In this document: positions 1-64,000 of the stretch, piece by piece
Layout of the letters: every line of letters begins with the position of its first letter
How positions within the stretch are numbered: the first letter of the stretch is position 1
Program-made: the position numbers and the translations under genes
Assembly (NCBI GenBank): GCA_020073085.1
Contig: JAIQFV010000002.1
Coordinates: 376,875-440,874, forward strand
Length of the DNA: 64,000 nucleotides
Direction: 5' to 3'
Origin: Terriglobia bacterium
Lineage (GTDB): Bacteria > Acidobacteriota > Terriglobia > JAIQFV01
The notes under the pieces: model-generated
Told to the model about the DNA's origin: nothing
What the model saw: only the letters and a program-made list of their open reading frames with translations
The model's database searches: none

Positions 1-1
1 T

Positions 2-316
2 GGCGGTGCGCTTCTTGTCATTGCGTTGATTCTCCAAAGCCTGCTGCCTGGTCGTGAGAAAGTGGTCCAAATCACAGTATGGACTTTGGCCGTGCTGACA
101 ACGGCTATTTTGGGCAATTACGAGCATTTTCGAGAGAAATGGTTCTGGAAGGGACTTCTGCTTGGATCATTGGTGCACATCCTTGTTGTCTACAGCTATA
201 GATCTTCGCTGCCATTCTCAAGTTTGGGAATTGCAGGCTTGATGGGTTTTCTTGAGGCATTGGTCTGGCAGGTCATATTCCGAAGGCTATCGGCGACACC
301 AAGTGGCATGATGTAA
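2..316 (+). CDS. hypothetical membrane protein, 5' end probably outside the window
   Basis: Frame is open from the window edge to the stop at 316; first in-window start is TTG at 26; hydrophobic stretches (VWTLAVLTTAILG, LLLGSLVHILVV); no family recognised. Confidence 0.3.
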   Translation, partial: GGALLVIALILQSLLPGREKVVQITVWTLAVLTTAILGNYEHFREKWFWKGLLLGSLVHILVVYSYRSSLPFSSLGIAGLMGFLEALVWQVIFRRLSATPSGMM

Positions 317-450
317 ATCCAGTCTTTGGCAAAAAAGAATTTTTGAAATTTTAGGGTCACACATCTGTGCGCCAAGGAAGCTTGGCGTCAGCTAGCCGGG
401 TGAGAGTCCCGGCGGGGAAAGGCCTAGCCAGCCACCCGTAGAAAAGATGT

Positions 451-747
451 TTGGGATGTTTGGGGTCGGACCAAGGCAACTCACTGAAATCGACTGGGTG
501 GCGCACATATCGCGTTTCTTGCGATGTGTGCGGGGGAGAGTCGAATTGCACTTCACCCTCAGAAGGAGATCTCCTTCAGAAAATGCCGCACACATGCCAA
601 GAGCGCATGTGTGCGCCACCCGCCCATATTGTTCGGGATAGGGATTCCTTAAGGGCTTTTGAGGATTACATTCAGCAAAATCCAGTCCGAGCGGGATTGA
701 AACGAGGCTCGTATGTCCTGGGTCGAGGAAAAGCTCGGTTTGAATGA
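451..747 (+). pseudogene. decayed REP-associated tyrosine transposase (RAYT / IS200-like Y1 transposase) fragment
   Basis: C-terminal translation HIVRDRDSLRAFEDYIQQNPVRAGL matches the conserved C-terminal motif of RAYT/IS200 TnpA (HxIRxExD...YIxxNPVxxGL); the N-terminal HuH region is not recognisable; REP-like palindromes follow immediately. Confidence 0.45.
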
Positions 748-748
748 T

Positions 749-879
749 GTGGGGCAGACGTCCCGTCTGCCGCTGTGACTTTTGAGCAAAAAAGAGAAGA
801 CTGGATAGCGAGCTGTTCTGAATTTCCTTTATGTTTGTCCTCTTTATAAAATTGGGCAGACGGGACGTCTGCCCCACAG
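749..879. repeat. REP-like palindrome pair (GGCAGACG-N3-CGTCTGCC) in inverted orientation, about 85 bp apart
   Basis: tggggcagacgtcccgtctgcc at about 749-771 and its reverse complement ggcagacgggacgtctgcccca at about 855-878. Confidence 0.7.
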
Positions 880-907
880 CTAATCCACGTCTGATGCTGG
901 CGAGCAT

Positions 908-1486
908 TTACTGCTTCCACAGGGTGCCTACCGCAGTTCCACCCACCTGAAAATAAGGAAGTCCGGTTACCGGCTTTCCAAGCAAAGTAGCCCTCACCTG
1001 TTTGCAGTTGTCAAACAGTACCCCATAGATCACAAGCGGAAACTTTCCAAAGGGCGCGAGATCAATCACGCCGGAGACGGTAAGGGTTCCATCAGGGTTT
1101 ACTTGGTAAGTAGCCTGGAAGGAGTATTGGAATTGGGTCCCATTGTAAGTCTCAATGAGGGATCCGGTGAGGCCTCCCCTCCCGTCCGCGACCACCCTAC
1201 CGGTGGCACAGTAGGGCCCGTTCAACGCAGATAGAGGACTGCCGGCAGGGACGGGAAGATTGGTCGTTCCCGTCCATTGGGACGCAAAACTTCCATAAAA
1301 ATCTGCATTTTTGTAACCCTCTGCCAGATCCGACATGCATTGGCCTTTCCCATCCCAAGCGATTTCAGACCGGTCAATAGCACTCTTTGTGGTTTGAGCC
1401 ATCGCCAACGGTGGATTCACAAATTTAAAACCAACCCAGGCCAGGCCCAGCAAGACTAAAACAATGAGGAATGTTCTTTGACGCAT
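908..1486 (-). CDS. hypothetical secreted protein
   Basis: N-terminal signal-peptide-like segment (MRQRTFLIVLVLLGLAWVG...AMAQ); no family recognised. Confidence 0.5.
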   Translation of the reverse strand: MRQRTFLIVLVLLGLAWVGFKFVNPPLAMAQTTKSAIDRSEIAWDGKGQCMSDLAEGYKNADFYGSFASQWTGTTNLPVPAGSPLSALNGPYCATGRVVADGRGGLTGSLIETYNGTQFQYSFQATYQVNPDGTLTVSGVIDLAPFGKFPLVIYGVLFDNCKQVRATLLGKPVTGLPYFQVGGTAVGTLWKQ

Positions 1487-1889
1487 GATGTCTTCTCCTT
1501 TCCGAAATTGACGGTCGTTTCACTTTCGAGGTTCGGTTATAGTTTTGATGGAGGACAAAGTATCTATTGGAGTGGACTCCTGCAAATCAGATGAACGCTT
1601 CAACCCTCTACTCCAATTTCTAAAGAGACTTCGGATCATTTCGGCGAGATACGACAGGAAGTGTGGCTTCATCATTTCGCCTGGACCATTTCTCGACGGG
1701 GTAGGCGCCTCAAGATGAGATGGTTTCTGCATGATCTGGGTCCTTCGGTAATGAACAATCTCAATGGTCCGAGTTCGCTTCATGCTCCACCCGCTCGCAT
1801 CAACAGGCTCATAAGCGGTCTTTCAAATACTTGGACTCACACGCGGAACCGTATCAACTGGCCGGATGATTGTCTTGATGAAGGCGTGA

Positions 1890-1895
1890 TATAAT
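1890..1895 (+). promoter_or_regulatory. possible -10 box (TATAAT) for the regulator gene
   Basis: TATAAT about 35 nt upstream of the ATG at 1932; no good -35 at canonical spacing. Confidence 0.2.
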
Positions 1896-1931
1896 GCTGA
1901 TCAATCCGTGAGCCCCCTCGGGGCAGGCTTT

Positions 1932-4403
1932 ATGCTCAGTAAAATCACCAGTTATCAATTCTCCGAGTTCGTTTTAGACGTCGCAGAACGCTGTCTGAAA
2001 AAGGAAAGCCAGCAGATCTATCTGCCCCCGAAGACCTTTGCAACCCTCTTGTACTTAATTGAACGGCCTGGCCGCCTCGTCAAGAAAGAGGAACTTCTCG
2101 ACGACCTCTGGCCGGATGCCGAGGTGACCGAGAACGCGTTGACCCGATGTATCAAGGAAGTCCGCGAGGCGCTTCAGGATGATGTGCATGACCCCCGCTA
2201 CATCAAGACCGTCCCCCGGGTGGGATACAAGTTCATCGCTGAAGTGGAGCCGGTTCGAGAAGCCACTCCCGTCACGGTCGTCGAGGAGGAACTGACTGCG
2301 ATGAGGGTGAAGGTCACGGATGAAGTGAATGGGGAGTTGCCATCCCCTCCTGACACCCGGACGCTCCCTGCGGAATCGTCCATGCTCGCGCTACCTGCCG
2401 CACCCGAAGGCCGGCTGAATCGATCCCGTTGGAAGGGCGCCGTTGGCATTGCCTTGACAGTTTTCACGGTATTGGCAGGGGCCTGGTATTACACCCGCGG
2501 ACGCAAGGCCTCCTTGGGTTTTGCGGAACGCGACTGGGTCCTGATCGCGGACTTTGAGAATCTCACCGGGGAAAAGGTGTTTGACGCGGCACTGCGAACG
2601 GCGTTGGAACGTGAACTGAGCCGCTCTCGTTACGTAAACTACGTGCCTCAGGGAAGAGTCTTCGACACCCTCGCTCTGATGAAACGCAGTGCCGATACCC
2701 GGGTTAATGAATCCGTGGGCCGAGAAGTGTGCTTGCGAGACGGGAATATCCGGGCACTTCTGGTGGGTGCCATCCAGCAGATCGGTGGTATCTACGCCAT
2801 CAACTTGAAGGTGATCGATCCGAAAACAGGGGTAGCGGTGAACAGTCTGGCCGAAGAAGCGGCGAATTTACAGGGGGTTCTCCCCGCGATTCGCCGACTG
2901 GCGGTGACGCTGCGAGAGACACTGGGCGAATCACTGGCTTCCATTTCCAAATCGGATCAGCAACTGGAACGGGTGACCACGCCTTCACTGGAGGCGTTGG
3001 AGGCTTATTCGAAGGGATTGCGTTTGAACGAGCAAGTTCAGTGGCCACAGGCGCTGGTTTTTCTTGATCAGGCTGTTGAACGGGACCCCAACTTTGCCAT
3101 GGCTCACTGGGCTCGCGGCTGGACGCATCATTGGACGCGAAGGCCATTCGTGGCAGATTTCAATCGGGCCGCCGAGCTGGTGGGTGGGGTCACCGATCGG
3201 GAGAAGTACACCATTCTGGGAACGCAAGCGCTCTACTGTTTCGGCGATCTCCCTCGGGCCATTGAAATCCAGGAACGCCTTCTTCAGTTGTATCCCGACG
3301 ATTACCATGCGAACGAGACCGTCGGTCGGCTCTATCTGGCGTTGGGAGATATGTCGCGATGGAGAGAGTGCTCTAAAAAAAGCGAGCGCATCCGTCCCAA
3401 CTTTACAGGCAATCACTTTGAGAACGCCGTCGTCGCACTCTTTTCGGAGAGTGACGTCGAAAGGTATTATTCGGAATCCATGCAAGTTCTCGCCCTGAAC
3501 CCCAATTACCCCGGAGGAGGCCCGCACGTGGCGGACCCCGTTCGGGACTGGATGCGTGGTGACGTGGCTCAGGCGCAGGAGAAAATTTCCAAATTCCGTG
3601 CGGGGGAAATGGCTTCGGCCTTGGGCCCGGCCTTTCAAATAAGCGTCCGCCCCTTTCTGGCCCGCTTCTATCTCTTCATCGGAAAACCGGAGGTGGCACT
3701 CGAGCTGCTTGAAACGACCCGTGGAATGGCGCCGCTAAACGCGACCGTCGATTTTTCAAAATACTGGCAACTGGAAAGAGCACTCATCTATCGAGAGCAA
3801 GGCAATGTCCGTGAATTTGAGCGCTTGGCCGGTAGCGCCGCATCGGAAGGAGTGGGAATCTCCCGGGTGGAAGCCCTCGGATGGCTGGCCATTGCTTCGG
3901 CCCAATCAGGTCGCTCCAATCAGGCCCTTGCCTTTCAAAATGAGCTTCTGAAAGAAGACCGCCTCCCGCCCGTTGGTTTTTTTAGTCCGCCGTTGCCTCG
4001 GGAGTTGGAACGTGCCAAACGCGCCTTTAGCCTTCAGATCGAGGGAGAAGTCGCGCTGAAAGACGGAAACCTGGATCAGGCAATTTCTCGCTTCAAGGGA
4101 GTGATCGATCTGGTTCCGCCTCAAGGGGTGTTTTTCACGACCAACCTTCAACCGCAGTTGTTTTTCGTGGCAAATCAATCACTGGCCGAGGCATTCGAAA
4201 AGAGAGGCGAGTGGGGGGAGGCGGTCAAAGCCGACGAAGCGATTCTCGCACAAAAGACTCAGACTATCGGAGTTACTGGAGCAGCACAGATTTGGGTGAA
4301 GGCGTTGAACTCCGCGGGCGAGGCCCTTGAGAAGATGGGAGAGACGTCACGGGCGGCCGTCTACCACGAGCAGTATCGCCAATTGCGGCCGGGGAGCAGC
4401 TAA
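1932..4403 (+). CDS. membrane-anchored winged-helix transcriptional regulator (CadC/ToxR-like, OmpR/PhoB-type DNA-binding domain) with periplasmic TPR-like domain
   Basis: N-terminal sequence with conserved W and RVGYKF typical of trans_reg_C winged helix; single TM segment (AVGIALTVFTVLAGAWYY); long C-terminal region; alternative GTG start at 1908. Confidence 0.7.
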   Translation: MLSKITSYQFSEFVLDVAERCLKKESQQIYLPPKTFATLLYLIERPGRLVKKEELLDDLWPDAEVTENALTRCIKEVREALQDDVHDPRYIKTVPRVGYKFIAEVEPVREATPVTVVEEELTAMRVKVTDEVNGELPSPPDTRTLPAESSMLALPAAPEGRLNRSRWKGAVGIALTVFTVLAGAWYYTRGRKASLGFAERDWVLIADFENLTGEKVFDAALRTALERELSRSRYVNYVPQGRVFDTLALMKRSADTRVNESVGREVCLRDGNIRALLVGAIQQIGGIYAINLKVIDPKTGVAVNSLAEEAANLQGVLPAIRRLAVTLRETLGESLASISKSDQQLERVTTPSLEALEAYSKGLRLNEQVQWPQALVFLDQAVERDPNFAMAHWARGWTHHWTRRPFVADFNRAAELVGGVTDREKYTILGTQALYCFGDLPRAIEIQERLLQLYPDDYHANETVGRLYLALGDMSRWRECSKKSERIRPNFTGNHFENAVVALFSESDVERYYSESMQVLALNPNYPGGGPHVADPVRDWMRGDVAQAQEKISKFRAGEMASALGPAFQISVRPFLARFYLFIGKPEVALELLETTRGMAPLNATVDFSKYWQLERALIYREQGNVREFERLAGSAASEGVGISRVEALGWLAIASAQSGRSNQALAFQNELLKEDRLPPVGFFSPPLPRELERAKRAFSLQIEGEVALKDGNLDQAISRFKGVIDLVPPQGVFFTTNLQPQLFFVANQSLAEAFEKRGEWGEAVKADEAILAQKTQTIGVTGAAQIWVKALNSAGEALEKMGETSRAAVYHEQYRQLRPGSS

Positions 4404-4645
4404 GGTGTCAGGTATCAGGTGCCGGGTGTCAGAATGGAGCTATCAGCGATCAGCGCTCAGCTTTCAGCGGTCAGCTATCAGCTTGCAAGTTCAAAGCAGC
4501 CCTTGCAATGTCCAGCGGTTGGCTCCGGGACTGGAAGCCCGCTCTTCTAAAATATACCTCCCTAGTTTGTACAGGGGGCAGATGGCTGAGATCTGGTAGT
4601 GATCGCTGATAGCTGACGGCTGACCGCTGAAAGCTGACCGCTGCC
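4404..4645. repeat. bipartite intergenic element: inverted low-complexity arms (CAGCTATCAGC flavour) around a unique core
   Basis: Left arm about 4434-4482 (tatcagcgatcagcgctcagctttcagcggtcagctatcagc) pairs with right arm about 4597-4643 (gtagtgatcgctgatagctgacggctgaccgctgaaagctgaccgctg); fills the whole gap between convergent stops at 4403 and 4646. Confidence 0.75.
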
Positions 4646-5119
4646 TCACGGAATCCTACAATGTGCCAGCCCGCGCTTTTCGAGATACTGTTGATGGTAT
4701 TCTTCGGCCCGGTAAAATTTTGAGGCCGGGACGATTTGCGTGACGATGGGTCGGCGGAATCGTCCGCTTTCTTCCAGGCTCTGCTTCGAGGCAAGGGCCG
4801 CAGCCAATTGTTCCGGGGTGTGATAAAAAATCGCCGAGCGATATTGCTCGCCCACGTCCGGCCCCTGTCGATTGAGGGTCGTGGGGTCATGATTTTCCCA
4901 GAACACATTCAGTAATTCTCCATAGGAAACCTGGGCCGGATCATAGTCGATCTCAACGGTCTCCGCGTGGCCGGTGGTTCCTGAACAAACGACTTCGTAA
5001 GTAGGGTTGGGGTAGTCTCCCCCTTCATACCCAACCGCAGTTGAGACAACCCCCTTGACCTGGCGGAAAGCCGCTTCGACTCCCCAAAAACATCCGGCGG
5101 CAAAATTCGCTTTTTCCAT
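4646..5119 (-). CDS. msrA: peptide-methionine (S)-S-oxide reductase MsrA
   Basis: GCFWG active-site motif near the N-terminus; length and overall sequence typical of MsrA; GGAGG ribosome-binding site 8 nt upstream. Confidence 0.9.
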
Positions 5120-5171
5120 CTCGATCCTCCAAATGTTATTCGTGATTCAGCAAGGCTTCCGGAAAAGTGGC

Positions 5172-5672
5172 TCAGGATCCAACTTCGAGCCGGGCGTCAG
5201 GCGTCCTTGGAACCACCTGGACAACATAGCGGCCGTTAAAAGCCACGGCGACCTCTCCCGCCTGGCGTATCTCGGCGGAAAGAGCGATGCGGGCCTTCCC
5301 TTTCTTTTGCAGAGTGCTGAGCATCTTTTCCAAAGTGGCGGCGTCAGGCTTACAGCAGCACGCCTTGAAGTCCCTCGTCACGGGTTGCCGGTAGTGGATT
5401 CCACTGTCTTGGATGACAATGCCTGCCTCAATGTTGGCTTCCTTCAAGATCAGCCACACGAGGCTCCAACCCGCCAGGGTGAGAGTGGCGTTGAGACTTC
5501 CAGCGAAGGCTGTCCCCTGCTGGTTGATATTCTTTCCCAGGGGAACGCTTAGAGTGAGGCATCCGTTTTCGTACCGCTCAATGGTGAGCCCGATGACGCT
5601 GGAAATAGGTATCTCGGTCTTGAGTCTCTCGATGAGCTCCTTCAAAGGGCCTTTCATTCTGAATTGGTCCAC
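5172..5672 (-). CDS. hotdog-fold thioesterase-like protein (YiiD C-terminal / DUF4442-like)
   Basis: About 165 aa with composition and length resembling the YiiD C-terminal thioesterase family; GTG start with AAGGGGAG ribosome-binding site. Confidence 0.4.
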   Translation of the reverse strand: MDQFRMKGPLKELIERLKTEIPISSVIGLTIERYENGCLTLSVPLGKNINQQGTAFAGSLNATLTLAGWSLVWLILKEANIEAGIVIQDSGIHYRQPVTRDFKACCCKPDAATLEKMLSTLQKKGKARIALSAEIRQAGEVAVAFNGRYVVQVVPRTPDARLEVGS

Positions 5673-5799
5673 CGCTCCCCTTCATATAGCTTAGCATGCA
5701 GCCGACGATTCGTGATCGGAAGAGACTTCCGCAAAAAGTACTACAGGGGACTTTGAAGCTGTCGGCTCACTGGCGAGAAATTGCGGTCCTTCGGCCGAT

Positions 5800-6309
5800 C
5801 TACTTCTTCTCAGAATCTTTTTTCGTCCCCTCCGATGGCTCTGAGGCCATCTTCTGAATTTCAGGCATCAAGGCCATGACCCGTTTCTGGGTGACCTGCA
5901 TCGTCTTTGCAGTCAGATCCGGGGTTTTCTCGAGGAGCTTCTGTCCGATCGGTGATTTATAAAACGAGGTCAGCTCCTTCATTTCTGATTCCGTGAACAC
6001 CTCCATGTAAGCTTCGACAAAATCCGGTTTCAGAATGTCCCAGCTCATATTCTTATAAACAAAATCCATCACCTTCGATTGACGGGCTTCGACCTCAGAA
6101 GCCTGTTCTTTGGAGACGTTCGGCATCTGGAAGAACCCCCCGATCATCTTTCGCATGGATTCCATCTGCTTTGACATCATCTGTTTCGTCTGCATGGCTT
6201 CGAGAAGTTCTTCTGCCGCTGCGCGATGGGACGCTTCATCGGCATACAACACCCTGCTCAGGTGAGTGATCATGAGCAGGCAAAATACCCAGCATAATTT
6301 CCTTTTCAT
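5800..6309 (-). CDS. DUF2059-like periplasmic protein
   Basis: Signal peptide (MKRKLCWVFCLLMITHLSRVLYA) then a helical domain resembling DUF2059; GGAGG ribosome-binding site before the ATG at 6309. Confidence 0.5.
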   Translation of the reverse strand: MKRKLCWVFCLLMITHLSRVLYADEASHRAAAEELLEAMQTKQMMSKQMESMRKMIGGFFQMPNVSKEQASEVEARQSKVMDFVYKNMSWDILKPDFVEAYMEVFTESEMKELTSFYKSPIGQKLLEKTPDLTAKTMQVTQKRVMALMPEIQKMASEPSEGTKKDSEKK

Positions 6310-6343
6310 GGGCGGACCTCCAATTGAATGGTTGCAGTTCAGA

Positions 6344-6361
6344 GCAGACGGGGACGTCTGC
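6344..6361. repeat. REP-like palindrome GCAGACG-GGGA-CGTCTGC
   Basis: Perfect 7 bp inverted repeat in the roughly 60 bp gap between the amidase stop and the DUF2059 start; same GCAGACG core as the pair at 749-879. Confidence 0.6.
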
Positions 6362-6368
6362 TCCACGC

Positions 6369-8036
6369 TTACTTGGGCAGCTCCGCACTGGCACGGAATT
6401 GCGGTGGTCGCCGGTGCTTTGTGGCCTGCTCAAACGAGAAAGCCAGTTTGAGAAGTACGGGCTCGCTGTAGGGTCTTCCAAAGAAGGAAATACCGACGGG
6501 CAGGCCAAAAACATACCCAGCCGGAACCGTGATGTGGGGATATCCGGCCACCGCAGCCGGTGTCGAACTGCTCCCGAAGGAGGCATCCCCATTGACGAGG
6601 TCGGTAAAGGGGGGTGGTCCGGCAGTCGGCGTCACGATGGCATCCAGCTTATGCTTCTCCAGGGTGGCATCAATTCCTTTTTCCCGGGAAAATTCCAGAT
6701 CCTTGGCCAGCGCTTTCCGGTAATCCTCGCTATCGAGCGCCCCTTTTTTCTCCGCCATCAGGAGAATTTCCTGGCCGAAGAAGGGCATTTCCCGGGCGCT
6801 GTTGCGCTGATTAAATTCAATGATGTCCTTGATCGAGCGGACGGGCGCGTTGGGCCCAAGGCCCGCCAGGTATTTGTTGAGGTCCGCTTTGAACTCGTAC
6901 AGGAGAACCTCGAACTCGGAATCGTCAAACTGTCCGGCCGTCGCAATGTCGGCGGGGTCCACGATCACGGCTCCCTGCTGCTTCATCACATCGATGGCCG
7001 ACTCGATCAAATGAACGGTCGCCCCGTTGTAGTCGAAGAACTTCGAACGGGCGATACCGAGACGTGCCCCACGCAATCCATCCGGAACCAGAAATCTCGT
7101 ATAGTCGTTGAGGGCCTTGCCGGCGCTCTCATCCGTTGCTTCATCCAGCAGGTCGACGCCGGTCATGGCGCCCAGCAGGATGGCGGCATCGGTCACGGTG
7201 CGGGCCATGGGCCCTGCGGTGTCCTGGCTGTGGGCGATCGGAATGATGCCGGAGCGGCTGATGAGTCCGACCGTGGGTTTGATCCCGACGATGGAGCAGG
7301 CTGAGGAGGGTGAAACGACCGAGCCGTCTGTCTCTGTCCCCACGGCCACGGCGCAGAGGTTCGCGGCCACGGCCGCAGCGGAGCCTGAACTGGAGCCTGA
7401 AGGCGTGCGATCCAATGCGTAGGGATTACGGCACTGGCCTCCCCGCCCGCTCCATCCGCTGGAGGAATGCGTCGATCGGAAATTGGCCCATTCGCTCATG
7501 TTGGTCTTTCCCAGCAGGATCGCACCCGCATGCCGGAGCCGCGCCGCCACAAACGCATCCCGCGCAGGAATGGAACCCGCCAACGCAAGGGAGCCGGCGG
7601 TGGTAGTCATTTTATCTGCAGTGCCAATATTGTCTTTGAGCAGGATCGGGATGCCGTGAAGCGGCCCTCGGGGTCCTTTGGCCTTGCGTTCGGCATCCAG
7701 GGCGTCGGCCGCGGCAAAGGCTTCCGGGTTGATTTCAAGGACTTGATTGAGTACGGGCCCACGATGGTTCAAGGCATCGATCCTCGAAAGGTAGGCTTCG
7801 ACAATCTTGCGAGCCGTGTACTTTCCGGACTGCATACCATCCTGAAGACTCCGCAGGGTCGCTTCCTCCAGTTCAAAAGGAGCGAATGCTGATTTCTCTG
7901 CGGTCCTCTGAGCAAATTCCAGGTGCGGTAAGAAAGGTTCAGCGACAGCGAGGGCTCCTCCCAGCAGACCGGAATTGACAAACACCCTTCGAGTCATGTG
8001 ATGGCGAGCAGTGGCACGTTCTTCATCATGCGGCAT
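6369..8036 (-). CDS. amidase (amidase-signature family), probably Tat-exported
   Basis: GGSSGGS signature motif and conserved K/S/S catalytic context; N-terminal twin-arginine-like TRRVFVNSGLLGGALAV; AAGGAG ribosome-binding site before the ATG at 8036. Confidence 0.85.
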   Translation of the reverse strand: MPHDEERATARHHMTRRVFVNSGLLGGALAVAEPFLPHLEFAQRTAEKSAFAPFELEEATLRSLQDGMQSGKYTARKIVEAYLSRIDALNHRGPVLNQVLEINPEAFAAADALDAERKAKGPRGPLHGIPILLKDNIGTADKMTTTAGSLALAGSIPARDAFVAARLRHAGAILLGKTNMSEWANFRSTHSSSGWSGRGGQCRNPYALDRTPSGSSSGSAAAVAANLCAVAVGTETDGSVVSPSSACSIVGIKPTVGLISRSGIIPIAHSQDTAGPMARTVTDAAILLGAMTGVDLLDEATDESAGKALNDYTRFLVPDGLRGARLGIARSKFFDYNGATVHLIESAIDVMKQQGAVIVDPADIATAGQFDDSEFEVLLYEFKADLNKYLAGLGPNAPVRSIKDIIEFNQRNSAREMPFFGQEILLMAEKKGALDSEDYRKALAKDLEFSREKGIDATLEKHKLDAIVTPTAGPPPFTDLVNGDASFGSSSTPAAVAGYPHITVPAGYVFGLPVGISFFGRPYSEPVLLKLAFSFEQATKHRRPPQFRASAELPK

Positions 8037-8152
8037 TGTGATTCTCCTTGGTGTGCTTGCTTTTTCGACGACAAGCGATTGCATCGCAGCCCCCCGCTCA
8101 AGCGGAAGACGTTTCAAGATTTATTGCAGCGGGGAGTCTTTGCACAGATTTT

Positions 8153-8282
8153 CGATATTAATACAAACGTCTTTGAACATGTTACAAAATTGTGCATGAT
8201 TGAACGTGGGGGCGTCCGCAGCGGCGGACGCCCCTAATCCGAAAATTTCGCAATTACACCTTGTAACTCTATTTCCAACGTT
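8153..8282. repeat. about 130 bp repeat, copy 1 (contains an 11 bp-stem GC hairpin)
   Basis: About 80% identical over about 130 bp to 61073-61205, including ...aatac-aacgtc-ttgaa-atg-tacaaaat-gtgc...gattgaacgt, the hairpin GGGGCGTCCGC-agcg-GCGGACGCCCC and tgtaactcta. Confidence 0.7.
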
Positions 8283-8611
8283 TGGGCTAGCCGTAAACGG
8301 GGCCGTTTGCAAAACATTCAGTTCAGCCTCGATTGGGCCTGCTCCCACATGAGTGACCCGGTTGGATGACGCGCTGCAGCGGCGACCCATGATAATCACC
8401 TGAAACCGAGAGTTTGGCCGATCGTCAGTCGCCTCCGGCCCTGGCATGGTCCGGAATGCGGAAATCGGTCAAGCTTGTCCCTGGATTTTGCTCCTCCTTG
8501 CCTTCTTCGGTGAAAACCACGCGGATCTGAAGTAGAATGCCGAGGGAGCGTTCGTCCATTTGGACCTCGTGCTCCCTCCACAAACTAAAAATTAACACAG
8601 AGAGAATCACT

Positions 8612-9037
8612 ATGAATGATCATTCACAAAAGAAAACGATCTGGCGGCTTTTTTCACTGGCACTCTCATTCGTCATGATAACTGTACTGGCCGCAAGTTT
8701 ATCGCCGGCCCAGGGAAGGTACGGAGGAGAGAGGGAGAAGGACAAGAAGAAAGAAGAGGAGAAACCGCAGTTTCCTTTTCAGAGGTTTAAAGGCACGATC
8801 AACACCGTCAAGCTGGAAGAACGACGATTTCTGCTGGACACCAGTGAAGGGTTCACGGTGCTCGTCCAGGTCGACGATAAGACCAAGATCAAGCACCGGA
8901 AGGAAAAGAAAGGCGGACCCGGCGTGCTCTTTGCCGATTTGAAGAAGGGCGACATCGTGGAGGTCAGCGGGCAATTACCTCCAACCCGCATCCTGCAGGC
9001 GGAGAAAATCTTTCTTGAAGCGGCGGACAAAAAGTAA
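8612..9037 (+). CDS. hypothetical secreted protein
   Basis: Signal peptide (LFSLALSFVMITVLAASLSPAQG), Lys/Glu-rich linker, small C-terminal domain; start chosen at ATG 8612. Confidence 0.45.
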   Translation: MNDHSQKKTIWRLFSLALSFVMITVLAASLSPAQGRYGGEREKDKKKEEEKPQFPFQRFKGTINTVKLEERRFLLDTSEGFTVLVQVDDKTKIKHRKEKKGGPGVLFADLKKGDIVEVSGQLPPTRILQAEKIFLEAADKK

Positions 9038-9153
9038 TCTTCAGCGTGAATGGGTTTTCCCGGGGCACGAAAAGGCATCAGGGAACAGCATTCGCGGGTC
9101 TTGTGCATGCTTGTGACAGAGAACTTGGTGTTTCTTGTACACGGAGGGAGCTG

Positions 9154-10590
9154 ATGCGGAAATTCATTCTCGGGGTGATTTCGATATGCTTGTCTTTGCG
9201 TCTGATCGGTGCTCAGCCGGCCACTGCTTTATCTCCGGTCGTGAGGGCATTCGTGAGCGTCGATGCGCCGGTCTTCGCGTTGACGCATGTCCGGGTGATC
9301 GATGGGACCGGCGCAGCCGCCGTGGAAGATCAGACTGTTGTCGTTGAGAGCGGACGAATCAAGGCCATCGGAAGGTCGGCGGATATCAAGGTCCCCGAGA
9401 ACGCCAAGGTCCTCGACCTCAGTGGAAGCACCGTGATCCCCGGCATCGTTGGGATGCATGATCACATTTTCTATCCCTCGGGCGGGGGGAGTGCGCTCTA
9501 TAACGACTTGGCGTACAGCGCGCCACGGCTTTATCTGGCCGGCGGAGTGACAACCATCCGCACTACCGGCAGCCTGGAGCCTTACACGGACTTGAATCTG
9601 AAGAAGTCGATCGATGCCGGAAGAGTTCCGGGACCCAAAATGCACGTGACTGGCCCGTATCTCGAAGGTCCGGGGGCATTCACCCTGCAGATGCACGAGC
9701 TGACCAGTCCTGAGGATGCGCGGCGAATGGTCGAGTACTGGGCCGACCAGGGCGTGACCTCGTTTAAGGCGTACATGAACATCTCGCGCGCGGAGTTGGC
9801 AGCAGCCGTCGGGGCGGCGCATCAACGCGGATTCAAGGTCACCGGGCACCTGTGTTCGGTCGGATTTCGTGAGGCGGCCGGCTTGGGCATTGACGACCTG
9901 GAACACGGGTTATTGGTGGATGCCGAGTTTGTCGCCGGCAAGAAGCCCGACACATGTCCTCCGCCCCAGGAAGCCAGAGACAGCATTGCCAAGCTTGATC
10001 TGGAGAGCGCCCCGGTTCAGGAGATGATTCGCGACCTGGTCGAGCATCATGTGGCGATCACTTCAACGCTGCCGGTGTTCGAGATTTCCGTGCCCAATCG
10101 CCCGCCGTTGGACCAGCGTGTTCTTGATGCATTGTTGCCCGAAGCGCGGATAGATTACCTTTCCATACGCGCGCGGATCGGCCAGTCCCCTTTGCCGGGC
10201 CGAGAGGCGGCCTTCAGGAAAGAGCAGCAGTTCGAACGCGAATTTGTAAAGGCCGGAGGGATGTTGATTGCGGGGTTGGACCCGACCGGGTACGGAGGCG
10301 TGATCCCCGGATTTGGGGATCAACGCGAAATCGAATTGCTGGTTGAGGCAGGATTCACACCCCTTGAAGCGATCAAGATAGCAACGTCCAACGGAGCGCA
10401 GTTTCTGGGTGAATTGGATCATATCGGCACACTCGCGGCGGGGAAGCAGGCGGATCTGGTCGTGATCCAGGGGGATCCCTCTAAGAACATTTCCGACATC
10501 AAGAAAGTTACTCTTGTCTTCAAAGATGGCATCGGCTATGACTCGGGAAAGTTGATTGAATCGGTGCGGGGGATGGTGGGATTGCGGTGA
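9154..10590 (+). CDS. amidohydrolase family protein (metal-dependent hydrolase), secreted
   Basis: Amidohydrolase-like N-terminal segment ...VIPGIVGMHDHIFYP... with metal-binding HxH; signal peptide from MRKFILGVISICLSL; GGAGGGA ribosome-binding site. Confidence 0.8.
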   Translation: MRKFILGVISICLSLRLIGAQPATALSPVVRAFVSVDAPVFALTHVRVIDGTGAAAVEDQTVVVESGRIKAIGRSADIKVPENAKVLDLSGSTVIPGIVGMHDHIFYPSGGGSALYNDLAYSAPRLYLAGGVTTIRTTGSLEPYTDLNLKKSIDAGRVPGPKMHVTGPYLEGPGAFTLQMHELTSPEDARRMVEYWADQGVTSFKAYMNISRAELAAAVGAAHQRGFKVTGHLCSVGFREAAGLGIDDLEHGLLVDAEFVAGKKPDTCPPPQEARDSIAKLDLESAPVQEMIRDLVEHHVAITSTLPVFEISVPNRPPLDQRVLDALLPEARIDYLSIRARIGQSPLPGREAAFRKEQQFEREFVKAGGMLIAGLDPTGYGGVIPGFGDQREIELLVEAGFTPLEAIKIATSNGAQFLGELDHIGTLAAGKQADLVVIQGDPSKNISDIKKVTLVFKDGIGYDSGKLIESVRGMVGLR

Positions 10591-10795
10591 AACAGGTGCC
10601 AGTTGTCGGTGAAGAGCAGTCAGCATTCAGCTCTCAGCCATCAGAAAACCCTATTGGGGCGACTAACGGGGTCTATTTCGAATTCTAGGCTGATCAGTCT
10701 CCCATTCAGATTCTTGGTCTACTGGTGTCAACTGATCGCTGAGGGTTGAGAGCTACCCACGGGCAACTGACAACTGAGAACTGACAACTTTCTTC
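10591..10795. repeat. bipartite intergenic element (CAGTTGTCAG / TCAGC flavour)
   Basis: Left arm about 10591-10645, right arm about 10724-10795 (caactgacaactgagaactgacaactt); the right arm overlaps the last roughly 13 codons of the ORF ending at 10753. Confidence 0.65.
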
Positions 10796-11286
10796 AGAAT
10801 CTCTTCCCGCTCCGCAGCCGTTGTCACCCGGTCCAGGGTCGGGTACAGAATCTGCTTTTCGCGCTCGTCGTGATGTTCGATGAGCCAGCGAAACATCGCT
10901 TCCTGGTAAAGGATCTCGATTGCCTGACGGGTGGCTTTCTTCCCTTGAATTTTTCCTCGGGGGAGCAGCTTCTTGAGGCGGTCGATGAATTCCACGATGC
11001 GCTGGTGCTCACCCAGAAAGAGCTGGGGGTCGCCCCCCGGCACCTTTCCGGCCCTCGAATAAACGGGCATGAGCAACCCTTCCTCCTCCCGAATGTGACG
11101 CTTGATCTTCCGCTCGTAGCTCTTCAGCCTCCGCAACGCCAGAGGAAAATCCTGGCGGAGCAAGGCTTCCTGGTGCTCGAGAAACACCTCGAAAATGTCA
11201 TGATGCGTATTCAATAGATCAAGGAATGAAGCCGCTTGACCGGCGTCCCTTTCCCGATCCCTACCCTTTATGGTTTTTATGCGCAT
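10753..11286 (-). CDS. hemerythrin-like (HHE cation-binding) domain protein
   Basis: Multiple H/E-rich motifs (HHDIFEVFLEHQE, EHHDERE); GAGGAG ribosome-binding site before ATG 11286; C-terminal residues KKVVSSQLSVARG are encoded by the repeat arm. Confidence 0.4.
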   Translation of the reverse strand: MRIKTIKGRDRERDAGQAASFLDLLNTHHDIFEVFLEHQEALLRQDFPLALRRLKSYERKIKRHIREEEGLLMPVYSRAGKVPGGDPQLFLGEHQRIVEFIDRLKKLLPRGKIQGKKATRQAIEILYQEAMFRWLIEHHDEREKQILYPTLDRVTTAAEREEILKKVVSSQLSVARG

Positions 11287-11530
11287 TGATTCTCCTCGAG
11301 AGGTCAATCCAAGAAAGAAGTGTCATAAGAGAGAACGCCGGGTCCCTGCAACCTGCCGCCACCAAAATTCCCTCACCATTTCACCGGGATTCTGCTAGTA
11401 TTTTTGGCTCGCATTCACCTGAAATCAAGACTCAAAAGCAAAAAGTTATCACTGCCGTCTTGAAGCCGTCACCATCGGAAGCCGACCGCTGAATCTCATC
11501 CTGACCTGCGGGCCCGACAAGGGAGGAACA

Positions 11531-12517
11531 ATGGAGCGTATTCTGTCGCACGAGTTTCTTAGAGTTGTGGAGCAGGCGGCCATTGCCACGGCTCACACCA
11601 TGGGACAAGGGGACCGACATCTGTCCGACCAGGTCGCCGTCGAAGAGATGCGAAAGGTCATGGACACCCTCGAGATCGACGGAACCATTGTAATCGGAGA
11701 GGGAGAACGGGATGAAGCCCCCATGTTGTATGTGGGCGAGCGGGTGGGCCTGGGGGCGAAAAACGACGATCGAAACATGCCTCGAATTGACATTGCCGTC
11801 GACCCCCTGGAAGGAACGAACCTGTGCGCCATGGGTGCTCCCAACGCCATCGCAGTGCTGGCGGCCTCCGAAGGGGGGGGATTGCTCAATGCCCCCGATA
11901 CTTACATGGAAAAGATCATCGTGGGCCCCTCATGCAAGGGGGCGGTGGAACTCGATGCTCCCCCCAAGGACAATCTCAGAGCCATCGCGCGGCGGCTCGA
12001 CCGCGATGTGGAAGACCTCGTGGTCATCGTACTGGACCGCCCCCGCCATCAGAAACTCATCGACGCCATCCGAGAAGCGGGGGCCCGCATTCGCCTGATC
12101 GGGGATGGAGATCTCTCGGCCGGAATTTCGGCCGCGGTCGTCGGGACGGGCGTTCACGCCGTCATGGGGATAGGCGGCGCCCCCGAAGGGGTGCTGACCG
12201 CCGCGGCCTTGCGCTGCTTGAATGGGGAGATCCTGGGCCGCCTGGTGGTGGCCAAGGAGGGACAGCGCGAGCGGATGGAGGCGATGGGGATCAAGGATTT
12301 GACCAGGATTTACTCGACGGAAGACCTGGCCCCGGGAAAGAAAATCATCTTTGCGGCGTGCGGGGTCACGGACGGGAACCTCTTGAAGGGGGTCCGTTAC
12401 TTTGGCGAGGGCACACGTACTTCCTCCCTGGTCATGACCCTGGAGGATCACAAGGTACAGTTCATCGATACCGTGCACTTGGAAAAACGGCCGGATATTA
12501 AAGTGCGGTTCTTTTGA
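11531..12517 (+). CDS. glpX: fructose-1,6-bisphosphatase class II (GlpX)
   Basis: Conserved GlpX blocks ([30 protein letters not shown]); GGGAGG ribosome-binding site. Confidence 0.9.
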
Positions 12518-12752
12518 AAGAAGTTGTCAGTTCTCGGTTCTCAGTTGTCGGTAAGAGCTTTCAGCTATCAGCCACCAGCTTTTGGCGGGAGGCTTACTGG
12601 GGGTTGTAAGCATGGTTCGAAGCAGCAATTGACCGCTGATTGGAAATCAGGTCCTTGAACAAGAAGGCGATCCTCTGGTTCGGTTGCTGATAGCTGACCG
12701 CTGATAGCCATTACTGAGAACTGACAACTGAGAACTGACAACTTACTTCAGG
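12518..12752. repeat. bipartite intergenic element (CAGTTGTCAG flavour), best-preserved example
   Basis: Left arm 12518-12579 (aagttgtcagttctcggttctcagttgtcggtaagagctttcagctatcagcc) is the near reverse complement of right arm 12684-12752; unique core about 12580-12683. Confidence 0.8.
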
Positions 12753-12763
12753 ATTGAACCAGA

Positions 12764-13309
12764 ATGACCGAGCAACACAAAACCCAAACAGTTTACGGGA
12801 TCCTTCTCGCCGTCGCCATTCTCTGGAACCTGGCGTTCATTGCGGCGCCGTGGAGCTGGGCACAAGGGCATACGATTGTGGCTACAGGGTTGTACTTGAT
12901 GTTTTCTCCGGTGTGTCATCAGCGGGCGGACCGGTCTTTCTTTGCATTCGGTCACCATCTGGCGGTGTGCCATCGCTGCACCGGGATTTACCTGGGGGCG
13001 CTGGCAGGCCTCTTGTTGGTTCCGCTGCTGAGCCTGGCGCGGCCCGGGAAAAGGGAGGGACTGGTTCGAGTTCGAATTCAGAACCGGGCATTGTTGTTGC
13101 TCGCCCTGGCGCTGATGGCCGCGGATGTGGGAGGCGAACTTTTGGGAATACGCCACAGCACCCCGATGTCTCGATTTTTGACCGGTGCCTTTTGTGGTAT
13201 AGTGGCAACGTTCTATTTACTGCCAGCCATTTTCGATATCTTTATCAAGGTTTCCAAAGAGTCCAGACCCGCCGTCGCCACTGATGTTTCCGGAATCAAA
13301 ATATTCTGA
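12764..13309 (+). CDS. DUF2085-like membrane protein
   Basis: Multi-TM protein with conserved CHQR...CHRCTGIY cysteine/histidine motif. Confidence 0.55.
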   Translation: MTEQHKTQTVYGILLAVAILWNLAFIAAPWSWAQGHTIVATGLYLMFSPVCHQRADRSFFAFGHHLAVCHRCTGIYLGALAGLLLVPLLSLARPGKREGLVRVRIQNRALLLLALALMAADVGGELLGIRHSTPMSRFLTGAFCGIVATFYLLPAIFDIFIKVSKESRPAVATDVSGIKIF

Positions 13310-13437
13310 ATGCAACCACGGCATTGAAAGCAGGGAGTTGTCATTGGAGACTGGGAACCGAGTGAAAACGCTGAGTGGGAGCGGCTTCAAGGCGCCAGTC
13401 AGGGTTCACTGAGTAGCCAAGACCAAGGAGGATCTTT

Positions 13438-14196
13438 ATGGCTCTATTTTGCTCAAAGTGCGGGACCGCTATCGTCACGGGATCAAAATTCTGTCAGGCG
13501 TGCGGGGCGCCGGCGCCTCAACCGATGCAAGCTGCGCCGCCTCCCCCAGCCCAACCACAGCAGCAATGGGCCGCACCTCCGCCGGTTCCACCCCCTCAGC
13601 CACAACAGCAGTGGGCTCCACCGCCATATGCAGCCGGTCAGCCCGGACCTCCGACGAAGAAGACCGGAGGAGCCCTCAAAGTTATCTTGATCGTTCTTGG
13701 GGTCATCGTCATCCTCATCGTGGTGGCCGTCGTAGGCGTTAGCCTGTTTATCAAGAAGACCGTGCTCGATAACGTCTCGGTAAAAGAGGGGCCGGGAGGG
13801 AGAGCCGAGGTCTCCATCAACACCCCCAAGGGACAGATCAAACTTAACTCGAAGGCGGACATTTCTGAAGAAAAGCTGGGTGTCCCGATTTATCCGGGCG
13901 CCAGGGCCGAGGAAGGGTCAGGCTCTTTCAGCATCTCCGGGGGGGAAGGGGAGAAGGGCGGCACTTTGGGCGGCGCCACCTTCACCACAACCGACAGCAT
14001 CGACAAGGTGGTCGAGTTTTACAAGAGCCGGCTGGGTAACAAGGTCAGTGCCTTTGATTCCGCTTCCGGAGGAAAACACACGGTCGTCTTGAATGTGGCG
14101 ATCCAGAACGGCTGGAAGATGATCACGATCGAGGATGAAGGGACAGGCGTGACCAAGATTGCGGTCGCGAGCCTTTCCGGGAATTCGCCGCAGTAA
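13438..14196 (+). CDS. zinc-ribbon domain membrane protein with Pro/Gln-rich linker
   Basis: N-terminal CxxC-N12-CxxC zinc ribbon (FCSKCG...CQACG), PPPPAQPQQQW low-complexity linker, one TM helix, C-terminal globular domain; AAGGAGG ribosome-binding site. Confidence 0.55.
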   Translation: MALFCSKCGTAIVTGSKFCQACGAPAPQPMQAAPPPPAQPQQQWAAPPPVPPPQPQQQWAPPPYAAGQPGPPTKKTGGALKVILIVLGVIVILIVVAVVGVSLFIKKTVLDNVSVKEGPGGRAEVSINTPKGQIKLNSKADISEEKLGVPIYPGARAEEGSGSFSISGGEGEKGGTLGGATFTTTDSIDKVVEFYKSRLGNKVSAFDSASGGKHTVVLNVAIQNGWKMITIEDEGTGVTKIAVASLSGNSPQ

Positions 14197-14286
14197 TCTA
14201 TTCGGCGGAGTGTTCTAACTGGTGATGCAGATATGCATCGGGTTTCCAGAAACAGAGCGATAGACACTTAATCAAGGGAGAGTGAC

Positions 14287-15003
14287 ATGGCCGCTTTTTG
14301 CCCGAATTGTGGAAACACGATTGATGAAGGAGCGAGGTTTTGCCAGAAGTGTGGAGCCGCATCGCCGCAGCCTGCCGCAGCGGCCCCTCCGCCCCCACCG
14401 CCACCTCCTGCTCCGGAACCACAGTGGACTCCCCAACCCCCTCCTCCACCCCAAGGACAATGGACGCCACCTCCCTCGGGGTTTCCTGCGGCGCCTGCGG
14501 GCGCCCCTTCAAATAAGATGAAAGCAGCACTGTTGGGAGGGCTGGTGGGGGGCCTTTTGTCAGGTCTTCCGTTTATTAAGGCCGGCAACTGTTGCTTCTG
14601 CCTTTGGGTCATGCTCGGCGGGGTCATCGCTGTCTATATATACAGCAAACAGCTTTATGCAATGACGGGGGGCACGGCGGCTCTCCTGGGTATGCAGAGC
14701 GGAATGGTCTCGGCAGTGGTCTCCACGATTATTTCCATCCCTTTTCAGCTCATCATGACCCGTGTGGCGGGGGGATTCCAACGGGAGATGATCGAGAAGA
14801 TGATGGAACAAAATCCCGACTTCCCACCTCAGTTTCGGGACTTTATGCTCAGGATGTTTTCTCCGGAATTTGCTGTCGGATTGATTATTTTCGGTTTCAT
14901 CATCTCGCTGGTTGTTTTCTCACTCTTTGGCGCCCTTGGCGGGATCATTGGGAGGTCGCTATTCAAATCCCATATGGTCGGCGATGTGAAGAGACCGAGT
15001 TGA
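14287..15003 (+). CDS. zinc-ribbon domain multi-pass membrane protein (paralogue of the preceding gene)
   Basis: Same N-terminal zinc ribbon (FCPNCG...CQKCG) and Pro-rich linker, then several TM segments; AAGGGAG ribosome-binding site. Confidence 0.55.
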   Translation: MAAFCPNCGNTIDEGARFCQKCGAASPQPAAAAPPPPPPPPAPEPQWTPQPPPPPQGQWTPPPSGFPAAPAGAPSNKMKAALLGGLVGGLLSGLPFIKAGNCCFCLWVMLGGVIAVYIYSKQLYAMTGGTAALLGMQSGMVSAVVSTIISIPFQLIMTRVAGGFQREMIEKMMEQNPDFPPQFRDFMLRMFSPEFAVGLIIFGFIISLVVFSLFGALGGIIGRSLFKSHMVGDVKRPS

Positions 15004-15169
15004 ACTGACAAGGGCCTTCGAAGACCCGGCTGAAGCGGGTCATGACAAGGGTTCCGAGGGGTTCAAGCCTTGAATTGCTTTGGGAACTGATCCTTAGGGA
15101 AATTACTTTTTTAAGGACGGGCCTGAGAATTTTGAATCCCGGTTGTTTCTACTGGTCAACTCCAAGTGC

Positions 15170-16873
15170 ATGATGAGGAACTTGGACGCCGCGAGCTTTT
15201 GCGATCGATATTCAAGGGCGTTCGTTGTCCTCTTGCTGCTCCTTTTCTTCTTCCACGCCGTAACCCAGATTCCCCGGAAATCTCTGACCGTCGATGAGCC
15301 CGCCAACGTTGCGGTGGGCTATGCATTCCTGAAAACCGGCGATGTCAACCTGGGGGAAGACACTCCGCCGCTGGTGCGTGTGATCAGTGCCCTGCCGCTG
15401 CTGGCCCTGCACCCCCGGCTGCCGCTGGAAGATGCGAGCTGGCGCGACCGAATCCACTGGAAATTCGGAAACGTGTTTTTCGATTCCAACCCGCCCCCGC
15501 TCTACTTCCGGATGATTTTTTGGTCCCGGGTGCCTATGGTGCTTATTGCCTGTGCCCTGGGAGGATGGGTCTATTTTGTGGCGCGTCGTTTCTTCGGGAG
15601 CTGCGCCGCTTTGGTTGCGCTGTTTTTGTTTACCCTCGAGCCCAACATCCTCGCCAACGCGATGCTGGTCAAGAACGACCTCGCCTCGGCTCTCGTTTAC
15701 TTGTGGTTTTTCTATGCGGCATGGCTCTATCTGCTTTCTCCCGATCTGCGGAGAGCATTGCACGTGGCCGCGGTGCTGGCGATCGGGATGATGACAAAAT
15801 TCTCATTGTTGTTGCTTTTCGGCCTCGCAGGGATCGTTTTCATCACTGCATTTCTTCTCCATCGGGAGAGGAGATCCTCGAAACCCACCATCGCTCACCC
15901 CACTATTCTCAAGAACCACCTGATGCATGGCCTGGCAGGGGCGGTCCTGATTATCGGGATCGCGAACCTCGGATATGGGCTGGAGCTGTTCCGCCCGCAC
16001 CTTTCGCATGTACCGCTCCATTCCAGTGTATCTCGAGTTCTGGTGCATCTTCTTCCCATAACGCTGCTGGCAGGAATCGAGAGCGTGTTTCAAGTCACGG
16101 GTACGGGTTGGCCGGCCTTTCTGGCGGGGCACTATTCGAGTACCGGTTGGTGGTATTACTATCCGCTTGCCCTTGCCATCAAACTCCCGATCCCGATCCT
16201 TGTTTTTTTCATCTCCGGGTTTGTCTACGGTCTCTATGTGGTCGTCCGGGACAGGGATTGGCGGTGGTTTCTTCTTTTGCTCGCCGTAGTCATCTATCTC
16301 GTTCCCAGCCTGGGCAGCAAGGTGAACGCCGGCCTGCGCCATATTCTCCCGATCTTCCCGCCGATGTGCATCCTGGCGGGCGCGATGGTCGCACGGATCC
16401 TTGAGCGGGGTCGGAAACCCGTGAAGGTGGCGGTTGCAATCTTACTGGTGGCGCTGCCGATTTTGGTGTTGAGGACATATCCGGATTATCTGGCCTATTT
16501 CAACGAGATCATCGGAGGACCACGGAACGGATGGAAATACCTGAGCGATTCCAATTTGGACTGGGGGGAAGAACTCCCTCGCCTGGCTTCCTATGCTCGT
16601 GAGAATCAGATCGATGATCTCAAGCTGGCCTATCTGGGCGGGGGCAATCCGGAGTTTTATGGGATGCACGCTACGATGTTGGAGGTTCCTTACGCCTGGG
16701 AGCCGCACGATCTCCCTCCGAAAATGTCTCCCTCATCAGGAACTTATGCGATCAGCGTGACGCTTCTCCAGGGCACTGTCTTCGGAGATCGTCGTGACTA
16801 TTTTCAATATTTTCGGGATCGAGAGCCGATGGCTCGGCTGGGGGAGTCGATTTTTGTTTTTCAAGTGCATTAG
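15170..16873 (+). CDS. glycosyltransferase family 39 / ArnT-like membrane glycosyltransferase
   Basis: About 12 predicted TM helices with a conserved DEP motif in the first loop (LTVDEPANVAVGYAF), typical of ArnT/PMT-type enzymes. Confidence 0.7.
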   Translation: MMRNLDAASFCDRYSRAFVVLLLLLFFFHAVTQIPRKSLTVDEPANVAVGYAFLKTGDVNLGEDTPPLVRVISALPLLALHPRLPLEDASWRDRIHWKFGNVFFDSNPPPLYFRMIFWSRVPMVLIACALGGWVYFVARRFFGSCAALVALFLFTLEPNILANAMLVKNDLASALVYLWFFYAAWLYLLSPDLRRALHVAAVLAIGMMTKFSLLLLFGLAGIVFITAFLLHRERRSSKPTIAHPTILKNHLMHGLAGAVLIIGIANLGYGLELFRPHLSHVPLHSSVSRVLVHLLPITLLAGIESVFQVTGTGWPAFLAGHYSSTGWWYYYPLALAIKLPIPILVFFISGFVYGLYVVVRDRDWRWFLLLLAVVIYLVPSLGSKVNAGLRHILPIFPPMCILAGAMVARILERGRKPVKVAVAILLVALPILVLRTYPDYLAYFNEIIGGPRNGWKYLSDSNLDWGEELPRLASYARENQIDDLKLAYLGGGNPEFYGMHATMLEVPYAWEPHDLPPKMSPSSGTYAISVTLLQGTVFGDRRDYFQYFRDREPMARLGESIFVFQVH

Positions 16874-16904
16874 TGTATTTGACGGGAAATTGGAACGGCC
16901 GGAG

Positions 16905-17105
16905 AGTAGAGGTGATAGGTAATAGGTTATAGGAAGAAACAGGAAACCTGACGTTGGCTGTTTGAGGAATGAAGCGAGCGTCGTTGTCTGTTGCGGAGAG
17001 TTCAACTCCCGTACCGAGCTTCTAAGACCTCTCGCCGACCTCTGTCTTTGTAGTTCATTGGGTGAAACCTAACACCAAACACCTAATACCTATCACCTCT
17101 TTCCT
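16905..17105. repeat. bipartite intergenic element (GGTGATAGG / AATAGG flavour)
   Basis: Left arm gaggtgataggtaataggttataggaagaaacaggaaacc pairs with right arm ggtgaaacctaacaccaaacacctaatacctatcacctc. Confidence 0.7.
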
Positions 17106-17124
17106 CATTAGAAACCTATCTCTT

Positions 17125-17883
17125 ATGCAACAGCGACGTGGGGACACCACAAAAATTCCTGGAGACTATCAATACTGCGCATTGACTCGGGGGAATCCGG
17201 TCCAGCGGTTCTGGCATTACAGCAAACAGCTGGCGATAAAGAGATATCTCCCGCCTGGGTCCGGCGAACGCATCTTGGATGTTGGATGCGGCTCCGGCGT
17301 GATCACTTCTTTTCTGGGGGAATCCGGCGCATCGGTTCTGGGAATTGACAGCAGCGAAGACGCCATCGCATTTGCCTCTCAAGAATTCTCCGCCCCGAAT
17401 GTGAGGTTCGAGCGACTACTGGTTGACGACCTGGTCGGTCTGGATCACTTGTCGTTCGACAAGATTTATTGCCTGGAGCTCATTGAGCACATCTACCGGA
17501 ACCAAACCCGGGAGTTGTTCCAGCAATTCCGGACACTGGTCAAGCCCGGGGGAAAGGTTTTTGTCACCACGCCGAATTACCGATCTCTTTGGCCTCTGAT
17601 CGAATGGATCATGGATACGGCGCGGCTTGCGCCTCAGATGTCGGAGCATCAGCATGTGGAATTCTTTAATGCCCGGAAGCTGCAGGACACAGGCCTGGAG
17701 TGCGGATTTGAAATGGAGGAAAGTGTCTCCATGTGCTTTCTCGCCCCCTGGCTCGCCCCCCTGAGCTGGCGCCTGGCCGAAAAAGCGGACGTACTCGAAA
17801 GCCGTTTACCATTCCACATGGGATCGATTTTGATTGGAGTGTTCGCAAAAAAGGAAGCTGGACAGGGATTAGCTTCTGCTTGA
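17125..17883 (+). CDS. class I SAM-dependent methyltransferase
   Basis: SAM-binding motif I (ILDVGCGSGVITSFL) and downstream motifs; start placed after the repeat arm at ATG 17125. Confidence 0.75.
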   Translation: MQQRRGDTTKIPGDYQYCALTRGNPVQRFWHYSKQLAIKRYLPPGSGERILDVGCGSGVITSFLGESGASVLGIDSSEDAIAFASQEFSAPNVRFERLLVDDLVGLDHLSFDKIYCLELIEHIYRNQTRELFQQFRTLVKPGGKVFVTTPNYRSLWPLIEWIMDTARLAPQMSEHQHVEFFNARKLQDTGLECGFEMEESVSMCFLAPWLAPLSWRLAEKADVLESRLPFHMGSILIGVFAKKEAGQGLASA

Positions 17884-17983
17884 CTCGAATGCGATTGAAA
17901 TGACGGTAAAGGGCGCAGAGATGTTTGGCGGGGGCGCATCTTTGCTCCATTTGGCGGAAGCGCAGGCTTGATTCGTAGCCGTC

Positions 17984-18017
17984 CGCAGACATGGACGCTG
18001 GGGCGGTCATGTCTGCG
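17984..18017. repeat. REP-like hairpin CGCAGACATG-N14-CATGTCTGCG
   Basis: 10 bp perfect inverted repeat sharing the GCAGAC core with the palindromes at 749-879 and 6344-6361. Confidence 0.5.
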
Positions 18018-18069
18018 CCACCAGACGATTCAATCATCCGAAGGGCAGTTGCTGTCAGAAGAGAACGGA

Positions 18070-18106
18070 TCGCTATTGCTGACAACTGACAACTGACAAC
18101 CGGCAA
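18070..18106. repeat. single low-complexity arm (GACAACTGACAACTGACAAC), no clear partner
   Basis: CAGTTGTCAG-type motif directly downstream of the htpX stop. Confidence 0.5.
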
Positions 18107-18973
18107 CTATTCCAACCGCCTGCCCGTCAGGCGTTCAATGCGCTTGGCGATGGGAGGGTGGGTCGAAAAGAGATTTCCGATAGCGCTCATCAGGCCCCCG
18201 CCGGTGAAGGGTTGAATGATAAACAAGTGGGCCGTCGAGGGGGAAGCCACCATCGGAATCCGCTTCGAGTAGGCATCCAGCTTTTGAAGCGCGCTCGCCA
18301 GTCCCTCAGGGTTGTGCGTCATTTCAGCGCCACTGGCATCGGCCTGGTATTCGCGAGACCGTGAAATCGCCAGTTGGATCAAGAGGGCGGCAATCGGCGC
18401 TACGATAATCATCAACAGACCGGAAAGCACGCCGCCACCCCGTTCGTTGTCGCTGCTGCGTCCTCCAAAACCCCCAAACAACTCAGCCCAGTAAGCCATG
18501 CGTGCAATCATCGTTAACGCGCCGGCAATGGTCGCTGCCACGGCGCTGATCAGGATGTCGCGGTTCTTCACATGGCTGAGTTCATGGGCCAGCACACCCT
18601 CAAGTTCCCGCTCGTCCAGGATTTTCAAAATACCCTGGGTGACGGCAACTGAGGCATGGTCGGGATTCCGTCCCGTGGCAAAGGCGTTGGGTGAATCCGT
18701 CGGAATCATATAAATCTTCGGCATCGGCAGTTGATTGTTGGCCGCGAGCCGTTCGCAGATGCGATAGACCATGGGCGCTTCTTCGCGTGAAATGGGAACG
18801 GCGCCATTCATCGCGAGGGCGATCTTGTCGGACCAGAAATAACTTGCGAAATTCATCACAACGGCGAGTCCGAGGCCCAGCATCAAGCCGTTTTGACCGC
18901 CAACGGCCTCACCTACAAACAACAGCAAGCCTGTCAGCAAGCCCAACAGTAAAACCGTTTTCAGTCCATTCAT
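18107..18973 (-). CDS. htpX: zinc metalloprotease HtpX (M48 family)
   Basis: HELSH zinc-binding motif, several TM helices, conserved C-terminal region; ATG 18973 (MNGLKT). Confidence 0.85.
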
Positions 18974-19083
18974 AGTCGTGCGTGCCTTTCGTTCCTGCAA
19001 TGGATTGGATTTGTGCAGGTGGCCAGAGGTTGTCTCCAAGATGTTAATAGTAAGATTCAAAAGCGAATTGTCAATGAAGCGAA

Positions 19084-19270
19084 GGTATCAGGTGTCGGGC
19101 AAGCTGTCAGCTTTCAGCTCTCAGCCATCAGCAATCAGCTTCGGACTTATTGAATGGGTGTATCCAAAGATGAATAGGCTTCTAATTTCATGAAATCCCG
19201 TCTCATTAAGCAGCAGCTCCTCTTCCTTGTGTTATCTGACAGCTGATAGCTGATCGCTGAAAGCTGGTCT
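19084..19270. repeat. bipartite intergenic element (CAGCTATCAGC flavour)
   Basis: Left arm ggtatcaggtgtcgggcaagctgtcagctttcagctctcagccatcagcaatcagc pairs with right arm gttatctgacagctgatagctgatcgctgaaagctggtc. Confidence 0.7.
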
Positions 19271-20608
19271 TCAAAAACAATCCATAAATGCGCTGACTGA
19301 AAACACGGCCTTTCCAATTCCGGGCTCACCATAGCCGGGAGGAGGCGTCAGCTTGTACTTACGCAAAATGCGGTGGTAGGTTTCCAGCAAGCGCACGTGG
19401 TACTGAAGCGGTGCGCCCTGCGGGTTTGTTTTTCCCAGCACGCTCAACGGCTCCGGACACCACGTGGTGAACCGCGGTTTGATCCCCTGAGACATGAAAA
19501 ACTCCAGTCCCTCGGCCGTCGATGCCATGGCGTCTTCAACCTCAGTGAAGCCGTGAGGCTGCGCCATTTCGATGCCGGCAACGAAGTTCGGGATCACGTG
19601 GTCGGGACCAAACACCCGGGCGGCTTCCACAATCCGGCGGTGCCACTCCTCGCGTCCCACGTACCGGCCCTTTCCCGCACAGATGATTCCGAACAACCGG
19701 TCATCCCAGATTTCATAATTGGGATGATAAATTTGCACGCCGGCATCTTTGAAACGTTTCACGTCGTCCAGGGGCAGCGCCTGCACCACCAATTTAGAGA
19801 TCCAGCGGCGCGGAAATCTTTTCTCAATGGCGAGGGGATAGCGTTCGTAAAAGTCCGCCTCCGTTTGGCCACGGAGCTTGGAGGTGATCGATCCCCCCGT
19901 CACCGTGTAAGCCCTTGCTTCCTGGTCCGTCTCGGCGATGATCTCCAGCGCTTCAAGAATCTCCTCGGGGGTTTTAACAATCTGATACGGGCGCCCGGCG
20001 GATATCTGTTGGCGATAATTTTCGTTGATGTCGCAAAACTGGCACTCTTCTTCAAATCCGAAATACTGGCACTTCCGATAGACCGTCAAATAGAGCAGAT
20101 AACCCCACTCGATATTGGGTGCTACCTCGTCGAGCGGCCGTCCGCTGGAGAGAGCGCGGTCGTAATACCGTGGCCGGGGCCGGTATTGAACCTCACAGAG
20201 AACCTCCCGGCGCGAATCCGCCATTCCATCCTCGCGCTGTCCGGCTTGAATAGTAAGGGCAAGCTTGCCGTTCGTATCAATCTCGACGCGATAGGGGGAG
20301 TGTGGATTGAGCCGCACCGACACAATCGTCTTCCGAAATCCTCTGGGTCCTTCTGTCAGGCAAATCTCTTCGGGGGCGCTCAGATCCTCACGCCGCTCGC
20401 CCATCTCTTTGATGGGAATCATGTCAAATGAAAAAATGAAGTAGGACTTCGGCTGCATCCCCGCCGCCACGCGCAGGGCATCGTCGCTGAACGACACCCC
20501 CCCGCGCAGAAGGTCCTCTTTGACGATGGCCTCCGGCGGGATCGTGGGATGGTCAGCAATAAGCTGTTCGATGAGATCTATCCTGGGGGTCTCGACTGAC
20601 TTCGTCAT
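19271..20608 (-). CDS. uncharacterised Fe-S / radical-SAM-like protein with a non-canonical cysteine cluster
   Basis: CQYFGFEEECQFC (C-x8-C-x2-C) followed by a TGGS glycine-rich segment; not the canonical CxxxCxxC; family not recognised. Confidence 0.3.
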   Translation of the reverse strand: MTKSVETPRIDLIEQLIADHPTIPPEAIVKEDLLRGGVSFSDDALRVAAGMQPKSYFIFSFDMIPIKEMGERREDLSAPEEICLTEGPRGFRKTIVSVRLNPHSPYRVEIDTNGKLALTIQAGQREDGMADSRREVLCEVQYRPRPRYYDRALSSGRPLDEVAPNIEWGYLLYLTVYRKCQYFGFEEECQFCDINENYRQQISAGRPYQIVKTPEEILEALEIIAETDQEARAYTVTGGSITSKLRGQTEADFYERYPLAIEKRFPRRWISKLVVQALPLDDVKRFKDAGVQIYHPNYEIWDDRLFGIICAGKGRYVGREEWHRRIVEAARVFGPDHVIPNFVAGIEMAQPHGFTEVEDAMASTAEGLEFFMSQGIKPRFTTWCPEPLSVLGKTNPQGAPLQYHVRLLETYHRILRKYKLTPPPGYGEPGIGKAVFSVSAFMDCF

Positions 20609-20679
20609 GCAACCATGGTCCCTTCTCTGCTTCCTGGGATGCGGAGAGAACGGCAACTCGCTAGCATATCATTGGGATC

Positions 20680-20899
20680 AGGGGGAAGGGAATAGATGAT
20701 AGGGAATAGGGAATAGGTGGAGAAGCTGGCAGCAAATAGGCGATTAGGGTTAGATAATAAGTGCCATGACCTCGTGCACGAATTCTAGTGAGACGTGGTG
20801 CAGCAACGGTCAAACCATTTGAACTCCATACCTAAAACCCATTCTCACTCACCCGTCACCTACCTGCTATTTCCTATCACCTATCATCTATTCCCTCAC
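20680..20899. repeat. bipartite intergenic element (GGGAATAGG flavour)
   Basis: Left arm gggaagggaatagatgatagggaatagggaataggtg pairs with right arm cacctacctgctatttcctatcacctatcatctattccctc. Confidence 0.75.
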
Positions 20900-23574
20900 A
20901 CCGCTCGAGCTTTTTTCGACGAGACGTCCTTCTCCGACTGGGGTTGAAACAGCATGACACCCCTTTCGAGGTCGGCATCGACCTGCAGCATGTCTCCCGT
21001 ATGGACAATCCCTTCCAGCAGCTGCATCGACAACGGATTGACGATCAGGCGCTGGATGGCCCGTTTCATGGGACGGGCCCCATACTGCGGATCAAATCCC
21101 TCGCGCAACAGCAGCTCGCGGGCAGGGTCGGTGAGGGAGATCCCGATGTTGCGTTCCGTCAGCATCCGCTCGAGGTGGAAGATCTGGAGGTCGATGATCT
21201 TCTGGATTTCGTTCCGCCCCAGCGAATGGAAAATAATGATGTCATCCACGCGATTCAGGAACTCGGGCTTGAAGTTTTCCTGCATGATCTGCATCACCTG
21301 TTCCCTCAGGCGCGACTCGATGTCGCCTGCGGAGACTCCATGTTTCCGGTCCTCTTTGTGCGAGCTGCTGAACCGCGCCTGAAATTCCTGGATCATCGAG
21401 GAGGCGAGGTTCGAGGTCATGATCAGGACGGTGTTTCTGAAATCGATCGTCCGCCCTTTGCCGTCAGTTAGTCGGCCATCATCGAGGATTTGCAGCAGCA
21501 CGTTGAACACGTCGCTGTGCGCTTTCTCAATTTCATCAAACAAAACGACGGAGTACGGGCGGCGCTTGATCGCTTCCGTCAGCTGCCCCCCTTCCTCATA
21601 TCCCACGTAGCCGGGCGGCGCCCCGATCATGCGGGACACGGAATGTTTCTCCATGTACTCGCTCATGTCGAGGCGCACCATGGCATGTTCGTCGTCGAAG
21701 AGGAATTCCGCCAGGGCGCGGGCCAACTCCGTTTTTCCCACGCCGGTCGGCCCCAGAAAAATGAAGGACCCGATGGGACGCTTGCGGTCCTGCAGCCCCG
21801 CCCGACTCCGCCGGATGGAATTGGAAACCGCCACCAGGGCTTCTTCCTGTCCGATGACCCGGGCCCGGAGGCGATCCTCCATCTTGATCAGCTTGGCCAC
21901 CTCTCCTTCGAGCATCTTGGAGACCGGGATGCCGGTCCAGCGCGAGACGACCGCCGCAATATCCTCTTCGTCCACTTCCTCCTTGAGGAAACGCCCATTC
22001 TCAGACCGGGCCAGGAGTTCGGCGTTCTGTTTCTCCAGCTCTCTTTGAGCGCCCACCAGCGCGCCGTAGCGGATTTCTGCCACCCGCTGGTAATTCCCCT
22101 CGCGTTCCGCCTTCTGCTCTTCCAGCCTGAGGCCCTCGATCTGTTCTTTCAGCTGCCGAATCCGGGCGATGTGCTCCTTCTCGGACTGCCAGCGCAGCTT
22201 CATCTGGCTGGACTTTTCCCGGAGTTCGCTGAGCGAGAGCTCGATCTTCTGCAGCCGCTCTCTGGAGGCCGGATCGTCCTCACGCTTCAACGCCTGCTTT
22301 TCGATTTCGAGCTGCATGATATCGCGTTCGAGCTGATCGATCTCCGTCGGCATCGAATCAATCTGAATCCGCAGGGAGGATGCGGCTTCGTCGACCAGAT
22401 CGATGGCCTTGTCCGGCAGAAAACGGTCGCTGATATAGCGGTTCGACAGGGTAGCCGCCGCGATGATGGCGCTGTCCTTGATTTTCACGCCATGATGAAC
22501 CTCGTAACGCTCCTTCAGTCCCCGCAGAATCGAGATCGTATCCTCGACTGTGGGCTCTCCGATATAGACCTGCTGAAAACGCCGTTCGAGGGCGGCGTCT
22601 TTCTCAATGTATTTCTTGTATTCGTTAAGGGTGGTGGCGCCAATGCAGTGCAATTCGCCGCGTGCCAGGGCCGGCTTCAACATGTTGGAGGCATCGATGG
22701 CGCCCTCGGCGGCGCCCGCGCCGACCACGGTGTGGAGTTCGTCGATGAAGAGAATCACCTGGCCCTCGGCTTCATTGATCTCCTTCAAGACGGCCTTGAG
22801 CCGGTCTTCGAACTCGCCCCGGTACTTGGCGCCTGCCACGAGCGCCCCCATGTCGAGGGCCACGATCCGCTTGTTCTTGATCGTCTCCGGGACATCTCCC
22901 GCCACAATGCGGCGGGCGAGTCCCTCCACGATGGCGGTTTTTCCGACGCCCGGCTCGCCGATCAAAACGGGATTGTTTTTCGTGCGGCGCGACAGGACCT
23001 GGACCACGCGCCGGATCTCATCATCGCGGCCGATGACGGGGTCCAGCTTTCCCTTGCGTGCCAGTTCGGTCAGATCGCGGGCGTACCGCTCCAGGGCCTG
23101 GTATTTGTCCTCGGGATTCTGATCGGTCACCCGCTGTGAACCACGGATGGTTTGAAGCACCTTGAGAATCGCATCCCGGGTGACGCCGTGCCGCTGGAGG
23201 ATCTTCTGGGCGGCGTCGTTTTTCTGGTCAGCAATGGCCAGCAGCAAGTGTTCTGTGGAAACATACTCGTCCTTGAACTGATCGGCTTCCTTGAATGCCT
23301 TTTCAAACACCTGGTTGAGCGTGGGGGCGATGAATTGCTCGAAGCCGCTCGTGACCTTGGGCAGGCGCGACAGTTCGGTCTCCACCTCGCCCAGCACAGC
23401 GTTGGTCGAGACCCCGAGCTTCTGCAGCGCCGGCACCACCACGCCTTCGGGCTGCAGCAGAAGCGACATCAGCAGATGGATTGGCTCCAACTGCTGATGG
23501 CCTTGCTTGGAGGCCACGTCCTGCGCCGCCTGAACGGCTTCCTGACCTTTCAATGTGAATTTATCGAATCGCAT
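20896..23574 (-). CDS. clpB: ATP-dependent chaperone ClpB
   Basis: Two AAA+ modules with Walker A motifs ([16 protein letters not shown]), coiled-coil middle domain, Clp N-terminal domain. Confidence 0.95.
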
Positions 23575-23709
23575 AAGTAAATAGAGTCAACGAATAGTAT
23601 AGGAGAAAACTTGTGGCTTTCCCCTCTCCTTTTCATGCAAGATCAACTCGGCTCCCCGGAGGCGGGTGTCCCCGCCCGAGGGTCAATCCCGGGCCTGCTG
23701 GCCGGAGGA

Positions 23710-24159
23710 TCAGCTGATGTTCACCTTGATTTGTTTTGACTTGGTCTCCACCTTCTTCGGCAAAGTGATTTTCAAGACCCCATCTTTGTACTCGGCACTG
23801 ATTTTGTCTTGGTCGACCGAAGTGGGGAGAGTGAAGGATCGCGAAAAGGCCCCGTAGGCCCGCTCCACGCGATGGTAGTTTTCCTCCTGGGTTTCCTTTT
23901 CGAACTTGCGCTCCCCTTTCAGGGTCAGGGTGTTGTTCACCAGCCGGATGTCAAGGTCCTTCTCCTTCATTTCGGGCAGTTCCGCCTTCACCACGATGTC
24001 GTGGTCGGTTTCGTAAATGTCCACCGCCGGCGACCAGGCCCCCGAATCCATGGATTCATTCCCGGTCCGCAGCCGGCCAAACCGCTCATCCAACAATCGA
24101 TTCATACGGTCCTGCAACGTAATCAGGTCGCGAAACGGTTCACACCGGACGATTGCCAT
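23710..24159 (-). CDS. small heat-shock protein, Hsp20/alpha-crystallin family
   Basis: Alpha-crystallin domain (AVDIYETDHDIVVKAELPEM...GVLKITLPK); AAGGGAGG ribosome-binding site. Confidence 0.9.
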   Translation of the reverse strand: MAIVRCEPFRDLITLQDRMNRLLDERFGRLRTGNESMDSGAWSPAVDIYETDHDIVVKAELPEMKEKDLDIRLVNNTLTLKGERKFEKETQEENYHRVERAYGAFSRSFTLPTSVDQDKISAEYKDGVLKITLPKKVETKSKQIKVNIS

Positions 24160-24199
24160 GATGACCTCCCTTGTCGCCCAATACCTGCCGTGCAATCCG

Positions 24200-24228
24200 A
24201 TACTAAGATTCGGGTTTTGTGCTGTCAA
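24200..24228 (-). promoter_or_regulatory. sigma70-like promoter for the Hsp20 gene (TTGACA-N17-TAGTAT)
   Basis: On the minus strand, TTGACA at 24223-24228 and TAGTAT at 24200-24205 with a 17 nt spacer, about 40 nt upstream of the start codon. Confidence 0.4.
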
Positions 24229-24236
24229 GGGAAGCG

Positions 24237-24440
24237 AAGAGTTGTCAGTTCTCAGTTGTCGGTTCTCAGAATGCAGTAGCTAGTTCTAAGCCCTCATTTA
24301 CTGATCGGCGGGGAGAGTGAGGCACAATATCGCCAAGGTCAAGGGCTCATCGGTTACAACCAAATCTCTTGTCCTGGCCTTTGCTGACAACTGGGAACTG
24401 ACAACTGAGAACTGCTTTCCGGCAACTGAGGACTGACAAC
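24237..24440. repeat. bipartite intergenic element (CAGTTGTCAG flavour)
   Basis: Left arm gttgtcagttctcagttgtcggttctcag pairs with right arm ctgacaactgggaactgacaactgagaactg...gactgacaac; lies between the rlmI-like stop and the Hsp20 promoter. Confidence 0.75.
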
Positions 24441-24441
24441 T

Positions 24442-25626
24442 TCACTCCACCGCCTGCAGGACCACGCACTTGAGATACAGCGTTTCCGGCATGGACAGAA
24501 GAAACGGATGATCGCTGGACTGGGTTCGTTTTTCAATCACAGCAAAATGGCGGTGCGCGTCGGCGGCGGCTTCTGCGAGTAAGTTGAGGAAGTCAATTTC
24601 GGAAACATGTTGGGAGCAGGAGCAGGAAATGAGAATCCCGCCAGGGGCCAGCATTTTCATGGCGCGAAGGTTGATTTCTTTGTAACCGCGCCGCGCGTTT
24701 TCGAGATTCGTTCGCTTCTTTGCAAAGGCGGGGGGATCGAGGACAATCGTGTCAAATCTTGCCTTCATGGTATCGAGGGCCTTTAATTCGTCAAAGACAT
24801 TGGCTTCCTTGAATTGCACGTTCTTCACCTCGTTGAGCTGGGCGTTGCGCTCACCCAGGTCCACGGCGGAGGCCGAGCTGTCGATGGCCAGGACATGTTC
24901 TGAGCGAGCAGCGATGTTCAAGGCAAATCCGCCCGCGTAGGAAAAGCAGTCCAGGGCGACCCCGCGAGCATATCCCCTTGCCATCAGATGATTTTCACGC
25001 TGATCGAGAAAGGATCCGGTTTTCTGCCCCTCAAGAAGCCGGGCGATGAACCGGATGCCATTTTCCCGGTAAATGATCTCTTCGGGCACCTCTCCATCGA
25101 CGAGACCGCATTTCAGGTCCAGGCCTTCCAGTTCGCGAATGCCGGCGTCGTTGCGTTCCACGATCGCCCGGGGATGGAACTCTTCCTTCAGAATCCGGAT
25201 GATCCACGGCTTGACCTTGTCGGCACCCTGGCTGAGCGTCTGGAAGACCAGGATATCGACAAACCGATCAATGATGATTGAGGGCAGCCCATCGCCTTCC
25301 GCGTTCACCAGCCGGTAGGCTTCAGTCTCCTGCAAGGAGGATTCCCGGCGGTGCACTGCGGCCAGAATTCTCTTCCGGAAAAACGCCTCATCCACGACCT
25401 CGGTCTCGCGCGCCGTCAAGAGACGCAAGGCGATTTGTGATGTTGAGCTGTAAAAGGCACGACCTAAGAACCGGCCACGGAAGTCCCAGACTTCAACCGT
25501 CATCCCCGGTTCCACACTCTCCGGACGCTCGAGGTCGCTCTTGTAAATCCAGAGATGGCCCGCCTCGACGCGCGCCGCAGCCTTGTGGTTGACTCGGATG
25601 GTGGCCGATGGAGTGGTATTCGACAT
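24442..25626 (-). CDS. rlmI: 23S rRNA (cytosine-C5) methyltransferase, RlmI-like (PUA domain plus class I methyltransferase)
   Basis: N-terminal PUA-like region, SAM-binding motif (VLDCFSYAGGFAL) and conserved catalytic Cys region (ILISCSCSQH). Confidence 0.75.
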   Translation of the reverse strand: MSNTTPSATIRVNHKAAARVEAGHLWIYKSDLERPESVEPGMTVEVWDFRGRFLGRAFYSSTSQIALRLLTARETEVVDEAFFRKRILAAVHRRESSLQETEAYRLVNAEGDGLPSIIIDRFVDILVFQTLSQGADKVKPWIIRILKEEFHPRAIVERNDAGIRELEGLDLKCGLVDGEVPEEIIYRENGIRFIARLLEGQKTGSFLDQRENHLMARGYARGVALDCFSYAGGFALNIAARSEHVLAIDSSASAVDLGERNAQLNEVKNVQFKEANVFDELKALDTMKARFDTIVLDPPAFAKKRTNLENARRGYKEINLRAMKMLAPGGILISCSCSQHVSEIDFLNLLAEAAADAHRHFAVIEKRTQSSDHPFLLSMPETLYLKCVVLQAVE

Positions 25627-26275
25627 TTTTCCCTACTTTATCACACAACCGGGAAGTCTCCATGTCTCGCGGAGCATCGTTAGCGTCTCCGGTGTTTGTC
25701 GGTATCACTGAGGGCCTCGACGCGGTGGGTGCTCAAGCCTCCACTTCTCTCTGGGGCGCCTGCCGGTTTCATGGAGATGAAAGCATACCACGGTTTTCTC
25801 AGGTCTGGCCGGCAGGTGTGGGGCCGAAGCCGATCGGGTCATTGCACGGTCTGGTGGAAATAATCCTTAAATTTGGTTTTCACGGAAAGCGGTTGCGAAG
25901 AACTTCTGAAGTCACAGGGAATAAAAAAGCGCTCGCGTGGTCTTATAGATAGTGGCCGATCGAAGGGTTTAATAAAAAAAGTTTATTTGAAGGGAGTCTA
26001 ATAATCGTTCGGCGGCATCAAAGTATATGCTAGTATGAATCAAGATTAAGCGATGAATGCCAATTGTGGCAGAGTTCGTGGCTTGGGAGGGCCGGGAATA
26101 GCACGAGGATGAGCAGGGCAAATCTGCCCCGACGTTCCGTGCCACTTCATACATCCCGGGGATCCATTACGGTCCAGCTCCTGCATCTGATACTGGTTTT
26201 TTGCCCGCGATTCCAGACTAGCTTTCGAGTGCTTGCGCTGTCTATTTTGGTTTTGTTCGAAAGGGGGACCGAAAC

Positions 26276-26542
26276 ATGAACAAAAGGATGACGCAGCCGT
26301 TCTGGTATAAGACCTCGACGGGAAGGTATGTGGCGAGGGACAATCGGGCCCGCCTGGACGCCTCAACCGTAGCGCTTGTCCGGGACCTGTTGAAAGAAGA
26401 CCGGGAACTTGAACCCGCCCGGCCACCGGCGCAAAAAAGTGATCCGACCATTCCACTCGGAATTGCCGAATCGCCGCTTCCTTTTGAAGCCGTCCACCAG
26501 TGGGTGACCTGGGCAATCCGGGGAAATAATCACAGCCATTGA
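26276..26542 (+). CDS. hypothetical small protein
   Basis: 88-codon ORF with AAGGGGGA ribosome-binding site 8 nt upstream; no family recognised. Confidence 0.25.
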   Translation: MNKRMTQPFWYKTSTGRYVARDNRARLDASTVALVRDLLKEDRELEPARPPAQKSDPTIPLGIAESPLPFEAVHQWVTWAIRGNNHSH

Positions 26543-26917
26543 TCAACTGTAACCGTCGCACCTCATTCCGGGGCCGGACGACTCTCGGGTCATCGGGATG
26601 CCCGCGCTGGTATCGGGGTGTGGAAGAATTGAAGATGACCGTATCCACCCGGCACGCCATCAGCGGCAGAGGGATGACCCTGCCTGTTGGCTTGGCTTTC
26701 CCCGCCCAGAGTCCTTCCATCCTCGATTCATCTGTTGGCCCGGTGCCCCCTGACAGGGAGCGGACGGAAAAGAATTGGTAGAACGATGAAATCCTGCCCT
26801 TAGATCCCTCGCTTGATTTGCCTCATCGGAGAATGATAGATTAAATGGACTCTTCACCCAATCGAAGAATCTGTTTGGATTGACTCACCTCACTGCCAGA
26901 GAGCGTCCGGGTTTCCT

Positions 26918-27832
26918 ATGAAGAAGGAGGCTTCATCGCACCCACGGCCTATCGCTGATGGAGTTCCTTCCTCGAACCAGCAATTCAGACTGCGCGATGG
27001 AAGGGTGTTGGGATTTGCGGAGTTCGGCGACCCGCGGGGCAAGCCTGTTTTCTATTTTCATGGGTTCCCCGGCTCGCGTCTTGAAGCGCAGGTCGCTGCC
27101 GATCTTGCCTCCCGGCACATGGCACGCCTCATTGCGGTGGATCGCCCGGGGTACGGTCTTTCGGATTTCAAGCCCGATCGCTTGATCGGGGAGTGGCCGG
27201 CGGACGTCCTTGAATTCGCAGACTCGCTCCGGCTGGGCCGGTTTATCGTCCTCGGACTCTCGGGGGGAGGCCCTTACGCCGCGGCCTGTGCCTTGAAGAT
27301 CCCCGACCGCCTGATTTCTGTCGGCATCGTCAGCGGCATGGGGCCGCCCGAAGCCCTGGCGCAATCAGGCTCGATGACGTGGATGAATCGCGCCGCCCTC
27401 TTCCTCGCGCGGCGCATACCGGTTCTCGTGGATTGGGCTTGTGCAGGATTTGCAAGGTCCATCCGCCGCCGGCCCGACCGCGTGATCTCCCGTCTGAGGC
27501 GCCTGGTATCCCCGGTCGACAGGGAAGTCCTCAACCGAAAGGAATTTCAGGAGACCCTCTGCCGTTCATTTCGGGAGGCCGTGCGCCTTGACTCTCGAGG
27601 ACCCGCGAGGGATTTGTTTCTTTATGCGCGACCGTGGGATTTTCGACTTCAGGATATTAAGATGCCGGTGCATCTATGGCACGGTGAACTTGACAGGATC
27701 GTTCCGCCCTCCCTGGGCCGGTTCCAGCAGGGCGCAATCCCCAATTGCCGGGCAACCTATTACGGGCAGGAGGGACACTTTTCCCTGATTATGAATCACA
27801 TGAAAGATATTTTCGACACCCTGACCGCCTAA
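26918..27832 (+). CDS. alpha/beta-hydrolase fold protein
   Basis: HGFPGS oxyanion region and nucleophile-elbow-like GLSGGG motif. Confidence 0.75.
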   Translation: MKKEASSHPRPIADGVPSSNQQFRLRDGRVLGFAEFGDPRGKPVFYFHGFPGSRLEAQVAADLASRHMARLIAVDRPGYGLSDFKPDRLIGEWPADVLEFADSLRLGRFIVLGLSGGGPYAAACALKIPDRLISVGIVSGMGPPEALAQSGSMTWMNRAALFLARRIPVLVDWACAGFARSIRRRPDRVISRLRRLVSPVDREVLNRKEFQETLCRSFREAVRLDSRGPARDLFLYARPWDFRLQDIKMPVHLWHGELDRIVPPSLGRFQQGAIPNCRATYYGQEGHFSLIMNHMKDIFDTLTA

Positions 27833-27956
27833 TTGGACTCTGGGCGCGTTCGTGCTAAATAAGGTCGGCACGGGCGGAGGCACCCCAAAGCGGGGATCAT
27901 CCGTTTTCCAGTCTGCTTCCTGAATTCCACTCATACCGATACCGAGGAGAGGTCCG

Positions 27957-28499
27957 ATGGGTCTCACAAGTGAGTTTGTCGATTCGTTGAACAAAGCAAG
28001 CGGGGCAATCATCGCCATGGCCACGGCCACTTCAGCGGCGGCGACGGTCGCTCTGATCTACTGGACCATCAAATACGTTCGTTTGACTCGCCATCTGGTC
28101 GCCTCAACGGCCGAGCATGTGCAACACACGATTCGGGAGCAAAAGGAGAAGCTCGATGCCAACCGGCAGGGCCTGCATGAACTGACAAAGATCATTCTGA
28201 TTACGCTGAACAAATTGCCCACTTCCAGCGAGAGGGTGGTCGACATGATGGGGGTGACCCTGTGGACCGAAGGGGATCTGCTGGATATGAGGCATTTGGC
28301 CCGCGGTCTGAGTGGCAAGGTGATTGGAAATGTTTTCTGGGCGATCTACCACTTGAATGGCATTGGGGAATGGGTGCGTCAGGTCCAGCAGGATCATCCC
28401 GAAAAGGAGAAGGACCTGACCCGGTTTGCCTGGGAGGACTACGTCGGGACTCTCCAGCAGGCTAAGCAGGAATTGAGTCACCTGCTCGAACTGTTGTAG
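27957..28499 (+). CDS. hypothetical membrane-associated protein
   Basis: One N-terminal TM segment (AIIAMATATSAAATVALIYWTI); GAGGAG ribosome-binding site. Confidence 0.4.
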   Translation: MGLTSEFVDSLNKASGAIIAMATATSAAATVALIYWTIKYVRLTRHLVASTAEHVQHTIREQKEKLDANRQGLHELTKIILITLNKLPTSSERVVDMMGVTLWTEGDLLDMRHLARGLSGKVIGNVFWAIYHLNGIGEWVRQVQQDHPEKEKDLTRFAWEDYVGTLQQAKQELSHLLELL

Positions 28500-28513
28500 C
28501 GATTCTAATCAAG

Positions 28514-29581
28514 ATGAAAGTCGCCGATTTTGATTTCGAACTGCCCCAGGATCTGATCGCGCAATATCCGCTGCCGGAACGCGACCAGGCTCGGTTGATG
28601 GTGGTGGACCGCAAGAGCGGACAAATCTCCCACCACTATTTTCACGAATTGAGCGAGTTTGTTTCGGCGGGAGATCTCCTGGTATTGAACAACACCAAGG
28701 TGTTGCGGGCGCGATTGTTTGGCCATCGTTTGGGGACCACGGCAGACCCCCACACCCGCAAATCCAGCATCCGGTCGCCGATTGAAGTATTGCTGGTCAA
28801 AGAAATTCAACCCTTCCTTTGGGAAGTCCTGGTAAGACCGGGAAGAAAAATGCGGGTGGGCGAAGTTGCGGTGTTTGGAGATGGAGAACTACGGGGAGAA
28901 GTCGAATCCCGCAGTGAATTCGGGTTGAGATCGATGCGCTTTGAGTGCGCCGGGGATCTGATAGAGACCATTCAGTCTTTGGGACATGTCCCTCTCCCCC
29001 CGTACATCCGGCGAAAGGATGTTCCAGCTGATGCGGCTGACTATCAGACCGTCTATGCGCGTCAGGTCGGGGCGGTGGCCGCCCCTACAGCGGGATTGCA
29101 TTTTACGGAAAACCTGTTGAACCGGCTTCAGGCGAAGGGCGTTGGACGGTGTGAAATTACTCTTCACGTCGGCCTCGGAACGTTCCGGCCGATCCACGTG
29201 GAAGAGGTGGAACAGCACCTCATGCATAGCGAGCGCTATGAAATCCCCGCAGTCGCGGCCAAGAAGATCAGCAATGCCCGGCGAGATGGCGGTCGCATCG
29301 TTGCCGTGGGAACCACAGCGGTCCGTACCCTGGAACATGTGGCCCGCGAAGCGCGCGGAGACATTCCAGAGAGCCGCGGAGAGACCGATCTCTTCATCTA
29401 CCCGGGTTTTCGATTTGAGGTGATCAGCGCCCTGATCACCAATTTCCACTTGCCGCGCTCCACGTTGTTGATGCTTGTTGCCGCCTTTGCCGGGCAGGAT
29501 CTGATCTTGAAGTCGTATCGTTGTGCGATCCAGGAACGGTACCGGTTCTTCAGCTATGGCGACGCCATGCTGATCCTCTGA
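28514..29581 (+). CDS. queA: S-adenosylmethionine:tRNA ribosyltransferase-isomerase QueA
   Basis: Characteristic QueA N-terminus (FDFELPQDLIAQYPL) and overall length and conservation. Confidence 0.9.
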   Translation: MKVADFDFELPQDLIAQYPLPERDQARLMVVDRKSGQISHHYFHELSEFVSAGDLLVLNNTKVLRARLFGHRLGTTADPHTRKSSIRSPIEVLLVKEIQPFLWEVLVRPGRKMRVGEVAVFGDGELRGEVESRSEFGLRSMRFECAGDLIETIQSLGHVPLPPYIRRKDVPADAADYQTVYARQVGAVAAPTAGLHFTENLLNRLQAKGVGRCEITLHVGLGTFRPIHVEEVEQHLMHSERYEIPAVAAKKISNARRDGGRIVAVGTTAVRTLEHVAREARGDIPESRGETDLFIYPGFRFEVISALITNFHLPRSTLLMLVAAFAGQDLILKSYRCAIQERYRFFSYGDAMLIL

Positions 29582-29882
29582 AACGAAGGGATTCAAGTTA
29601 TATCAGCTGCAAATCGGCCGCGCCGGCGCCGAGATCAGACCTTACCCGGTCGCCAGGAAGCCGGAGGATGCGTCAGCGGGGAAAACTCCGCCGCGGCGGG
29701 ATCATCAGGTTCCCTTCGGAATGCGGGTTTGTAACTTCCTGTGTTCCTGGTCGCCTAATCCAGGGTTTGTCTTTGCCATGATCGGCACAAGTTTTGTTGA
29801 TACGGGGTTACTGGGAGACCTTTACACGGCCTTTGTGGCGAATTTGGAAGATGTTTCACAAGGGTACCGCGCCGTTTTTCCC

Positions 29883-29909
29883 TTGACAAGGCCCTCCACG
29901 GGGTATAAA
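29883..29909 (+). promoter_or_regulatory. sigma70-like promoter upstream of nrdJ (TTGACA-N15-TATAAA)
   Basis: TTGACA at 29883-29888, TATAAA at 29904-29909; the 15 nt spacer is shorter than optimal. Confidence 0.35.
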
Positions 29910-29943
29910 ACAACCCAGCATCTAGTGTTCCAGAGCGGCAAGC

Positions 29944-29983
29944 ATACAATATATTAACATTCCTGAAACAATATCTTAATATT
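29944..29983 (+). promoter_or_regulatory. two AT-rich direct repeats resembling NrdR boxes
   Basis: atacaatatattaacat and aacaatatcttaatatt, 23 bp apart, just downstream of the putative promoter in the nrdJ leader. Confidence 0.3.
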
Positions 29984-30165
29984 CACTTTCGCTGTAATCT
30001 GACATTCCCCGGGCCCCCTTGCCGCATTGATTCGTTGATTGAAGATGTGGAGTTGGTGTTGAGGCTTCCATTTCTTCGGCCAACTTTTTTCGTCTTCCTT
30101 CAGGGTTGATGATTTGAACCGACGAGATGATAAAAAAATAAACATGAAGAAATTCAGGAGGGTTC

Positions 30166-32547
30166 ATGGCTAGTACCGAGATCGAGCACAAGATTCAACC
30201 TTCGGAGATATTTCCGCTTTCATCCGTCCCGTTTGAGCCCAAACTTTCGGACAACGCGATCAAGGTCCTGGAACGCCGGTACCTTATCAAAGGGGCGGAC
30301 GGAAGGGTTGTAGAAACGCCGGCGGAAATGTTTCGAAGGGTGGCCATTAACCTATCCCAGGCGGAGTTGCTCTATGGCGCCACCGAGGAACAGCGCCAGG
30401 ACATCGAGAATCAGTTCTATGCCTCCATGGCCGCTTTGGACTTCATTCCCAATTCCCCCACGATGATGAATGCCGGGCGAGAGCTGCAACAGCTCTCCGC
30501 GTGCTTTGTGTTGCCGGTTCCGGATTCCATTGACGGGATTTTTGAGGCGGTTAAGCAGGCGGCCCTCATTCATAAGACCGGCGGAGGGACGGGCTTCGCC
30601 TTTTCGCGCATCCGGCCGGCCAACGACATCGTCATGACCACTCGTGGCGTGGCCAGCGGGCCCGTGAGTTTCATGAAGGTGTTTGACGCAGCCACCGAAA
30701 CCATCAAGCAGGGCTCCACGCGCCGCGGGGCCAACATGGGAATCCTGCGAGTGGATCATCCCGATATTCTGGAGTTCATCGCGATGAAGGCGGACATGAA
30801 GACGCTGACCAACTTCAATATCTCCGTGGCCATCACGGAGAGATTCATGGAGGCGGTGGAAAAGAATGAAGATTACGAACTCGTCAATCCCAAGACGAAG
30901 GAGTTGGAAGGGAAACTCAATGCGCGGGACGTGTTCAACCTGTTAGTCCGGAATGCGTGGAAGAACGGAGATCCGGGGATCATCTTCCTCGACCGCATCA
31001 ACCGCGCCCACACGACTCCGCACGTGATGCCGATTGAGTCCACGAACCCGTGCGGTGAGCAGCCGCTGATGCCGAACGAGAGCTGCAACCTGGGTTCGAT
31101 TAATCTCGGGAACATGTTGAACGAAAACAGCAGCCGCCTCGACTATGAACACCTGCGCCGGGTCATTCAGCTGTCCGTTCGCTTTCTCGACAACGTGGTG
31201 GACATGAACCGGTATCCGGTCGACGCCATCCGCGAGGTGACGCTGGGCTCCCGGAAGATCGGGTTGGGGGTCATGGGTTGGGCCGATATGCTCTATCGGA
31301 TGGAGATCCCCTATAACAGCGAAAAGGCCATTCAACTGGCGGAGACGGCGATGGCGTTCATTGAGGATGAGGGGCATCGCTGCTCTCAAATGCTGGCGGA
31401 GGAGCGGGGGGTCTTCCCCTACTGGAAGGGCTCCACTTACGAAAAGCGCGGAATCAAGATGCGCAACTCCACCGTCACGACGATTGCCCCCACTGGAACG
31501 ATTTCGATTATTGCCGGCTGCTCCGGTGGAATCGAGCCCCAGTTTGCATTGGTATTTTTCCGCAATGTCATGGACAACACCAAGCTTCCGGAGGTTCACG
31601 GGTACTTCAGGCAGGTGTTGGAACGCGAAGGCCTCTACTCGGAAGAACTGATGGAAAAGATCGCCGAGCACGGTTCGGTCCAGGACATGGAGGCCATCCC
31701 GGAAGCGCTCCGCCGGGTCTTCGTCACCTCGCATGACATCACGCCGGAATGGCACATTCGGATGCAGGCGGCGTTCCAGAAATACACCGACAACGCGGTT
31801 TCGAAGACCGTGAACTTCCCCTCCAGCGCCACCCCCGAAGAGGTGGAGCGGGTTTACATGCTGGCTTACGAGCTGGGCTGCAAGGGCGTCACGATCTACC
31901 GCGATGGAAGTCGCGACAATCAGGTCCTCAATGTGGGCCGGATGAAGGAAGGAAAGGTCGCCAAGGAGGCGGCCCAGCCCCCCGTTGCGGTCCAGGAACC
32001 GGCGACGAAAACGATCCCGTCCGGAGCGTTCGTCCGCCCGGACTCGATGGATGCCAGCCCGACGTTGAAACCGCGCCCGGATGTCGTCAATGGGAAAACC
32101 TATCGACAGCAAACCCCCCTGGGGACGGCGTTTGTCACGGTGAATTCGAACGGGCATTTGGAGCCCTTTGAGGTTTTTACGAATGTGGGCAAGGCGGGCA
32201 GCGATACCGCGGCGGTGGCCGAAGCCATCGGGAGGCTGGTGTCGCTCGTGCTCCGACTGCCATCCAGTCTTTCACCCACTGATCGGATGAAGGAAATTGT
32301 CAAACAGCTTTCCGGCATTGGTGGAAAACACTTCGTCGGGTATGGTCAGAAAAGCGTCCGGTCATTGCCGGATGCCGTGGCACAGGTGCTGGCACAGCAT
32401 CTCGGCCTGGTGGAGCCGGATCTGCCGGCGACGAATGGAACCATTTCCACGCGGATTGGTGATCTGTGTCCGGTATGCGGAAATGCGACGTTCGTCTATC
32501 AGGAAGGCTGCCAGAAGTGTTATTCCTGCTCTCATTCTGAGTGTTGA
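30166..32547 (+). CDS. nrdJ: adenosylcobalamin-dependent ribonucleoside-diphosphate reductase (class II, NrdJ)
   Basis: Class II RNR N-terminal region and active-site blocks (NPCGEQPL, CNLGSINL), C-terminal Cys-rich tail; CAGGAGGG ribosome-binding site. Confidence 0.9.
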   Translation: MASTEIEHKIQPSEIFPLSSVPFEPKLSDNAIKVLERRYLIKGADGRVVETPAEMFRRVAINLSQAELLYGATEEQRQDIENQFYASMAALDFIPNSPTMMNAGRELQQLSACFVLPVPDSIDGIFEAVKQAALIHKTGGGTGFAFSRIRPANDIVMTTRGVASGPVSFMKVFDAATETIKQGSTRRGANMGILRVDHPDILEFIAMKADMKTLTNFNISVAITERFMEAVEKNEDYELVNPKTKELEGKLNARDVFNLLVRNAWKNGDPGIIFLDRINRAHTTPHVMPIESTNPCGEQPLMPNESCNLGSINLGNMLNENSSRLDYEHLRRVIQLSVRFLDNVVDMNRYPVDAIREVTLGSRKIGLGVMGWADMLYRMEIPYNSEKAIQLAETAMAFIEDEGHRCSQMLAEERGVFPYWKGSTYEKRGIKMRNSTVTTIAPTGTISIIAGCSGGIEPQFALVFFRNVMDNTKLPEVHGYFRQVLEREGLYSEELMEKIAEHGSVQDMEAIPEALRRVFVTSHDITPEWHIRMQAAFQKYTDNAVSKTVNFPSSATPEEVERVYMLAYELGCKGVTIYRDGSRDNQVLNVGRMKEGKVAKEAAQPPVAVQEPATKTIPSGAFVRPDSMDASPTLKPRPDVVNGKTYRQQTPLGTAFVTVNSNGHLEPFEVFTNVGKAGSDTAAVAEAIGRLVSLVLRLPSSLSPTDRMKEIVKQLSGIGGKHFVGYGQKSVRSLPDAVAQVLAQHLGLVEPDLPATNGTISTRIGDLCPVCGNATFVYQEGCQKCYSCSHSEC

Positions 32548-32591
32548 TGTAGTGCCCCGATGTAGTGCCGATGTAGTGTCGATGTAGTGCC
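32546..32591. repeat. 4 x 11-12 bp tandem repeat (GATGTAGTGCC) overlapping the nrdJ stop codon
   Basis: gatgtagtgcccc gatgtagtgcc gatgtagtgtc gatgtagtgcc. Confidence 0.7.
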
Positions 32592-32604
32592 GACTTCAGT
32601 CGGC
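32589..32604 (+). terminator. short hairpin (GCCGAC-TTCA-GTCGGC) after nrdJ, possible terminator
   Basis: Perfect 6 bp stem with 4 nt loop followed by an AT-rich but not U-run sequence. Confidence 0.25.
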
Positions 32605-32831
32605 TATATAGGCCTCTAAATCAGACCGTCGGGAAGAACGGAACCACTCCCGCTTCCCAACCCTTCCTGTCTCGACACCGGCTACCCGCCTCTGCTGTGG
32701 TGGTCCGGTGTCATACCCCTCCTTCGATTTCTCCTGAACCCGGATTCTCTGTTCTGCGAAAACACTCAACTTGTCGTATCATAGCAAGAGGTTCGGGGCA
32801 GGAGGTTCATTTACCCCAGGAGGCCCACTCA

Positions 32832-34583
32832 ATGAGACTGTCACACGTCGTAATCTTTTTTATTGTTTTTTCTTTCATCGGAATCACCCCCGGCAAGGCA
32901 CAGAGTTCCGGCACTTGGTCACTCGACAAGGATGGTGAGAAATGGGTGGAGGCTACGCTGAAAACGCTCTCACGCGACGAGAAGATTGGCCAACTCCTCA
33001 TTCCGGTCACAACCGGGCAATTCACTGCCCTCGACAGTGATGCATTTGCGAAGATCAAGGAAAACATCCAAAAATACCATGTCGGGGGATACCACGTTTT
33101 TGGAAATGAACTGGTCAGCGGCGCGTTGCTGATCAACCGCATGCAGGACCTTGCACAAGTCCCTTTGATGATCACGGCGGATTTCGAAGGGGGAGTAGGG
33201 TACCAGTTCCGGGATGCGACACGGTTGCCGCGAGCCATGGCCATCGGGGCCACCGGGGATCCCAACTTTGCTTACCAGGCAGGCAAGACGGCCGCCGAGG
33301 AAGGGCGGGCATTGGGCGTGCTGGTGAATTTCTATCCGGTCGTGGATGTAAATAACAATCCCCGCAACCCCATCATCAATATCCGCTCATTCGGGGAGTC
33401 GGTCGACGCGGTAGAGAAGATGGCGGTGGCCTACATTCAGGGAACCCATGACGGCGGCATGATGGCAACCGCCAAGCATTTTCCCGGCCATGGAGACACC
33501 AGCGAGGACACGCACTTGATGTTGCCCACTTTGACGATCGACAAGGATCGGCTCGAAAAGGTGGAACTTCCCCCCTTCAAGGCCGCCATACACGCCGGGG
33601 TCGATGCCGTGATGAGCGCGCATATTTATTTTCCGGCCCTCGAACCGGAAAAGGGCGTTCCCGCGACCCTCTCAAAAAACATCCTCACCGGACTGCTGCG
33701 CGATGAGCTGAAATTTTCGAATCTGATTTTCACTGATGCGATGGATATGCATGGTGTGACGGCCTCGTTTTCCCGGGAGGAAGCCACGGTTCGCGCGGTC
33801 CAGGCGGGGGTTGATTTTGTCCTCTTTATTCCGGACGTTGCAACCTCCTTCAATGCGCTGAAAAAGGCATTGGAGACCGGGGTCCTCGACGAAGCCCGAA
33901 TCGACCAGTCCGTCCGGCGAATCCTCCGGGCCAAGGCGGCCATGGGCCTTCACAAGAACCGCTATACCGACATCACCCACCTGGATATGGCTATTTCTAC
34001 GAAGCCACACCTCAAGGTCGCACGCGACATCGCTGAGAATGCCACGACGCTCATCAAGGATGAGAAAAACGTCCTGCCGCTCCAACTGAAGCCCACGGAC
34101 CGGGTCCTGATCCTCAACGTTTACGACAGCGCCACAGGCTGGCGCGAGGGCAAGCCGGGAGGCGTCTTTGTGCGGGAATTTCAGACGCGGCATCCCGGCA
34201 GTTTGGTGATTGAACTTTCGGATTTGACGACGCTGCCGGAATTCGAATTAGTCCGCAAGGTGCTCCCGGATTTCAACATCATTCTGATCAACACCTTTGC
34301 CCGGGTCGCTGCCTACCGCGGCTCGATCAACCTGACCGAAAACGAAACTTTTTTCTTAAAGCAACTGGCCACTGTGAACAAACCCGTGATCACCACGGTG
34401 TTTGGTAACCCTTATATCCCGATGTCGGTTCCGGAGTTGCCGGCGTTTGTCCTGACATTTGAAATCTATCCCGACGCGGAGCTCGCGGCGGTCGAAGCCC
34501 TGACAGGCGAGATCCCGTTCCGGGGAAAACTCCCGATCAGTTTGCCGGGTATGTTTGAGTTGGGATGGGGGATGAAGAAGTAG
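32832..34583 (+). CDS. glycoside hydrolase family 3 protein (beta-N-acetylhexosaminidase / beta-glucosidase-like), secreted
   Basis: GH3 N-terminal domain motif KHFPGHGDTSEDTH; signal peptide from MRLSHVVIFFIVFSFIG; AGGAGG ribosome-binding site. Confidence 0.85.
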   Translation: MRLSHVVIFFIVFSFIGITPGKAQSSGTWSLDKDGEKWVEATLKTLSRDEKIGQLLIPVTTGQFTALDSDAFAKIKENIQKYHVGGYHVFGNELVSGALLINRMQDLAQVPLMITADFEGGVGYQFRDATRLPRAMAIGATGDPNFAYQAGKTAAEEGRALGVLVNFYPVVDVNNNPRNPIINIRSFGESVDAVEKMAVAYIQGTHDGGMMATAKHFPGHGDTSEDTHLMLPTLTIDKDRLEKVELPPFKAAIHAGVDAVMSAHIYFPALEPEKGVPATLSKNILTGLLRDELKFSNLIFTDAMDMHGVTASFSREEATVRAVQAGVDFVLFIPDVATSFNALKKALETGVLDEARIDQSVRRILRAKAAMGLHKNRYTDITHLDMAISTKPHLKVARDIAENATTLIKDEKNVLPLQLKPTDRVLILNVYDSATGWREGKPGGVFVREFQTRHPGSLVIELSDLTTLPEFELVRKVLPDFNIILINTFARVAAYRGSINLTENETFFLKQLATVNKPVITTVFGNPYIPMSVPELPAFVLTFEIYPDAELAAVEALTGEIPFRGKLPISLPGMFELGWGMKK

Positions 34584-34606
34584 GGAGGGTTTACGATTTC
34601 GTTGGA

Positions 34607-34632
34607 GGGGCGCCCGCCGCGGCGCGCGCCCC
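34607..34632. terminator. GC-rich hairpin between convergent genes, possible bidirectional terminator
   Basis: GGGGCGC...GCGCCCC stem followed by CTTT on the plus strand; lies between stops at 34583 and 34653. Confidence 0.35.
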
Positions 34633-34652
34633 CTTTGAATTCGAATAATCCC

Positions 34653-35852
34653 CTAACCCACCGTCGTAGGTTCCCGCCTCTCTACCAGTCTCGGTTCCAT
34701 CGAAGCAGACTCCTTAATGAGACTCCGGGCAATGACCAACCGCTGAATCTGATTGGTTCCTTCGTAGATCTGCGTGATCTTGGCGTCCCGCATATACTTT
34801 TCGATGGGATAGTCCTTGCAATATCCGTACCCCCCGAAGAGCTGCACCGCATCAGTGGTCACCCTCATCGCGGTGTCGGTGGCGAAGACCTTGGCCATGG
34901 CCGCCACTTTGGAGACGTTCTTGGCTCCCGTATCGAGCAATCGCGCGGAGTAATAGACCAGCTGACGGGCCGCTTCGACCTGCGTCGCCATGTCGGCCAG
35001 CATGAACTGGAGACCCTGAAAAGAAACGATGGGTTGCCCGAACTGCTCGCGGCCCCGTGCATACTCCAGCGCCAGATCGAGGGCGCCTTGCGCTAATCCC
35101 ACCGCCTGGGCCGCGACACCCGGCCGCGCATTATCGAGCGTCTGCATCGCCAGGGCGAAACCAATCCCTTCCTTGCCTCCCAGCAGATTCGCAGCCGGAA
35201 TGGAACAATCCCGAAAGTGCAGGTTATGAACGCTGACGCAGCGGATCCCCATGAGATCTTCCTTTCGGCCGATCACAAACCCGGGGGCGCCCTTCTCCGC
35301 CACGATGGCGCTGATGCCGCGCGTGCCTCGTTCCGGATCGGTGACGCAAAAGATGGTATAGATCTCCGCCGCCCCGCCGTTCGTGTTCCACTTCTTGTCT
35401 CCATTGAGGACATAGCCCTCCCCGCGTTTTTCAGCGCGAGTTTTCAAGCTGGCCGCATCACTGCCGGCCGTGGGTTCCGACAGCCCGAAGCTGATTAACC
35501 GCTTCCCGGTGGCGATATCCGGCAACCAGCGGCCTTTCTGTTCCTCGGTGCCTCCGAAAATAATGGGGAAGGATCCCAACGCGTTGACGGCATAAGCAAC
35601 CCCAACGCCGCCGCAGGCGCGCGAGAGCTCTTCAACAATCAGGCACAGATTCAAGACACCGCCCTGACCCCCGCCGTATTCCTTCGGGATCCACTCGCCC
35701 ATGAGTCCGTATTCCTTCAACTTTTCAATGATCTCCCAGGGATAGCGGGCCTCACGATCCAATTCTGCGGCAAGCGGGCGCACAAATTTCTCGGCTACCT
35801 CACGGGCGCGGGCACGGTAGTCAAGGTTTTCTGCGGTCAGCAGTTCATTCAT
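34653..35852 (-). CDS. acyl-CoA dehydrogenase
   Basis: Acyl-CoA dehydrogenase signatures in the middle and C-terminal domains (GLSEPTAGSD, QLFGGYGY) and a near-C-terminal catalytic Glu (IYEGT); GGAGGAGG ribosome-binding site. Confidence 0.9.
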   Translation of the reverse strand: MNELLTAENLDYRARAREVAEKFVRPLAAELDREARYPWEIIEKLKEYGLMGEWIPKEYGGGQGGVLNLCLIVEELSRACGGVGVAYAVNALGSFPIIFGGTEEQKGRWLPDIATGKRLISFGLSEPTAGSDAASLKTRAEKRGEGYVLNGDKKWNTNGGAAEIYTIFCVTDPERGTRGISAIVAEKGAPGFVIGRKEDLMGIRCVSVHNLHFRDCSIPAANLLGGKEGIGFALAMQTLDNARPGVAAQAVGLAQGALDLALEYARGREQFGQPIVSFQGLQFMLADMATQVEAARQLVYYSARLLDTGAKNVSKVAAMAKVFATDTAMRVTTDAVQLFGGYGYCKDYPIEKYMRDAKITQIYEGTNQIQRLVIARSLIKESASMEPRLVERREPTTVG

Positions 35853-36115
35853 AAACGCCTCCTCCACGGATTCGAAAGATGTGATGACGGGCTCAGAGCC
35901 TTTTCGGCAGTTCAAAAGTGGTCAAGCTCTTGGCGAGACGATCGATTCAAAAGGGGCAAAAGCGCCCTATGATAAGACCACAGTCGAGACCTTTTCAATG
36001 GGAATCTCTTGGGCCAGCAGCCCTGTTCATGGCCTTGGCGCCGGCGCACCTGGATTTGAAATAAAGAAATATATCTTGTGAATCTTGTGCATCCTTGTAG
36101 TTCCCGATGATGCCC

Positions 36116-36856
36116 CTATTCTGGAATCACCACCTTGGAAACGTTCTGCTTCTTATCCCGGACCAGTTTCACGACTCCCTTGCGCTGAGCCGCTTCCAGA
36201 AATTTACCGAAGGATTTGTAGCCCAGGGCGCTTTCATCGAAGGCGGGATTCTTGCGGAGTAGAACTTGTTTAACATGAGAGAAGTGTGGCTCGCTGATCC
36301 CCTCGCGGCCAAGGGCTTGGAGGGCGTCCCGGAGCAATTCGAAATCCGGTTCGATGGGGGCGGCCGCTCCACTCCGGGGGGCGGGTTTGCGCGAAGATTG
36401 GGCCCGCACCAGGGCATCATAAAAGATGAATTCGTCGCATTGATCGATCAAGAGCCGGTTTGTGGTCTTCTGATGCCCGAAGCCGATCACCGTCTTGTTG
36501 TATTCCCGCAGTTTGGACACCAGGGGCGTGAAATCGCTGTCTCCGGACACGATGGCGAAGATATCCACATAATCCCGCGCAAAGGCGGTCTCCAGCGCGT
36601 CGATCACAATCTTGATGTCAGCGGCGTTCTTCTGCTGGATGCCACGGGTGGGCATTTCGATCATCTCGACGCCATTTTCCTGAAGCTCCCGTTGGTATTT
36701 CTGAAATCGCGTCCAGTCCGAATAGGCGCGTTTCAGGAGAATTTTACCCTTCTCTTTGAGGCGATCCAGGATCAGAGAGAGGCGAAACGTCTCGTCCTCC
36801 CGCATGCTGAGCGCCATGTTGTCAAAGTCGATAAATACGGCAATGCGGCTGTCCAT
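36116..36856 (-). CDS. NYN-domain (LabA-like) protein with C-terminal OST-HTH/LOTUS-like domain
   Basis: N-terminal NYN/LabA motif (IAVFIDFDNM...DIFAIVSGDSDF); C-terminal helical domain. Confidence 0.6.
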   Translation of the reverse strand: MDSRIAVFIDFDNMALSMREDETFRLSLILDRLKEKGKILLKRAYSDWTRFQKYQRELQENGVEMIEMPTRGIQQKNAADIKIVIDALETAFARDYVDIFAIVSGDSDFTPLVSKLREYNKTVIGFGHQKTTNRLLIDQCDEFIFYDALVRAQSSRKPAPRSGAAAPIEPDFELLRDALQALGREGISEPHFSHVKQVLLRKNPAFDESALGYKSFGKFLEAAQRKGVVKLVRDKKQNVSKVVIPE

Positions 36857-37017
36857 AGGCCACCTTCTCTAGATGGAATTGGTCCTTGTTTTCACAATCT
36901 TAATCTGGTAGAGTCAGATTCGCAAGCGAGGAAGTTTCAGTCCCCCCACTTTATTACCCCCCTCAACGTGTTCGTCCCGCGACACCAGAGTCATGGCTGT
37001 CGCCCAAGGAGCGTGTC

Positions 37018-37413
37018 ATGAAAAAAATGGGGTCTCTCTTCGTAATTTTACTTCTCATCGTATTTCTCTCCGCTTCGACCAGTCCGGCCTTCTGGGGGAG
37101 CAGTCAAGGGCAAGATGAAGCCACAAAAACAACGGCAAAACGGGCTCAGGCTTCCTCCGGTCCCGCCTTGGATGATGCCGGCATTGCTTCCGTCATCAAA
37201 GGGAAGTTTGCCAAGTCCAACTTGACGAAAGATGCGGCGATTGAGGTGGACGTGAAAGATGGCGTGGTCACGTTAAAAGGGAAGGTGCAGCACGGCTATC
37301 AAAAGGGAGGCGCCACCCGGATGGCCAAGACCGTGCGCGGCGTCAAGAGCGTGAACAATCTGATTGAGGTCGAAAGCGCTTCCGGATCAGGATCCTCTTC
37401 AAAGGGCAAGTAG
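37018..37413 (+). CDS. BON-domain (OsmY-like) periplasmic protein
   Basis: Signal peptide and BON-like segment (DAGIASVIKGKFAKSNLTKDAAIEVDVKDGVVTLKGKV); AAGGAG ribosome-binding site. Confidence 0.6.
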   Translation: MKKMGSLFVILLLIVFLSASTSPAFWGSSQGQDEATKTTAKRAQASSGPALDDAGIASVIKGKFAKSNLTKDAAIEVDVKDGVVTLKGKVQHGYQKGGATRMAKTVRGVKSVNNLIEVESASGSGSSSKGK

Positions 37414-37694
37414 GAGAGGATCGCTTTGGCAATAAAACCGTGATGGCGTGGGAGAGAGAAGGCATGATCCGAAAACTGCTGGAAACCGCGTTCACAAAAG
37501 CCCTTTGCCTTTGCTCTCCCTCCGTCCTCTATGTTGCACCCGCCACATTCTCGTTACGTGCTTCCGCTTTTCAGAACAGGGAATGGGTCGCACCCAAAGC
37601 GTCTCCACAATCGGATTCCGGCTTCTGGCGTCCGGCTTCTGACCTCAATTACACAGCTTCAGGACCCCCGCTGTCGCTTCCCTCTTCCCAAACT

Positions 37695-38702
37695 TCAAAC
37701 GGATTTGATCTTCCTCAGCACCGCTTCCGTGAACTGCTGCGTATTGGCCGTTCCTCCCAGGTCCCGGGTGATCTGATTGCCTTCGGCGTAGACGCCCTCG
37801 ATGGCGGAACGCAGGCGGCGGCCGGCCTCGAGTTCGTTGAGATGTTCGAGCAGGAGGGCCGACGACAACATCACCGCCGTCGGGTTGGACACGCCTTTGC
37901 CCGCAATATCCGGAGCAGAACCATGGACCGCTTCAAAGATGGCCCCATCGACGCCGATGTTGGCTCCGGGAACCAGACCGAGTCCCCCGATCAATCCCGC
38001 GCCCAGGTCCGAGATAATATCGCCGTAAAGGTTTTCCAGCAGCAGCATATCGAATTGCTGCGGGTTGATCACGAGTTGCATACAGGTGTTATCGACGATG
38101 AGCTCCCGGTATTTGATTTCCGGATACTGGCTGGCGACGATGCGGACACAATTGAGAAAAAGGCCGTCGCTCATCTTCATGATATTGGCCTTGTGGACCG
38201 CGCACACTTCGTGGCGGCCATGCTTTCTAGCGTATTCGAACGCGAACCGCGCAATGCGGGTGGACGCGCGTTCGGTGATGATTTTCAAGCTCTCCACCAC
38301 GCCGGGGACCACTTCGTGTTCCAGGCCGGCGTAGAGATCCTCCGTGTTTTCCCGGACGACGATGAGATCAATGTCGCCGAACCGACAGGGAACATTCGGC
38401 ATGTTCTTAATGGGCCGGAAATTTGCGTAGAGGTCAAACATCTTCCGAAGGCGGACGTTCAGGCTGGGGAATCCTTCGGCCACCTGGGTGGTGATGGGAC
38501 CTTTGAGCGCCACCCGGTTTCGCTTGATCGATTCAATCAGCGCATCAGGTAGAAGGGTCCCGTATTGTTTGAGCGCTTCTCCTCCGGCGTTGATTTCTTC
38601 CCAGTGAATAGTAACGCCGGTCGCCTCGATGACGCGTCGCGCGGCGCTGATCACCTCGGGACCGATCCCATCGCCCGGAATCAGAGTGACATTGTGAATC
38701 AT
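37695..38702 (-). CDS. isocitrate / isopropylmalate dehydrogenase family protein (likely NAD-dependent isocitrate dehydrogenase)
   Basis: N-terminal GDGIGPEV motif and conserved metal and substrate-binding blocks of the beta-decarboxylating dehydrogenase family. Confidence 0.8.
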   Translation of the reverse strand: MIHNVTLIPGDGIGPEVISAARRVIEATGVTIHWEEINAGGEALKQYGTLLPDALIESIKRNRVALKGPITTQVAEGFPSLNVRLRKMFDLYANFRPIKNMPNVPCRFGDIDLIVVRENTEDLYAGLEHEVVPGVVESLKIITERASTRIARFAFEYARKHGRHEVCAVHKANIMKMSDGLFLNCVRIVASQYPEIKYRELIVDNTCMQLVINPQQFDMLLLENLYGDIISDLGAGLIGGLGLVPGANIGVDGAIFEAVHGSAPDIAGKGVSNPTAVMLSSALLLEHLNELEAGRRLRSAIEGVYAEGNQITRDLGGTANTQQFTEAVLRKIKSV

Positions 38703-38707
38703 GGTGT

Positions 38708-40123
38708 TCAGGCTCCTCGCGCTGGAAGAGCGCCCGTCAAGCTCTCCTGCAAGGGCTCGAAGCGCGCGGTGAAATGGCGCAAGAAGGGCGCCTGATAGGT
38801 CATCTTCAAGCCCCGGATGTCCTGGCGCCGCTCCCAGACCCCCAAGATCGCTTCCACGACATAATCGATGTGCGATTGTGTGTACACCCGCCGGGGGATG
38901 GCCAGCCGCACCAGTTCCATGGGGGAGGGGATCTCCTCGCCGGTTTTGGGGTCCGCCTTGCCGAACATCACGGAGCCGATTTCAACCGCGCGAATGCCCG
39001 CTTCCAGGTACAGCTCTGCGACCAGGGTCTGACCGGGGTATTGCGACCGGGGAATGTGGGGGAGGAAGGCTGCCGCGTCGATGTAAATCGCATGTCCACC
39101 CGGAGGCTGAACAATGGGCACCCCCTCACGGGCAATGTGGTCGCCCAGGTAGTGGGTCGAGACGATCCGATAATTCAGGTAGTCCTCATGAAGCACTTCA
39201 TTCAATCCTACGGCAATCGCTTCCAGATCGCGGCCCGCGAGCCCGCCATAAGTGGGGAAACCCTCCGTCAGGATCAACAGGTTCTTCTCCTGCTGCGCCA
39301 GGGCGTCATCTTGAGTCGCCAGGAACCCGCCAATATTCGCCAGACCGTCCTTCTTCGCGCTCATCGTGCATCCATCAGCAGATGAGAACATTTCGCGGGC
39401 AATCTCACGGGGAGACCGGCCGGCATAACCCTCCTCGCGGAGTTTGATGAAATAGGCGTTTTCGGCAAAACGGCAGGCGTCCAGATAGAGCGGAATTTTG
39501 AATTCATCACACACCCGGCGCACCGCGCGAATATTTGCCATGGAGACCGGTTGACCGCCGCCGGAATTATTCGTCAGGGTCAGCATGACCAACGGAACGC
39601 GCTCGCGCCCGGCGCGCTCGATGCACTGGCGCAAGGCGTTCACATCCATGTTCCCCTTGAACGGGTGCAGCGTGGCGGGTTGTCGCCCTTCGGGGATCAC
39701 CAGGTCCACGGCCTCTCCGCCCACATATTCAATGTTGGCGCGCGTCGTGTCAAAATGGGTGTTGTTCGGTACGACATCCCCTTTCTTCACCATGCAGGAG
39801 AACAAGATGCGCTCCGCGGCACGTCCCTGATGGGTGGGGATGACGTGCTTGAAGCCGAAAATATCTTGAACGGACGCCTTGAAACGGTTCCAACTCCGGC
39901 TGCCGGCATACGCCTCGTCGCCCTGGGCCAAGGCCGCCCACTGATCGGCGCTCATCGCGGCGGTCCCGCTGTCCGTCAGCAAGTCGATGATTACATTCTC
40001 CGCGTCGATGAGAAAAGGGTTGTATCCCGCCTCGGACAGGAAATGTTCCCGGTCCTCCCGGGTCGTCATTTTGATCTGTTCGACTACTTTGATCTTAAAG
40101 GGTTCAATGATGGACTTGATCAT
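38708..40123 (-). CDS. tryptophanase / tyrosine phenol-lyase family (beta-eliminating lyase)
   Basis: Overall match to PLP-dependent beta-eliminating lyases (conserved N-terminal FKIKVVE...EDRE region); start chosen at ATG (MIKSI). Confidence 0.8.
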   Translation of the reverse strand: MIKSIIEPFKIKVVEQIKMTTREDREHFLSEAGYNPFLIDAENVIIDLLTDSGTAAMSADQWAALAQGDEAYAGSRSWNRFKASVQDIFGFKHVIPTHQGRAAERILFSCMVKKGDVVPNNTHFDTTRANIEYVGGEAVDLVIPEGRQPATLHPFKGNMDVNALRQCIERAGRERVPLVMLTLTNNSGGGQPVSMANIRAVRRVCDEFKIPLYLDACRFAENAYFIKLREEGYAGRSPREIAREMFSSADGCTMSAKKDGLANIGGFLATQDDALAQQEKNLLILTEGFPTYGGLAGRDLEAIAVGLNEVLHEDYLNYRIVSTHYLGDHIAREGVPIVQPPGGHAIYIDAAAFLPHIPRSQYPGQTLVAELYLEAGIRAVEIGSVMFGKADPKTGEEIPSPMELVRLAIPRRVYTQSHIDYVVEAILGVWERRQDIRGLKMTYQAPFLRHFTARFEPLQESLTGALPARGA

Positions 40124-40409
40124 AGGGCCTCGGGGAGTCAGTGATTCGTCGGATCGACCTCTTTGCGGACACACGGCGCTTTGTTTGGAATCCAGCCTAA
40201 GGACGAGGAGTGGTTCTGACCGAAGTACTCTCAGACAGGCGCGCTGAGTTTGGATCGGGGGCTCGTCGCCCCGCAGACGGCCCGACGACAAGGTCCCATC
40301 ATGATGATATCGGAATCGGCTCGAATTTTCACCTGTTGAAATTCCTGAGCTTTACAATTGCATCAGACATGAGTTTGCGTTAGATTGATTCATTAGCTGT
40401 CCCCTACTT

Positions 40410-41162
40410 ATGCGCTACCTGATCATAACTGACGTGCACTCCAACCTGGATGCCCTGGACGCGGTGTTCCAGGCCGAGTCGGAGAACTACGAACAGGTCC
40501 TGTGTTGTGGCGACGTGGTGGGCTATGGGCCAAGCCCGAACGAGGTGATCGAGCGGTTGATTGCCTGTGAGGCGACGGTCATCCGCGGGAACCACGACAA
40601 GGTCGCTTGTGGCATTGATGATACGGCATGGTTTAACGAATCGGCAGAAAGGGCGATCCTTTGGACGCGCAGAGAGCTCACCCCGGACTACCAGAAGTTT
40701 CTTCTGGATTTGCCGGAAGGGCCCTGGATTTCATCGCACCACGGATTTCAACTCGTTCACGGCTCCCTCCTCGATGAAGACCAGTATCTTTATGACGAAG
40801 GCGATGCCTACGACGCCTTGAAAGCCACCACGGTGCCCATCACGTTCTTTGGCCATACGCATCTGCCTTGCTTCTTTGCCCTGAACAGCCGCGGGGACCT
40901 CATTTCCGAATTTATTGACGAGACCACCCCGCAAAGCAGAGCCACCATTCGACTGGATGAAAGCACTCATTATCTGATAAATCCCGGCTCCGTCGGACAG
41001 CCGCGTGACCGGGATCCCCGGGCAGGCTATGCGCTCTTTGACCCCGACAAAAGGACTGTGGAATTGAAGCGGGTTGAGTACGACATTGAAGCGGTGCAGG
41101 AGAAAATGGAGAAAAAGGGGTTGCCTGAATATCTTATTCAGCGTCTCGCGGTCGGAAGATGA
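40410..41162 (+). CDS. metallophosphoesterase (calcineurin-like)
   Basis: DVHSN, GDVVGYGP and GNHD metal-binding motifs. Confidence 0.75.
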   Translation: MRYLIITDVHSNLDALDAVFQAESENYEQVLCCGDVVGYGPSPNEVIERLIACEATVIRGNHDKVACGIDDTAWFNESAERAILWTRRELTPDYQKFLLDLPEGPWISSHHGFQLVHGSLLDEDQYLYDEGDAYDALKATTVPITFFGHTHLPCFFALNSRGDLISEFIDETTPQSRATIRLDESTHYLINPGSVGQPRDRDPRAGYALFDPDKRTVELKRVEYDIEAVQEKMEKKGLPEYLIQRLAVGR

Positions 41163-41226
41163 ATTTCCGGGGATGTCCGCCGCAACCGGCCGGGGCCGCT
41201 TCGGAGAGCTCCAAGGACGTCCAACT

Positions 41227-41751
41227 TCAGGGCCGGTAACCTTCCGGATAGCGCCGGGCGAGGTCCACGTAAATTTCCTTGAAACGCGTCCACTCCTGCT
41301 TGTAATTCTCATCGATGGTTTTTTCGAGCAGCTTTGCGGGAACCCCGACGGCGATGCGCTCCGGCGGAATTTCCATGCGTTGCCGCACGACCGCCCCTTC
41401 GGCCACCACCGCCCATCGACCTACCCGGGCCCAGTCACTCACGATCGCGCCCATCCCCACCACGACATAGTCGTCGATGAGGGCGACGTTATGGATGATG
41501 GACGCGTGACCCAGGGTCACCCAGTTGCCGAGGGTGGTCTGCTCTCCCGGGCGTGCATGGATCACGCAGTTGTCCTCGACACTGGTGAAATCACCAATGA
41601 CGATCCGCCCGTAATCGCCACGCAGCCGGGCGCCCGGCCCGATCCAACATTGTTTTCCGACCTGAACGTTTCCAAAAACATCCGCACTGGGGTGAATGTA
41701 AGTCCCCTCTCCGATGACGGGGACGTGCTCCTCAAACCGAAAGACAGCCAT
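41227..41751 (-). CDS. gamma-class carbonic anhydrase-like / hexapeptide-repeat protein
   Basis: Left-handed beta-helix hexapeptide repeats with conserved His residues; GGAGGG ribosome-binding site before ATG 41751. Confidence 0.8.
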   Translation of the reverse strand: MAVFRFEEHVPVIGEGTYIHPSADVFGNVQVGKQCWIGPGARLRGDYGRIVIGDFTSVEDNCVIHARPGEQTTLGNWVTLGHASIIHNVALIDDYVVVGMGAIVSDWARVGRWAVVAEGAVVRQRMEIPPERIAVGVPAKLLEKTIDENYKQEWTRFKEIYVDLARRYPEGYRP

Positions 41752-41904
41752 GGGATTCCCTCCGCGGTTCAGACGGGCCATCATACCAGAGGTGGGGGCG
41801 GGCGAGGGGAGGAAGCCCGGAAGCCGACATGGAAAAGGAGGCGAGGCAAGCACACTCAATAAGCGTCCTTGCCCCGCGATGAAGTCAATATGAAGAGCGT
41901 AGGA

Positions 41905-42246
41905 TCATTTGGCTGCTTCAATGGAAACGACGTCAATGGTCTTCCCATCCTTTTCGAGCGAACCCTTTACGACCACCGCTTCGCCCGCAAAGGCCTTGGG
42001 CTTTTGCTGGTCTGAAAGTGCGTAAACCTTCTTGTGGGTCTCATCCGCCAGGATGTACTTTGCACCCTTGCTGACGCAAGCTTCCGTACACTGCTTATCG
42101 GACAAGTCCGGCATCATGTGCTTGAGGCCGCACATGCTGTCGCCGATCTTTCCCGTGAAGGTCGCATCTTTGGCGAATACGGCGGTCGCAAGGGAAAGCG
42201 TGAAAGCCGCCACCACCACAAGGACAGTCAGAGTTTTTCTGTTCAT
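41905..42246 (-). CDS. hypothetical secreted protein
   Basis: Signal peptide (MNRKTLTVLVVVAAFTLSLATAVFA); AAAGGAG ribosome-binding site. Confidence 0.4.
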   Translation of the reverse strand: MNRKTLTVLVVVAAFTLSLATAVFAKDATFTGKIGDSMCGLKHMMPDLSDKQCTEACVSKGAKYILADETHKKVYALSDQQKPKAFAGEAVVVKGSLEKDGKTIDVVSIEAAK

Positions 42247-42318
42247 CTTTTTCTCCTTTTCGAATCTTATCGGAGAGGGACAACGTGCAAGCCCGCCCGT
42301 TACTTGCCCGAATCTCAT

Positions 42319-42338
42319 GGGTGTCAGGCCTGACACCC
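42319..42338. promoter_or_regulatory. perfect 20 bp palindrome GGGTGTCAGGCCTGACACCC (possible operator or terminator)
   Basis: Perfect dyad symmetry in the divergent promoter region between the genes starting at 42246 (minus) and 42603 (plus). Confidence 0.3.
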
Positions 42339-42602
42339 TCTCCAAATTGTGTTCGCTACAAGTAAAGCCTATCTCACTCCGGGCGGATATGACTGTGAGT
42401 ATTCTTACAGCCGATGCAAATTGATGTAACCGGCGTTTGCGAAAGGCGGGGTGGCATCAGCCGGGGGCGATCCTTCACTCGATGGCCCCGTGGGAGGACG
42501 GCAGAGGGGATCCGCGGTATCTTCCCCCTGTAACGGGTTGCATTTGAAATCTGTTTACGGACGATGTCATGATAGGAGATACTCTTTCGAAATTGGTGGA
42601 CT

Positions 42603-43484
42603 TTGATGAATGAGCGATTCGTTGTGAACCCCTGCCTTTCGCGAAAAGGGCACTCTGCGCCCCACCTGCAGCGTCGCACGAGTGCATCGGACCATGTCTC
42701 ATGCGCCTTGTGGTTGCTTTGTGCGTTGCTGCTGGGCACCATGCCGGGCCTCCCCGCCCAAACGGGGCCTTCCACTGAAAAACCTCTCCCTGACCTTCAG
42801 TCGATCTTGACAGGGATGGCGAAGCACAACCAATTTCGCGATCACACCCTCCAGACGTATTCTGTCGATCGGATTTACAAGGTCGAAAACAAACGATTTA
42901 ACAAATCGGCTGAAGTGGTCGCCAGGATGATCTTTGTCGCCCCCGGAGAGAAGCTCTTCGAAATTCATTCCACCGCGGGCACCGGGTTTATGCGCAAGGG
43001 TGTGATTAACCGCATCATCGAAACCGAGCAGAAAAATGCGGTGCCGGACCAACAGTCCAAATCCGCGATCAGTCCCGACAACTACACGTTTCAATTGCTG
43101 GGCCGAGAGGTGCGCAAGGGGCGTGAGCAGTATGTGCTGCATGCGAAGCCCCGGCGAAAGGATCTGCTGCTCTTCGATGCCAAAATCTGGGTGGACGCCG
43201 AGGATTTCGCAGTCACCCGGATCGAAGGGCGCCCCGCGAAAAACCCCTCCTTCTGGACCCGCAAGGTTGATTTCACTCACGAATATGAGAAGTTCGGACC
43301 CTATTGGATGCCAGTTCGAAACCGCTCCATGACCCAGGTGTTCATATTCGGACAGACCACCACCGAAATCGTTTATTCGAATTATCAAATCAACAAGCCG
43401 GAGCTAGCGGAGCGAGCCGCAGAGATCCGAAGACGAGGGGACAAGCTGGAAATACAGATTGATTCGAAAGATAAGAAACAGTAA
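42603..43484 (+). CDS. hypothetical secreted protein (possibly LolA-like fold)
   Basis: Signal peptide (ALWLLCALLLGTMPGLPAQ); no firm family assignment. Confidence 0.35.
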   Translation: MMNERFVVNPCLSRKGHSAPHLQRRTSASDHVSCALWLLCALLLGTMPGLPAQTGPSTEKPLPDLQSILTGMAKHNQFRDHTLQTYSVDRIYKVENKRFNKSAEVVARMIFVAPGEKLFEIHSTAGTGFMRKGVINRIIETEQKNAVPDQQSKSAISPDNYTFQLLGREVRKGREQYVLHAKPRRKDLLLFDAKIWVDAEDFAVTRIEGRPAKNPSFWTRKVDFTHEYEKFGPYWMPVRNRSMTQVFIFGQTTTEIVYSNYQINKPELAERAAEIRRRGDKLEIQIDSKDKKQ

Positions 43485-43489
43485 AAGCA

Positions 43490-43675
43490 AGTTGCCAGTT
43501 GCCAGTTTTCAGTTGTCAGTGGGAAGGTGCAAGAGTCGGCGGCCGGAAGACGGGAACCGGAAGCCAGAAGTCAGAGGTCAGAAACAAAAGGCGTGGAATT
43601 GTAGACTTTGAACTTTGAACCTGGAACTTTGAACCGGGGTTTCAGGACTTTGAACTTGAAACTTTGAACTGTTCT
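43490..43675. repeat. low-complexity intergenic block (GTTGCCAGTT, GGAAG/CCAGAAG and CTTTGAAC motif runs)
   Basis: Three different simple-motif runs fill the gap between convergent stops; arms are not clearly complementary. Confidence 0.6.
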
Positions 43676-43680
43676 TAATC

Positions 43681-45480
43681 TTAGGAAATTTGGACTACCT
43701 CATCCCCCACCAATCGTTCATCCCTTACGGCATGCCCAACTGAGAAGTGATAGACCACCTGGCCACGGTCCGGGGTGAGCTGAAGGAATTCATGGACGGC
43801 GTCATCATAGAAAGCCCCGATGCCGGTCGCATTGAATCCGAGCGCTTCAGCGGCCAGGTAGAGCTGTTGTCCGATGAACCCGGCTTCATTGTGGCAGTAC
43901 CGGTAGGCGCGATTGCCGAAGGCCTTCAGGGCTATGTCGAGATCGGCCACCATCGAAAACGTAACGCACGAATTTCCGGCGAGCGACTGCTCCAGACTCA
44001 GGTAGGCAGCGGCGTGTTGTATATTAGCCTTGGCGTATTGCTCCAGGGCGTGCTGCCGCGGATGGTAAAGATAGAGGCCCGCCTCCAGATCCCGGACCCG
44101 GTGCACATAAAGATAGAGACGGATCCAGTCACGACCCCGGATTGCTTCTTCCAGGACCGTATGATCCTTTGACGGCAGATTCATTTTCCAGTCCGCACAA
44201 AACCCCGCCTGCGCAGCCGACATTAACGCGGAGAATTGTTCGAAAGTGATGTCTCCTTTTTGCGGATCGTAATTCAGAGCGGAGCGGCGTCGCCTCACCA
44301 CGGTCCCGATAATCTCGCAGGGTAGGGCGACAGCCGGGAGATTGATCCGCGGATGTTCGAACTCCTCACCCGCTCTCTCGGGCTCCGGCGTCAGTGCTTG
44401 GGAAGGGAACTCATCAACATCAAGAAGCAGGGTCGATTGATGCACGGCGTCAATCAGGGGATACGGGACGACCTGGTCCGAAAGTGCATTCGGCGTTCCC
44501 ACGATCGGCGTGAGGCAGACGTCCTTGTCTGCCTCCATTTGCGAATTTCCGGAGACGCGCTCTCCGCGATCCGGCGAATTTCTTGCCGGAGGTCTTTCTA
44601 AATCCTCCCGCCGCGGCCAAAGTGGCAGGATTAACATTGGCCATTCGTCTGTCTGATCGATCCCCAGGATTTCTGCGACGGCTCCGTCAGGAAAATTGCC
44701 GACCAGGCATCCGTTGAAACCGAGCGCTCGGGCGGCCACGAGAATGGAGGCCGTTGCGTGACCCAGATCATGATTGCAATACCGGTAAGCGCGGCTGCGG
44801 TATTTCCAGGCCTCACGCCAGAAGATGGACGTGAGGACAACAATGATCGGGCATTGGGCGATCCAGGGCTTCTTGACCAAGCCCGCAAGGGGGGCCGACA
44901 GGCTGCCTTGCCGGCGGCATTCCAGCTCATGCTCGAGCACGAAATAGTGATAAATCCCGTCTCGTAAGCCCTGGCAGCCGTTCGTGATGAGATGGGCTTC
45001 GGTGGGATGCAAGTTTCCGGACGAAGGATTGACGCGCAGGGAATAGCGGATGTCTGTCCCCCGGATCTGCTTCCACGCGCTGATCGCCATGGAATGCCAC
45101 AACAGGTTGCCCAGCAGGACGTTCCCGTGGATCGGGCTACCGCCGCTGGTTGCATTCGCCTCTGGGAAGGAACGCGGGTTTCTCAATTGGGAATGGCTCA
45201 GCAAGATCGGCAGCGTCTCGATGACAGGCAACTTCGAATCACGCGGCAACCTGATGGTTTCCGCACCTCGGTAGGAGCGAAAGGGGTTGGGCTGATTTGC
45301 CCAATCGAGGTAATGTGCATGGGTTCGAACGGATTCATAAGTGTGTTTAGTGTTCTCGTGGTAAGAGAGCGCCCGAAGAATCTCTCCGTTTAGAGATTTC
45401 ACCCGGTTTCCCGGCGTTGAAATGGTCATAGAAGGATCCGCTGCAGCGACTTTCTTCGGCGCGACAGGGCGGTCAATCAA
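43681..45480 (-). CDS. SagB/ThcOx-type dehydrogenase (tandem nitroreductase-like domains)
   Basis: Two nitroreductase-fold halves with the conserved RxxxSxG...YRYxxH region typical of SagB-type dehydrogenases; start uncertain (TTG 45480 or ATG 45429). Confidence 0.6.
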   Translation of the reverse strand: MIDRPVAPKKVAAADPSMTISTPGNRVKSLNGEILRALSYHENTKHTYESVRTHAHYLDWANQPNPFRSYRGAETIRLPRDSKLPVIETLPILLSHSQLRNPRSFPEANATSGGSPIHGNVLLGNLLWHSMAISAWKQIRGTDIRYSLRVNPSSGNLHPTEAHLITNGCQGLRDGIYHYFVLEHELECRRQGSLSAPLAGLVKKPWIAQCPIIVVLTSIFWREAWKYRSRAYRYCNHDLGHATASILVAARALGFNGCLVGNFPDGAVAEILGIDQTDEWPMLILPLWPRREDLERPPARNSPDRGERVSGNSQMEADKDVCLTPIVGTPNALSDQVVPYPLIDAVHQSTLLLDVDEFPSQALTPEPERAGEEFEHPRINLPAVALPCEIIGTVVRRRRSALNYDPQKGDITFEQFSALMSAAQAGFCADWKMNLPSKDHTVLEEAIRGRDWIRLYLYVHRVRDLEAGLYLYHPRQHALEQYAKANIQHAAAYLSLEQSLAGNSCVTFSMVADLDIALKAFGNRAYRYCHNEAGFIGQQLYLAAEALGFNATGIGAFYDDAVHEFLQLTPDRGQVVYHFSVGHAVRDERLVGDEVVQIS

Positions 45481-45567
45481 ATTGGATAACGGTCCGTCAA
45501 GATTTTAACAGATGAGGGGGGCAACCCGATTGGATTCTTCCAGAAGGCCGTCAAGGACCGGTCCTTC

Positions 45568-48500
45568 TCATGCCTGTTTCTTCCGATGTCGGGTGAGTGG
45601 CAGCGGATTCGGCGGGCTGGGAGTGCCACTGTCCAGAATTTCGCGAACCTTGCGTACGAGAGTATCCGGCGTGAACGGCTTTTCAAGGAAGTGCGTGGAC
45701 GAATCGAGGATGGAATGGTGACCGATGACATCATCCGTGTAACCGGACATGAACAGCACTTTCAGGTCCGGACGGCGCGAGTGGAGGAGTTTGACTAGTT
45801 CAGGGCCATTCATCTCCGGCATGACCACATCGCTGAGGATCATTTGAATCGGGACCGGGCTTTGTTCACAGAGTTCAACGGCTTCCTTGGAGTTGCGGGC
45901 TTCCTGGACGGTATAACCATTCATCTCCAAGGTCTCACGCACCAGGGCACGGACCCCCACTTCGTCCTCAACCAGAAGGATGGTCTCGGAGCCCCGCCGC
46001 GGGAAGGCAAGGGATTCCTGTTTAAGGGTCTCTGAGAGCGCTTCTTCAACGCGTGGCAGATAAATCTTGATGGTCGTGCCGCGCCCCGGCTCGCTGTACA
46101 CACGCACATTGCCGGCACTTTGTTTGATGATTCCAAACACCGTGGAAAGTCCGAGGCCGGTCCCTTTCCCGCGCTCTTTGGTCGTAAAGAACGGCTCAAA
46201 GATGCGATCCTGTGTTTCCTTGTTCATTCCCGTCCCGGTATCACTCACCGCCAGCATCACGTAGGGGCCCGGATGGTAGGCCAGATGCCGGTGAGCAAAG
46301 CTCTCTTCAAGCTCGACGTTCCGGGTTTCGATGATTAACCTCCCGCCCTGGGGCATGGCGTCGCGCGCATTTACTACCAGGTTCATGATCACCTGTTCCA
46401 ACTGCCCGGCATCGGCCTTCACGCGGCCCAGGGCGGGGTCGAGGTGGGCGACCAACTTAATGTCCTCCCCGACCAGCCGATGCAGCATCCCTTTCATTCC
46501 CTCTGCGATCGCGTTCAAATCCAGGATGGTCGGCTTGAGAACCTGTTTCCGGCTGAAGGTGAGCAGTTGCCGCGTCAGGGCCGTGGCGCGGTCAGCGGCT
46601 TTCTTGATCTCATCCAGGCTTCGACGGTGAGGGTCTTCCTCGGGGAACTGCATCGCAAGCAGGTTGGAGTACCCTGCAATGGTCGTGAGGATATTGTTAA
46701 AGTCGTGGGCCAAGCCTCCGGCCAGTCTGCCCACCGCTTCCATCTTTTTCGAATGTTGAAGTTCCTCTTCGAGGGCGCGACGCTCGGTCACGTCGCGGGC
46801 GATGACCTGAACCCCGATGGTCTCTTTGCCGTGGTGAATGGGACGGCTGCTGATTTCCAGTTTGATCCGACGCCCGCCCTTCGCGATGACGTCCAGTTCC
46901 TGCGTGCGGGCGGAGCCCTCCGCGGATTCCTGTTCGAGGATGTGGCGGGCGACCTCCGCGCTTTCCGGATCGACCAACTGGGCAATGTTCAAGGTGCGAA
47001 GGGCCTCCTGCCGGGTGTATCCGAATATATTTTCACCGGCCTTGTTCAAGGAAATGAAGCGGCCCTTCAAATCGGCCGTGAAAATGATATCGTTGGCATT
47101 CTCAAATAGCTCACGGTAGCGAAGGGCGCTTTCGGTGAGCGCCTCTTCGGCCTGACGTCTCTTGCTGATGTCCTCCACCACGCTGATAAAGTGCCTGGGC
47201 TCCCCTGAGGAATCCCGCCGCAAGGAGACCGTCATATGCACCCAGATTGTGGAACCATCCTTGCGGCGATAGCGCTTTCCTGCGCTGTAGGACGGGATCT
47301 CCCTCATCAGGAGTTGCCGGCGGGCCGCAAGGTCGGCCTCAACCTCTTCGGGGTAAGAAATATCCTGGAACCGCATCGAGAGTATCTCATCCCGGGTATA
47401 CCCGAGGATGTCGCAGAGGCGTCGGTTCACCACCAGAAATTTGCCGTCCATCCCGGTATGGGTGATGCCGACCGGCGCTTCGTCGAAGGTCGCCAGGTAA
47501 AGTTCTTCGCTTTCACGCAGCGCTTCCTCCGCACGCTTGCGCTCGGTCACGTCTGCAAGCGTCCCGGAGACGCCGATGATCTTATTTGTTGGGTCGACCA
47601 TGGGCCGGGCATGAGTTTCGATCCACTTAAACGCTCCACCGCGAGTCAGGTATCGGACTTCACAACGGCAATCCTCCCCGGGATGTTCAAAGAGGGTCTG
47701 AAATTTCTCTGTAATGTAATTTCGGTCTCCGGGATGAACATAGTCCAGGAGATGCTTCCCCAGGCTCTCTTCCACCGTGAAACCGGTAATCTCCGCCCAT
47801 GCCGGATTCAAAATGACCCATCGACGACTGGGATCGACCTGGAAGATCACCTCTCTCACACTATCGACGAGCAGCCGATACCTTTGCTCGCTGTCCTGCA
47901 GGTCGCGGGAGGCGGTAGAGCGGGAGGCTTCGAAGTGTCGGTTCAGAGTCTCCAGTTCAGCCATCCGCGCTTCCAAGTCCTGGTTGAGTGTCTGGATTGT
48001 TTCATCGGCTCGCTTTCGCTCGGTCATATCCCGGGTCACTTTGGAGAACCCTCGCAACCTTCCCTGTCGGTCGCGCAAGGCGGTAATGACCACATCGGCC
48101 CAGAACTCCGATCCATCCTTCCTGACCCGCCATCCTTCGTCTTCGAGCCAGCCTTCCCGGGCGGCGGTTCGAAGCTGCAGCTGTGGCTTGCCGGCTCGAA
48201 CGTCTGCCTCGGTGTAAAAACACGAAAAGTTGCGCCCGATGATCTCTTCCGCCCCGTATCCCTTGATGTGCTCTGCGCCCGGGTTCCAGCTGGTGACATT
48301 CCCCGTTCGATCCAGCATGAAGATGGCATAATCCCTGACGCTCTCAACGAGCAAACGAAAACGCTCTTCGCTCGTCTGTAACGACCTGGTCTTGAGGGCC
48401 AGGCCAGAATCAGAACGGGGTTTACCCTGGGTTTGAAGATCACCCTGATACGCTCTCCTGCGGGATCTTCCTGTGCTTTTCCCGCCTTCCTTTCGCAGGA

Positions 48501-48927
48501 CTTCACGAACAGCGGAAGAGACCTTCTTCACACTGGATATAAGGGTCGCGTCAGGTACACCCGGGCCCTTCATCCTCCTGCGCGCTTCTTTGCGGTGGGG
48601 GTCGGTAATGAGGATCCAGGGGATATCGGTTTTCTCTGACGGGATAATTCGAGCAGCGTGGGCTGCTACGGACGGGGGTCTCTTCTCCATGGCCAGAATG
48701 ATGTTGGGGGCGAAGTCTTTGATATGCTTGGCGAAAGCCCGCTCACTTCTGACCCGCTTCGCCGTGAAATCGATCCGGGCGCGGCGCAGTTGGCGCTCGA
48801 TCAACTCCGCATCAGTCGGGCTGGTCCGAACCAGGAGAATCCGCGCTTCGTGGTTCATCGGCGAACCTTCCACTTTCCCCGTCATAGGCCGCGAAATGAC
48901 GGGTGTGCCCAGGACTTGCAGCGGCAA
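45568..48927 (-). CDS. hybrid sensor histidine kinase with multiple PAS domains and C-terminal receiver domain
   Basis: Repeated PAS modules, HisKA phosphoacceptor His (LAHDFNN), HATPase_c motifs, C-terminal receiver (LLVEDE...D...K); start uncertain (48927, 48885 or 48858). Confidence 0.85.
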   Translation of the reverse strand: MPLQVLGTPVISRPMTGKVEGSPMNHEARILLVRTSPTDAELIERQLRRARIDFTAKRVRSERAFAKHIKDFAPNIILAMEKRPPSVAAHAARIIPSEKTDIPWILITDPHRKEARRRMKGPGVPDATLISSVKKVSSAVREVLRKEGGKSTGRSRRRAYQGDLQTQGKPRSDSGLALKTRSLQTSEERFRLLVESVRDYAIFMLDRTGNVTSWNPGAEHIKGYGAEEIIGRNFSCFYTEADVRAGKPQLQLRTAAREGWLEDEGWRVRKDGSEFWADVVITALRDRQGRLRGFSKVTRDMTERKRADETIQTLNQDLEARMAELETLNRHFEASRSTASRDLQDSEQRYRLLVDSVREVIFQVDPSRRWVILNPAWAEITGFTVEESLGKHLLDYVHPGDRNYITEKFQTLFEHPGEDCRCEVRYLTRGGAFKWIETHARPMVDPTNKIIGVSGTLADVTERKRAEEALRESEELYLATFDEAPVGITHTGMDGKFLVVNRRLCDILGYTRDEILSMRFQDISYPEEVEADLAARRQLLMREIPSYSAGKRYRRKDGSTIWVHMTVSLRRDSSGEPRHFISVVEDISKRRQAEEALTESALRYRELFENANDIIFTADLKGRFISLNKAGENIFGYTRQEALRTLNIAQLVDPESAEVARHILEQESAEGSARTQELDVIAKGGRRIKLEISSRPIHHGKETIGVQVIARDVTERRALEEELQHSKKMEAVGRLAGGLAHDFNNILTTIAGYSNLLAMQFPEEDPHRRSLDEIKKAADRATALTRQLLTFSRKQVLKPTILDLNAIAEGMKGMLHRLVGEDIKLVAHLDPALGRVKADAGQLEQVIMNLVVNARDAMPQGGRLIIETRNVELEESFAHRHLAYHPGPYVMLAVSDTGTGMNKETQDRIFEPFFTTKERGKGTGLGLSTVFGIIKQSAGNVRVYSEPGRGTTIKIYLPRVEEALSETLKQESLAFPRRGSETILLVEDEVGVRALVRETLEMNGYTVQEARNSKEAVELCEQSPVPIQMILSDVVMPEMNGPELVKLLHSRRPDLKVLFMSGYTDDVIGHHSILDSSTHFLEKPFTPDTLVRKVREILDSGTPSPPNPLPLTRHRKKQA

Positions 48928-49273
48928 CGAGCACAGGGGCCATCAAAAATCATTCTCAACGGTGATCAGGGGGCGGGGGAGATTATAAGTGGGACGTTCA
49001 AAGGGTGCACGAAAGCCCACCGAAAAATATGATTTGGATTTCTGCGACGCAGACTCTATTCCCCAGAAGAGCCCATCGGCCGCTTTCGGGCAACGAAAAA
49101 TTGCCCTCTACCCCGGACAGTCACCATTGTTTGATGTCCTATTCTACACCTCTTCTTGAACTAAAGCCTGGAATGCTCAAGAGATAATTTTCACAAATGG
49201 GAAGAGTGAGTGCGGTGGGTGAGGCGAGGGCGCGGGCCACGGCTCAATCGCATGGAAGGGGAATGTAGATCCG

Positions 49274-50509
49274 TTAATCCAGGACCAGCACGGCCATCTT
49301 GCCGTCGGTGATGAGTTTGTCGCCCGTGGCGTTACTGCTCTCCTTGGGAACGGCCGGCCGATCAACCAGGAAGTAGCTCTTGGCCTTGCCGGAAAGAAGC
49401 AGATCGTACATCACCTTGGAGCGCTCGCGGTCAATTTGGGAATCGATCTTGTGGATGAAAGTTCTGTTTTCGGGTGAAAACTCGATGGCGATATCATGGG
49501 TGGCGGCACAAACCCAGACCCCTTTTCCTTCAAAAGTATCGGGACGCCTCCAGATGCGGAGATGGTGGCGTTTGGAGAAGGTGTTGTTTTGCTTTTGAAA
49601 GACCAGGTCGGGCTTATTTCCATCGAGCAAGAGGATGGACATCGGGGCTTCTTTGTACCCCCGGTTTTCGACGACCGCACGGACTGTTTCCAGACCCGAT
49701 TGGGAATTCAAAGCGGCGGCAGCGACCCACCCCGCCGCTGTGAAGGCTGCTTCGACTTGCTCCTGGGATCCCACGTACATCAGGTTCGTCATGTCCGAGG
49801 GTTTGGGCGGTTTTTCCGCGATCGTTTGAAACGGCTCAGCATTGACGAGCCTGGTGAGTTGAGGATCAGGGGAGCCGGAACCGTCCTTGTAGCCACCCGT
49901 TGCCCCTGCCAGACCGCTCAAATCCGGCTTGTCGAGGATCTGCAGCGTCATCTCTACGCCCGGTGAATAATCGATCTCCGGCTGCGGCTCCTTGATAATG
50001 GCTCCCTTTGCGGCAGTCAAGATATCGGCCAGTCCCGCCAATTTACCGCCCATCTTTCCCAAGCCTTCATCCATTCTTGAAGCCAGGGTTTCTGAGGCAA
50101 GAATGCCTACAATCCCTCCCTTGTCATCGACGGTCTCCCGGGCGTTATCCACGCCAACGACCTTAGTTGTCAGCTTAATCTTCTTGCCGCTCGACACTTC
50201 CAGTTGGTTGAAATCCAGGAGCAGGTATGCGCGTTGATCGGCTTTCCCGTCGGTCGACTTGACCTCTTTGATCTTTCCGTACAACTTCGTGCCCGGCGGG
50301 ATGACAGATTTGGTTCCCATCCGGACCGGGGCGAGAACGACCCCCTCGACGCTGTCTCCAGCCTTGGAGCTATTGCTGGCGACCTTCGAGGCGAGTCGAA
50401 TGTCCATTTCCGTCTTGGACGAAGGCTTGATAACGATGGGCAGTGTCAGGGTAGAAGACACCGCAAGAATGAACCCAGCGGCGAGAAGTCTTCGAATAAG
50501 CATAAGCAT
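49274..50509 (-). CDS. secreted protein with LssY-C-terminal-like domain
   Basis: Signal peptide; C-terminal region with conserved HH...W...HDI...HKID motifs reminiscent of the LssY C-terminal family. Confidence 0.35.
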   Translation of the reverse strand: MLMLIRRLLAAGFILAVSSTLTLPIVIKPSSKTEMDIRLASKVASNSSKAGDSVEGVVLAPVRMGTKSVIPPGTKLYGKIKEVKSTDGKADQRAYLLLDFNQLEVSSGKKIKLTTKVVGVDNARETVDDKGGIVGILASETLASRMDEGLGKMGGKLAGLADILTAAKGAIIKEPQPEIDYSPGVEMTLQILDKPDLSGLAGATGGYKDGSGSPDPQLTRLVNAEPFQTIAEKPPKPSDMTNLMYVGSQEQVEAAFTAAGWVAAAALNSQSGLETVRAVVENRGYKEAPMSILLLDGNKPDLVFQKQNNTFSKRHHLRIWRRPDTFEGKGVWVCAATHDIAIEFSPENRTFIHKIDSQIDRERSKVMYDLLLSGKAKSYFLVDRPAVPKESSNATGDKLITDGKMAVLVLD

Positions 50510-50556
50510 CCACTCTACTCGGAGTTCCGACTTTAACGATCAATAATCTTACCCAA

Positions 50557-50780
50557 CAAGTCTTAAAATCCAAAATCCAAATTCCAAAATCCAAACAAAA
50601 CCCAAAAAGAACAAATTCCAAGAGGCAGAAGACCGACAATCCAGTGAGGGCATTAACGGAAAAATGCCGCTTCACCTGTTGTCACGGTTTTGTGCTGTTC
50701 CGTCTAAGATTTGTTATTTGGGGTTTGAGAACTTGCTGGGCAATTAATACTTGTTTGGAATTTGGTATTTGGATTTTCCG
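50557..50780. repeat. bipartite intergenic element (AAATCCAAAATCC / TTTGGAATTTGG flavour)
   Basis: Left arm cttaaaatccaaaatccaaattccaaaatccaaac pairs with right arm ttgtttggaatttggtatttggattttcc. Confidence 0.7.
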
Positions 50781-50822
50781 AATCGACATATCGTCCCTGC
50801 TGACCCGGAGGCAGTCTGCTTT

Positions 50823-51662
50823 TCAAACGGTTTTTGCCGGTGCCGCCGGAATGTTCGGCAGCGGCTTTCCCTGGCCCGGCCCGTGCAATTTCTGGCACGG
50901 TTTTTTGCGGCGTGCGAGGTGAAGGTAATCCAGCACGAGCTGGCGCTTCAGATACTGAATGGCCTTGGCGGGATCGACTCCCTTGGGGCACGCGCGGGAG
51001 CACTCGCCGGCATAGTGACAGCGGAAGGCGCCGTGTGAGGTACCCGTGAACTCGTTGCGGTCGCGCCGGCCCTCATCGCGGGTATCCTTGTCGTATCGCT
51101 CTGCCGCAGCCAGAGGCATGGGTCCCAAATACCGCGCGTCGGTGGCGAGGGTGGGGCAGGCGGCCATGCAGCAGCCACACTTGATACAGTAGGCGAATTG
51201 AAGATAGGCCTCAAGCTCCTCGGGGGACTGGTAGAACTCCCCCTCCGCGGTATTGATCTCGGCTTCATCGGCGCGCACGATAAAAGGTTTTATGGAACGG
51301 TGTTTATCAAACATCGTCATCAGATCGGGGACCAGGTCGCGGATGATTTCGAAGTTGGGCAGGGGCCCCACGGTCAGATCCGTGTTGGCGATGTGCAGGA
51401 TCTGGGTGTTGCAGGCGAGCGTCGGCCGGCCGTTCAGAAGCATGCCACAGGAACCGCAGACCCCCATGCGGCACGAATAGCGCCAGGCCAGGGTGGGATC
51501 CACATTCTCCTTGATGTAGTGCAATCCGTCCAGCACCGTCATCCCTTCGCGGACCGGGATCCGGTACGACTTCACGTAGGGGGTTCGATCGGTTTCAGGA
51601 TTGAATCGCGTGACGTGGAAATTGATCTCTCTGGTGGTCTTGTTGTTTTCCGGCATGGTCAT
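50823..51662 (-). CDS. sdhB: succinate dehydrogenase / fumarate reductase iron-sulfur subunit
   Basis: 2Fe-2S (CRMGVCGSCG), 4Fe-4S (CIKCGCCMAACP) and 3Fe-4S (CHYAGECSRACP) cysteine clusters. Confidence 0.9.
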   Translation of the reverse strand: MTMPENNKTTREINFHVTRFNPETDRTPYVKSYRIPVREGMTVLDGLHYIKENVDPTLAWRYSCRMGVCGSCGMLLNGRPTLACNTQILHIANTDLTVGPLPNFEIIRDLVPDLMTMFDKHRSIKPFIVRADEAEINTAEGEFYQSPEELEAYLQFAYCIKCGCCMAACPTLATDARYLGPMPLAAAERYDKDTRDEGRRDRNEFTGTSHGAFRCHYAGECSRACPKGVDPAKAIQYLKRQLVLDYLHLARRKKPCQKLHGPGQGKPLPNIPAAPAKTV

Positions 51663-52042
51663 CCCCTTCCTCCCGCGATCGCGATGGCATGTGTTGCAAT
51701 GGCCGCCCAAGTGCCCAGGCCGAACAGTCCCAGCCCCACCACCAGAAGCACAAAGGTGATGGCCTTTTCGACGGCGGGCTTCAGCGTCAGCTCAAACAGG
51801 ATGGTCCGCAGCCCGTAAAGGCCATGGTAGAGCGCCACGCCGAGGAGAAGAATGTAAGTGACTGTAAAGAAGATCCGGCCGTCACGATAGAGGCTGTTTT
51901 CTTTGGAAATGGCCTCGCCGCTATTAGGAGCAAAGAGGTGAGTGATACCCCCCACGTGCATGATGAGCATGTGAAGGCCGAGCAGGAAAAGGATGACCAC
52001 TCCCGCCGTCATGTGCCAGGTCCAATATTTTGTTTCGTGCAT
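51659..52042 (-). CDS. sdhD: succinate dehydrogenase hydrophobic membrane anchor subunit (SdhD-like)
   Basis: Small three-TM protein with conserved His, between sdhC and sdhB; 4 nt overlap with the sdhB start. Confidence 0.55.
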   Translation of the reverse strand: MHETKYWTWHMTAGVVILFLLGLHMLIMHVGGITHLFAPNSGEAISKENSLYRDGRIFFTVTYILLLGVALYHGLYGLRTILFELTLKPAVEKAITFVLLVVGLGLFGLGTWAAIATHAIAIAGGRG

Positions 52043-52050
52043 TTCTCCTC

Positions 52051-52488
52051 CTACTTTCCCAATCCTAGGAATTCAGAGCCGCCCGCAGCGAGAAGAATCG
52101 CTGCCAGGATCATCATGACGATCAGCAGGGGCCGCTGGACGTTCAATGAGGTCTTGTAGGGATAAATCGGTTCGATAGGTTTGCCTACGGCAAATCCAAG
52201 TTCCACCAGCACCAGGCGGACACCGTTCAGGGCGTGATACGCAAAAGCGGCGAAAACCAGGAACTCCCCGAATTTGAAGATGGGCTGGTGGAAGAATCCC
52301 CCTTCGACCCAGAGGTACTGGCCGGTGGCGCGCAGGCTGGTCACTACAACGTGCATCAGAAAGTATAAGAGAATGGCCAGTCCGGTGAGGCGATGCAGGA
52401 TATAAGCGTAGCGCTCAATGCCCCAGCGCCCGCCCCCGAGCCATCCCCATACCCCGAGGCGATTGTCGTGTCTCTTGATTTCGGCCAT
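52051..52488 (-). CDS. sdhC: succinate dehydrogenase cytochrome b subunit (SdhC-like)
   Basis: Three TM helices with haem-ligand His context (HRLTG...H...NG); AGGAGG ribosome-binding site. Confidence 0.6.
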   Translation of the reverse strand: MAEIKRHDNRLGVWGWLGGGRWGIERYAYILHRLTGLAILLYFLMHVVVTSLRATGQYLWVEGGFFHQPIFKFGEFLVFAAFAYHALNGVRLVLVELGFAVGKPIEPIYPYKTSLNVQRPLLIVMMILAAILLAAGGSEFLGLGK

Positions 52489-52510
52489 GCCAGCCTCCTT
52501 GAGTCGAATT

Positions 52511-52735
52511 CAGGTAATAGGGGATAGGTTTTAGGTGATAGGGAACAGGTTCCAGGCAATAGGGAAACAAGACGAGCGATCAATCCTCGGGACCAATAAC
52601 TCAGCCCGAACGATCAGTCGACGGCACATCTCTTGCATCGTTCCCCCAAGCCACCCCTGCCACCGATCATCAATTACCTACTACCTATTCCCTACTACCT
52701 ACCACCTATTTCCTATCACCTACTACCCATCCCTA
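52511..52735. repeat. bipartite intergenic element (GGTAATAGG / AATAGG flavour) between sdhA and sdhC
   Basis: Left arm ggtaataggggataggttttaggtgatagggaacagg pairs with right arm cctactacctattccctactacctaccacctatttcctatcacc. Confidence 0.75.
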
Positions 52736-54448
52736 ATACTTCCTCTCCACCGGTTTCCAGTTGGTAATCGTCACGGGCTTGTATTCCAGCCGCGGCTTAC
52801 CACCGGTGCAATACACCATGGAATGTGCCAGGAACTTTTCATCATCACGCTTCGAGAAATCCGTCCGGGAATGGGCCCCGCGGGATTCCTGGCGTGCCTG
52901 ACCGGCGAAGAGCAGCACCTCCGCCAACTCGAGCATGTTTTCAGTTTCCAATGCCTGGATGAGGTTGGTGTTGTAGATGCGGGTCTTGTCCTGGATGGAA
53001 ATCTTTCGAAAGCGTTGCCTCAGATCGGCAATCTTGTCCAGGCCTTCCTTCATGGAGTCGCCGGTGCGGTAAACCCCGGCGTGCTTGTCCATCAGTGTCC
53101 GAAGTTCACGGCGGATGAGGGCCGGGTTCTCCGTTCCACTTTGTTTGAGCAGACCATCAAAAACGCGGCTCTCTTCTTCCCGGACTTTGGCCTCCGGCAT
53201 CGCACTCAGCGTGGTGCCTTTGGTCAGGAACTTTGATATTTCACCTCCGGTAATGCCGCCCCACACAAGGCATTCGGCCGTGGAATTGCATCCCAGACGG
53301 TTGGCGCCGTGCATGGAGTGGCACGCCACCTCCCCGGCCGCCCAGATGTTCTCCACCTTGGTCTGGCCGTTGATGTCGGCCTCGATCCCTCCCATGGCAT
53401 AGTGGGCCACGGGCCGGATCGGGATGGGCTGAGTGATGGGGTCGATTCCCAGAAATTTCATACACACTTCACGGATCAGCGGGAGGCGGTGGTTGATGCG
53501 GTCGGCGCCAAGGTGGGTCATATCGAGGTTAATATAATCGAGCCCCTCGGGTCCCGGAAAACCGCGTCCCTCGAGAATTTCCGTCATCTCCGATCGCGAC
53601 ACGATATCGCGGGGCGCCAGTTCCATCATCTTGGGCGCATACTTTTCCATAAACCGCTCACCCTTGTTGTTGCGCAGGTAGCCGCCTTCCCCGCGACACC
53701 CCTCCGTCATCAGGATGCCCGAGGGCACCAATCCGGTCGGGTGAAACTGCAGAAACTCCGGATCTTCCAGGGGCAGGCCGGCGCGGAAGGCGATGGCCTG
53801 TCCGTCACCCGTGACGGTTTGGGAATAGGTCGTGAACCCATAGAGGTTCCCCAGGCCTCCGGAAGCGAACAGGAGCGCCTTTCCGCGCAAAACGTAGAAC
53901 TCACCGGTCGGGGCATCGAAAAGCGTGAGGCCGGCAAACCGACCGCCCTCGAGGAGCATCGCCGTGACGAAACACTCGTCGTAGCGCTTGAAGTTGTTGT
54001 ACTTGACCAGGGTGTCATAGAGGGCCTGCATTTCCATGAAGCCGGTCTTGTCGGCGGCCATGCAAGCGCGCGGGAAAGAATGCCCGCCAAACGGACGCTG
54101 CATGATCCGCCCGTCGTCGCGGCGTGACCAGGGGACCCCCCAATGCTCCAGGCGCCGGATCTCATCCGGCGAAGTCCTGACAAACCGATCCACCGTGTCC
54201 TGGTCCGCCAGGAAATCGGCGCCTTTGACCGTGTCCCAGGCGTGCAGCTCGAGGCTGTCTCCTTCCTCGGGGCGCATCATCGCAGCGGTGCCCCCTTCGG
54301 CACACACCGAATGCGAGCGCATGATCTGGACCTTCGACACGATTCCGATGTCGGCTTTGCCCTGCGTTCGAATGCAGATTTCCACGGCGGCGCGCAGTCC
54401 GGCCAGCCCGGTGCCCAGGATTAGTACATCATGAGTTATTTGTTGCAT
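52733..54448 (-). CDS. sdhA: succinate dehydrogenase / fumarate reductase flavoprotein subunit
   Basis: FAD-binding GxGxxG ([14 protein letters not shown]), covalent-FAD His region ([10 protein letters not shown]), conserved catalytic blocks. Confidence 0.95.
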
Positions 54449-54597
54449 GCTCCATTGACTCCTTGGAATAGCGGAGGGAGGGTCCTTCAGGGTCTGCGGG
54501 TATGAAGTGAAGCCTCCTCGTTAATGCGCGATCTGCGTACGCAGTGCGCGCCCTCAATTGCCGGATATCATATCACAAGTTTTTGTTTTCGGAAGAG

Positions 54598-54815
54598 TCC
54601 AATAAAACAAATTCCAGAATCCAATATCCAAAGTCCAAATAAAAACCAAATTCCAATGCACAAACTCCAAGGGAAGCCGATTCGCAATGCTTATATTTCG
54701 GTTCCCTTAAGGGCTTCACAGATGGTGGCCGGTCGTACCCATTCCTTCGTTTTAAGTGTTTTGAATTTGGTCCTTGGAATTTATTTGGACTTTGGATATT
54801 GGATTTTGGAATTTC
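54598..54815. repeat. bipartite intergenic element (TCCAATATCCAAAG / TTTGGATATTGGA flavour)
   Basis: Left arm tccaataaaacaaattccagaatccaatatccaaagtccaaataaa pairs with right arm ttatttggactttggatattggattttggaatttcc; immediately followed by the tandem array. Confidence 0.75.
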
Positions 54816-55250
54816 CACCGATGGGATGTTCAAAATTCAGACTGAAGGTGGCGGGTTTGGAATTTGTTTATTGGGATTTGGTTCTTATTTGGGTTTTGGA
54901 GTTTGGAATTTGGATTTTCCGCCAATGGGATGTTCAAAATTCAGACTGAAGGTGGCGGGTTTGGAATTTGCTTATTGGGATTTGGTTCTTATTTGGATTT
55001 TGGAGTTTGGAATTTGGATTTTCCGCCGATGGGATGTTCAAAGTTTGGACTGAAGGTGGCGGGTTTGGAATTTGCTTGCTGGAATTTGGATTTTGGAGTT
55101 TGGAATTTGGATTTTCCGCCGATGGGATGTTCAAAATTCAGACTGAAGGTGGCGGGTTTGGAATTTGCTTGCTGGAATTTGGATTTTGGAGTTTGGAATT
55201 TGGATTTTCCGCCGATGGGATGTTCAAAATTCAGACTGAAGGTGGCGGGT
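54816..55250. repeat. tandem array: five copies of a 36 bp core at 93-104 bp spacing
   Basis: Core GATGGGATGTTCAAAATTCAGACTGAAGGTGGCGGG recurs at about 54820, 54924, 55028, 55121 and 55214; inter-core sequence is low-complexity TTTGGAATTTGG...GGATTTTCC and nearly identical between units. Confidence 0.85.
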
Positions 55251-55257
55251 AGGCGGC

Positions 55258-56031
55258 TCAGGGTAGCTGTTGCTTCAAGGCGGCAATGAAATCACCCAAC
55301 TCTTTAGGGTTGAGATCGGAGACTGCCCAGTAAGTCATTTTTGACTTCGCCCAGTGGACCACATGGTAACCCTTTTGTGAGAGGGCTGTTTCGGTCGCGT
55401 TCGCATCCTCGGGCGACGGCCAAATGAACAAATTGATAAAATGTTGCCGTCGCTGATAGATTAGGGCAGCCACCGGTTTTCCGCCGAGGTAGTCGATGCG
55501 GCCTCCGATGAGGCGAAATCCGTGGTCTGCCAGGTCGACGACGGTGGGTGAGAAATCAACCTTTCCGTTGAACCAGGGCTTCACCGTATGCTGATCGGAG
55601 GAGGGCACATCGGTCAAATGGCTGAGCATCAGCGAACGAACATGGCTGTCGATGATCTCCTGGGTCAGGATCTCGTCAGCGGACTGTCTGGAAAAGTGCG
55701 GCGCCACATTCCATGTGATTAATGCAACCAGCACGAGAGAGGCCGCCACACTCGCCCACCGCAGGGGCGACCACCCTCCCGACAGCCATACGCGGCGCCC
55801 TGAAGGCGATTTGCCACGGATTGTATCCTGAACGCGGTGATGCAGGGTGCCGGGTGCCTTGAAGTAAAGGGAATTGGAGCCGAGCACGGACCGCAATTCT
55901 TGCAGTTTCTGGTATTCGGTGGAACACGCCGAACACTCTTGAAGGTGCGCCTCGACCTCAACACTTCTGACGAGGTCAAGTTCGCCGTCAAGATAGCCCT
56001 CGAGGAGGGGTTGTACTTCCTTGCAGCTCAA
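55258..56031 (-). CDS. anti-sigma factor (zinc-finger type, transmembrane)
   Basis: N-terminal HxxxCxxC zinc-binding anti-sigma motif (VEVEAHLQECSACS), TM helix, periplasmic domain; directly follows the ECF sigma gene. Confidence 0.7.
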   Translation of the reverse strand: MSCKEVQPLLEGYLDGELDLVRSVEVEAHLQECSACSTEYQKLQELRSVLGSNSLYFKAPGTLHHRVQDTIRGKSPSGRRVWLSGGWSPLRWASVAASLVLVALITWNVAPHFSRQSADEILTQEIIDSHVRSLMLSHLTDVPSSDQHTVKPWFNGKVDFSPTVVDLADHGFRLIGGRIDYLGGKPVAALIYQRRQHFINLFIWPSPEDANATETALSQKGYHVVHWAKSKMTYWAVSDLNPKELGDFIAALKQQLP

Positions 56032-56032
56032 A

Positions 56033-56554
56033 TCACGACTCCTTCTTCATCGCTTTGAGGAGGTTTTGACGGAGCCGTTTGCGGGCCCGCGCCAGGCTTG
56101 ACATGACGGTCCCGATGGGAACTCCCGCTATATCGGAAATCTCCTTGTAGGACAATCCTTCCAACTCACGCAAAACCAGGATCTCTCGAAAGGTCACCGG
56201 CAATTCTTCCATCGCCTGCTGAAGCATCCGACCATCGGCATTCGCCAGGAGCGGCTTTTCCGGGCTGAAGACCTGAGCATCACTGGTGTGCACCTCTTCG
56301 TCAAAGACGGTTTCCAATTCCTGCCTCCGGTTCCTTTGCAGCCATGAATAGCAGGTATTCCGCACTATCGTGAGCAGCCAGGAACGGCTGTCCCCGCCCT
56401 TGAATCCCCCAAAAAACCGGAATGCACGTAGGTACGATTCCTGCACGAGGTCTTCCGCATCATGCCCGTTGCGGGTTAACCATCGGGCGAGGTTGTGAGC
56501 GGCATCCAGGTGCGGCAAAAACATCTGCTCAAACCGCGCACTTGCCTCGTCCAT
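56033..56554 (-). CDS. ECF-family RNA polymerase sigma factor (sigma-70 group 4)
   Basis: Region 2 (DLVQESYLRAFRFF) and region 4 helix-turn-helix (LSYKEISDIAGVPIGTVMSSLARAR). Confidence 0.9.
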   Translation of the reverse strand: MDEASARFEQMFLPHLDAAHNLARWLTRNGHDAEDLVQESYLRAFRFFGGFKGGDSRSWLLTIVRNTCYSWLQRNRRQELETVFDEEVHTSDAQVFSPEKPLLANADGRMLQQAMEELPVTFREILVLRELEGLSYKEISDIAGVPIGTVMSSLARARKRLRQNLLKAMKKES

Positions 56555-56725
56555 CGGCAGCGATTCGCTTTCCGTCTCCTACACCTTCGTAGGCTAAGAC
56601 TGGATTGGATGTGATTTTATTCCCACCTTCAGAATAACACGATTTATGGGAATATTCGTGGACTTCCAAGAGTTTAGGTCGCTGAAGAGAGCAAGAAAGG
56701 GATTTGAAGTTAAAAGGAGAAACCC

Positions 56726-57727
56726 ATGAAATCATCACTGAATCGACGATCCTTTATGAAAGTGGCCGGCGCCTCCTTAGGGGTGGGGGCGATGTACCGG
56801 ATCGTTCCGACGTGGGGAAAAGACAAAGAGGGACAAGAGATGGCCCGATTGCTGGGGAAGGCCAATGGTGAATCGGTCTCCCCCTTTTCTTTTGTTCAAC
56901 TGAGCGATACCCATGTCGGGTTCAGCGGGCCTCCGGACCCGCTGGGCACGAAGGCCTTCGAACTCGCCGTTGAGAAAGTCAACCAGTTGCCTGAAAAGCC
57001 GGAGCTGGTTCTTTTCACCGGTGATTTGACTCACGACAGTGAGAATCCGGAAGAGCATGCGAACCGGATGAGGCTCTTTCAAAAGATCTCCAGCCGGCTG
57101 AACGTGGCCAAGATCAAACATGTGCCGGGCGAACATGACGCCGGACTCGATGGCGGCAAACTCTTCCACGAGTTCTTTGGCGAGAGCTCTTATTCCTTCG
57201 ATCATCGCGGCATCCACTTCATCGCGCTCGACAATGTTTCTCGCGCCAGGCCTGAAGTCGGGGAAGAGCAGCGGGCCTGGCTCAAGAAGGATGTGGCACG
57301 CTTTTCAAAGTCCTCCCCCATGGTGGTATTCACGCACCGCCCGCTGTTTGATTTGAAGCCGGAGTGGGAATGGTTCACGAGCGATGGGGATGAAGTCATG
57401 AATGTGCTGGCCCCTTATGAAAATGTCACGGTGCTGTATGGGCACATTCACCGTCAGAACAGTCAGAAGCTGGGCAATGCTACTCATTATGCGGCCCGGT
57501 CACTCATTTTTGCATTTCCCGATCCTGAAAGCGGCGCGGAGAAGAAGCCGATCCCTTTCGATAAGGATCAACCGTTCAAGAACCTGGGAATCCGGCAGAT
57601 CACGGGAAAACAGGACCAGGTTCCATCATCGGTTTCACTTTCCATCAATGACGTCGAGTTGAGCGTGCGTGAGTTCGCCGGCACGGCGGGTATTCAACAA
57701 TTCTCAAAAAAAGGAGTAAGTCTATGA
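56726..57727 (+). CDS. Tat-secreted metallophosphoesterase
   Basis: Twin-arginine signal (NRRSFMKVAGASLGVGA); calcineurin-like GDLTHD and GEHD motifs; AAAGGAG ribosome-binding site. Confidence 0.75.
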   Translation: MKSSLNRRSFMKVAGASLGVGAMYRIVPTWGKDKEGQEMARLLGKANGESVSPFSFVQLSDTHVGFSGPPDPLGTKAFELAVEKVNQLPEKPELVLFTGDLTHDSENPEEHANRMRLFQKISSRLNVAKIKHVPGEHDAGLDGGKLFHEFFGESSYSFDHRGIHFIALDNVSRARPEVGEEQRAWLKKDVARFSKSSPMVVFTHRPLFDLKPEWEWFTSDGDEVMNVLAPYENVTVLYGHIHRQNSQKLGNATHYAARSLIFAFPDPESGAEKKPIPFDKDQPFKNLGIRQITGKQDQVPSSVSLSINDVELSVREFAGTAGIQQFSKKGVSL

Positions 57728-58089
57728 AAAGCTTTCTGAAGTCACCCTTGTCTTTATTGGTCGCGGCAGGAATGATCCTGTCAGGTACAGTCCGCACCCA
57801 GGCCACCGACACCCCGCGGGAGGTGGTCATCACAGCGAAACGGTTCGAGTTCTCACCCAAGCAAATTACGCTAAAAAAGGGCGAAACCGTGACCTTGAAG
57901 TTGACCAGCGAAGATGTCACCCACGGATTCTTTGTCAGGCCCCTGAAGATCGACACGGAGATTGTCCCCGGAAAAACCACAGAGGTCACCATCACGCCCC
58001 AGGCAACAGGCAAGTTCACAACCATTTGTGACCACTTTTGTGGAGTCGGTCACGGCAACATGATGATGACCATCGTCGTGGAGGAGTAA
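57724..58089 (+). CDS. cupredoxin-like copper-binding protein
   Basis: Signal peptide; type-1 copper ligands (H...CDHFCGVGHGNM); 4 nt overlap with the upstream gene. Confidence 0.7.
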   Translation: MKSFLKSPLSLLVAAGMILSGTVRTQATDTPREVVITAKRFEFSPKQITLKKGETVTLKLTSEDVTHGFFVRPLKIDTEIVPGKTTEVTITPQATGKFTTICDHFCGVGHGNMMMTIVVEE

Positions 58090-58280
58090 GAAGATGTTTC
58101 CCCCCAAGGAATTAAGGAGGCGTTGTTTTCAAAGAGGAACAAAGTGGCGGGGTGCCGCAGGCATGTCCACCGAGGCGGATGCCTGCGTCTGCCGTCCTGT
58201 AGACAATCGGTGGGCGTGGCCCTCAGGGCAATTTTCGGGCTCCCTCGGACAGAGAAGGAACGCGTGACGGACCAGTCTTC

Positions 58281-58310
58281 GCAGACATGCAAAAAACACA
58301 TGCGTGCGAC
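58281..58310. repeat. REP-like imperfect hairpin (GCAGACATGC...CATGCGTGCG)
   Basis: GCAGAC-core imperfect inverted repeat, same family as 17984-18017. Confidence 0.35.
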
Positions 58311-58325
58311 ACCCAGTATTTTCCT

Positions 58326-58440
58326 GGATTGGAAATTGGAAAGGTCTGACCCGAGAATTGGGATTGGAAATTGGAAAGGTCTGACCCGAGAATTCTTGCT
58401 GGATTGGAAATTGGAAAGGTCTGACCCGAGAATTCTTGTT
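58326..58440. repeat. 3 x about 40 bp tandem repeat (GGATTGGAAATTGGAAAGGTCTGACCCGAGAATTCTTGCT)
   Basis: Three near-identical units at about 58326, 58361 and 58401. Confidence 0.85.
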
Positions 58441-58575
58441 GTACATGCCTGCGTCTGGGTGGTGCGCGCCTTCGGGATACTCAATGACGACGAGATGTGG
58501 ACTATCGTCCATTACATCCGGCACCTTCCTGCGAAGGGCAGTCTCGGCGAGCCCAGAGTCTATAACTCGGCTTTT

Positions 58576-59823
58576 TCACTTGGTCGGCACCCAATTCTCC
58601 AGGAACCCTTTTCCTCCGGCTTTTTCCCGCTCTTCGACGAGAGCCTGAAAGATGGCGCGCAACTGGGCATAGGGCAGAGTTCCGATGATCATCCGGTTAT
58701 TGATGATCAGGGTAGGAGTGGAGCGGATGCCGTGTGCGTACTTTTCTGAGGTCTTTTCGTACTCGCTGCCGGTATTAGTAATCCGCTGGACGAGCTCCTT
58801 CGTCTTCGGGTCATTAAGTGCACCTTCGACCTGGTATCTCTTCGCCAGGGCAATTCGCCAGACCGGATCCTTGGCTTTTTCGAAATTCGCGAAGATCTCA
58901 TCATGGATTTGCGTAAACTTGGCCGGGTCGTAGGCCGCCAGGTAGGCGAGATCGCAGGCCCCCGGATGCTTGTCCTTCTCGACCACCTGGTTACACCGGG
59001 CCTCCAGCGGGAAGAACTGGTAGGCGACATTGATCTTCCCCTTGAATTCCTCCTTGAGCTTCCCCATCTGCTGCGTCAGAAAAAGACAGTCCGGGCAGAG
59101 AAAATCGGCGTACTCGATGATCTGGATGGGGGCGTCCTCAAACTTATCGGTCGACCGGATGGTTCGGTACGGTGAAATCAGGCTGGGGGACTTCACCACG
59201 GCCAGATTGTAGTATTGAGTCACCACCCGCGCGGCCACACCACCGGATTGCGCATCCCGCCGGGCATGATGAAAAAGAACCATCCCGTAAGCGCCGAGCA
59301 GCGTGACAATGGCAAACGTCGCCAGATGCTTCAGGGAGGGGCTGACATATCTCGAGATCCATCCTGGGCTCTCACGGTCGATTCCGTATCTCCAAAAAAG
59401 GGCGAAGCTGGCGATGGAGAAAAGATAGTAGCCGGTACACAGAAGACACAAGCTCTTGAGATAAAGGACCGAGAAGAGAAACAGCCCGGCCACACCTGCA
59501 AAATTGGCGATCGAAAGCGTCCTGTTGGTTCGTTCCAGATCGGCCGAGGGGAATACTGCTCCCAGGGAGACCAGGGCCCCGACGAGAAGACCAAAGTATC
59601 CCAGCGGGACGCCTCGCACTTGAGAGATGACTGAAAATGCGGAACTTTCGCAGTTAAAGAAGGAATTGATGTCACAAAACGAACCGGCATAGATGGAGGT
59701 CGGGTAGTTTGCCAGGAAGAAATGCCGGATCGTCAGGACAGAGAAAACCATCATTCCCAATCCGAAGAGAAAGCTTAGCATTCGAGACCAGGCCTTGCCA
59801 TTCAGGGTTAAGGATTCTTGCAT
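58576..59823 (-). CDS. vitamin K epoxide reductase (VKOR) family protein fused to a DsbA-like thioredoxin domain
   Basis: N-terminal multi-TM VKOR-like region with Cys pairs (CDINSFFNC, CLLC); C-terminal thioredoxin fold with CPDC active site. Confidence 0.7.
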   Translation of the reverse strand: MQESLTLNGKAWSRMLSFLFGLGMMVFSVLTIRHFFLANYPTSIYAGSFCDINSFFNCESSAFSVISQVRGVPLGYFGLLVGALVSLGAVFPSADLERTNRTLSIANFAGVAGLFLFSVLYLKSLCLLCTGYYLFSIASFALFWRYGIDRESPGWISRYVSPSLKHLATFAIVTLLGAYGMVLFHHARRDAQSGGVAARVVTQYYNLAVVKSPSLISPYRTIRSTDKFEDAPIQIIEYADFLCPDCLFLTQQMGKLKEEFKGKINVAYQFFPLEARCNQVVEKDKHPGACDLAYLAAYDPAKFTQIHDEIFANFEKAKDPVWRIALAKRYQVEGALNDPKTKELVQRITNTGSEYEKTSEKYAHGIRSTPTLIINNRMIIGTLPYAQLRAIFQALVEEREKAGGKGFLENWVPTK

Positions 59824-59961
59824 GTGGACCTGCCTGATGATGTTGGATTGGAACAACTTGGCAATGCCGAAGAGGCTTAGGAGAGGAGTTCCTAGATTCG
59901 TCCGGACCGCCGCGCTCGCTTACTGCGTTCAATCAGAAGATTGAATTTCATACACCCCCAT

Positions 59962-60475
59962 CAGGCCCGAAGGGCTGTCAGACTGTAGCCCCACCTGAAG
60001 CTCCGTCCCGCGTTCTTTGCGGGGCGGAGCGAGGGTGGGGTGCCAGTCTCCCCAATGATATCCGAGCCCCGCTGGCGGGGCGAAAGAATCTACCGAATGG
60101 TTCTTCGGACAACCCTACAATAATCCCCTGGCATGTTCCTCTCCGCACTGCTTTCTCTACCCCACGTTACCCTTACTCGTTTCACGAATTAGTGGACCCC
60201 AATTTCACCAGTCGAATTCTCGCAACGATATCGGAACAGTCGAGTTCTTCCTGGCAGCGGGAGCGCCCTCGGAAGATCTTGTTTCAGTGAGAGTGGCGTC
60301 CTCATTCCGAGTGCATGGAATCGAATATGTCATTCGGTGTACTTCGACCTGACGACATTGTTTCGCCCCGCAAGCGGGGCTCTCACATTTTCTCACCTCG
60401 GTACCCCACCCTCGCTCTCCGCCTACGGCGGACGGAGCTTCAGGTGGGGCTACAATCTGACAGCCCTTCGGGCCT
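59962..60475. mobile_element. about 515 bp non-coding element bounded by about 85 bp near-perfect terminal inverted repeats (MITE-like or structured RNA)
   Basis: Left end ggcccgaagggctgtcagactgtagccccacctgaagctccgtcc...cggagcgagggtggggtgcc is the reverse complement of the right end (60400-60475) apart from a few mismatches and one indel; each end also folds locally; sub-terminal hairpins GCCCCGC-tgg-CGGGGC and GCCCCGC-aa-GCGGGGC; no credible ORF. Confidence 0.5.
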
Positions 60476-60658
60476 AAAGGGCCAAAAGGGTTACTCGAGA
60501 AGCATCCACTAATGGGAATCGAATCTTCCTCCGACATTGATCGTGGCCTTCAACTTTGGAATTCGGGTCAACAGCGTTTCACCTCTTTGCTCGATCCCGT
60601 TCAGGGCGACCAGGCTGGTCGCCCTACCGCAGGGGTTCCAGCAACCGCTTGTGTCCCC

Positions 60659-61048
60659 TTATTTTTCCCGGTGATTTGAGTCCTTCCCCTCCGATTCCTT
60701 TGCTGAATCCAGCTTCCAGCCCTCCCGGATCGTGGTGCCCCCGCAGTAGGTCTTCGGGCAGCGGACATCATTCAGGCATTGCAGGATGGGGTTGCACGCA
60801 TCTTCCGCCGACTCGTCTTCCTTCATCGGGGCAGACTCTTTGCACGCGCCTGAATAGGCCGGATTGGTGAAAGTGCACATCGCCGTGGTGGCATTCGTAC
60901 TCAAACGCGGCAAAGGGACAGGACAAGAGCCGCCAAACAACGGGGTGGCGGCCACAATCAGGACCAGACAAGCCGCCATCGTGATAAGGAATGGGGATGT
61001 GTTGATAGATTTTGAGTCAACTGAAAGAGAATGACAAACACGCTTCAT
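60659..61048 (-). CDS. hypothetical Cys-rich secreted protein
   Basis: Signal peptide (MKRVCHSLSVDSKSINTSPFLITMAACLVLIVAA), ten or more Cys in the mature part; AAGGAGGAACC ribosome-binding site. Confidence 0.4.
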   Translation of the reverse strand: MKRVCHSLSVDSKSINTSPFLITMAACLVLIVAATPLFGGSCPVPLPRLSTNATTAMCTFTNPAYSGACKESAPMKEDESAEDACNPILQCLNDVRCPKTYCGGTTIREGWKLDSAKESEGKDSNHREK

Positions 61049-61072
61049 GGTTCCTCCTTTGAATCCCGGTCC

Positions 61073-61205
61073 TCGACTAATACGAACGTCGTTGAAAATG
61101 TACAAAATCGTGCGCGATTCAACGTAGGGGCGCATAGTCCGCCGCGGCGGACGCCCCTACAGCGAAGATTCCACAACTACCCCATGTAACTCTAATTCTA
61201 ACGTG
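61073..61205. repeat. about 130 bp repeat, copy 2 (GC hairpin with 5 nt bulge)
   Basis: Aligns with 8153-8282; hairpin GGGGCG-catag-TCCGCCGC/GCGGCGGACGCCCC and shared tgtaactcta; begins about 25 bp upstream of the start codon of the 60659-61048 gene. Confidence 0.7.
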
Positions 61206-61337
61206 TGTATTAAAAGGCCAGTAAAATCTCACAGGATACACGTGAATGAATGGCCATAATCAAATTGTTCCTGGAGGGACACCTCATCGACCAACCATGA
61301 AGAAGACCGCTCATTCAGCGTGACCGCATTCAAGGAT

Positions 61338-62933
61338 TCAACTTATCGCATCCCTTGAAAAAGTCCCGTCGACCATCCGTGAGATCCCCAGCGGGTTATT
61401 GTCCTTGAGTTCGTCGGGCAGGGCCGTCTCCGGAAAGGATTGATAGCACACGGGCCTTACAAAGCGATAGATGGCTCGAGCACCGACGGAAGTTGTACGT
61501 CCATCTGAGGTTGCGGGATAGGGTCCCCCGTGCACCATGGCGTTCGAGACCTCGACGCCCGTGGGGAAGCCATTGAAGATCAGCCGGCCCACCCTGGTTT
61601 CCAGGATCGCCAGGAGGTCCCTGAACTCTTCGAGATCCTTCTCGGTCCCATGGAGCGTCGCTGTGAGTTGTCCCTCCATCGTCCGCGCTACGTCCAGCAA
61701 TTGCTCCCGGTTTGAATGCATAACCAGCAGTGTCGTGGGACCGAAGATTTCTGCGCTCAGTTCGGGATGAGAGAGGTACGATGCTGCGTCGACAAGAAAA
61801 AGAGCCGGGCCGGCCTGGCAGCCCCCAGGTGCAGTGCGGATCGTATGCCCGACGACAGTCTTGACGCCACGGCGTTCCGACCGGGCTGACACTGCGGCAT
61901 GATACGCGGAGGAGATGCCCGGCGTGAGCATGGTGAACTCCCCGAAATTTCCCATCAGGGCCCGCATTTTTTCCACAAAAGCATCCCCCTCCGCGTCCTT
62001 CGCCATCACTACCAATCCTGGATTCGTGCAGAACTGGCCCGCGCCCAGTGTCACCGAACTGCTCAATCCTGCCGCGATTTGATCCCGTTTTTCCCGCATC
62101 GCGCCGGGAAGAATGAAAACAGGGTTGACGCTGCTCATTTCGGCGAAGAACGGAATGGGAACGGGTCGGGATGAAACCGCACCCATCAATGCAAGGCCAC
62201 CGGAGCGCGATCCCGTAAAGGCGGCAGCCCTTACCAACGGATGTTTGACGAGCGCTGTCCCGATTTCAAATCCGGCATCGTACAGAAGCGAGAAGACACC
62301 TTCGGGGAGGTGGCAGTCGCGCACGGCATCCTGGACTGCCCGTCCCACCAGTTCGGAGGTTCCGGGATGGGCGGGGTGTGCCTTCACGATGACGGGATTC
62401 CCCGCTGCCAGCGCCGAAGCGGTATCGCCGCCCGCTACCGAAAATGCCAGAGGGAAATTGCTCGAACCAAACACGGCCACCGGACCCAGGGGCCTAAACA
62501 GGGACCGGACATCCGGCCGGCGTTGAGGCTCGCGGTGGGGGTCGCCTCGATCGATCCGGGCATCAATCCACGAGCCCTCTTCAACCAGATCAGCAAAGAG
62601 CCGCAGCTGATGGCAGGTGCGACCGATCTCGGTTTGAATCCGAGCCGCCGGCAAGCCGGTCTCCTGGGGAGTGCGCACGAGAAGAAGTTCTCTAAGGCCG
62701 TCAACACGATCTGCAACCATGCGGAGAAACACTGCTTTCTCTCGGCCTGAAGCGTGGCTGTAAACCGCGAATGCTCGAGCTGCCAGCTCCACGGCTTCGC
62801 CGACTTCCTCCAGACTGGCGGAATAATAGGCCGGGGGGATCTGTTCACCGGTCGCTGGATTAATGCCATACAGGACCTTGCCTTGAAATGTCCCAGGGTG
62901 AAATCCGATGATCGACCTGCCAGTGAGTTCCAC
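61338..62933 (-). CDS. NAD(P)-dependent aldehyde dehydrogenase (alpha-ketoglutarate-semialdehyde dehydrogenase-like)
   Basis: Aldehyde dehydrogenase family with catalytic Cys region (GAGQFCTNPG) and Glu region (FAEMSSVNP); GTG start with AAGGAGGG ribosome-binding site overlapping the upstream stop. Confidence 0.85.
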   Translation of the reverse strand: MELTGRSIIGFHPGTFQGKVLYGINPATGEQIPPAYYSASLEEVGEAVELAARAFAVYSHASGREKAVFLRMVADRVDGLRELLLVRTPQETGLPAARIQTEIGRTCHQLRLFADLVEEGSWIDARIDRGDPHREPQRRPDVRSLFRPLGPVAVFGSSNFPLAFSVAGGDTASALAAGNPVIVKAHPAHPGTSELVGRAVQDAVRDCHLPEGVFSLLYDAGFEIGTALVKHPLVRAAAFTGSRSGGLALMGAVSSRPVPIPFFAEMSSVNPVFILPGAMREKRDQIAAGLSSSVTLGAGQFCTNPGLVVMAKDAEGDAFVEKMRALMGNFGEFTMLTPGISSAYHAAVSARSERRGVKTVVGHTIRTAPGGCQAGPALFLVDAASYLSHPELSAEIFGPTTLLVMHSNREQLLDVARTMEGQLTATLHGTEKDLEEFRDLLAILETRVGRLIFNGFPTGVEVSNAMVHGGPYPATSDGRTTSVGARAIYRFVRPVCYQSFPETALPDELKDNNPLGISRMVDGTFSRDAIS

Positions 62934-62947
62934 GAGGTTCGCCCTCC

Positions 62948-63847
62948 TTAAATCACGGGCCGATTGTTGAGCGTTTCGTGAATAACTGCCAAGACCGCTT
63001 CCCGCTCCTCGCCCACTAGCTCCAGACGGGGCGGCCGCACGCGTGCATTGCCCATGCCAACCTCCTGCTGCACCAGCTTGATCAATTGAACGAACTTCGG
63101 GACGGTGTCCATTCGGAGCAGAGGCAGGAACCAGTGATATAACGGGTCCGCTTTCGGGCGATCGCCTTTCATGGTGTGGTTGAACAGATCCACGGACTCC
63201 TTGGGCAACGCGTTCGCAAGGCCTGCGATCCATCCCGCCGCACCCATGGTAATGCCTTCGACAATGGCATCATCGACACCCACAAAAATGGCCAGACGAT
63301 CACCGGTCAACGCCCGGATAGCGGTCACACGCCGGATATCGGTGCTGGATTCCTTGACGGCGTCAAGGTTTCCGTGCTCTGAAGCCAGTTCGTGAATATG
63401 TTCCGGCAAGAAATCGGTACCGTACGCGACCGGATTGTTGTAAAGCATGCAGGAAAGCCGGGTGGCGGAGAGAATGGAGGAGACATAAGCCTTCATTTCG
63501 CGCCAGTCACCTCGATAGACATAAGGAGGCAACACCATCAATCCGCGGCAACCCTGGTCCGCAGCGAGCCGGGCCATCGTCATACCTTCAGCGGTGCTCA
63601 ACGCCGAAATTGCTGCAACGACCGGCACGCGATCTCCCACGGCCCGCACGCAGGTGCGCCAGAGGTCGCCTTTCTCGCTGCCGGTCAGCGTGGCCCCTTC
63701 GCCCAGCGACCCGGGCGTTACCATGCCCGTGCAACCGTGTTCGACCAGCCATTGACAATGACGGGCGACAAACCCGTGGTCCACACTCAGATCTTCCTTG
63801 AAGTTGGTCGTGATAGCAGGCATCACGCCTTTCCATTGCAGAGTCAT
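62948..63847 (-). CDS. dihydrodipicolinate synthase family aldolase/dehydratase (DapA-like)
   Basis: DapA/NAL-family TIM barrel; GxxGE-type motif (TPGSLGEG) and conserved Lys/Tyr region. Confidence 0.85.
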   Translation of the reverse strand: MTLQWKGVMPAITTNFKEDLSVDHGFVARHCQWLVEHGCTGMVTPGSLGEGATLTGSEKGDLWRTCVRAVGDRVPVVAAISALSTAEGMTMARLAADQGCRGLMVLPPYVYRGDWREMKAYVSSILSATRLSCMLYNNPVAYGTDFLPEHIHELASEHGNLDAVKESSTDIRRVTAIRALTGDRLAIFVGVDDAIVEGITMGAAGWIAGLANALPKESVDLFNHTMKGDRPKADPLYHWFLPLLRMDTVPKFVQLIKLVQQEVGMGNARVRPPRLELVGEEREAVLAVIHETLNNRPVI

Positions 63848-64000
63848 AATTCACCCTCGACAGACGACGCCTTTCGACTTTCGGGGACACCGGACGTCGA
63901 CGCCAGACTGTCCAATCGGACAGGAAAGATTGGAGGCCGAACCGACTTCGGAATCCAATGAAACAGGAACTCAACCGCCGATCCGCAGATCCGTCCCTGG

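Follow-up and report, generated by a model that had tools for sequence, protein, structure and literature searches.

The sequence from position 621 to position 878 of the window, as we call the whole 64-kb stretch of DNA analyzed here, is very probably the 3′ end of a REP–RAYT unit whose 5′ part was replaced, leaving the system dead (Table 1). RAYTs are domesticated, REP-associated Y1/HUH tyrosine transposases that mobilize hairpins, and we regard the enzyme once encoded here as dead because its codons 1–187, which include the HuH motif, have been replaced.

Table 1 Features of the REP–RAYT locus and related elements in the window
Feature	Position	Strand	Description
Group II intron 5′ fragment	365–445	+	~80 nt; begins GTGCG; from blastn and Rfam
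Antisense 171-aa ORF	392–907	−	spans REP doublet and RAYT remnant
Chimeric 98-aa ORF	451–747	+	residues 1–58 from foldback/mosaic DNA; residues 59–98 from RAYT remnant
Foldback	496–621		126 nt; hairpins 499–533 and 584–618; four alternating copies of GGCGCACA(C/T)AT
RAYT remnant	621–747	+	last 40 codons and stop codon TGA (745–747)
REP copy 1	748–771	+	TGTGGGGCAGACG-TCC-CGTCTGCC; starts 1 nt after RAYT stop codon
Doublet spacer	772–854		A+T-rich, 83 nt
REP copy 2, inverted	855–878	−	GGCAGACG-GGA-CGTCTGCCCCACA
Convergent 192-aa gene	908–1486	−	from ORF list
Diverged REP copy	6342–6363	−	reverse complement GTGGAGCAGACG-TCCC-CGTCTGCTC; between amidase and DUF2059 genes
Degenerate REP-like palindrome	44512–44535		GAGGCAGACGTCCTTGTCTGCCTC; upstream of nitroreductase domain, ORF 43681–45480

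The 98-aa ORF in frame +1 reads exactly as an earlier note on this DNA had quoted it. That note matched the ORF to the C-terminal Tyr region of RAYTs, a match that is weak when the ORF is taken alone and decisive against a syntenic ortholog. Residues 188–227 of the repaired L043 ortholog align to 625–744 over 40 aa (tblastn, 92.5% identity, E = 1.75e-20), from a His codon at 625 to Glu at 742–744, with the peptide HIVRD...YIQQNPVRAGL...ARFE. Window positions 621–771 correspond to 3867–4017 of L043 (blastn, 90.7%), and alignment with the relatives places the onset of homology to their RAYT locus at ~621. Taken alone, the fragment scored 18.7 bits (E = 0.0013) with the NCBIfam model REP_Tyr_transpos (NF047646; residues 59–83 on model positions 112–136), below the curated 80-bit cutoff, and it also missed the Pfam PF01797 gathering score. 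The Y1-transposase profile search that the earlier note had proposed thus returned a weak NCBIfam match and nothing from Pfam: no relevant family was found among ORFs overlapping 357–920 on either strand, and the fragment had no Y1_Tnp match even at E ≤ 10. Exhaustive phmmer with the fragment as query gave three matches only (E = 5.5e-4 to 9.3e-4), all of them RAYT-type C termini. With the 98-aa ORF, a word-indexed homology search gave no match, and a PDB sequence search gave chance Cys-rich matches to complement receptor 2 alone. Matches of the fragment to plasmids were weak (tblastn, E about 1); a Chlorohelix "transposase" served as the first intact comparator.

The remnant keeps the catalytic-Tyr motif D-Y-I-Q-Q-N-P, with EDYIQQNPVRAGL at 661–699. 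Within EDYIQQNP, the Tyr lines up with Y115, the catalytic residue of E. coli TnpAREP, which places it on a C-terminal helix of the Y-I-x-x-N-P type (Y115/N119 of TnpAREP; residue identities from PMC3479197). These comparisons support identification of the fragment as the C terminus of a RAYT-type Y1 transposase. There is no HuH motif in the window, and no frame holds a counterpart of ortholog residues 1–187, MPNHVHVL among them (tblastn); a search across all 64 kb found no intact RAYT. An N terminus that is frameshifted but present was rejected, as no remnant occurs in other frames or elsewhere in the window. The earlier note had the HuH motif lost or internally deleted. Its absence is borne out, but the route was different, since the 5′ REP and codons 1–187 were replaced wholesale. 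Likewise, the description as a decayed, fossil REP–RAYT unit is apt in that a REP–RAYT remnant with its cognate REPs is present, but the surviving 40 codons have barely decayed. Relative to the closest ortholog (L043) their pN/pS is only 0.13, so that "recently truncated" fits better.

In the Terriglobia genomes of related soil Acidobacteria, a 227-aa Y1/HUH gene of RAYT type lies directly downstream of cca, the gene of the CCA-adding enzyme. The order cca then RAYT is found in L043, L050, L107, L108, and L109, and cca precedes the remnant in L099, which represents the genome of the window; L108 also shares the downstream gene and the 3′ inverted REP doublet with the window. The RAYT is intact in L107, L108, and L110, and the HuH motif is present in these and in L043. 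The gene of L043 is dead through a 50-nt tandem duplication, which could be an assembly artifact, and that of L050 through a TGG>TGA change in RLPHW plus a change of the HuH motif from HVH to RVH. The same gene is thus inactivated independently in two sister lineages. From gene order and alignment, the RAYT-type gene appears to be ancestral to this Terriglobia clade, single-copy, and vertically inherited just downstream of cca. At a threshold of E ≤ 1e-10, its wider RAYT-like clade has 2,945 relatives in the database.

The three intact orthologs (P0004, P0005, and P0006; 227 aa) scored 32.5 to 39.6 bits with Pfam Y1_Tnp (PF01797; P0004, 32.5; P0006, 39.6) against a gathering score of 23. They align to TnpAREP (PDB 4er8) across the HuH motif and the Tyr helix, where the motif is matched with dYIyiNPvkhG of 4er8; in TnpAREP the residues with assigned roles are H59, H61, Y115, and N119 (PMC3479197). 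Their best-scoring NCBIfam model is REP_Tyr_transpos (67.2–74.8 bits, E = 1e-18 to 1e-21), although they miss its equivalog cutoff of 80 bits. The same Y1/HUH superfamily (PF01797) includes the transposases of IS200/IS605 elements, whose ends also carry hairpins, and the locus might on that account be the remnant of such a mobile insertion sequence, with the palindromes as subterminal LE/RE hairpins rather than a REP family. We consider this very unlikely: the NCBIfam IS200 model gives the intact orthologs only 17 to 25 bits (cutoff, 55), against 67 to 75 for the RAYT model; the gene occupies one conserved site by cca in at least six related genomes rather than variable sites; and many loci that have no transposase carry the flanking hairpin, whether alone, as an inverted doublet, or in tandem array.

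The inverted palindrome pair described in the earlier note is real. Its two 24-nt arms, 83 nt apart, are 100% complementary, and each is itself a palindrome of the form GGCAGACG-N3-CGTCTGCC, a pattern with two occurrences in the window where 0.03 would be expected (0 of 100 shuffles reached two). In copy 1, a 5′ GTGG flank precedes a stem of 8 bp closed by a loop of 3 nt. An inverted pair of REPs with a short spacer that can form one long hairpin is the layout of REPINs, and 740–885 as single-stranded DNA folds with −36.6 kcal/mol (z = −8.45). The spacer has a recognizable ortholog in L108, is different in L043, and is absent from L050, which has a single REP. In intact orthologs, hairpins of the form GTGGGGCAGACG-TCC-CGTCTGCC stand both 5′ and 3′ of the gene: every intact copy (L107, L108, and L110) has one REP in its 5′ leader and a second 4 to 6 nt after the stop codon. 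The window keeps the 3′ side only, as a doublet. Because the intact orthologs at the same locus are REP-flanked on both sides and the family is amplified in relatives, the sequence evidence supports the palindromes as the likely cognate REPs of the RAYT.

The core of the REP defines a genuine repeat family: exact copies of a strict 19-base pattern number 113 in 97 public-genome stretches, against about four expected by our estimate; the window's own genome was covered over ~69 kb only. By our count, 18 copies lie in one related MAG (SRVP_39). The REP count proposed in the earlier note, taken over these public genomes, came out in favor of an amplified family. Copies of the core are concentrated in MAGs of Terriglobia, Zixibacteria, and Verrucomicrobiota, and their flanks are lineage specific: Terriglobia copies carry an nGTGG 5′ tag, and in Verrucomicrobiota the core follows a TAG. 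The unpaired 5′ tetranucleotide in Terriglobia is GTGG, not the GTAG of the GTAG superfamily. Inverted doublets also occur at other loci, and doublets similar to that of the window are present in L007, L043, L077, and L108. In this small sample, the spacers of L007, L077, L043, and the window share neither sequence nor length, and only the orthologous L108 spacer resembles that of the window. RAYTs at a greater distance have REPs built on the same plan, in which the stem shows compensatory changes, such as GTGGGGCAGGCG-TCC-CGCCTGCC in L116; the L115 hairpin is GTAGGACAACCG-TCC-CGGTTGTC. Among the Zixibacteria loci sampled, no RAYT was directly REP-flanked, and RAYT-like genes in L060 and L091 lie 0.4 to 1.1 kb from a REP. 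Written out as an oligonucleotide, the REP reads GTGGGGCAGACGTCCCGTCTGCC.

Within the window, GCAGAC-N3-12-GTCTGC occurs four times (754, 856, 6344, and 44515) against 0.06 expected. The two copies outside the doublet, at 6342 and 44512, share with its REPs the core and a 5′ GTGG/GTGA flank. The first, which is extragenic, is kept at the orthologous L043 site (6146), and the L043 synteny block begins at 6342; the second is probably extragenic. It is plausible, as the earlier note suggested, that the RAYT–REP unit seeded these other GCAGAC palindromes.

REPs can double as terminators and mRNA stabilizers. On the minus strand, REP copy 2 is followed by AATTTTATAA, a terminator-like arrangement (terminator-like scan) that begins 29 nt beyond the end of the 192-aa gene, with a T-rich tail after the REP at 854–874. 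The doublet has become a passive hairpin with a convergent ORF on either side and may serve that gene as a terminator. That the palindromes only serve the neighboring genes as intrinsic terminators or as operators bound by proteins, and lie beside a transposase fragment by chance, is nevertheless highly improbable, given that an identical 22- to 24-nt sequence stands on both sides of the RAYT in every intact ortholog and that the sequence recurs in the 113 public-genome copies with flanks that differ between lineages. A terminator role and REP identity are mutually compatible.

The breakpoint lies at ~620/621, where the 5′ REP and codons 1–187 are swapped for about 1.1 kb of unrelated mosaic DNA that contains a small membrane ORF, the 5′ stub of a group II intron, and the foldback. 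Several short-read contigs end at window positions 592 to 595. A chimeric-assembly junction is unlikely because several independent assemblies (L099, L100, L103, and L122) read through 620/621 at 100% identity; the ENA assemblies ERZ27247929 and ERZ27248002 have the same sequence.

The foldback abuts the breakpoint, and nothing in the relatives' RAYT locus is homologous to it. One of its hairpins has a perfect 11-bp stem and a 7-nt loop (587–615), and the other has a 12-bp stem with one T·G pair (499–533); the four arms can alternatively pair 2 with 3 and 1 with 4, giving the foldback over its full length. The earlier note had counted three CGCACA(C/T)AT hairpins within the fragment. Two of them are real, and the extra CGCACAYAT copy, at 358–374, is a half-site that forms no hairpin and lies outside the range given there. 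The hairpins belong not to the REP–RAYT unit but to the replacing DNA, beside the intron fragment. As a repeat family they are represented by one partial copy in 0.73 Mb of related loci, a half-copy (GGGTGGCGCATACACGCGCTCTTGGC) in L052 that lies beside a REP and part of a RAYT 5′ leader. A scan of JGI metagenomes with a 26-base foldback pattern gave zero matches, and the single viral match was an unrelated AT-rich palindrome. An Rfam search ruled out the CGCACAYAT hairpins as group II intron domain V/VI or as another Rfam family.

The intron segment aligns to the Catenovulum plasmid NZ_CP109966 (blastn, 80% identity, E = 1e-6), and the alignment starts exactly at GTGCG. The Catenovulum site scores 48.1 bits (E = 8.7e-12) with Rfam group-II-D1D4-6 (RF02005), just short of the gathering score of 49; the corresponding value for the window, 18.4 bits (E = 0.0032), is also below it. 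Neither domain V/VI nor a reverse-transcriptase ORF (IEP) was found at 365–445, so the segment is only a piece of an intron. ARAGORN detected no tRNAs in L099, although a MITE-like element has a string resembling a T arm.

Two ORFs are open across the locus, and either might be a new functional gene that has recruited the RAYT C terminus. Gene finders call the antisense 171-aa ORF in several metagenome annotations (L099, L100, L103, and L122), and the low pN/pS of the 40 codons relative to L043 would fit such a gene; yet recent truncation explains that value equally well. Neither ORF has a family match or a homolog beyond the 40 residues, the N-terminal 58 residues of the 98-aa ORF are Cys-rich junk read through hairpin repeats, and the antisense ORF crosses both REPs. 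A recruited gene is thus extremely unlikely: the 98-aa ORF is not a functional gene, and the annotated opposite-strand "gene" is most likely spurious, an annotation artifact that can be corrected.

In two contigs, a REP–RAYT block is nested within cca itself. In a Verrucomicrobia MAG (L084), it sits in frame inside the HD-domain loop of cca, so that one 685-aa ORF encodes PolyA_pol, RNAbd, Y1_Tnp, and HD, in this order. In a JGI metagenome contig of unassigned taxonomy (L117), the block lies in the same loop, but its RAYT ends in a stop codon, which leaves cca as two separate ORFs. Such nesting could point to functional coupling, for example, through coexpression or through tRNA-like or single-stranded DNA hairpin substrates; it could equally be chance combined with a tolerated insertion site. 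A general cca linkage of the RAYT clade was rejected, as the L115 gene lies beside purA/HIT and that of L116 beside uvrA. It seems doubtful that the GTGGGGCAGACG-TCC-CGTCTGCC hairpin and the RRLPHW-type RAYTs make up one ancient cross-phylum system tied to cca.

The following course can be proposed. The ancestor had a single RAYT beside cca, bracketed by hairpins with a 5′ GTGG, an 8-bp GGCAGACG/CGTCTGCC stem, and the loop TCC. By analogy with E. coli TnpAREP, the intact enzyme would bind the REP hairpin and its 5′ tetranucleotide on single-stranded DNA and cleave it with the Tyr of the Y-I-x-x-N-P helix and a metal ion held by the HuH motif, and such cleavage would spread REPs and REP doublets in trans. 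A rearrangement at the breakpoint exchanged the 5′ REP and the HuH-encoding part for mosaic DNA, after which the REP family would no longer be copied and would be expected to decay, unless the genome holds another RAYT. Taken by itself, the locus is a clear but ordinary case of a dying REP–RAYT system, and it is the context that gives it value. Within one clade, the same RAYT is intact in L107, L108, and L110 and dead in three ways in the window, L043, and L050, a ready-made comparison for asking whether REP populations shrink and diverge after RAYT death. To our knowledge, this outcome has so far been documented mainly in Proteobacteria. The locus also supplies the cognate hairpin for a large and poorly studied clade of RAYT-like genes.

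Studies of REP/REPIN–RAYT systems include those of Nunvar 2010, Bertels & Rainey 2011, and Messing 2012. With the systems of E. coli (TnpAREP/YafM, PDB 4er8) and Pseudomonas fluorescens, the Terriglobia locus shares a single-copy Y1/HUH enzyme with an HuH motif and a Y-I-x-x-N-P helix, a gene bracketed by amplified short palindromes that often form inverted doublets, and vertical inheritance at a fixed locus (PMC3479197, PMC5581495). It differs in that the orthologs are longer than TnpAREP (227 aa as called, against 165), with an N-terminal extension of ~100 aa of RRLPHW type; that they fall below the NCBIfam RAYT equivalog cutoff; that the 5′ tag is GTGG and not GTAG; that copies number tens and not hundreds; that doublet spacers are not conserved between loci; and that the window keeps only 40 codons. 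As the orthologs score below the 80-bit cutoff and E. coli TnpAREP lacks the RRLPHW extension, they are strictly RAYT-like and would correspond to the TIRYTs defined by Di Nocera et al. With IS200/IS605 TnpA (Y1, PF01797) they have in common the fold family, the catalytic motifs, and hairpin recognition, but the window system is not a multicopy autonomous insertion sequence, lacks LE/RE ends and tnpB, and belongs to a family that the IS200 model scores poorly. The loss of a single RAYT while its repeats persist, with intact and dead copies in one clade, has a precedent in the frameshifted RAYT of N. gonorrhoeae and in RAYT-less E. coli, where REPIN decay follows RAYT loss (bioRxiv 10.1101/2021.07.10.451892); here the gene was instead lost to 5′ replacement, and in the sister lineages a duplication or a nonsense mutation inactivated it. 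The TIRtrons of Acidobacteria, with published proteins from K. versatilis, T. saanensis, and others, likewise combine RAYT-like tyrosine transposases (TIRYTs) with inverted, partly self-complementary flanking repeats, which begin with a GGGG motif and form moderately abundant families found as singles, dimers, and clusters (Di Nocera et al. 2013, PMC3733652); their published motif is GGGGWSAS, whereas the repeats described here have GGGGCAGA.

At window positions 451-747 (frame +1) lies a 98-aa ORF whose C-terminal end reads ...PPAHIVRDRDSLRAFEDYIQQNPVRAGLKRGSYVLGRGKARFE*. Taken alone, its sequence gave slight support for a transposase origin. A Pfam scan of the ORF returned no family match, and the NCBIfam model REP_Tyr_transpos aligned with residues 59-83 (profile positions 112-136 of 146; 18.7 bits, E 0.0013). 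A word-indexed homology search with the ORF found no relatives, and a PDB sequence search gave chance matches only. Exhaustive phmmer comparison of the last 43 residues with 1.84 billion proteins yielded three matches (E 5.5e-4 to 9.3e-4), all C-termini of the type found in REP-associated tyrosine transposases (RAYTs), one of which starts MPNHVHVL. A Chlorohelix plasmid "transposase" found by tblastn, which matches E. coli TnpAREP (PDB 4er8) at E 1.7e-6, aligned with the window at 625-699 only. Antisense to this region, a 171-aa ORF (392-907, minus strand) runs across both REP palindromes. Several metagenome assemblies annotate it as a gene; no family matches it, and it is probably an annotation artefact.

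We scanned one genome per species for the palindrome pattern TGGGGCAGACG-N3-CGTCTGCC and obtained 97 stretches, two of them syntenic with the window: L043, from the Terriglobia MAG SRVP_39 (~88-91% nucleotide identity), and L050, from MAG MFD05911 (~84-96%). At the homologous position L043 carries a complete RAYT-type gene (3260-3993), whose sole interruption is a 50-nt tandem duplication. Once one duplicate copy is removed, it encodes 227 aa including RRRLPHW, MPNHVHVL (the HuH motif) and DYIQQNPVRAGL. The repaired protein retrieved 2,945 relatives at E<=1e-10; the closest are the intact 227-aa orthologues P0004, P0005 and P0006 (85, 84 and 78% identity), which some sources label "REP element-mobilizing transposase RayT". 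The intact orthologues score 32.5-39.6 bits against Pfam Y1_Tnp, above the gathering score of 23, and 17-25 bits only against the IS200 model; within NCBIfam they match REP_Tyr_transpos best, at 67-75 bits, under the equivalog cut-off of 80. P0004 aligns with 4er8 across the HuH motif and the Tyr helix. The orthologue is RAYT-like in its flanking repeats, its single-copy synteny and the profile that matches it best. The codons of its conserved N-terminal RRRLPHW motif, CGACGTCTGCCTCACTGG (L043 3376-3393 and other intact copies), include the REP half-site CGTCTGCC.

Aligned with the window, the repaired L043 protein matched over residues 188-227 only (625-744; 92.5% identity, E 1.75e-20), and residues 1-187, searched in all frames across the 64 kb, left no trace. 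In the window's D-Y-I-Q-Q-N-P, Y and N align with Y115 and N119 of TnpAREP, whose catalytic set is H59/H61, Y115 and N119 (PMC3479197). The 40-residue comparison bears out the earlier note's proposal of a RAYT C-terminal remnant beside palindromes. The fragment has no HuH and belongs to no enzyme family as a functional member.

The contigs carrying P0004 and P0006 (L107, L108 and L109) show the order cca (the CCA-adding enzyme gene; PolyA_pol, RNAbd and HD domains), a gap of ~140 nt, and RAYT. A 5′ REP lies within the leader and the called ORF, where it is translated as SGADVPSA; because it sits within the called 227-aa ORF, the true start codon probably lies further downstream. A second REP follows 4-6 nt after the RAYT stop codon. 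The window's 3′ inverted doublet is also present in L108, where the spacer is recognizably homologous and, as in the window, the 3′ end of a convergent 192-aa gene (908-1486 in the window) comes next. Two contigs, L099 and L100, are 100% identical to window 1-7000 and reach further upstream; they show that in the window's own genome, too, cca precedes the remnant, ending at about -480. Starting from an L108-like order, the 5′ REP and RAYT codons 1-187 have thus been replaced and, since homology to the orthologues starts at 621 in the alignment, the breakpoint lies at ~620/621. The loss of HuH proposed previously therefore stands, but its attribution to decay or internal deletion does not, since the 5′ part was replaced.

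Relatives have nothing at this locus that corresponds to the ~1.1 kb between cca and 621, which is a mosaic of several elements.

Components of the DNA that replaced the 5′ part of the RAYT gene (window coordinates; negative values lie upstream of its start)
Feature	Length	Position	Characteristic
MITE-like element	296 nt	-370..-75 (L099 7562-7857)	30-nt inverted ends
Small membrane ORF	115 aa	-34..316	100% identical to NCBI "Acidobacteriia bacterium" MAG protein
Group II intron 5′ piece	~80 nt	365-445 (+)	canonical GTGCG start

In L043 the MITE-like element (4549-4848) is inverted and lies on the opposite side of RAYT. Homologues of the membrane ORF sit elsewhere in relatives' genomes. One such locus, L118, has two tandem paralogues (1154-1504 and 3091-3444) set 1.6 kb apart. 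A 351-aa gene precedes the first, and an Rhs-core-like end (...NNPLEFVDPFGLN*) lies in the gap, ~0.5 kb upstream of the second. The arrangement could be an orphan toxin/immunity cassette. Compared with a Catenovulum plasmid site, the intron piece shows 80% identity (E 1e-6); for Rfam group-II-D1D4-6 that site reaches 48.1 bits and the window itself 18.4 bits; neither domain V/VI nor an IEP was found at the window piece. It cuts at 366 a 35-nt repeat (GGGGTCACACATCT|CAAAGTTGTGTC...) of which 13 bases remain, and which is whole in L118 and in L052, another SRVP_39 contig. A 20-nt motif, ATGTTTGGGGTCGGACCAAG, at 456-475 recurs in L118, where it follows stop codons. Further along, inverted runs of 7-nt units (xTCAGCx, CTGACAA) flank about 110 nt at 4440-4490 and 4600-4645, where synteny with L043 resumes, and occur also at 18060-18110; they could be another small repeat element.

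Directly before the breakpoint lie an imperfect 12-bp hairpin (499-533) and a perfect 11-bp hairpin (587-615). Their arms are four alternately oriented copies of GGCGCACA(C/T)AT, which makes 496-621 one 126-nt foldback. This confirms the CGCACA(C/T)AT hairpins of the earlier note, except that the copy at 358-374 is only a half-site. A metagenome scan for the foldback unit (GGCGCACAYAT) returned no copy; beyond the window the unit was seen only as a half-copy in L052 (991-1016), 6 nt upstream of a REP and a 70-nt RAYT leader fragment. Several short-read contigs stop at window 592-595, within the hairpin. That the foldback adjoins the breakpoint suggests that hairpin DNA may have promoted the rearrangement.

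Two copies of the palindrome pattern lie in the window, where 0.03 would be expected. TGTGGGGCAGACGTCCCGTCTGCC occupies 748-771, one base 3′ of the ORF stop codon, and its perfect reverse complement 855-878, confirming almost to the base the inverted pair reported at 749-771 and 855-878. Each arm comprises an 8-bp stem and a 3-nt loop, and 83 A+T-rich bases separate the two. Folded as single-stranded DNA, the doublet reaches -36.6 kcal/mol (z = -8.45). Convergent ORFs now flank it on either side, and the minus-strand sequence 874-854 followed by AATTTTATAA, right after the 192-aa gene, is terminator-like. Relaxing the core to GCAGAC-N3-12-GTCTGC gives four copies (754, 856, 6344 and 44515; 0.06 expected), every copy extragenic, that at 44515 probably so. 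L043 retains the diverged REP copy of 6342 in the orthologous place, which dates at least some copies to before the split of these lineages.

Across genomes the strict pattern has 113 copies in the 97 stretches, against ~4 expected by chance in 596 Gb by our own estimate. The copies bunch in a few MAGs (in Terriglobia, by our own tally, 18 in SRVP_39, 7 in OBJ2_061818_110_62 and 5 in MFD05911) with lineage-specific flanks: nG-TGGGG... in Terriglobia, ...GCCCACA on the 3′ side in Zixibacteria and TAG on the 5′ side in Verrucomicrobiota. They stand singly, as inverted doublets (L007, L077, L043, L108 and the window) with spacers that vary from locus to locus, as direct pairs or in tandem arrays. 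Downstream of an intact RAYT, L110 (1587-1806), L111 (1270-1697) and L112 (1075-1290) carry BIME-like tandem units of ~103 nt, one REP each. More distant RAYTs of the clade have hairpins built alike but with other stems, GTAGGACAACCG-TCC-CGGTTGTC in L115 and, with compensatory changes in the stem, GTGGGGCAGGCG-TCC-CGCCTGCC in L116, as expected if the enzyme reads the hairpin, 5′ tag and loop.

A 19-nt core common to several phyla, amplified in Terriglobia, Zixibacteria and Verrucomicrobiota MAGs, and a RAYT nested in cca are the most unusual side observations. None of the sampled Zixibacteria loci has a RAYT directly flanked by REP. In Terriglobia RAYT lies just downstream of cca, whereas those of L115 and L116 are not near it. 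In L084 (1359-3416, minus strand), a Verrucomicrobia MAG locus, a REP-RAYT-REP-REP block lies in frame within cca and parts HPEGDVFEHT from LLHDIGKP in the HD domain, giving a 685-aa ORF with PolyA_pol, RNAbd, Y1_Tnp, HD and tRNA_NucTran2_2. L117 (1142-2417), a JGI metagenome contig with no taxonomic assignment, carries a RAYT in the same loop with a different REP and cca split in two, and the cca of L043 (1398-2984) has a low-complexity insertion of ~85 aa in this loop.

The orthologous RAYT was killed independently in sister lineages: by 5′ replacement in the window; by TGG>TGA in RLPHW (4431-4433) and a change of HuH from HVH to RVH (~4122) in L050; and by the tandem duplication in L043 (3660-3759), which may be an assembly artefact. 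Over 40 codons shared by the window and L043, we counted 8.5 synonymous and 3.5 nonsynonymous changes, a pN/pS of 0.13 from a tiny sample. Constraint thus acted during most of the divergence, and the truncation probably happened recently.

The intact enzyme, by analogy with TnpAREP (PMC3479197) and published REPIN work (PMC3116915, PMC5581495), would read the hairpin and a 5′ tetranucleotide on single-stranded DNA, cut via its Tyr and spread REPs in trans. In the window the enzyme is dead and the doublet persists; a slow decay of REPINs after the RAYT was lost is on record for Neisseria and E. coli (bioRxiv 10.1101/2021.07.10.451892). The system works like REP-RAYT, as first called, and shares with such systems its flanking repeats and single-copy synteny. 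It differs in that the orthologue falls under the NCBIfam equivalog cut-off, has GTGG rather than GTAG and bears an N-terminal extension. The orthologue also resembles the TIRYT/TIRtron class of Acidobacteria (Di Nocera et al.), which has GGGG-starting, partly self-complementary terminal repeats (PMC3733652).

Follow-up and report, generated by a model that had tools for sequence, protein, structure and literature searches.

A dispersed palindromic repeat of about 130 bp in Terriglobia is probably a non-coding MITE inserted at TA

Two similar repeats, named here copy A and copy B, lie upstream of two genes for secreted proteins in the window, that is, the whole stretch of 64,000 nucleotides analysed. 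Comparison with related sequences indicates that both are probably copies of a non-coding MITE inserted at TA in the intergenic DNA of an acidobacterium from soil, not yet cultured, and not a signal dedicated to these two genes. By published standards a MITE measures 50-800 bp, lacks a transposase, ends in terminal inverted repeats of 10-15 bp or more and is flanked by a target-site duplication of 2-10 bp (PMC11602168). The element is 127-131 bp long, carries no transposase and has no coding capacity, is bounded by terminal inverted repeats of 13 bp, has dispersed copies at unrelated sites (10 independent loci) and is polymorphic in its presence at the orthologous sites of the amidase locus. 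The TA flanks and a single empty site point to a target-site duplication, although one of 2 bp is inherently weak evidence. As far as the compared sequences indicate, the element is unrelated in sequence to Correia/NEMIS, ERIC and RUP, and its host lineage would be new for TA-terminated MITEs.

A MITE would explain a conspicuous repeat without a new regulatory RNA or regulon, and its main use is in annotation, with the caution that shared upstream sequence in MAGs is not to be taken as co-regulation. It would also document a MITE family, with a clean filled-versus-empty site, in uncultured Terriglobia, whose mobile elements are, to our knowledge, barely described.

The two window copies and the anatomy of the element

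The similarity of the two repeats was confirmed by a MAFFT alignment (79% column identity over the shared block) and by blastn (79.4% over 131 nt, E = 4e-26), and three conserved sub-blocks occurred twice each in the 64-kb window compared to zero occurrences expected from shuffled sequences. The GC hairpin GGGGCGTCCGC/GCGGACGCCCC, the 5-nt bulge in the hairpin of copy B (CATAG) and the conserved tail TGTAACTCTA.TTC.AACGT were all present as the original prediction had described them, and both copies are located 5' of minus-strand genes with identical orientation relative to the gene. The boundaries first given, 8153-8282 and 61073-61205, had the location right but not the ends, as the right-hand terminal inverted repeat had been missed. 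With the ends set by the family alignment and the empty site, and including the flanking TA, copy A extends over 8159-8289 and copy B over 61078-61212. No third copy was detected in the window by a profile search, nor was the hairpin found there apart from the element; a weak profile match at 34597-34656 was discarded as an unrelated GC hairpin. The features of both loci are as follows.

8161-8287, plus strand (consensus orientation): copy A, 127 bp, imperfect palindrome, defined by alignments; nhmmer E = 4.6e-41
8159-8160, no strand: TA at the left flank of copy A, proposed target-site duplication, from the filled/empty comparison and the flank table
8288-8289, no strand: TA at the right flank of copy A, proposed target-site duplication, from the flank table and the filled/empty comparison
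8207-8236, no strand: GC-rich stem-loop at the centre of copy A, GGGGCGTCCGC-AGCG-GCGGACGCCCC, the stem being prolonged by T-A and G-T pairs
6369-8039, minus strand: amidase gene downstream of copy A (Pfam Amidase PF01425, E = 2e-96), outside the element
61080-61210, plus strand (consensus orientation): copy B, 131 bp, CATAG-bulge subfamily; nhmmer E = 2.5e-41
61078-61079, no strand: TA at the left flank of copy B, from the flank table
61211-61212, no strand: TA at the right flank of copy B, from the flank table
61125-61159, no strand: central stem-loop of copy B, TAGGGGCG-CATAG-TCCGCC...GGCGGACGCCCCTA
60659-61048, minus strand: gene for a 129-aa Cys-rich protein downstream of copy B, ATG at 61048, outside the element
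61338-62933, minus strand: aldehyde dehydrogenase gene upstream of copy B, last gene of a hydroxyproline-catabolism-like operon, transcribed in the direction of the Cys-rich gene

Copy A is located between two divergent genes, the amidase gene, whose ATG at 8039 is about 120 nt from the end of the copy and whose product has a twin-arginine-like N-terminus (TRRVFV), and a plus-strand gene for a secreted protein. Copy B is within the 290-nt spacer between the aldehyde dehydrogenase and Cys-rich genes, all on the minus strand, with about 29 nt, including an AAGGAGG ribosome-binding site, from its flanking TA (61078-79) to the ATG of the Cys-rich gene.

The inverted-repeat ends became apparent from the alignment of seven, and then twelve, copies, and not from two. 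They are 13 bp long, with 0-4 mismatches in individual copies, and the consensus, of 133 bp with the flanking bases, begins with CTAATACRAACGT and ends with ACGTTTGTATTAG; the right terminal repeat of copy A is partly decayed (GGGC vs. GTAT in the consensus). Nearly all intact ends are flanked by TA, preceded by C or T on the left and followed by G, A or C on the right. Around its central GC stem of 11-14 bp (14 bp as TAGGGGCGTCCGCC/GGCGGACGCCCCTA), the element forms an imperfect palindrome over its full length, hence the internal repeats of AACGT and TGTAAC, and the central stem is flanked inside the 130-bp unit by GTAG...CTAC, so that GTAG is read on both strands. Either strand folds into one long hairpin, with free energies between -42 and -47 kcal/mol and z-scores between -1.8 and -4.8 (copy A as a whole, -46.8 kcal/mol, z = -4.8). 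The two halves of the element are about 65% alike, compared to 72-93% between copies at different loci.

Regarding coding capacity, the only homologue retrieved for the open frames of the element was a spurious ORF of the window itself: concatenated six-frame peptides gave no match to proteins, and an exhaustive HMMER search with the open frame of copy A retrieved only the ORF of the window. With its two or three open frames, the element gives rise to spurious ORFs (8121-8447 on the minus strand; 7998-8237, 8200-8352 and 61031-61189 on the plus strand) and to N-terminal extensions. An example of the latter is the minus-strand frame 60659-61135, the Cys-rich ORF with an 'MRPYVES…' extension derived from copy B, which in the NCBI record of the Terriglobia MAG SRVP_39 appears as a 158-aa gene.

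Dispersed copies and the empty site

The family comprises 12 sequences at no fewer than 10 independent insertion sites, all of them intergenic, which are distributed among the genome of the window, SRVP_39 and three metagenome contigs. Seven loci belong to SRVP_39, two of them being the orthologues of copies A and B, found by synteny. A hairpin-only scan of species-representative genomes followed by BLAST revealed at least five full or 5'-truncated copies on five SRVP_39 contigs, the hairpin-only matches listed being mostly generic GC hairpins (Streptomyces, Chloroflexota and others). A stricter core pattern applied to metagenomes returned 25 stretches with three real copies, two of the three at contig ends, as with assembly-breaking repeats; such repeats break assemblies as well as creating spurious ORFs. 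No element was detected in viral contigs scanned with three patterns, or in plasmids and phages by BLAST. With identities of 72-93% among its copies, the family seems to be small and old, and also rare as judged from these scans. The neighbours of the copies used below are:

L090: rplT upstream, pheS downstream
L075: prfB upstream, ftsY downstream
L122: gene for a 282-aa protein upstream, M20 peptidase gene downstream
L121: Wzy-like (O-antigen ligase-like) gene downstream
L151: GNAT gene downstream
L089: between divergent higBA-like and thiolase genes

Alignment of the DNA that flanks the different copies showed it to be unrelated, and the start codon is located at a distance of between about 13 and about 300 nt from the element, depending on the locus. 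The CATAG-bulge variant is common to three independent loci (copy B, L090 and L075), which indicates that a subfamily spread from a variant source copy. L075 and L089 are truncated at an identical internal position, directly beside the translation start of the downstream gene, and this common truncation point is not accounted for by simple decay. Beside the truncated copy at L089, two overlapping ORFs (6388-6958) encode near-identical peptides (…CEERS.TPLLPP.RQPA.SPRTTSGGGLQDS…), which points to a tandem duplication of about 230 nt.

The decisive evidence of mobility came from the amidase locus, which is syntenic in three genomes, those of the window, SRVP_39 and JBGPTE01. The element occupies an identical position in the first two; in SRVP_39 its inner hairpin is decayed, and this is why the pattern scan had missed it. 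In JBGPTE01 (L157; amidase 86% identical) and in an identical JGI contig, Ga0534150 (L158), both flanks could be aligned and exactly the element was absent. The empty site reads ...CATTTGCCGA-TA-GTATCAAATTCC... (CCGA-TA-GTATC), whereas the filled site of the window reads ...CGTTTACGGC-TA-[element]-TA-ATATCGAAAATC... (CGGC-TA-[element]-TA-ATATC). Therefore, the element was inserted as a discrete unit delimited by its terminal repeats, and TA occurs twice in the filled site and once in the empty one. Support for a duplication of TA comes from the flank statistics and from this single empty site, the flanks of which have diverged (ambiguity of ±1-2 nt). As only 2 nt are involved, a true duplication is not strictly separable from the insertion, at a target TA, of an element that itself ends in TA.

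At L075 and L122 the stop codon of the upstream gene, TAA, is made of the flanking TA and the first A of the element, an arrangement that would fit insertion into the TA of a stop codon. The copy B locus of a more distant relative (L163) has a 108-nt spacer without the element, its junction being too diverged to align. Both window copies are old, having been inserted before the lineage of the window separated from its sister species SRVP_39. The DUF2059 gene beside the amidase gene in the window (5800-6366) is also present in JBGPTE01 and absent at the syntenic locus of SRVP_39.

Mobilisation and possible effects on neighbouring genes

As a mechanism, we propose that a transposase supplied in trans would recognise the 13-bp terminal repeats and insert the element by cut and paste at TA, thereby duplicating it, in some cases at the TA of a stop codon. 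A TA target with duplication is typical of DDE enzymes of the IS630/Tc1-mariner type, IS630 using CTAG/NTAN. The same signature, insertion at TA with TA duplicated, is seen for the element, and by analogy we give about an even chance to a mobilising enzyme of this type. Neither a partner transposase nor an autonomous IS whose ends match those of the element was detected in the 1.25 Mb examined or in viral contigs, plasmids and phages. Once inserted, the element would probably be co-transcribed in the leader of the neighbouring mRNA or in the spacer between genes and fold there as a long hairpin. Should the element influence the adjacent gene, either by a weak outward promoter at its gene-proximal end or by hairpin-dependent RNA stability or processing, that influence would be a by-product, secondary to transposition and not the reason for the likeness of copies A and B.

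The association with genes noted for the two window copies extended to the further copies, in which the element lies just upstream of genes. For the six copies located between genes of the same direction (copy B, L090, L075, L122, L121 and L151), the orientation with respect to transcription was identical in all six (two-sided binomial p = 0.03, in a small sample). The refuting condition set with the original prediction does not, therefore, go against it. A bias of this kind is not predicted by DDE cut-and-paste transposition, although selection may have kept or filtered effects on neighbouring genes, which could account for the uniform orientation.

The orthologues of copy B in the window and SRVP_39 differ at only 2 of 136 positions (99% identical) where about 19 differences were expected (P ≈ 1e-6), compared to about 85% identity (80-86%) in the flanking coding DNA and 96% in the intergenic region of copy B. 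Copy A, on the other hand, is 90% identical between both genomes, about the neutral rate, and its hairpin is lost in SRVP_39. As some nearby coding blocks reach 93-97% identity, the conservation of copy B could also be due to local recombination. The spacer of about 125 nt that separates copy B from the stop codon of the aldehyde dehydrogenase gene (61213-61337), which is outside the element, is also about 96% identical with SRVP_39, far above the coding DNA at its flanks, and may correspond to a regulatory region or to local recombination.

These observations raise the possibility, which we consider tentative and rather doubtful, that the transposed element has been exapted and is now an orientation-dependent cis element, acting either as an outward promoter at its gene-proximal terminus or as an RNA hairpin for processing or stability. 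Such exaptation is compatible with a MITE origin, to which it adds a further layer. It is favoured by the uniform orientation and by the conservation of copy B, and also by the location of copy B so close to the ATG that a dedicated promoter would lie inside or upstream of the element; moreover, effects of this kind are described for the MITEs Correia and ERIC (PMC2229807, PMC2649163). However, the promoter-like match is weak, with a recurring TTGTAA-N17/18-TATTAn at the gene-proximal terminus (7-8 of 12 positions) that is equalled on the opposite strand by a recurring TTGAAA-N16-CATGAT (8-9 of 12), relaxed matches of 7-9 of 12 being detected on both strands. A consensus scan of copies A and B found no canonical sigma-70 promoter with 16-18-nt spacing, although the promoter rules of acidobacteria are poorly known. 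Against exaptation are also the loss of exactly the gene-proximal end in both truncated copies, the decay of the copy A hairpin in SRVP_39, the roughly neutral rate at which copy A evolves, the absence of compensatory covariation, a possible local recombination that could account for the conservation of copy B, and a number of copies limited to six. The TTGTAA-N17/18-TATTAn motif was downgraded as a candidate sigma-70 promoter, as its -10 box lacks the final T, the opposite strand has equal scores and the truncated copies do not have the site. Should both the bias in orientation and the conservation of copy B between species be upheld genome-wide, the family would provide a tractable acidobacterial MITE recruited for gene expression.

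More generally, it is conceivable but unlikely that the family as such is a strand- or orientation-specific element of Acidobacteria, either a domesticated portable cis-regulator (outward promoter or RNA-processing hairpin) maintained in a single orientation ahead of housekeeping genes and genes for secreted proteins, or a palindromic element with terminal inverted repeats moved as single-stranded DNA by an acidobacterial TIRYT tyrosine transposase, of a type that is poorly understood. The second option, if true, would bring MITE-like units, TIR repeats and hairpins tagged with GTAG under one mechanism. An improbable alternative to the cut-and-paste MITE is an element of the REP/BIME-like or TIR-repeat type that moves as a single strand by means of a tyrosine (Y1/HUH) transposase of the RAYT/TIRYT class. 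TA would then be the motif targeted or cleaved, and not a duplication, and insertion would be strand-specific with respect to replication. The uniform orientation would arise naturally from such a strand-specific mechanism, and the GTAG...CTAC around the central stem is the tag of GTAG-type REPs (PMC3733652). In Acidobacteria, TIRYT genes form a sharply defined group and TIR repeat families are moderately abundant, some of them dimeric and palindromic (PMC3733652). Also in its favour are a fragment of an IS200-like Y1_Tnp gene 4 kb from the copy A orthologue of SRVP_39 and the recurrence of the bare hairpin in other Acidobacteriota MAGs among the matches listed. Against this route, it is the complete 130-bp element, with its symmetric terminal repeats of 13 bp, and not the hairpin, that moved; its halves are less alike than are copies at different loci, TA is on both sides of the filled site and once at the empty one, and the copy number is far below that of typical REP families. 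Neither does the hairpin fit the published GGGGWSAS motif of TIRYT repeats, and no element sequence was found around the single Y1_Tnp gene examined (the fragment at 13807-14076 of L156).

In SRVP_39, the region downstream of the amidase locus (L156, 12871-14813) contains an insertion of about 1.6 kb relative to JBGPTE01 with three small genes, one of which encodes the C-terminal part of a Y1 transposase of the IS200-like type (Pfam Y1_Tnp, E = 6.5e-7). Regarding the bare stem, GGGGCG(bulge)TCCGCC-NNNN-GGCGGACGCCCC was found without the rest of the element at L036, L042, L058, L074, L077, L082, L084, L092, L112, L114, L118, L127 and others, often flanked by gTA...TAc and sometimes with an asymmetric CAnnG bulge of the copy B type. 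Its hosts among the matches listed were several Acidobacteriota MAGs (at least four stems in one genome), Chloroflexota, Bacteroidota and many Streptomyces, and the stem may represent either a convergent terminator or a REP-like hairpin of wide distribution.

When compared with known systems, a cut-and-paste MITE has close parallels in Correia, ERIC and RUP, which make up the class of TA-terminated bacterial MITEs (PMC2229807, Table 1). RUP of Streptococcus pneumoniae, which has been linked to IS630-Spn1 and to TA targets, is a short intergenic repeat of 107 bp that is non-coding, has terminal inverted repeats, inserts at TA and carries TA at its termini (PMC2229807), and the element matches it in size class and target. 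In contrast, the RUP terminal repeats match an IS630-family element in their own genome, whereas no partner IS of the element was found in the sequence examined; there are about 108 recent and highly similar RUP copies compared to about 10 old loci here (72-93%), and both the sequence and the host phylum are different. Correia/NEMIS (CREE) of Neisseria shares with the element a palindromic structure of about 105-155 bp, terminal inverted repeats, TA duplication and adjacency to genes (PMC2229807). These elements are co-transcribed, form long hairpins and can have promoters arising at their ends (PMC2229807; PMC2649163), and Correia/NEMIS would be the best functional analogue for an exapted element. 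Differences are the 24-26-bp terminal repeats, the IHF site, the demonstrated promoters, the RNase III processing and the hundreds of copies of Correia, for which the publications consulted gave no orientation rule comparable to that of the six copies.

ERIC/IRU of enterobacteria are imperfect palindromes of about 127 bp with TA termini that are transcribed with their neighbours (PMC2229807). They differ from the element in their unrelated sequence, phylum and shorter (7 bp) terminal repeats. De Gregorio and colleagues reportedly found in 2005 that the effect of ERIC on mRNA stability is orientation-dependent. Finally, GTAG-tagged REP/BIME repeats and the TIR repeat families associated with TIRYT, whose hosts include Acidobacteria such as Koribacter versatilis, resemble the element in having a GC-rich palindrome with GTAG, in being present in Acidobacteria and in the possibility of palindromic dimers (PMC3733652). 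However, REPs are units of 20-40 bp in high copy number, mostly downstream of genes, without target-site duplication and associated with a Y1 transposase gene, whereas the mobile unit described here measures 130 bp, is flanked by TA and ends in terminal inverted repeats, and no Y1 gene was seen in association with it.

Tests of a dedicated regulatory identity, and other repeats of the window

The original prediction had offered three regulatory identities for the repeat, namely a shared promoter/operator module, a 5'-UTR RNA element and a divergently transcribed small RNA. None was supported as its primary identity. For a common promoter/operator, the evidence against was the unrelated nature of the downstream genes, the existence of the amidase locus without the element and the lack of a canonical sigma-70 site. 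No functional coherence was apparent among the downstream genes (amidase, Cys-rich protein, pheS, ftsY, M20 peptidase, Wzy-like, GNAT and thiolase).

A 5'-UTR RNA element found no support either: there was no Rfam match at the gathering score in the window and none in either copy at E ≤ 10, the distance to the start codon was variable, and RNAalifold detected compensatory changes in 0 of 36 pairs, with a covariation term of +1.83 (8 sequences of 86% mean column identity, and therefore of limited power). The pairs of the outer arms were often broken, as expected for transposase-binding repeats that decay independently. As for a divergent small RNA, no promoter-plus-terminator pair was found, and the consensus scan of copies A and B revealed no intrinsic terminator.

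Two further candidate signals were discarded. The hairpin was rejected as an intrinsic terminator, as it is not followed by a T-run on either strand, and TGGAAATAGAGTTACA, judged by eye, was rejected as a sigma-54 site, its -12 element being TTAC and not TTGC, with TAG in place of GG in copy B.

It is thus highly improbable that the repeat is a non-mobile, dedicated regulatory sequence (operator/promoter, structured 5'-UTR or riboswitch-like RNA, or small-RNA gene) spread by segmental duplication, for although it is always intergenic and near a gene start, has a stable fold in the gene direction (z = -4.8 and -1.8) and is conserved between species in copy B, the flanks of different copies are unrelated, which argues against segmental duplication, the downstream genes have no common function, the amidase locus exists as an empty site, the start-codon distance varies from about 13 to about 300 nt, neither an Rfam match nor compensatory pairs were found and the covariation term is unfavourable, an intrinsic terminator and a canonical promoter are lacking, and the terminal inverted repeats and TA flanks would be left without a role.

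Other repeats were observed in the window. A second, unrelated family is represented at 59957-60089 and 60357-60481 by inverted arms of about 130 nt that are 77% complementary (91% in the inner 57 nt) and bound a segment of about 525 bp between the Cys-rich gene and a VKOR/DsbA gene. The segment (about 500-600 bp) has no counterpart in SRVP_39, the alignment at this site not being clean. Units of the same family were also found twice in L121 (4652-4781 and 6192-6306), near its MITE copy, and they may constitute another non-autonomous element.

At least nine intergenic sites of the window contain paired arrays of short tandem heptamers (4-7 units), with the two arrays inverted and separated by 85-160 nt:

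4438-4643: paired heptamer arrays
10615-10789: paired heptamer arrays
12523-12743: paired heptamer arrays
19102-19266: paired heptamer arrays
20687-20896: paired heptamer arrays
24240-24414: paired heptamer arrays
43490-43634: paired heptamer arrays
52512-52739: paired heptamer arrays
54609-54814: paired heptamer arrays

The heptamers are site-specific (for example AGCTATC, CTGACAA/CTGAGAA, AGGGAAT, AAAATCC/TTTGGAT and TACCTAC) and the sequences between the arms are unrelated; these arrays presumably resemble the STRR heptamer repeats of cyanobacteria. A 93-nt tandem repeat at 54885-55250 (3.8 copies, 91% matches) is partly made of TTTGGAT heptamers, and a 40-nt tandem repeat is present in three copies at 58324-58438, in a region poorly conserved with SRVP_39.

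Follow-up and report, generated by a model that had tools for sequence, protein, structure and literature searches.

The 64,000 nucleotides of DNA analyzed here, referred to below as the window, come from a metagenome-assembled genome of a soil bacterium of the Terriglobia (Acidobacteriota) and contain a hemerythrin-like gene whose last codons lie within one arm of an inverted repeat, and a methyltransferase reading frame that begins inside an arm of another. The locus raises the question of whether such repeats were inserted at or over gene termini and added short tails to proteins. An earlier note on this DNA had suggested that they were, and had taken the overlap as favoring a mobile or insertional origin over a purely regulatory one.

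A scan for tandem periodicity detected 20 period-7 segments in the window and none with periods of 5, 6, 8, 9, or 10; 20 shuffles of the sequence gave none. About 13 elements, all of them intergenic, make up 4.7% of the window (Table 1). An element is ~190–240 nt long and consists of two inverted arms of tandem heptamers around a variable centre of 60–110 nt. The arms are arrays of 30–80 nt with up to 11 units on each side, and they are not self-complementary, so that the hairpin needs both of them. The commonest unit, type I, reads TCAG-NNN from the outside inward (AGTTGTC, AGCTATC, AGGTGTC, and similar), and the other arm types are ATAG-GNN (type II) and TCCAAAN (type III). The inverted arms of E3 are 80% complementary over 65 nt, and those of E4 95% over 20 nt. 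E2, the element at the hemerythrin gene, folds with −69.2 kcal/mol (z = −2.3) and is a degraded copy; the fold z-scores of other copies reached −6 to −8, the best being −8.0.

An all-against-all BLAST comparison of the elements showed similarity in the arms only, most centres being unrelated. A core of ~55 nt was common to E6 of the window, E4 and E6 of L068, and E6 and E7 of L069, with a weak match in E4 of L069. An nhmmer profile of this core recovered E6 alone from the window. A metagenome scan with the 16-mer core pattern GAATAGGCTTCYAATT returned at least 120 loci, all of which were rejected as chance matches, since nhmmer found no real core there. No Rfam family matched at gathering score anywhere in the window, and nothing relevant appeared at E ≤ 1 between positions 10400 and 24600; therefore, the heptamer element is not a known RNA. 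Period-7 arrays were absent from ~57 loci (~300 kb) of other Acidobacteriota, Myxococcota, and Planctomycetota. As judged from the sequences compared, the palindromic heptamer family is clade-specific in Terriglobia, and it appears to be undescribed in the literature searched. Contigs often break inside the elements: L062 ends at the equivalent of window position 10730, and L063 starts at 12631.

The arm types differ in their coding potential. Type I arms contained 6 stop codons in ~700 nt when read inward vs. ~62 when read outward, as TCAGNNN arrays are nearly stop-free in all frames inward and carry TGA in every frame outward. Type II arms behave in the opposite way, with few or no stops outward.

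Table 1. Heptamer elements of the window and the genes that their arms touch at the hemerythrin and methyltransferase loci.
Feature	Position	Strand	Details
E1	4404..4645		exactly fills the gap between convergent stops TAA 4401–4403 and TGA 4646–4648
Amidohydrolase gene	9046..10590	plus	stop TGA 10588–10590, 3 nt before the first E2 heptamer
E2	10591..10795		separates the convergently transcribed amidohydrolase and hemerythrin genes; left arm 10594–10644, centre 10645–10730, right arm 10731–10795
Hemerythrin tail	10753..10788	minus	stop 10753–10755 plus 11 arm codons, VVSSQLSVARG
Hemerythrin-domain gene as annotated	10753..11286	minus	177 aa (P0001); Pfam PF01814 at residues 29–158 of the 184-aa ORF
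Hemerythrin-like ORF	10753..11307	minus	184 aa, ends ...EREEILKKVVSSQLSVARG, then stop
E3	12518..12752		4 nt after the glpX stop; best-preserved hairpin near the hemerythrin tail, −107 kcal/mol, z = −7.4
E4	16900..17124		type II (ATAG-GNN); left arm 16908–16935, right arm 17062–17104; z = −3.9
Longest methyltransferase ORF	17062..17883	plus	273 aa, GTG start within the arm
Spurious N-terminal extension	17062..17124	plus	in the outward-reading arm; judged from homologue and P0040 starts
Class I SAM-dependent methyltransferase, true extent	17125..17883	plus	252 aa
E5	18048..18108		mini-hairpin; arm shares 2 nt with the htpX stop TAG
E6	19080..19270		conserved ~55-nt core 19148–19201; the orthologous elements of L068 and L069 have the core in the opposite orientation
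E7	20680..20898		type II; last heptamer includes the clpB stop codon; z = −6.2
E8	24229..24441		arm begins 0 nt after the stop codon at 24442; z = −6.4
E9	43485..43680		both arms are heptamer arrays, mutually no longer complementary; z = +0.8
E10	50555..50790		type III (TCCAAAN); downstream of sdhB; z = −5.6
E11	52505..52745		type II; between sdhA and sdhB, overlaps the sdhA stop by 2 nt
E12 and 3.8 tandem 93-nt units	54600..55257		z = −8.0; every unit combines a heptamer array with a small hairpin

The hemerythrin ORF was 100% identical to the database protein P0001, which is called as the 177-aa gene. Its codons 10756–10794 and the stop codon fall within a tandem heptamer array (TRF, 10764–10789, CAACTGA ×3.7; period-7 scan, 10757–10792). 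The earlier note had assigned the last 13 codons to the right arm of E2. The ORF does end in that arm; however, the orthologue alignment showed that the two lysine codons at 10789–10794 are ancestral, and only 11 residues are new. The residues VVSSQLSVA are encoded by the four outer heptamers (AGTTGTC, AGTTCTC, AGTTGTC, and AGTTGCC), and the final RG and the stop codon by the spacer CGTGGGTAG. Such a tail is possible because TCAGNNN arrays lack stops when read inward.

The alignment identified ILKKCS followed by a stop as the conserved hemerythrin C-terminus (P0005, P0007, P0009, and P0010). The tails VVSSQLSVARG, VISSQLSVAS, and VISSQLSVAG were restricted to the window, P0002, P0003, and P0004, and P0006 alone ended in VASH. 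Orthologues from genomes without an element at this site ended in ...KKCS or in other ways and never in a VVSSQLSVA-type tail; this was the comparison on which the earlier note had staked its proposal, and the alignment that it had suggested confined the tail to genomes with AGTTNTC arms. Apart from L192, these were also the only genomes in which the Cys-Ser-stop was missing and the frame read through into the arm. In L192, a second, independent stop loss produced a 34-residue tail through AGGTGTC and AGAAGTC arrays, and the tail lengths across the genomes were 4, 10, 10, 10, 11, and 34 residues. No element was present at the hemerythrin site of L065, L066, and L067, which have other downstream genes, or of L005, which has the same neighbor; the hemerythrin–amidohydrolase gap of the outgroup genome contained none.

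The genomes L003 and L064 carry an element of a different arm type at this site and retain the end ...KKCS; the ancestral TAA of L003 abuts an AGGTGTC arm, and in L064 a TGA lies 12 nt ahead of one. Where an element coexists with the ancestral gene end, the sequence is AAG AAA TGC TCC TAA, and the arm starts immediately after it. The window lacks nine of these bases (TGC TCC TAA), and its frame crosses the four outer heptamers until the spacer supplies the first stop; with TGCTCCTAA removed, the window and L003 share the same reading register. Since L003 and L064 combine an element with an intact Cys-Ser-stop, the tail would represent a later boundary shift or stop loss, and the idea that the original insertion created it was not borne out. 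L001 and L002 carry elements collinear with E2, whereas L003 and L064 have the other version. The flanks of L002 and L003 are ~93–95% identical, yet the element versions between them differ. The two versions thus run against the tree of the flanking genes, and therefore a simple single-event history is not established.

The window sequence was identical in two other metagenome assemblies and differed at 1 of 7,980 bases in a third, so the tail is not a sequencing error; these near-identical assemblies offered no copy-number variation to score. An artefact in the wider sense, with the real protein ending at ...KKCS and the rest due to misassembly at the repeat or to a pseudogene, is extremely improbable. 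Metagenome contigs do often break inside the elements, and repeats are error-prone in assemblies; however, the same junction and tail type recurred in L001, P0003, and P0004 and, in truncated form, in L002. In addition, the gene is otherwise intact, the alignment shows every invariant hemerythrin residue, and the structural model is confident to residue ~170. Thus, as the alignments indicate, the hemerythrin tail is real, derived from the arm, and specific to one element version.

The tail might also be a selected functional extension rather than a neutral by-product. The motif V(V/I)SSQLSVA is conserved in four proteins, and the AlphaFold model predicts that the last helix (H164–182) extends through the tail. 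Nevertheless, we find a selected function very hard to credit: the conservation is accounted for by the arm at the DNA level, the length varies from 4 to 34 residues, pLDDT drops from 94 to 79 to 43 across the tail, and the Pfam domain ends at residue 158.

The methyltransferase gene gave a different picture. The longest ORF does start inside the arm, with a GTG at 17062, and the homologues agree on a start at about M22, the ATG at 17125 that had already been named as the likely true one. The extension reads MKPNTKHLIPITSFLIRNLSL ahead of M22, and TRF places the array of this arm at 17067–17098 (ACCTAAC ×4.6). All 15 aligned homologues and the NCBI model P0040 (252 aa) begin at or near M22, and the extension occurred in none of them. 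Judging by these starts, the extension is an ORF-listing artefact, an open frame running through an ATAGGNN arm, and the gene does not provide a second example of a repeat-added tail.

The insertional part of the proposal is independently supported by another gene. In related genomes, a complete heptamer palindrome lies in frame inside the gene of the CCA-adding enzyme. The insert was present in 13 aligned close homologues (481–546 aa) and absent from 5 other Acidobacteriota orthologues; it forms a hypervariable loop of 35–100 residues that is predicted to be disordered (pLDDT 26–37). In addition, the ~55-nt core recurred, in either orientation, at three sites (E4, E6, and E7) among different genomes. 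No target-site duplication was seen in the flanks of E1, E3, E6, and E8, which were read directly, and the flanks of E3 continue the inverted repeat instead of forming a direct one. A Pfam scan of the ~47 ORFs of the window revealed no transposase or RAYT.

The elements occupy a characteristic position relative to genes. The first heptamer lies −2 to +10 nt from a stop codon at 11 of 15 junctions, and on the start-codon side the arrays are 11–160 nt away. Divergent intergenic regions contained an element in 0 of 9 cases vs. 12–13 of 24 other regions (Fisher p = 0.005–0.012). The possibility that TGAAG(N)A in front of some arms is an element-borne stop was rejected for the right end of E3; there, the sequence corresponds, on the opposite strand, to the conserved ribosome-binding region of the gene downstream. 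No association with tRNA or tmRNA was found in the window, L190, or L192.

The sites are also stable. That of E6 is occupied in the window, L068, L069, and the outgroup L191, which fits vertical inheritance with in-place evolution no less well than mobility. At the E3 site, an arm resembles its partner in the same element more closely than it resembles its orthologues in other genomes. The E4 left arms show the same preference, with the right arms of L068 and L069 as the exception. At E6, where the unit types are the same in all genomes, comparing arm similarity within and between genomes gave no information.

These observations can be read in favor of purely host-evolved regulatory hairpins, that is, terminators or mRNA stabilizers that arose in place by slippage and palindrome formation and were never mobile, the coding overlap being the result of array expansion. 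The retained E6 site, the abutment on stop codons with divergent regions left free, the co-variation of the arms with pairing kept, the conserved promoter-like site of htpX directly after E6, and the lack of target-site duplications and of a transposase in the window all agree with such an origin. However, a terminator could not have evolved for its function within the CCA-adding enzyme gene. The shared core at three sites in two orientations, the different whole cassettes between the near-identical flanks of L002 and L003, hairpins without a U-tract, and the position of E11 between the normally co-transcribed sdhA and sdhB also speak against it, and we regard an exclusively in-place origin as unlikely.

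Thus, the sequence comparisons partly support an insertional origin of the elements. The preference for insertion over a purely regulatory role in the earlier note is upheld by the element in the CCA-adding enzyme gene and by the empty outgroup site at the hemerythrin gene, and weakened by the retention of sites and by the finding that the tail arose after the element. Because the arms abut stops, avoid divergent regions, and keep their sites, the tail alone is no argument against a regulatory role; by analogy, the same three properties fit REP-like elements that are both dispersed and functional.

Concerning a possible RNA function, 9 of 14 elements folded more stably on the sense strand (p = 0.42), and a strand test over 13 tandem-gene elements counted 106 vs. 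74 G-U pairs; both are trends only. A search for the intrinsic terminator consensus yielded 22 sites in the window vs. 22.8 expected, hence no enrichment. In no element was the main hairpin followed by a T-run, and a single consensus match was located within the centre of E1; what follows the right arms is coding or ribosome-binding-site sequence. Canonical promoters were not enriched either. By comparison with known repeats, the function of the elements would probably be that of REP-like RNA hairpins.

The regular spacing of the units suggests another possibility, namely that the arms are primarily protein-binding arrays read by an oligomeric protein that controls hairpins at many 3′ ends, with the coding overlap being incidental. 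Type I arms present YC(A/G)G every 7 nt, up to 10–11 times per arm, and type II arms ATAG or GTAG at the same period; in both, YAG recurs every 7 nt inward with a 4-nt spacer, and the other positions vary. The ring protein HutP reads this geometry on RNA: three XAG motifs separated by 4 nt are bound at two sites that flank a terminator stem (PMC2425495). Protein binding has also been proposed, but not demonstrated, for other bacterial heptamer arrays (PMC4679880; bioRxiv 10.1101/2022.06.06.494920). The likeness to HutP, and to TRAP, is one of sequence geometry only: a 7-nt period (XAG + 4) and arrays flanking a stem that the protein opens. HutP recognizes 3 + 3 motifs at a single operon, whereas the window has up to 11 units per side at ~13 sites in 64 kb. 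Type III arms lack YAG and the XAG motif, no HutP or TRAP domain or other candidate binding protein was identified among the ~47 window ORFs by Pfam, a periodic YAG could reflect the common descent of the units, and the in-frame CCA-enzyme insert shows that units survive without such a role. We therefore consider protein binding as the primary role of the arms improbable. A bolder version would make the heptads (YAG plus four free bases) operators of a genome-wide system, in which an oligomeric RNA- or ssDNA-binding protein decides hairpin formation at hundreds of cistron ends, this protein or a recombinase matches the arms and flips the centre, and the in-gene copies are fossils of propagation; we likewise give it little chance of being correct.

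Among known repeats, the REP sequences of E. coli lie downstream of genes, between convergent or co-directional genes and not between divergent ones. The window elements share with REP, BIME, and REPIN sequences their extragenic location, high density, and hairpin formation, and with REPs and REPINs their high copy number and position downstream of genes; REPINs, which are REP doublets mobilized by RAYT transposases, likewise consist of two inverted arms around a spacer. REP termini often provide the stop codon of flanking ORFs, some REPs lie within ORFs and encode amino acids, and Acidobacteria encode RAYT-like “TIRYT” transposases (PMC3733652). Such elements are reported to stay in place for long periods (bioRxiv 10.1101/2022.05.22.493013). 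However, a REP unit is an imperfect self-palindrome of 20–40 nt, two of which, inverted, make a REPIN, whereas the arms described here are tandem heptamer arrays of 30–80 nt. One end of a REP carries a conserved tetranucleotide, GTAG or CGTC (PMC3733652). Type I arms start with AGTT, AGGT, or AGC and have no terminal GTAG or CGTC, GTAG occurring only inside some type II units, and the unit sequence varies between copies and between species at the same site.

The TAACTGA direct repeats of marine Beggiatoaceae, Cyanobacteria, and Bacteroidetes (MacGregor, 2015, PMC4679880) provide a second parallel. They too are tandem heptamers in mostly intergenic positions, and the units CAACTGA and GAACTGA found here are nearly identical to them. 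In the “forward” orientation they stop all three frames, so that the repeats overlap ORF ends; in the “reverse” orientation they are open and encode LSVISYQ-type peptides at protein termini, by the same mechanism as the VVSSQLS tail. Cyanobacterial STRR sequences are heptamer repeats too. The TAACTGA repeats differ in forming direct arrays, with only a single indirect repeat on record, that mostly lie immediately ahead of start codons and have no predicted fold, whereas the present elements are inverted pairs with long hairpins that abut stop codons and use many unit types. MITEs (Correia, ERIC, BOX, and RUP) are non-coding, ~100–250 nt long, dispersed in intergenic regions, bounded by terminal inverted repeats, and able to fold as RNA, and they occasionally extend or interrupt ORFs. 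MITEs as a class are described in PMC3184786. The heptamer elements share these traits, terminal inverted repeats included; they differ in that no target-site duplication was seen and in that, apart from the core common to a subset, they apparently have no homogeneous internal sequence such as MITE copies derive from a parent IS, and their inverted repeats are fast-evolving tandem subrepeats. REPs that provide stop codons or encode residues, and TAACTGA arrays that overlap ORF ends, show that running into coding sequence is a side effect already known from bacterial repeats, and the hemerythrin overlap alone is therefore ordinary.

Taken together, we infer that the family spread by insertion or ectopic conversion in a REPIN- or MITE-like manner. 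The arrays would turn over by slippage, and the likeness of the two arms would be maintained by conversion or by selection for pairing. Copies may be kept or tolerated as RNA hairpins at transcript 3′ ends or between cistrons, as REP elements are. At the hemerythrin gene, loss of TGC TCC TAA would have led the frame into an inward-open arm and generated the 11-residue tail, and such coding overlaps are presumably neutral by-products of arms that touch stop codons. We consider this account as a whole likely, combining a clade-specific palindromic heptamer family with stop-adjacent arms, a tail due to the lost codons, a spurious methyltransferase extension, and the proposed spread and hairpin role.

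The value of the locus lies in the repeat family, in which the position at stop codons is kept across species while the unit, copy number, and orientation of the centre change. The heptamer palindromes thus offer a natural system for the concerted evolution of two palindrome arms, and they may show what marks transcript 3′ ends in Acidobacteriota, the window having no enrichment of canonical terminators. In practical terms, metagenome assemblies break at the elements, and annotations of these MAGs acquire spurious ORFs and miscalled starts and stops. The elements also seed new peptide segments: the hemerythrin tail was gained at least twice, with lengths of 4–34 residues, and the hypervariable disordered loop of the essential tRNA CCA-adding enzyme is a second repeat-seeded segment.

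Two genes in the window have an ORF end inside a heptamer array, as the earlier note had observed. The hemerythrin-like ORF (10753..11307, minus strand, 184 aa; Pfam hemerythrin domain at residues 29–158) ends in ...EREEILKKVVSSQLSVARG, within a tandem array at 10764–10789 (CAACTGA ×3.7) whose inverted partner at 10594–10644 is about 100 nt away. In an alignment of 27 sequences, the conserved C-terminus was ...ILKKCS (database proteins P0005, P0007, P0009, and P0010), and P0006 ended in VASH. The comparison with orthologues that had been suggested as a check confined the ending V[VI]SSQLSVA(S/G/RG) to the closest proteins, and two loci without the element retained the conserved terminus. An identical 177-aa protein with the tail is present in the database, from an Acidobacteriia MAG. 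With the nine bases TGCTCCTAA left out, the window and L003, a related locus with an intact stop, are in register, and the two lysines preceding the divergence are therefore ancestral. Thus, of the last 13 codons ascribed to the arm in the earlier note, 11 residues are new, corresponding to the four outer heptamers plus the spacer, and the two lysines are not. The sequence was identical in two other assemblies, and 1 base of 7,980 differed in a third.

The hemerythrin tail is real, arm-encoded, and limited to one version of the element, and it is younger than the arrival of an element at the site. In the AlphaFold model the last helix continued into the tail, with confidence dropping from 94 to 79 to 43. 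Since the tail length differs among genomes, we consider the extension a neutral by-product. The orthologue in another relative (L192:18018–18629, minus strand, 203 aa, ending in ...ILKKCFLGARCRVPGVSGKKQKARSQKSEVRGQKSKPGNLR) has a tail of 34 residues (FLGARCRVPGVSGKKQKARSQKSEVRGQKSKPGNLR) encoded through AGGTGTC and AGAAGTC arrays after stop loss; this loss is independent of that in the window, and the tail is thus a second, separate one.

Elements of the window, CCA-adding enzyme genes of two relatives, and junctions at the end of the hemerythrin gene
Feature	Position	Strand	Junction or state
E1	4404-4645		
E2	10591-10795		
E3	12518-12752		
E4	16900-17124		
E5	18048-18108		
E6	19080-19270		
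E7	20680-20898		
E8	24229-24441		
E9	43485-43680		
E10	50555-50790		
E11	52505-52745		
E12	54600-55257		
CCA-adding enzyme gene	L190:18125-19714	minus	
CCA-adding enzyme gene	L192:10001-11605	plus	
Hemerythrin end, window			AAG AAA GTT GTC AGT TCT CAG TTG TCA GTT GCC CGT GGG TAG; element present, gene runs into arm
Hemerythrin end, L001			junction as in window; element present, gene runs into arm
Hemerythrin end, L002			window-type junction, TAG earlier; element present, gene runs into arm
Hemerythrin end, L003			AAG AAA TGC TCC TAA, then GGTGTC AGGTGTC...; element present, arm abuts stop
Hemerythrin end, L064			AAA TGC TCG TGA, 12 nt, AGGTGTC arms; element present
Hemerythrin end, L065, L066, L067, L005			KKCS and stop (L065, L066) or other endings; element absent

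The methyltransferase ORF (17062..17883, plus strand, 273 aa) begins with MKPNTKHLIPITSFLIRNLSL ahead of M22, and this 5' stretch lies in an array at 17067–17098 (ACCTAAC ×4.6; inverted partner at 16908–16935, about 100 nt off). All 15 aligned homologues start at the M22 position or a few columns off (consensus M..R.GDT.KI.GDYQY), which agrees with 17125 as the likely true start, already flagged as such from the sequence. The upstream extension was found in none of the 15, and P0040, the NCBI model, has 252 aa; the 21 upstream codons are an artefact of ORF listing and do not form a tail. The false start at 17062 arises by backward extension of the ORF through the type II arm.

About 13 elements make up 4.7% of the window. 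A sliding test detected 20 period-7 segments and none for periods 5, 6, 8, 9, or 10, nor any in 20 shuffles; the heptamer periodicity is not due to chance. Most elements fold into long hairpins (z = -7.4 for E3, -6.2 for E7, -6.4 for E8, -5.6 for E10, and -8.0 for E12); the hemerythrin-site element E2 (z = -2.3) is degraded, and in E9 the two arms have lost their mutual pairing. Three types of arm were distinguished by their units in the inward direction: (YCRG-NNN)n in type I, (ATAG-GNN)n in type II, and (TCCAAAN)n in type III. In a typical type I arm, the outer block consists of four units, AGTTNTC or AGGTNTC, and is separated by 6–7 nt of spacer from an inner block of AGCNNTC units. Similarity between elements is restricted to the arms, except for a core of about 55 nt common to a subset, and no element matched Rfam. 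Heptamer arrays were found in the close relatives L001–L003, L064, L068, L069, L190 (same genome as L001), and L192, and the outgroup genome L191 had a single one; among other Acidobacteriota, Myxococcota, and Planctomycetota, about 57 loci (roughly 300 kb) contained none comparable. Contigs of other assemblies of the same organism (L062 and L063) end inside E2 and E3 (window 10730 and 12631, respectively), and the repeats therefore break metagenome assemblies.

Several other repeats were observed. At 54885–55250, downstream of an anti-sigma/ECF sigma gene pair, a 93-nt unit is repeated 3.8 times in tandem, each unit consisting of a TTTGGAN heptamer array and a small CCGCC...GGCGG hairpin. A 35–40 nt unit (GGATTGGAAATTGGAAAGGTCTGACCCGAGAATTC) occurs three times in tandem in a convergent intergenic region (58324–58438), and ORF 58050–58484 over it is probably spurious. 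An 11-nt tandem repeat (GATGTAGTGCC ×4.2; 32546–32593) begins at the ribonucleotide reductase stop codon; the 584-nt untranslated region upstream of that gene (29582–30165) had no Rfam match at the gathering score, for example to a cobalamin riboswitch.

The elements are closely tied to gene 3' ends. At 11 of the 15 3' ends adjoining an element, the first heptamer begins at -2 to +10 nt relative to the stop codon, and it shares bases with the stop at 4401, 18107, 20896, and 52733; three junctions are separated by 33–50 nt, and one, that of the hemerythrin gene, is invaded by the gene. On the start-codon side, 11–160 nt are left between arm and gene. None of nine divergent intergenic regions of at least 100 nt holds an element, compared with 12–13 of the 24 that are convergent or tandem (Fisher p = 0.005–0.012). 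E11 is located between sdhA and sdhB, in a 1,022-nt gap (51711–52732) that also holds about 800 nt of unassigned sequence and a low-confidence ORF (51689–52159). Canonical U-tract terminators were not enriched. Directly after E6, in front of htpX, a TTGACA-16-TACTAT site (19047–19074, minus strand) is the best promoter-like match in the scanned 4000–23900 (10 of 12 positions) and is kept in L068 and L069; since its relatives are called at 288 aa, htpX probably starts downstream of the TTG at 19060.

The same intergenic sites hold elements with different units in different species. After the glpX stop, the arms are AGTTGTC/AGCTATC in the window, AGGTGGT/AGGTTTT in L002, AGGTGCC/AGTGGGC in L003, and AGGTGTC/AGC in L192; at the E4 site, they are of the AGGTAAT type in the window and of the AGGTGTC/AGC types in L068 and L069. 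The glpX/DUF2085 site of L190 (4555–4822) carries a nested or duplicated element, in which AGGT+AGC and AGTT+AGC left-arm sets succeed each other before a single right arm. The arms of one element are generally closer to each other than to the orthologous arms (E3; left arms of E4), with the exception of L068 and L069, whose E4 right arms are very similar; the two arms of an element therefore change jointly. Compared with L068 and L069, the window has the centre of E6 in inverted orientation, inner arm units included (19122–19187 against L068:4815–4880; minus-strand HSP, 66 nt, 88% identity, E = 6e-16, between plus-strand flanks), and the flanking genes are collinear. At the hemerythrin/amidohydrolase site, an AGTT/AGC cassette with the tail junction is present in the window, L001, and L002, and an AGGT/AGAAGTC cassette with an intact stop in L003 and L064. 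The flanking-gene trees disagree with this distribution, since L002 and L003 have different versions between flanks that are 93–95% identical; the placement of L064 also differs between the hemerythrin and amidohydrolase trees. Parallel events, recombination between lineages, or an old polymorphism may account for this pattern.

The CCA-adding enzyme gene of L190 and L192 contains a complete in-frame heptamer palindrome, located between the H and HD motifs. The L192 copy has (AGTGGGC)n and (GCCCACT)n as its arms and a sense-strand fold of -114 kcal/mol; the outward arm of the L190 copy reads CTGGCAA ×4, with TGG in place of the usual TGA, and the frame is thus kept open. A hypervariable insert of 35–100 residues was present in all 13 aligned close homologues (481–546 aa) and absent from all five other Acidobacteriota orthologues (441–455 aa); it is predicted to be disordered (pLDDT 26–37) within a confident fold. 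No terminator could have evolved inside this gene, and at least some copies therefore came by insertion or conversion. The mobile or insertional origin favoured in the earlier note on account of the tails is partly supported, mainly by evidence other than the tail, and this support is compatible with a REP-like RNA role; positional data favour such a role without proving it. No transposase was found among the window ORFs, and no target-site duplication was seen. An AGC-type arm adjoins the msrA (PMSR) stop in three genomes (window 4596–4645, L190:16172–16240, and L192:11890–11945), although the other side differs: the window has a gene for a TPR regulator there, and L190 and L192 have the CCA-enzyme region. 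The elements may mark rearrangement breakpoints.

Among known systems, REP/REPIN elements and TAACTGA-type heptamer arrays come closest to the family; palindromes of heptamer arrays with stable positions and fluid sequence were not described in the literature searched. In about 700 nt of type I arms, 6 stop codons were counted inward versus about 62 outward, because each unit contains a TGA; type II arms show the opposite pattern. A gene losing its stop at a type I arm, nearly stop-free inward, therefore reads on for many codons, and in simulations for the remaining type I junctions read-through extended over 12–100 codons. The same reading-frame logic was described for TAACTGA arrays, which give LSVISYQ when read in reverse (MacGregor, 2015; PMC4679880), and REP termini were reported to supply stop codons, with REPs inside ORFs able to encode residues (Di Nocera et al., 2013; PMC3733652). 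The mechanism follows from the reading frames of TCAGNNN arrays in contact with stop codons.
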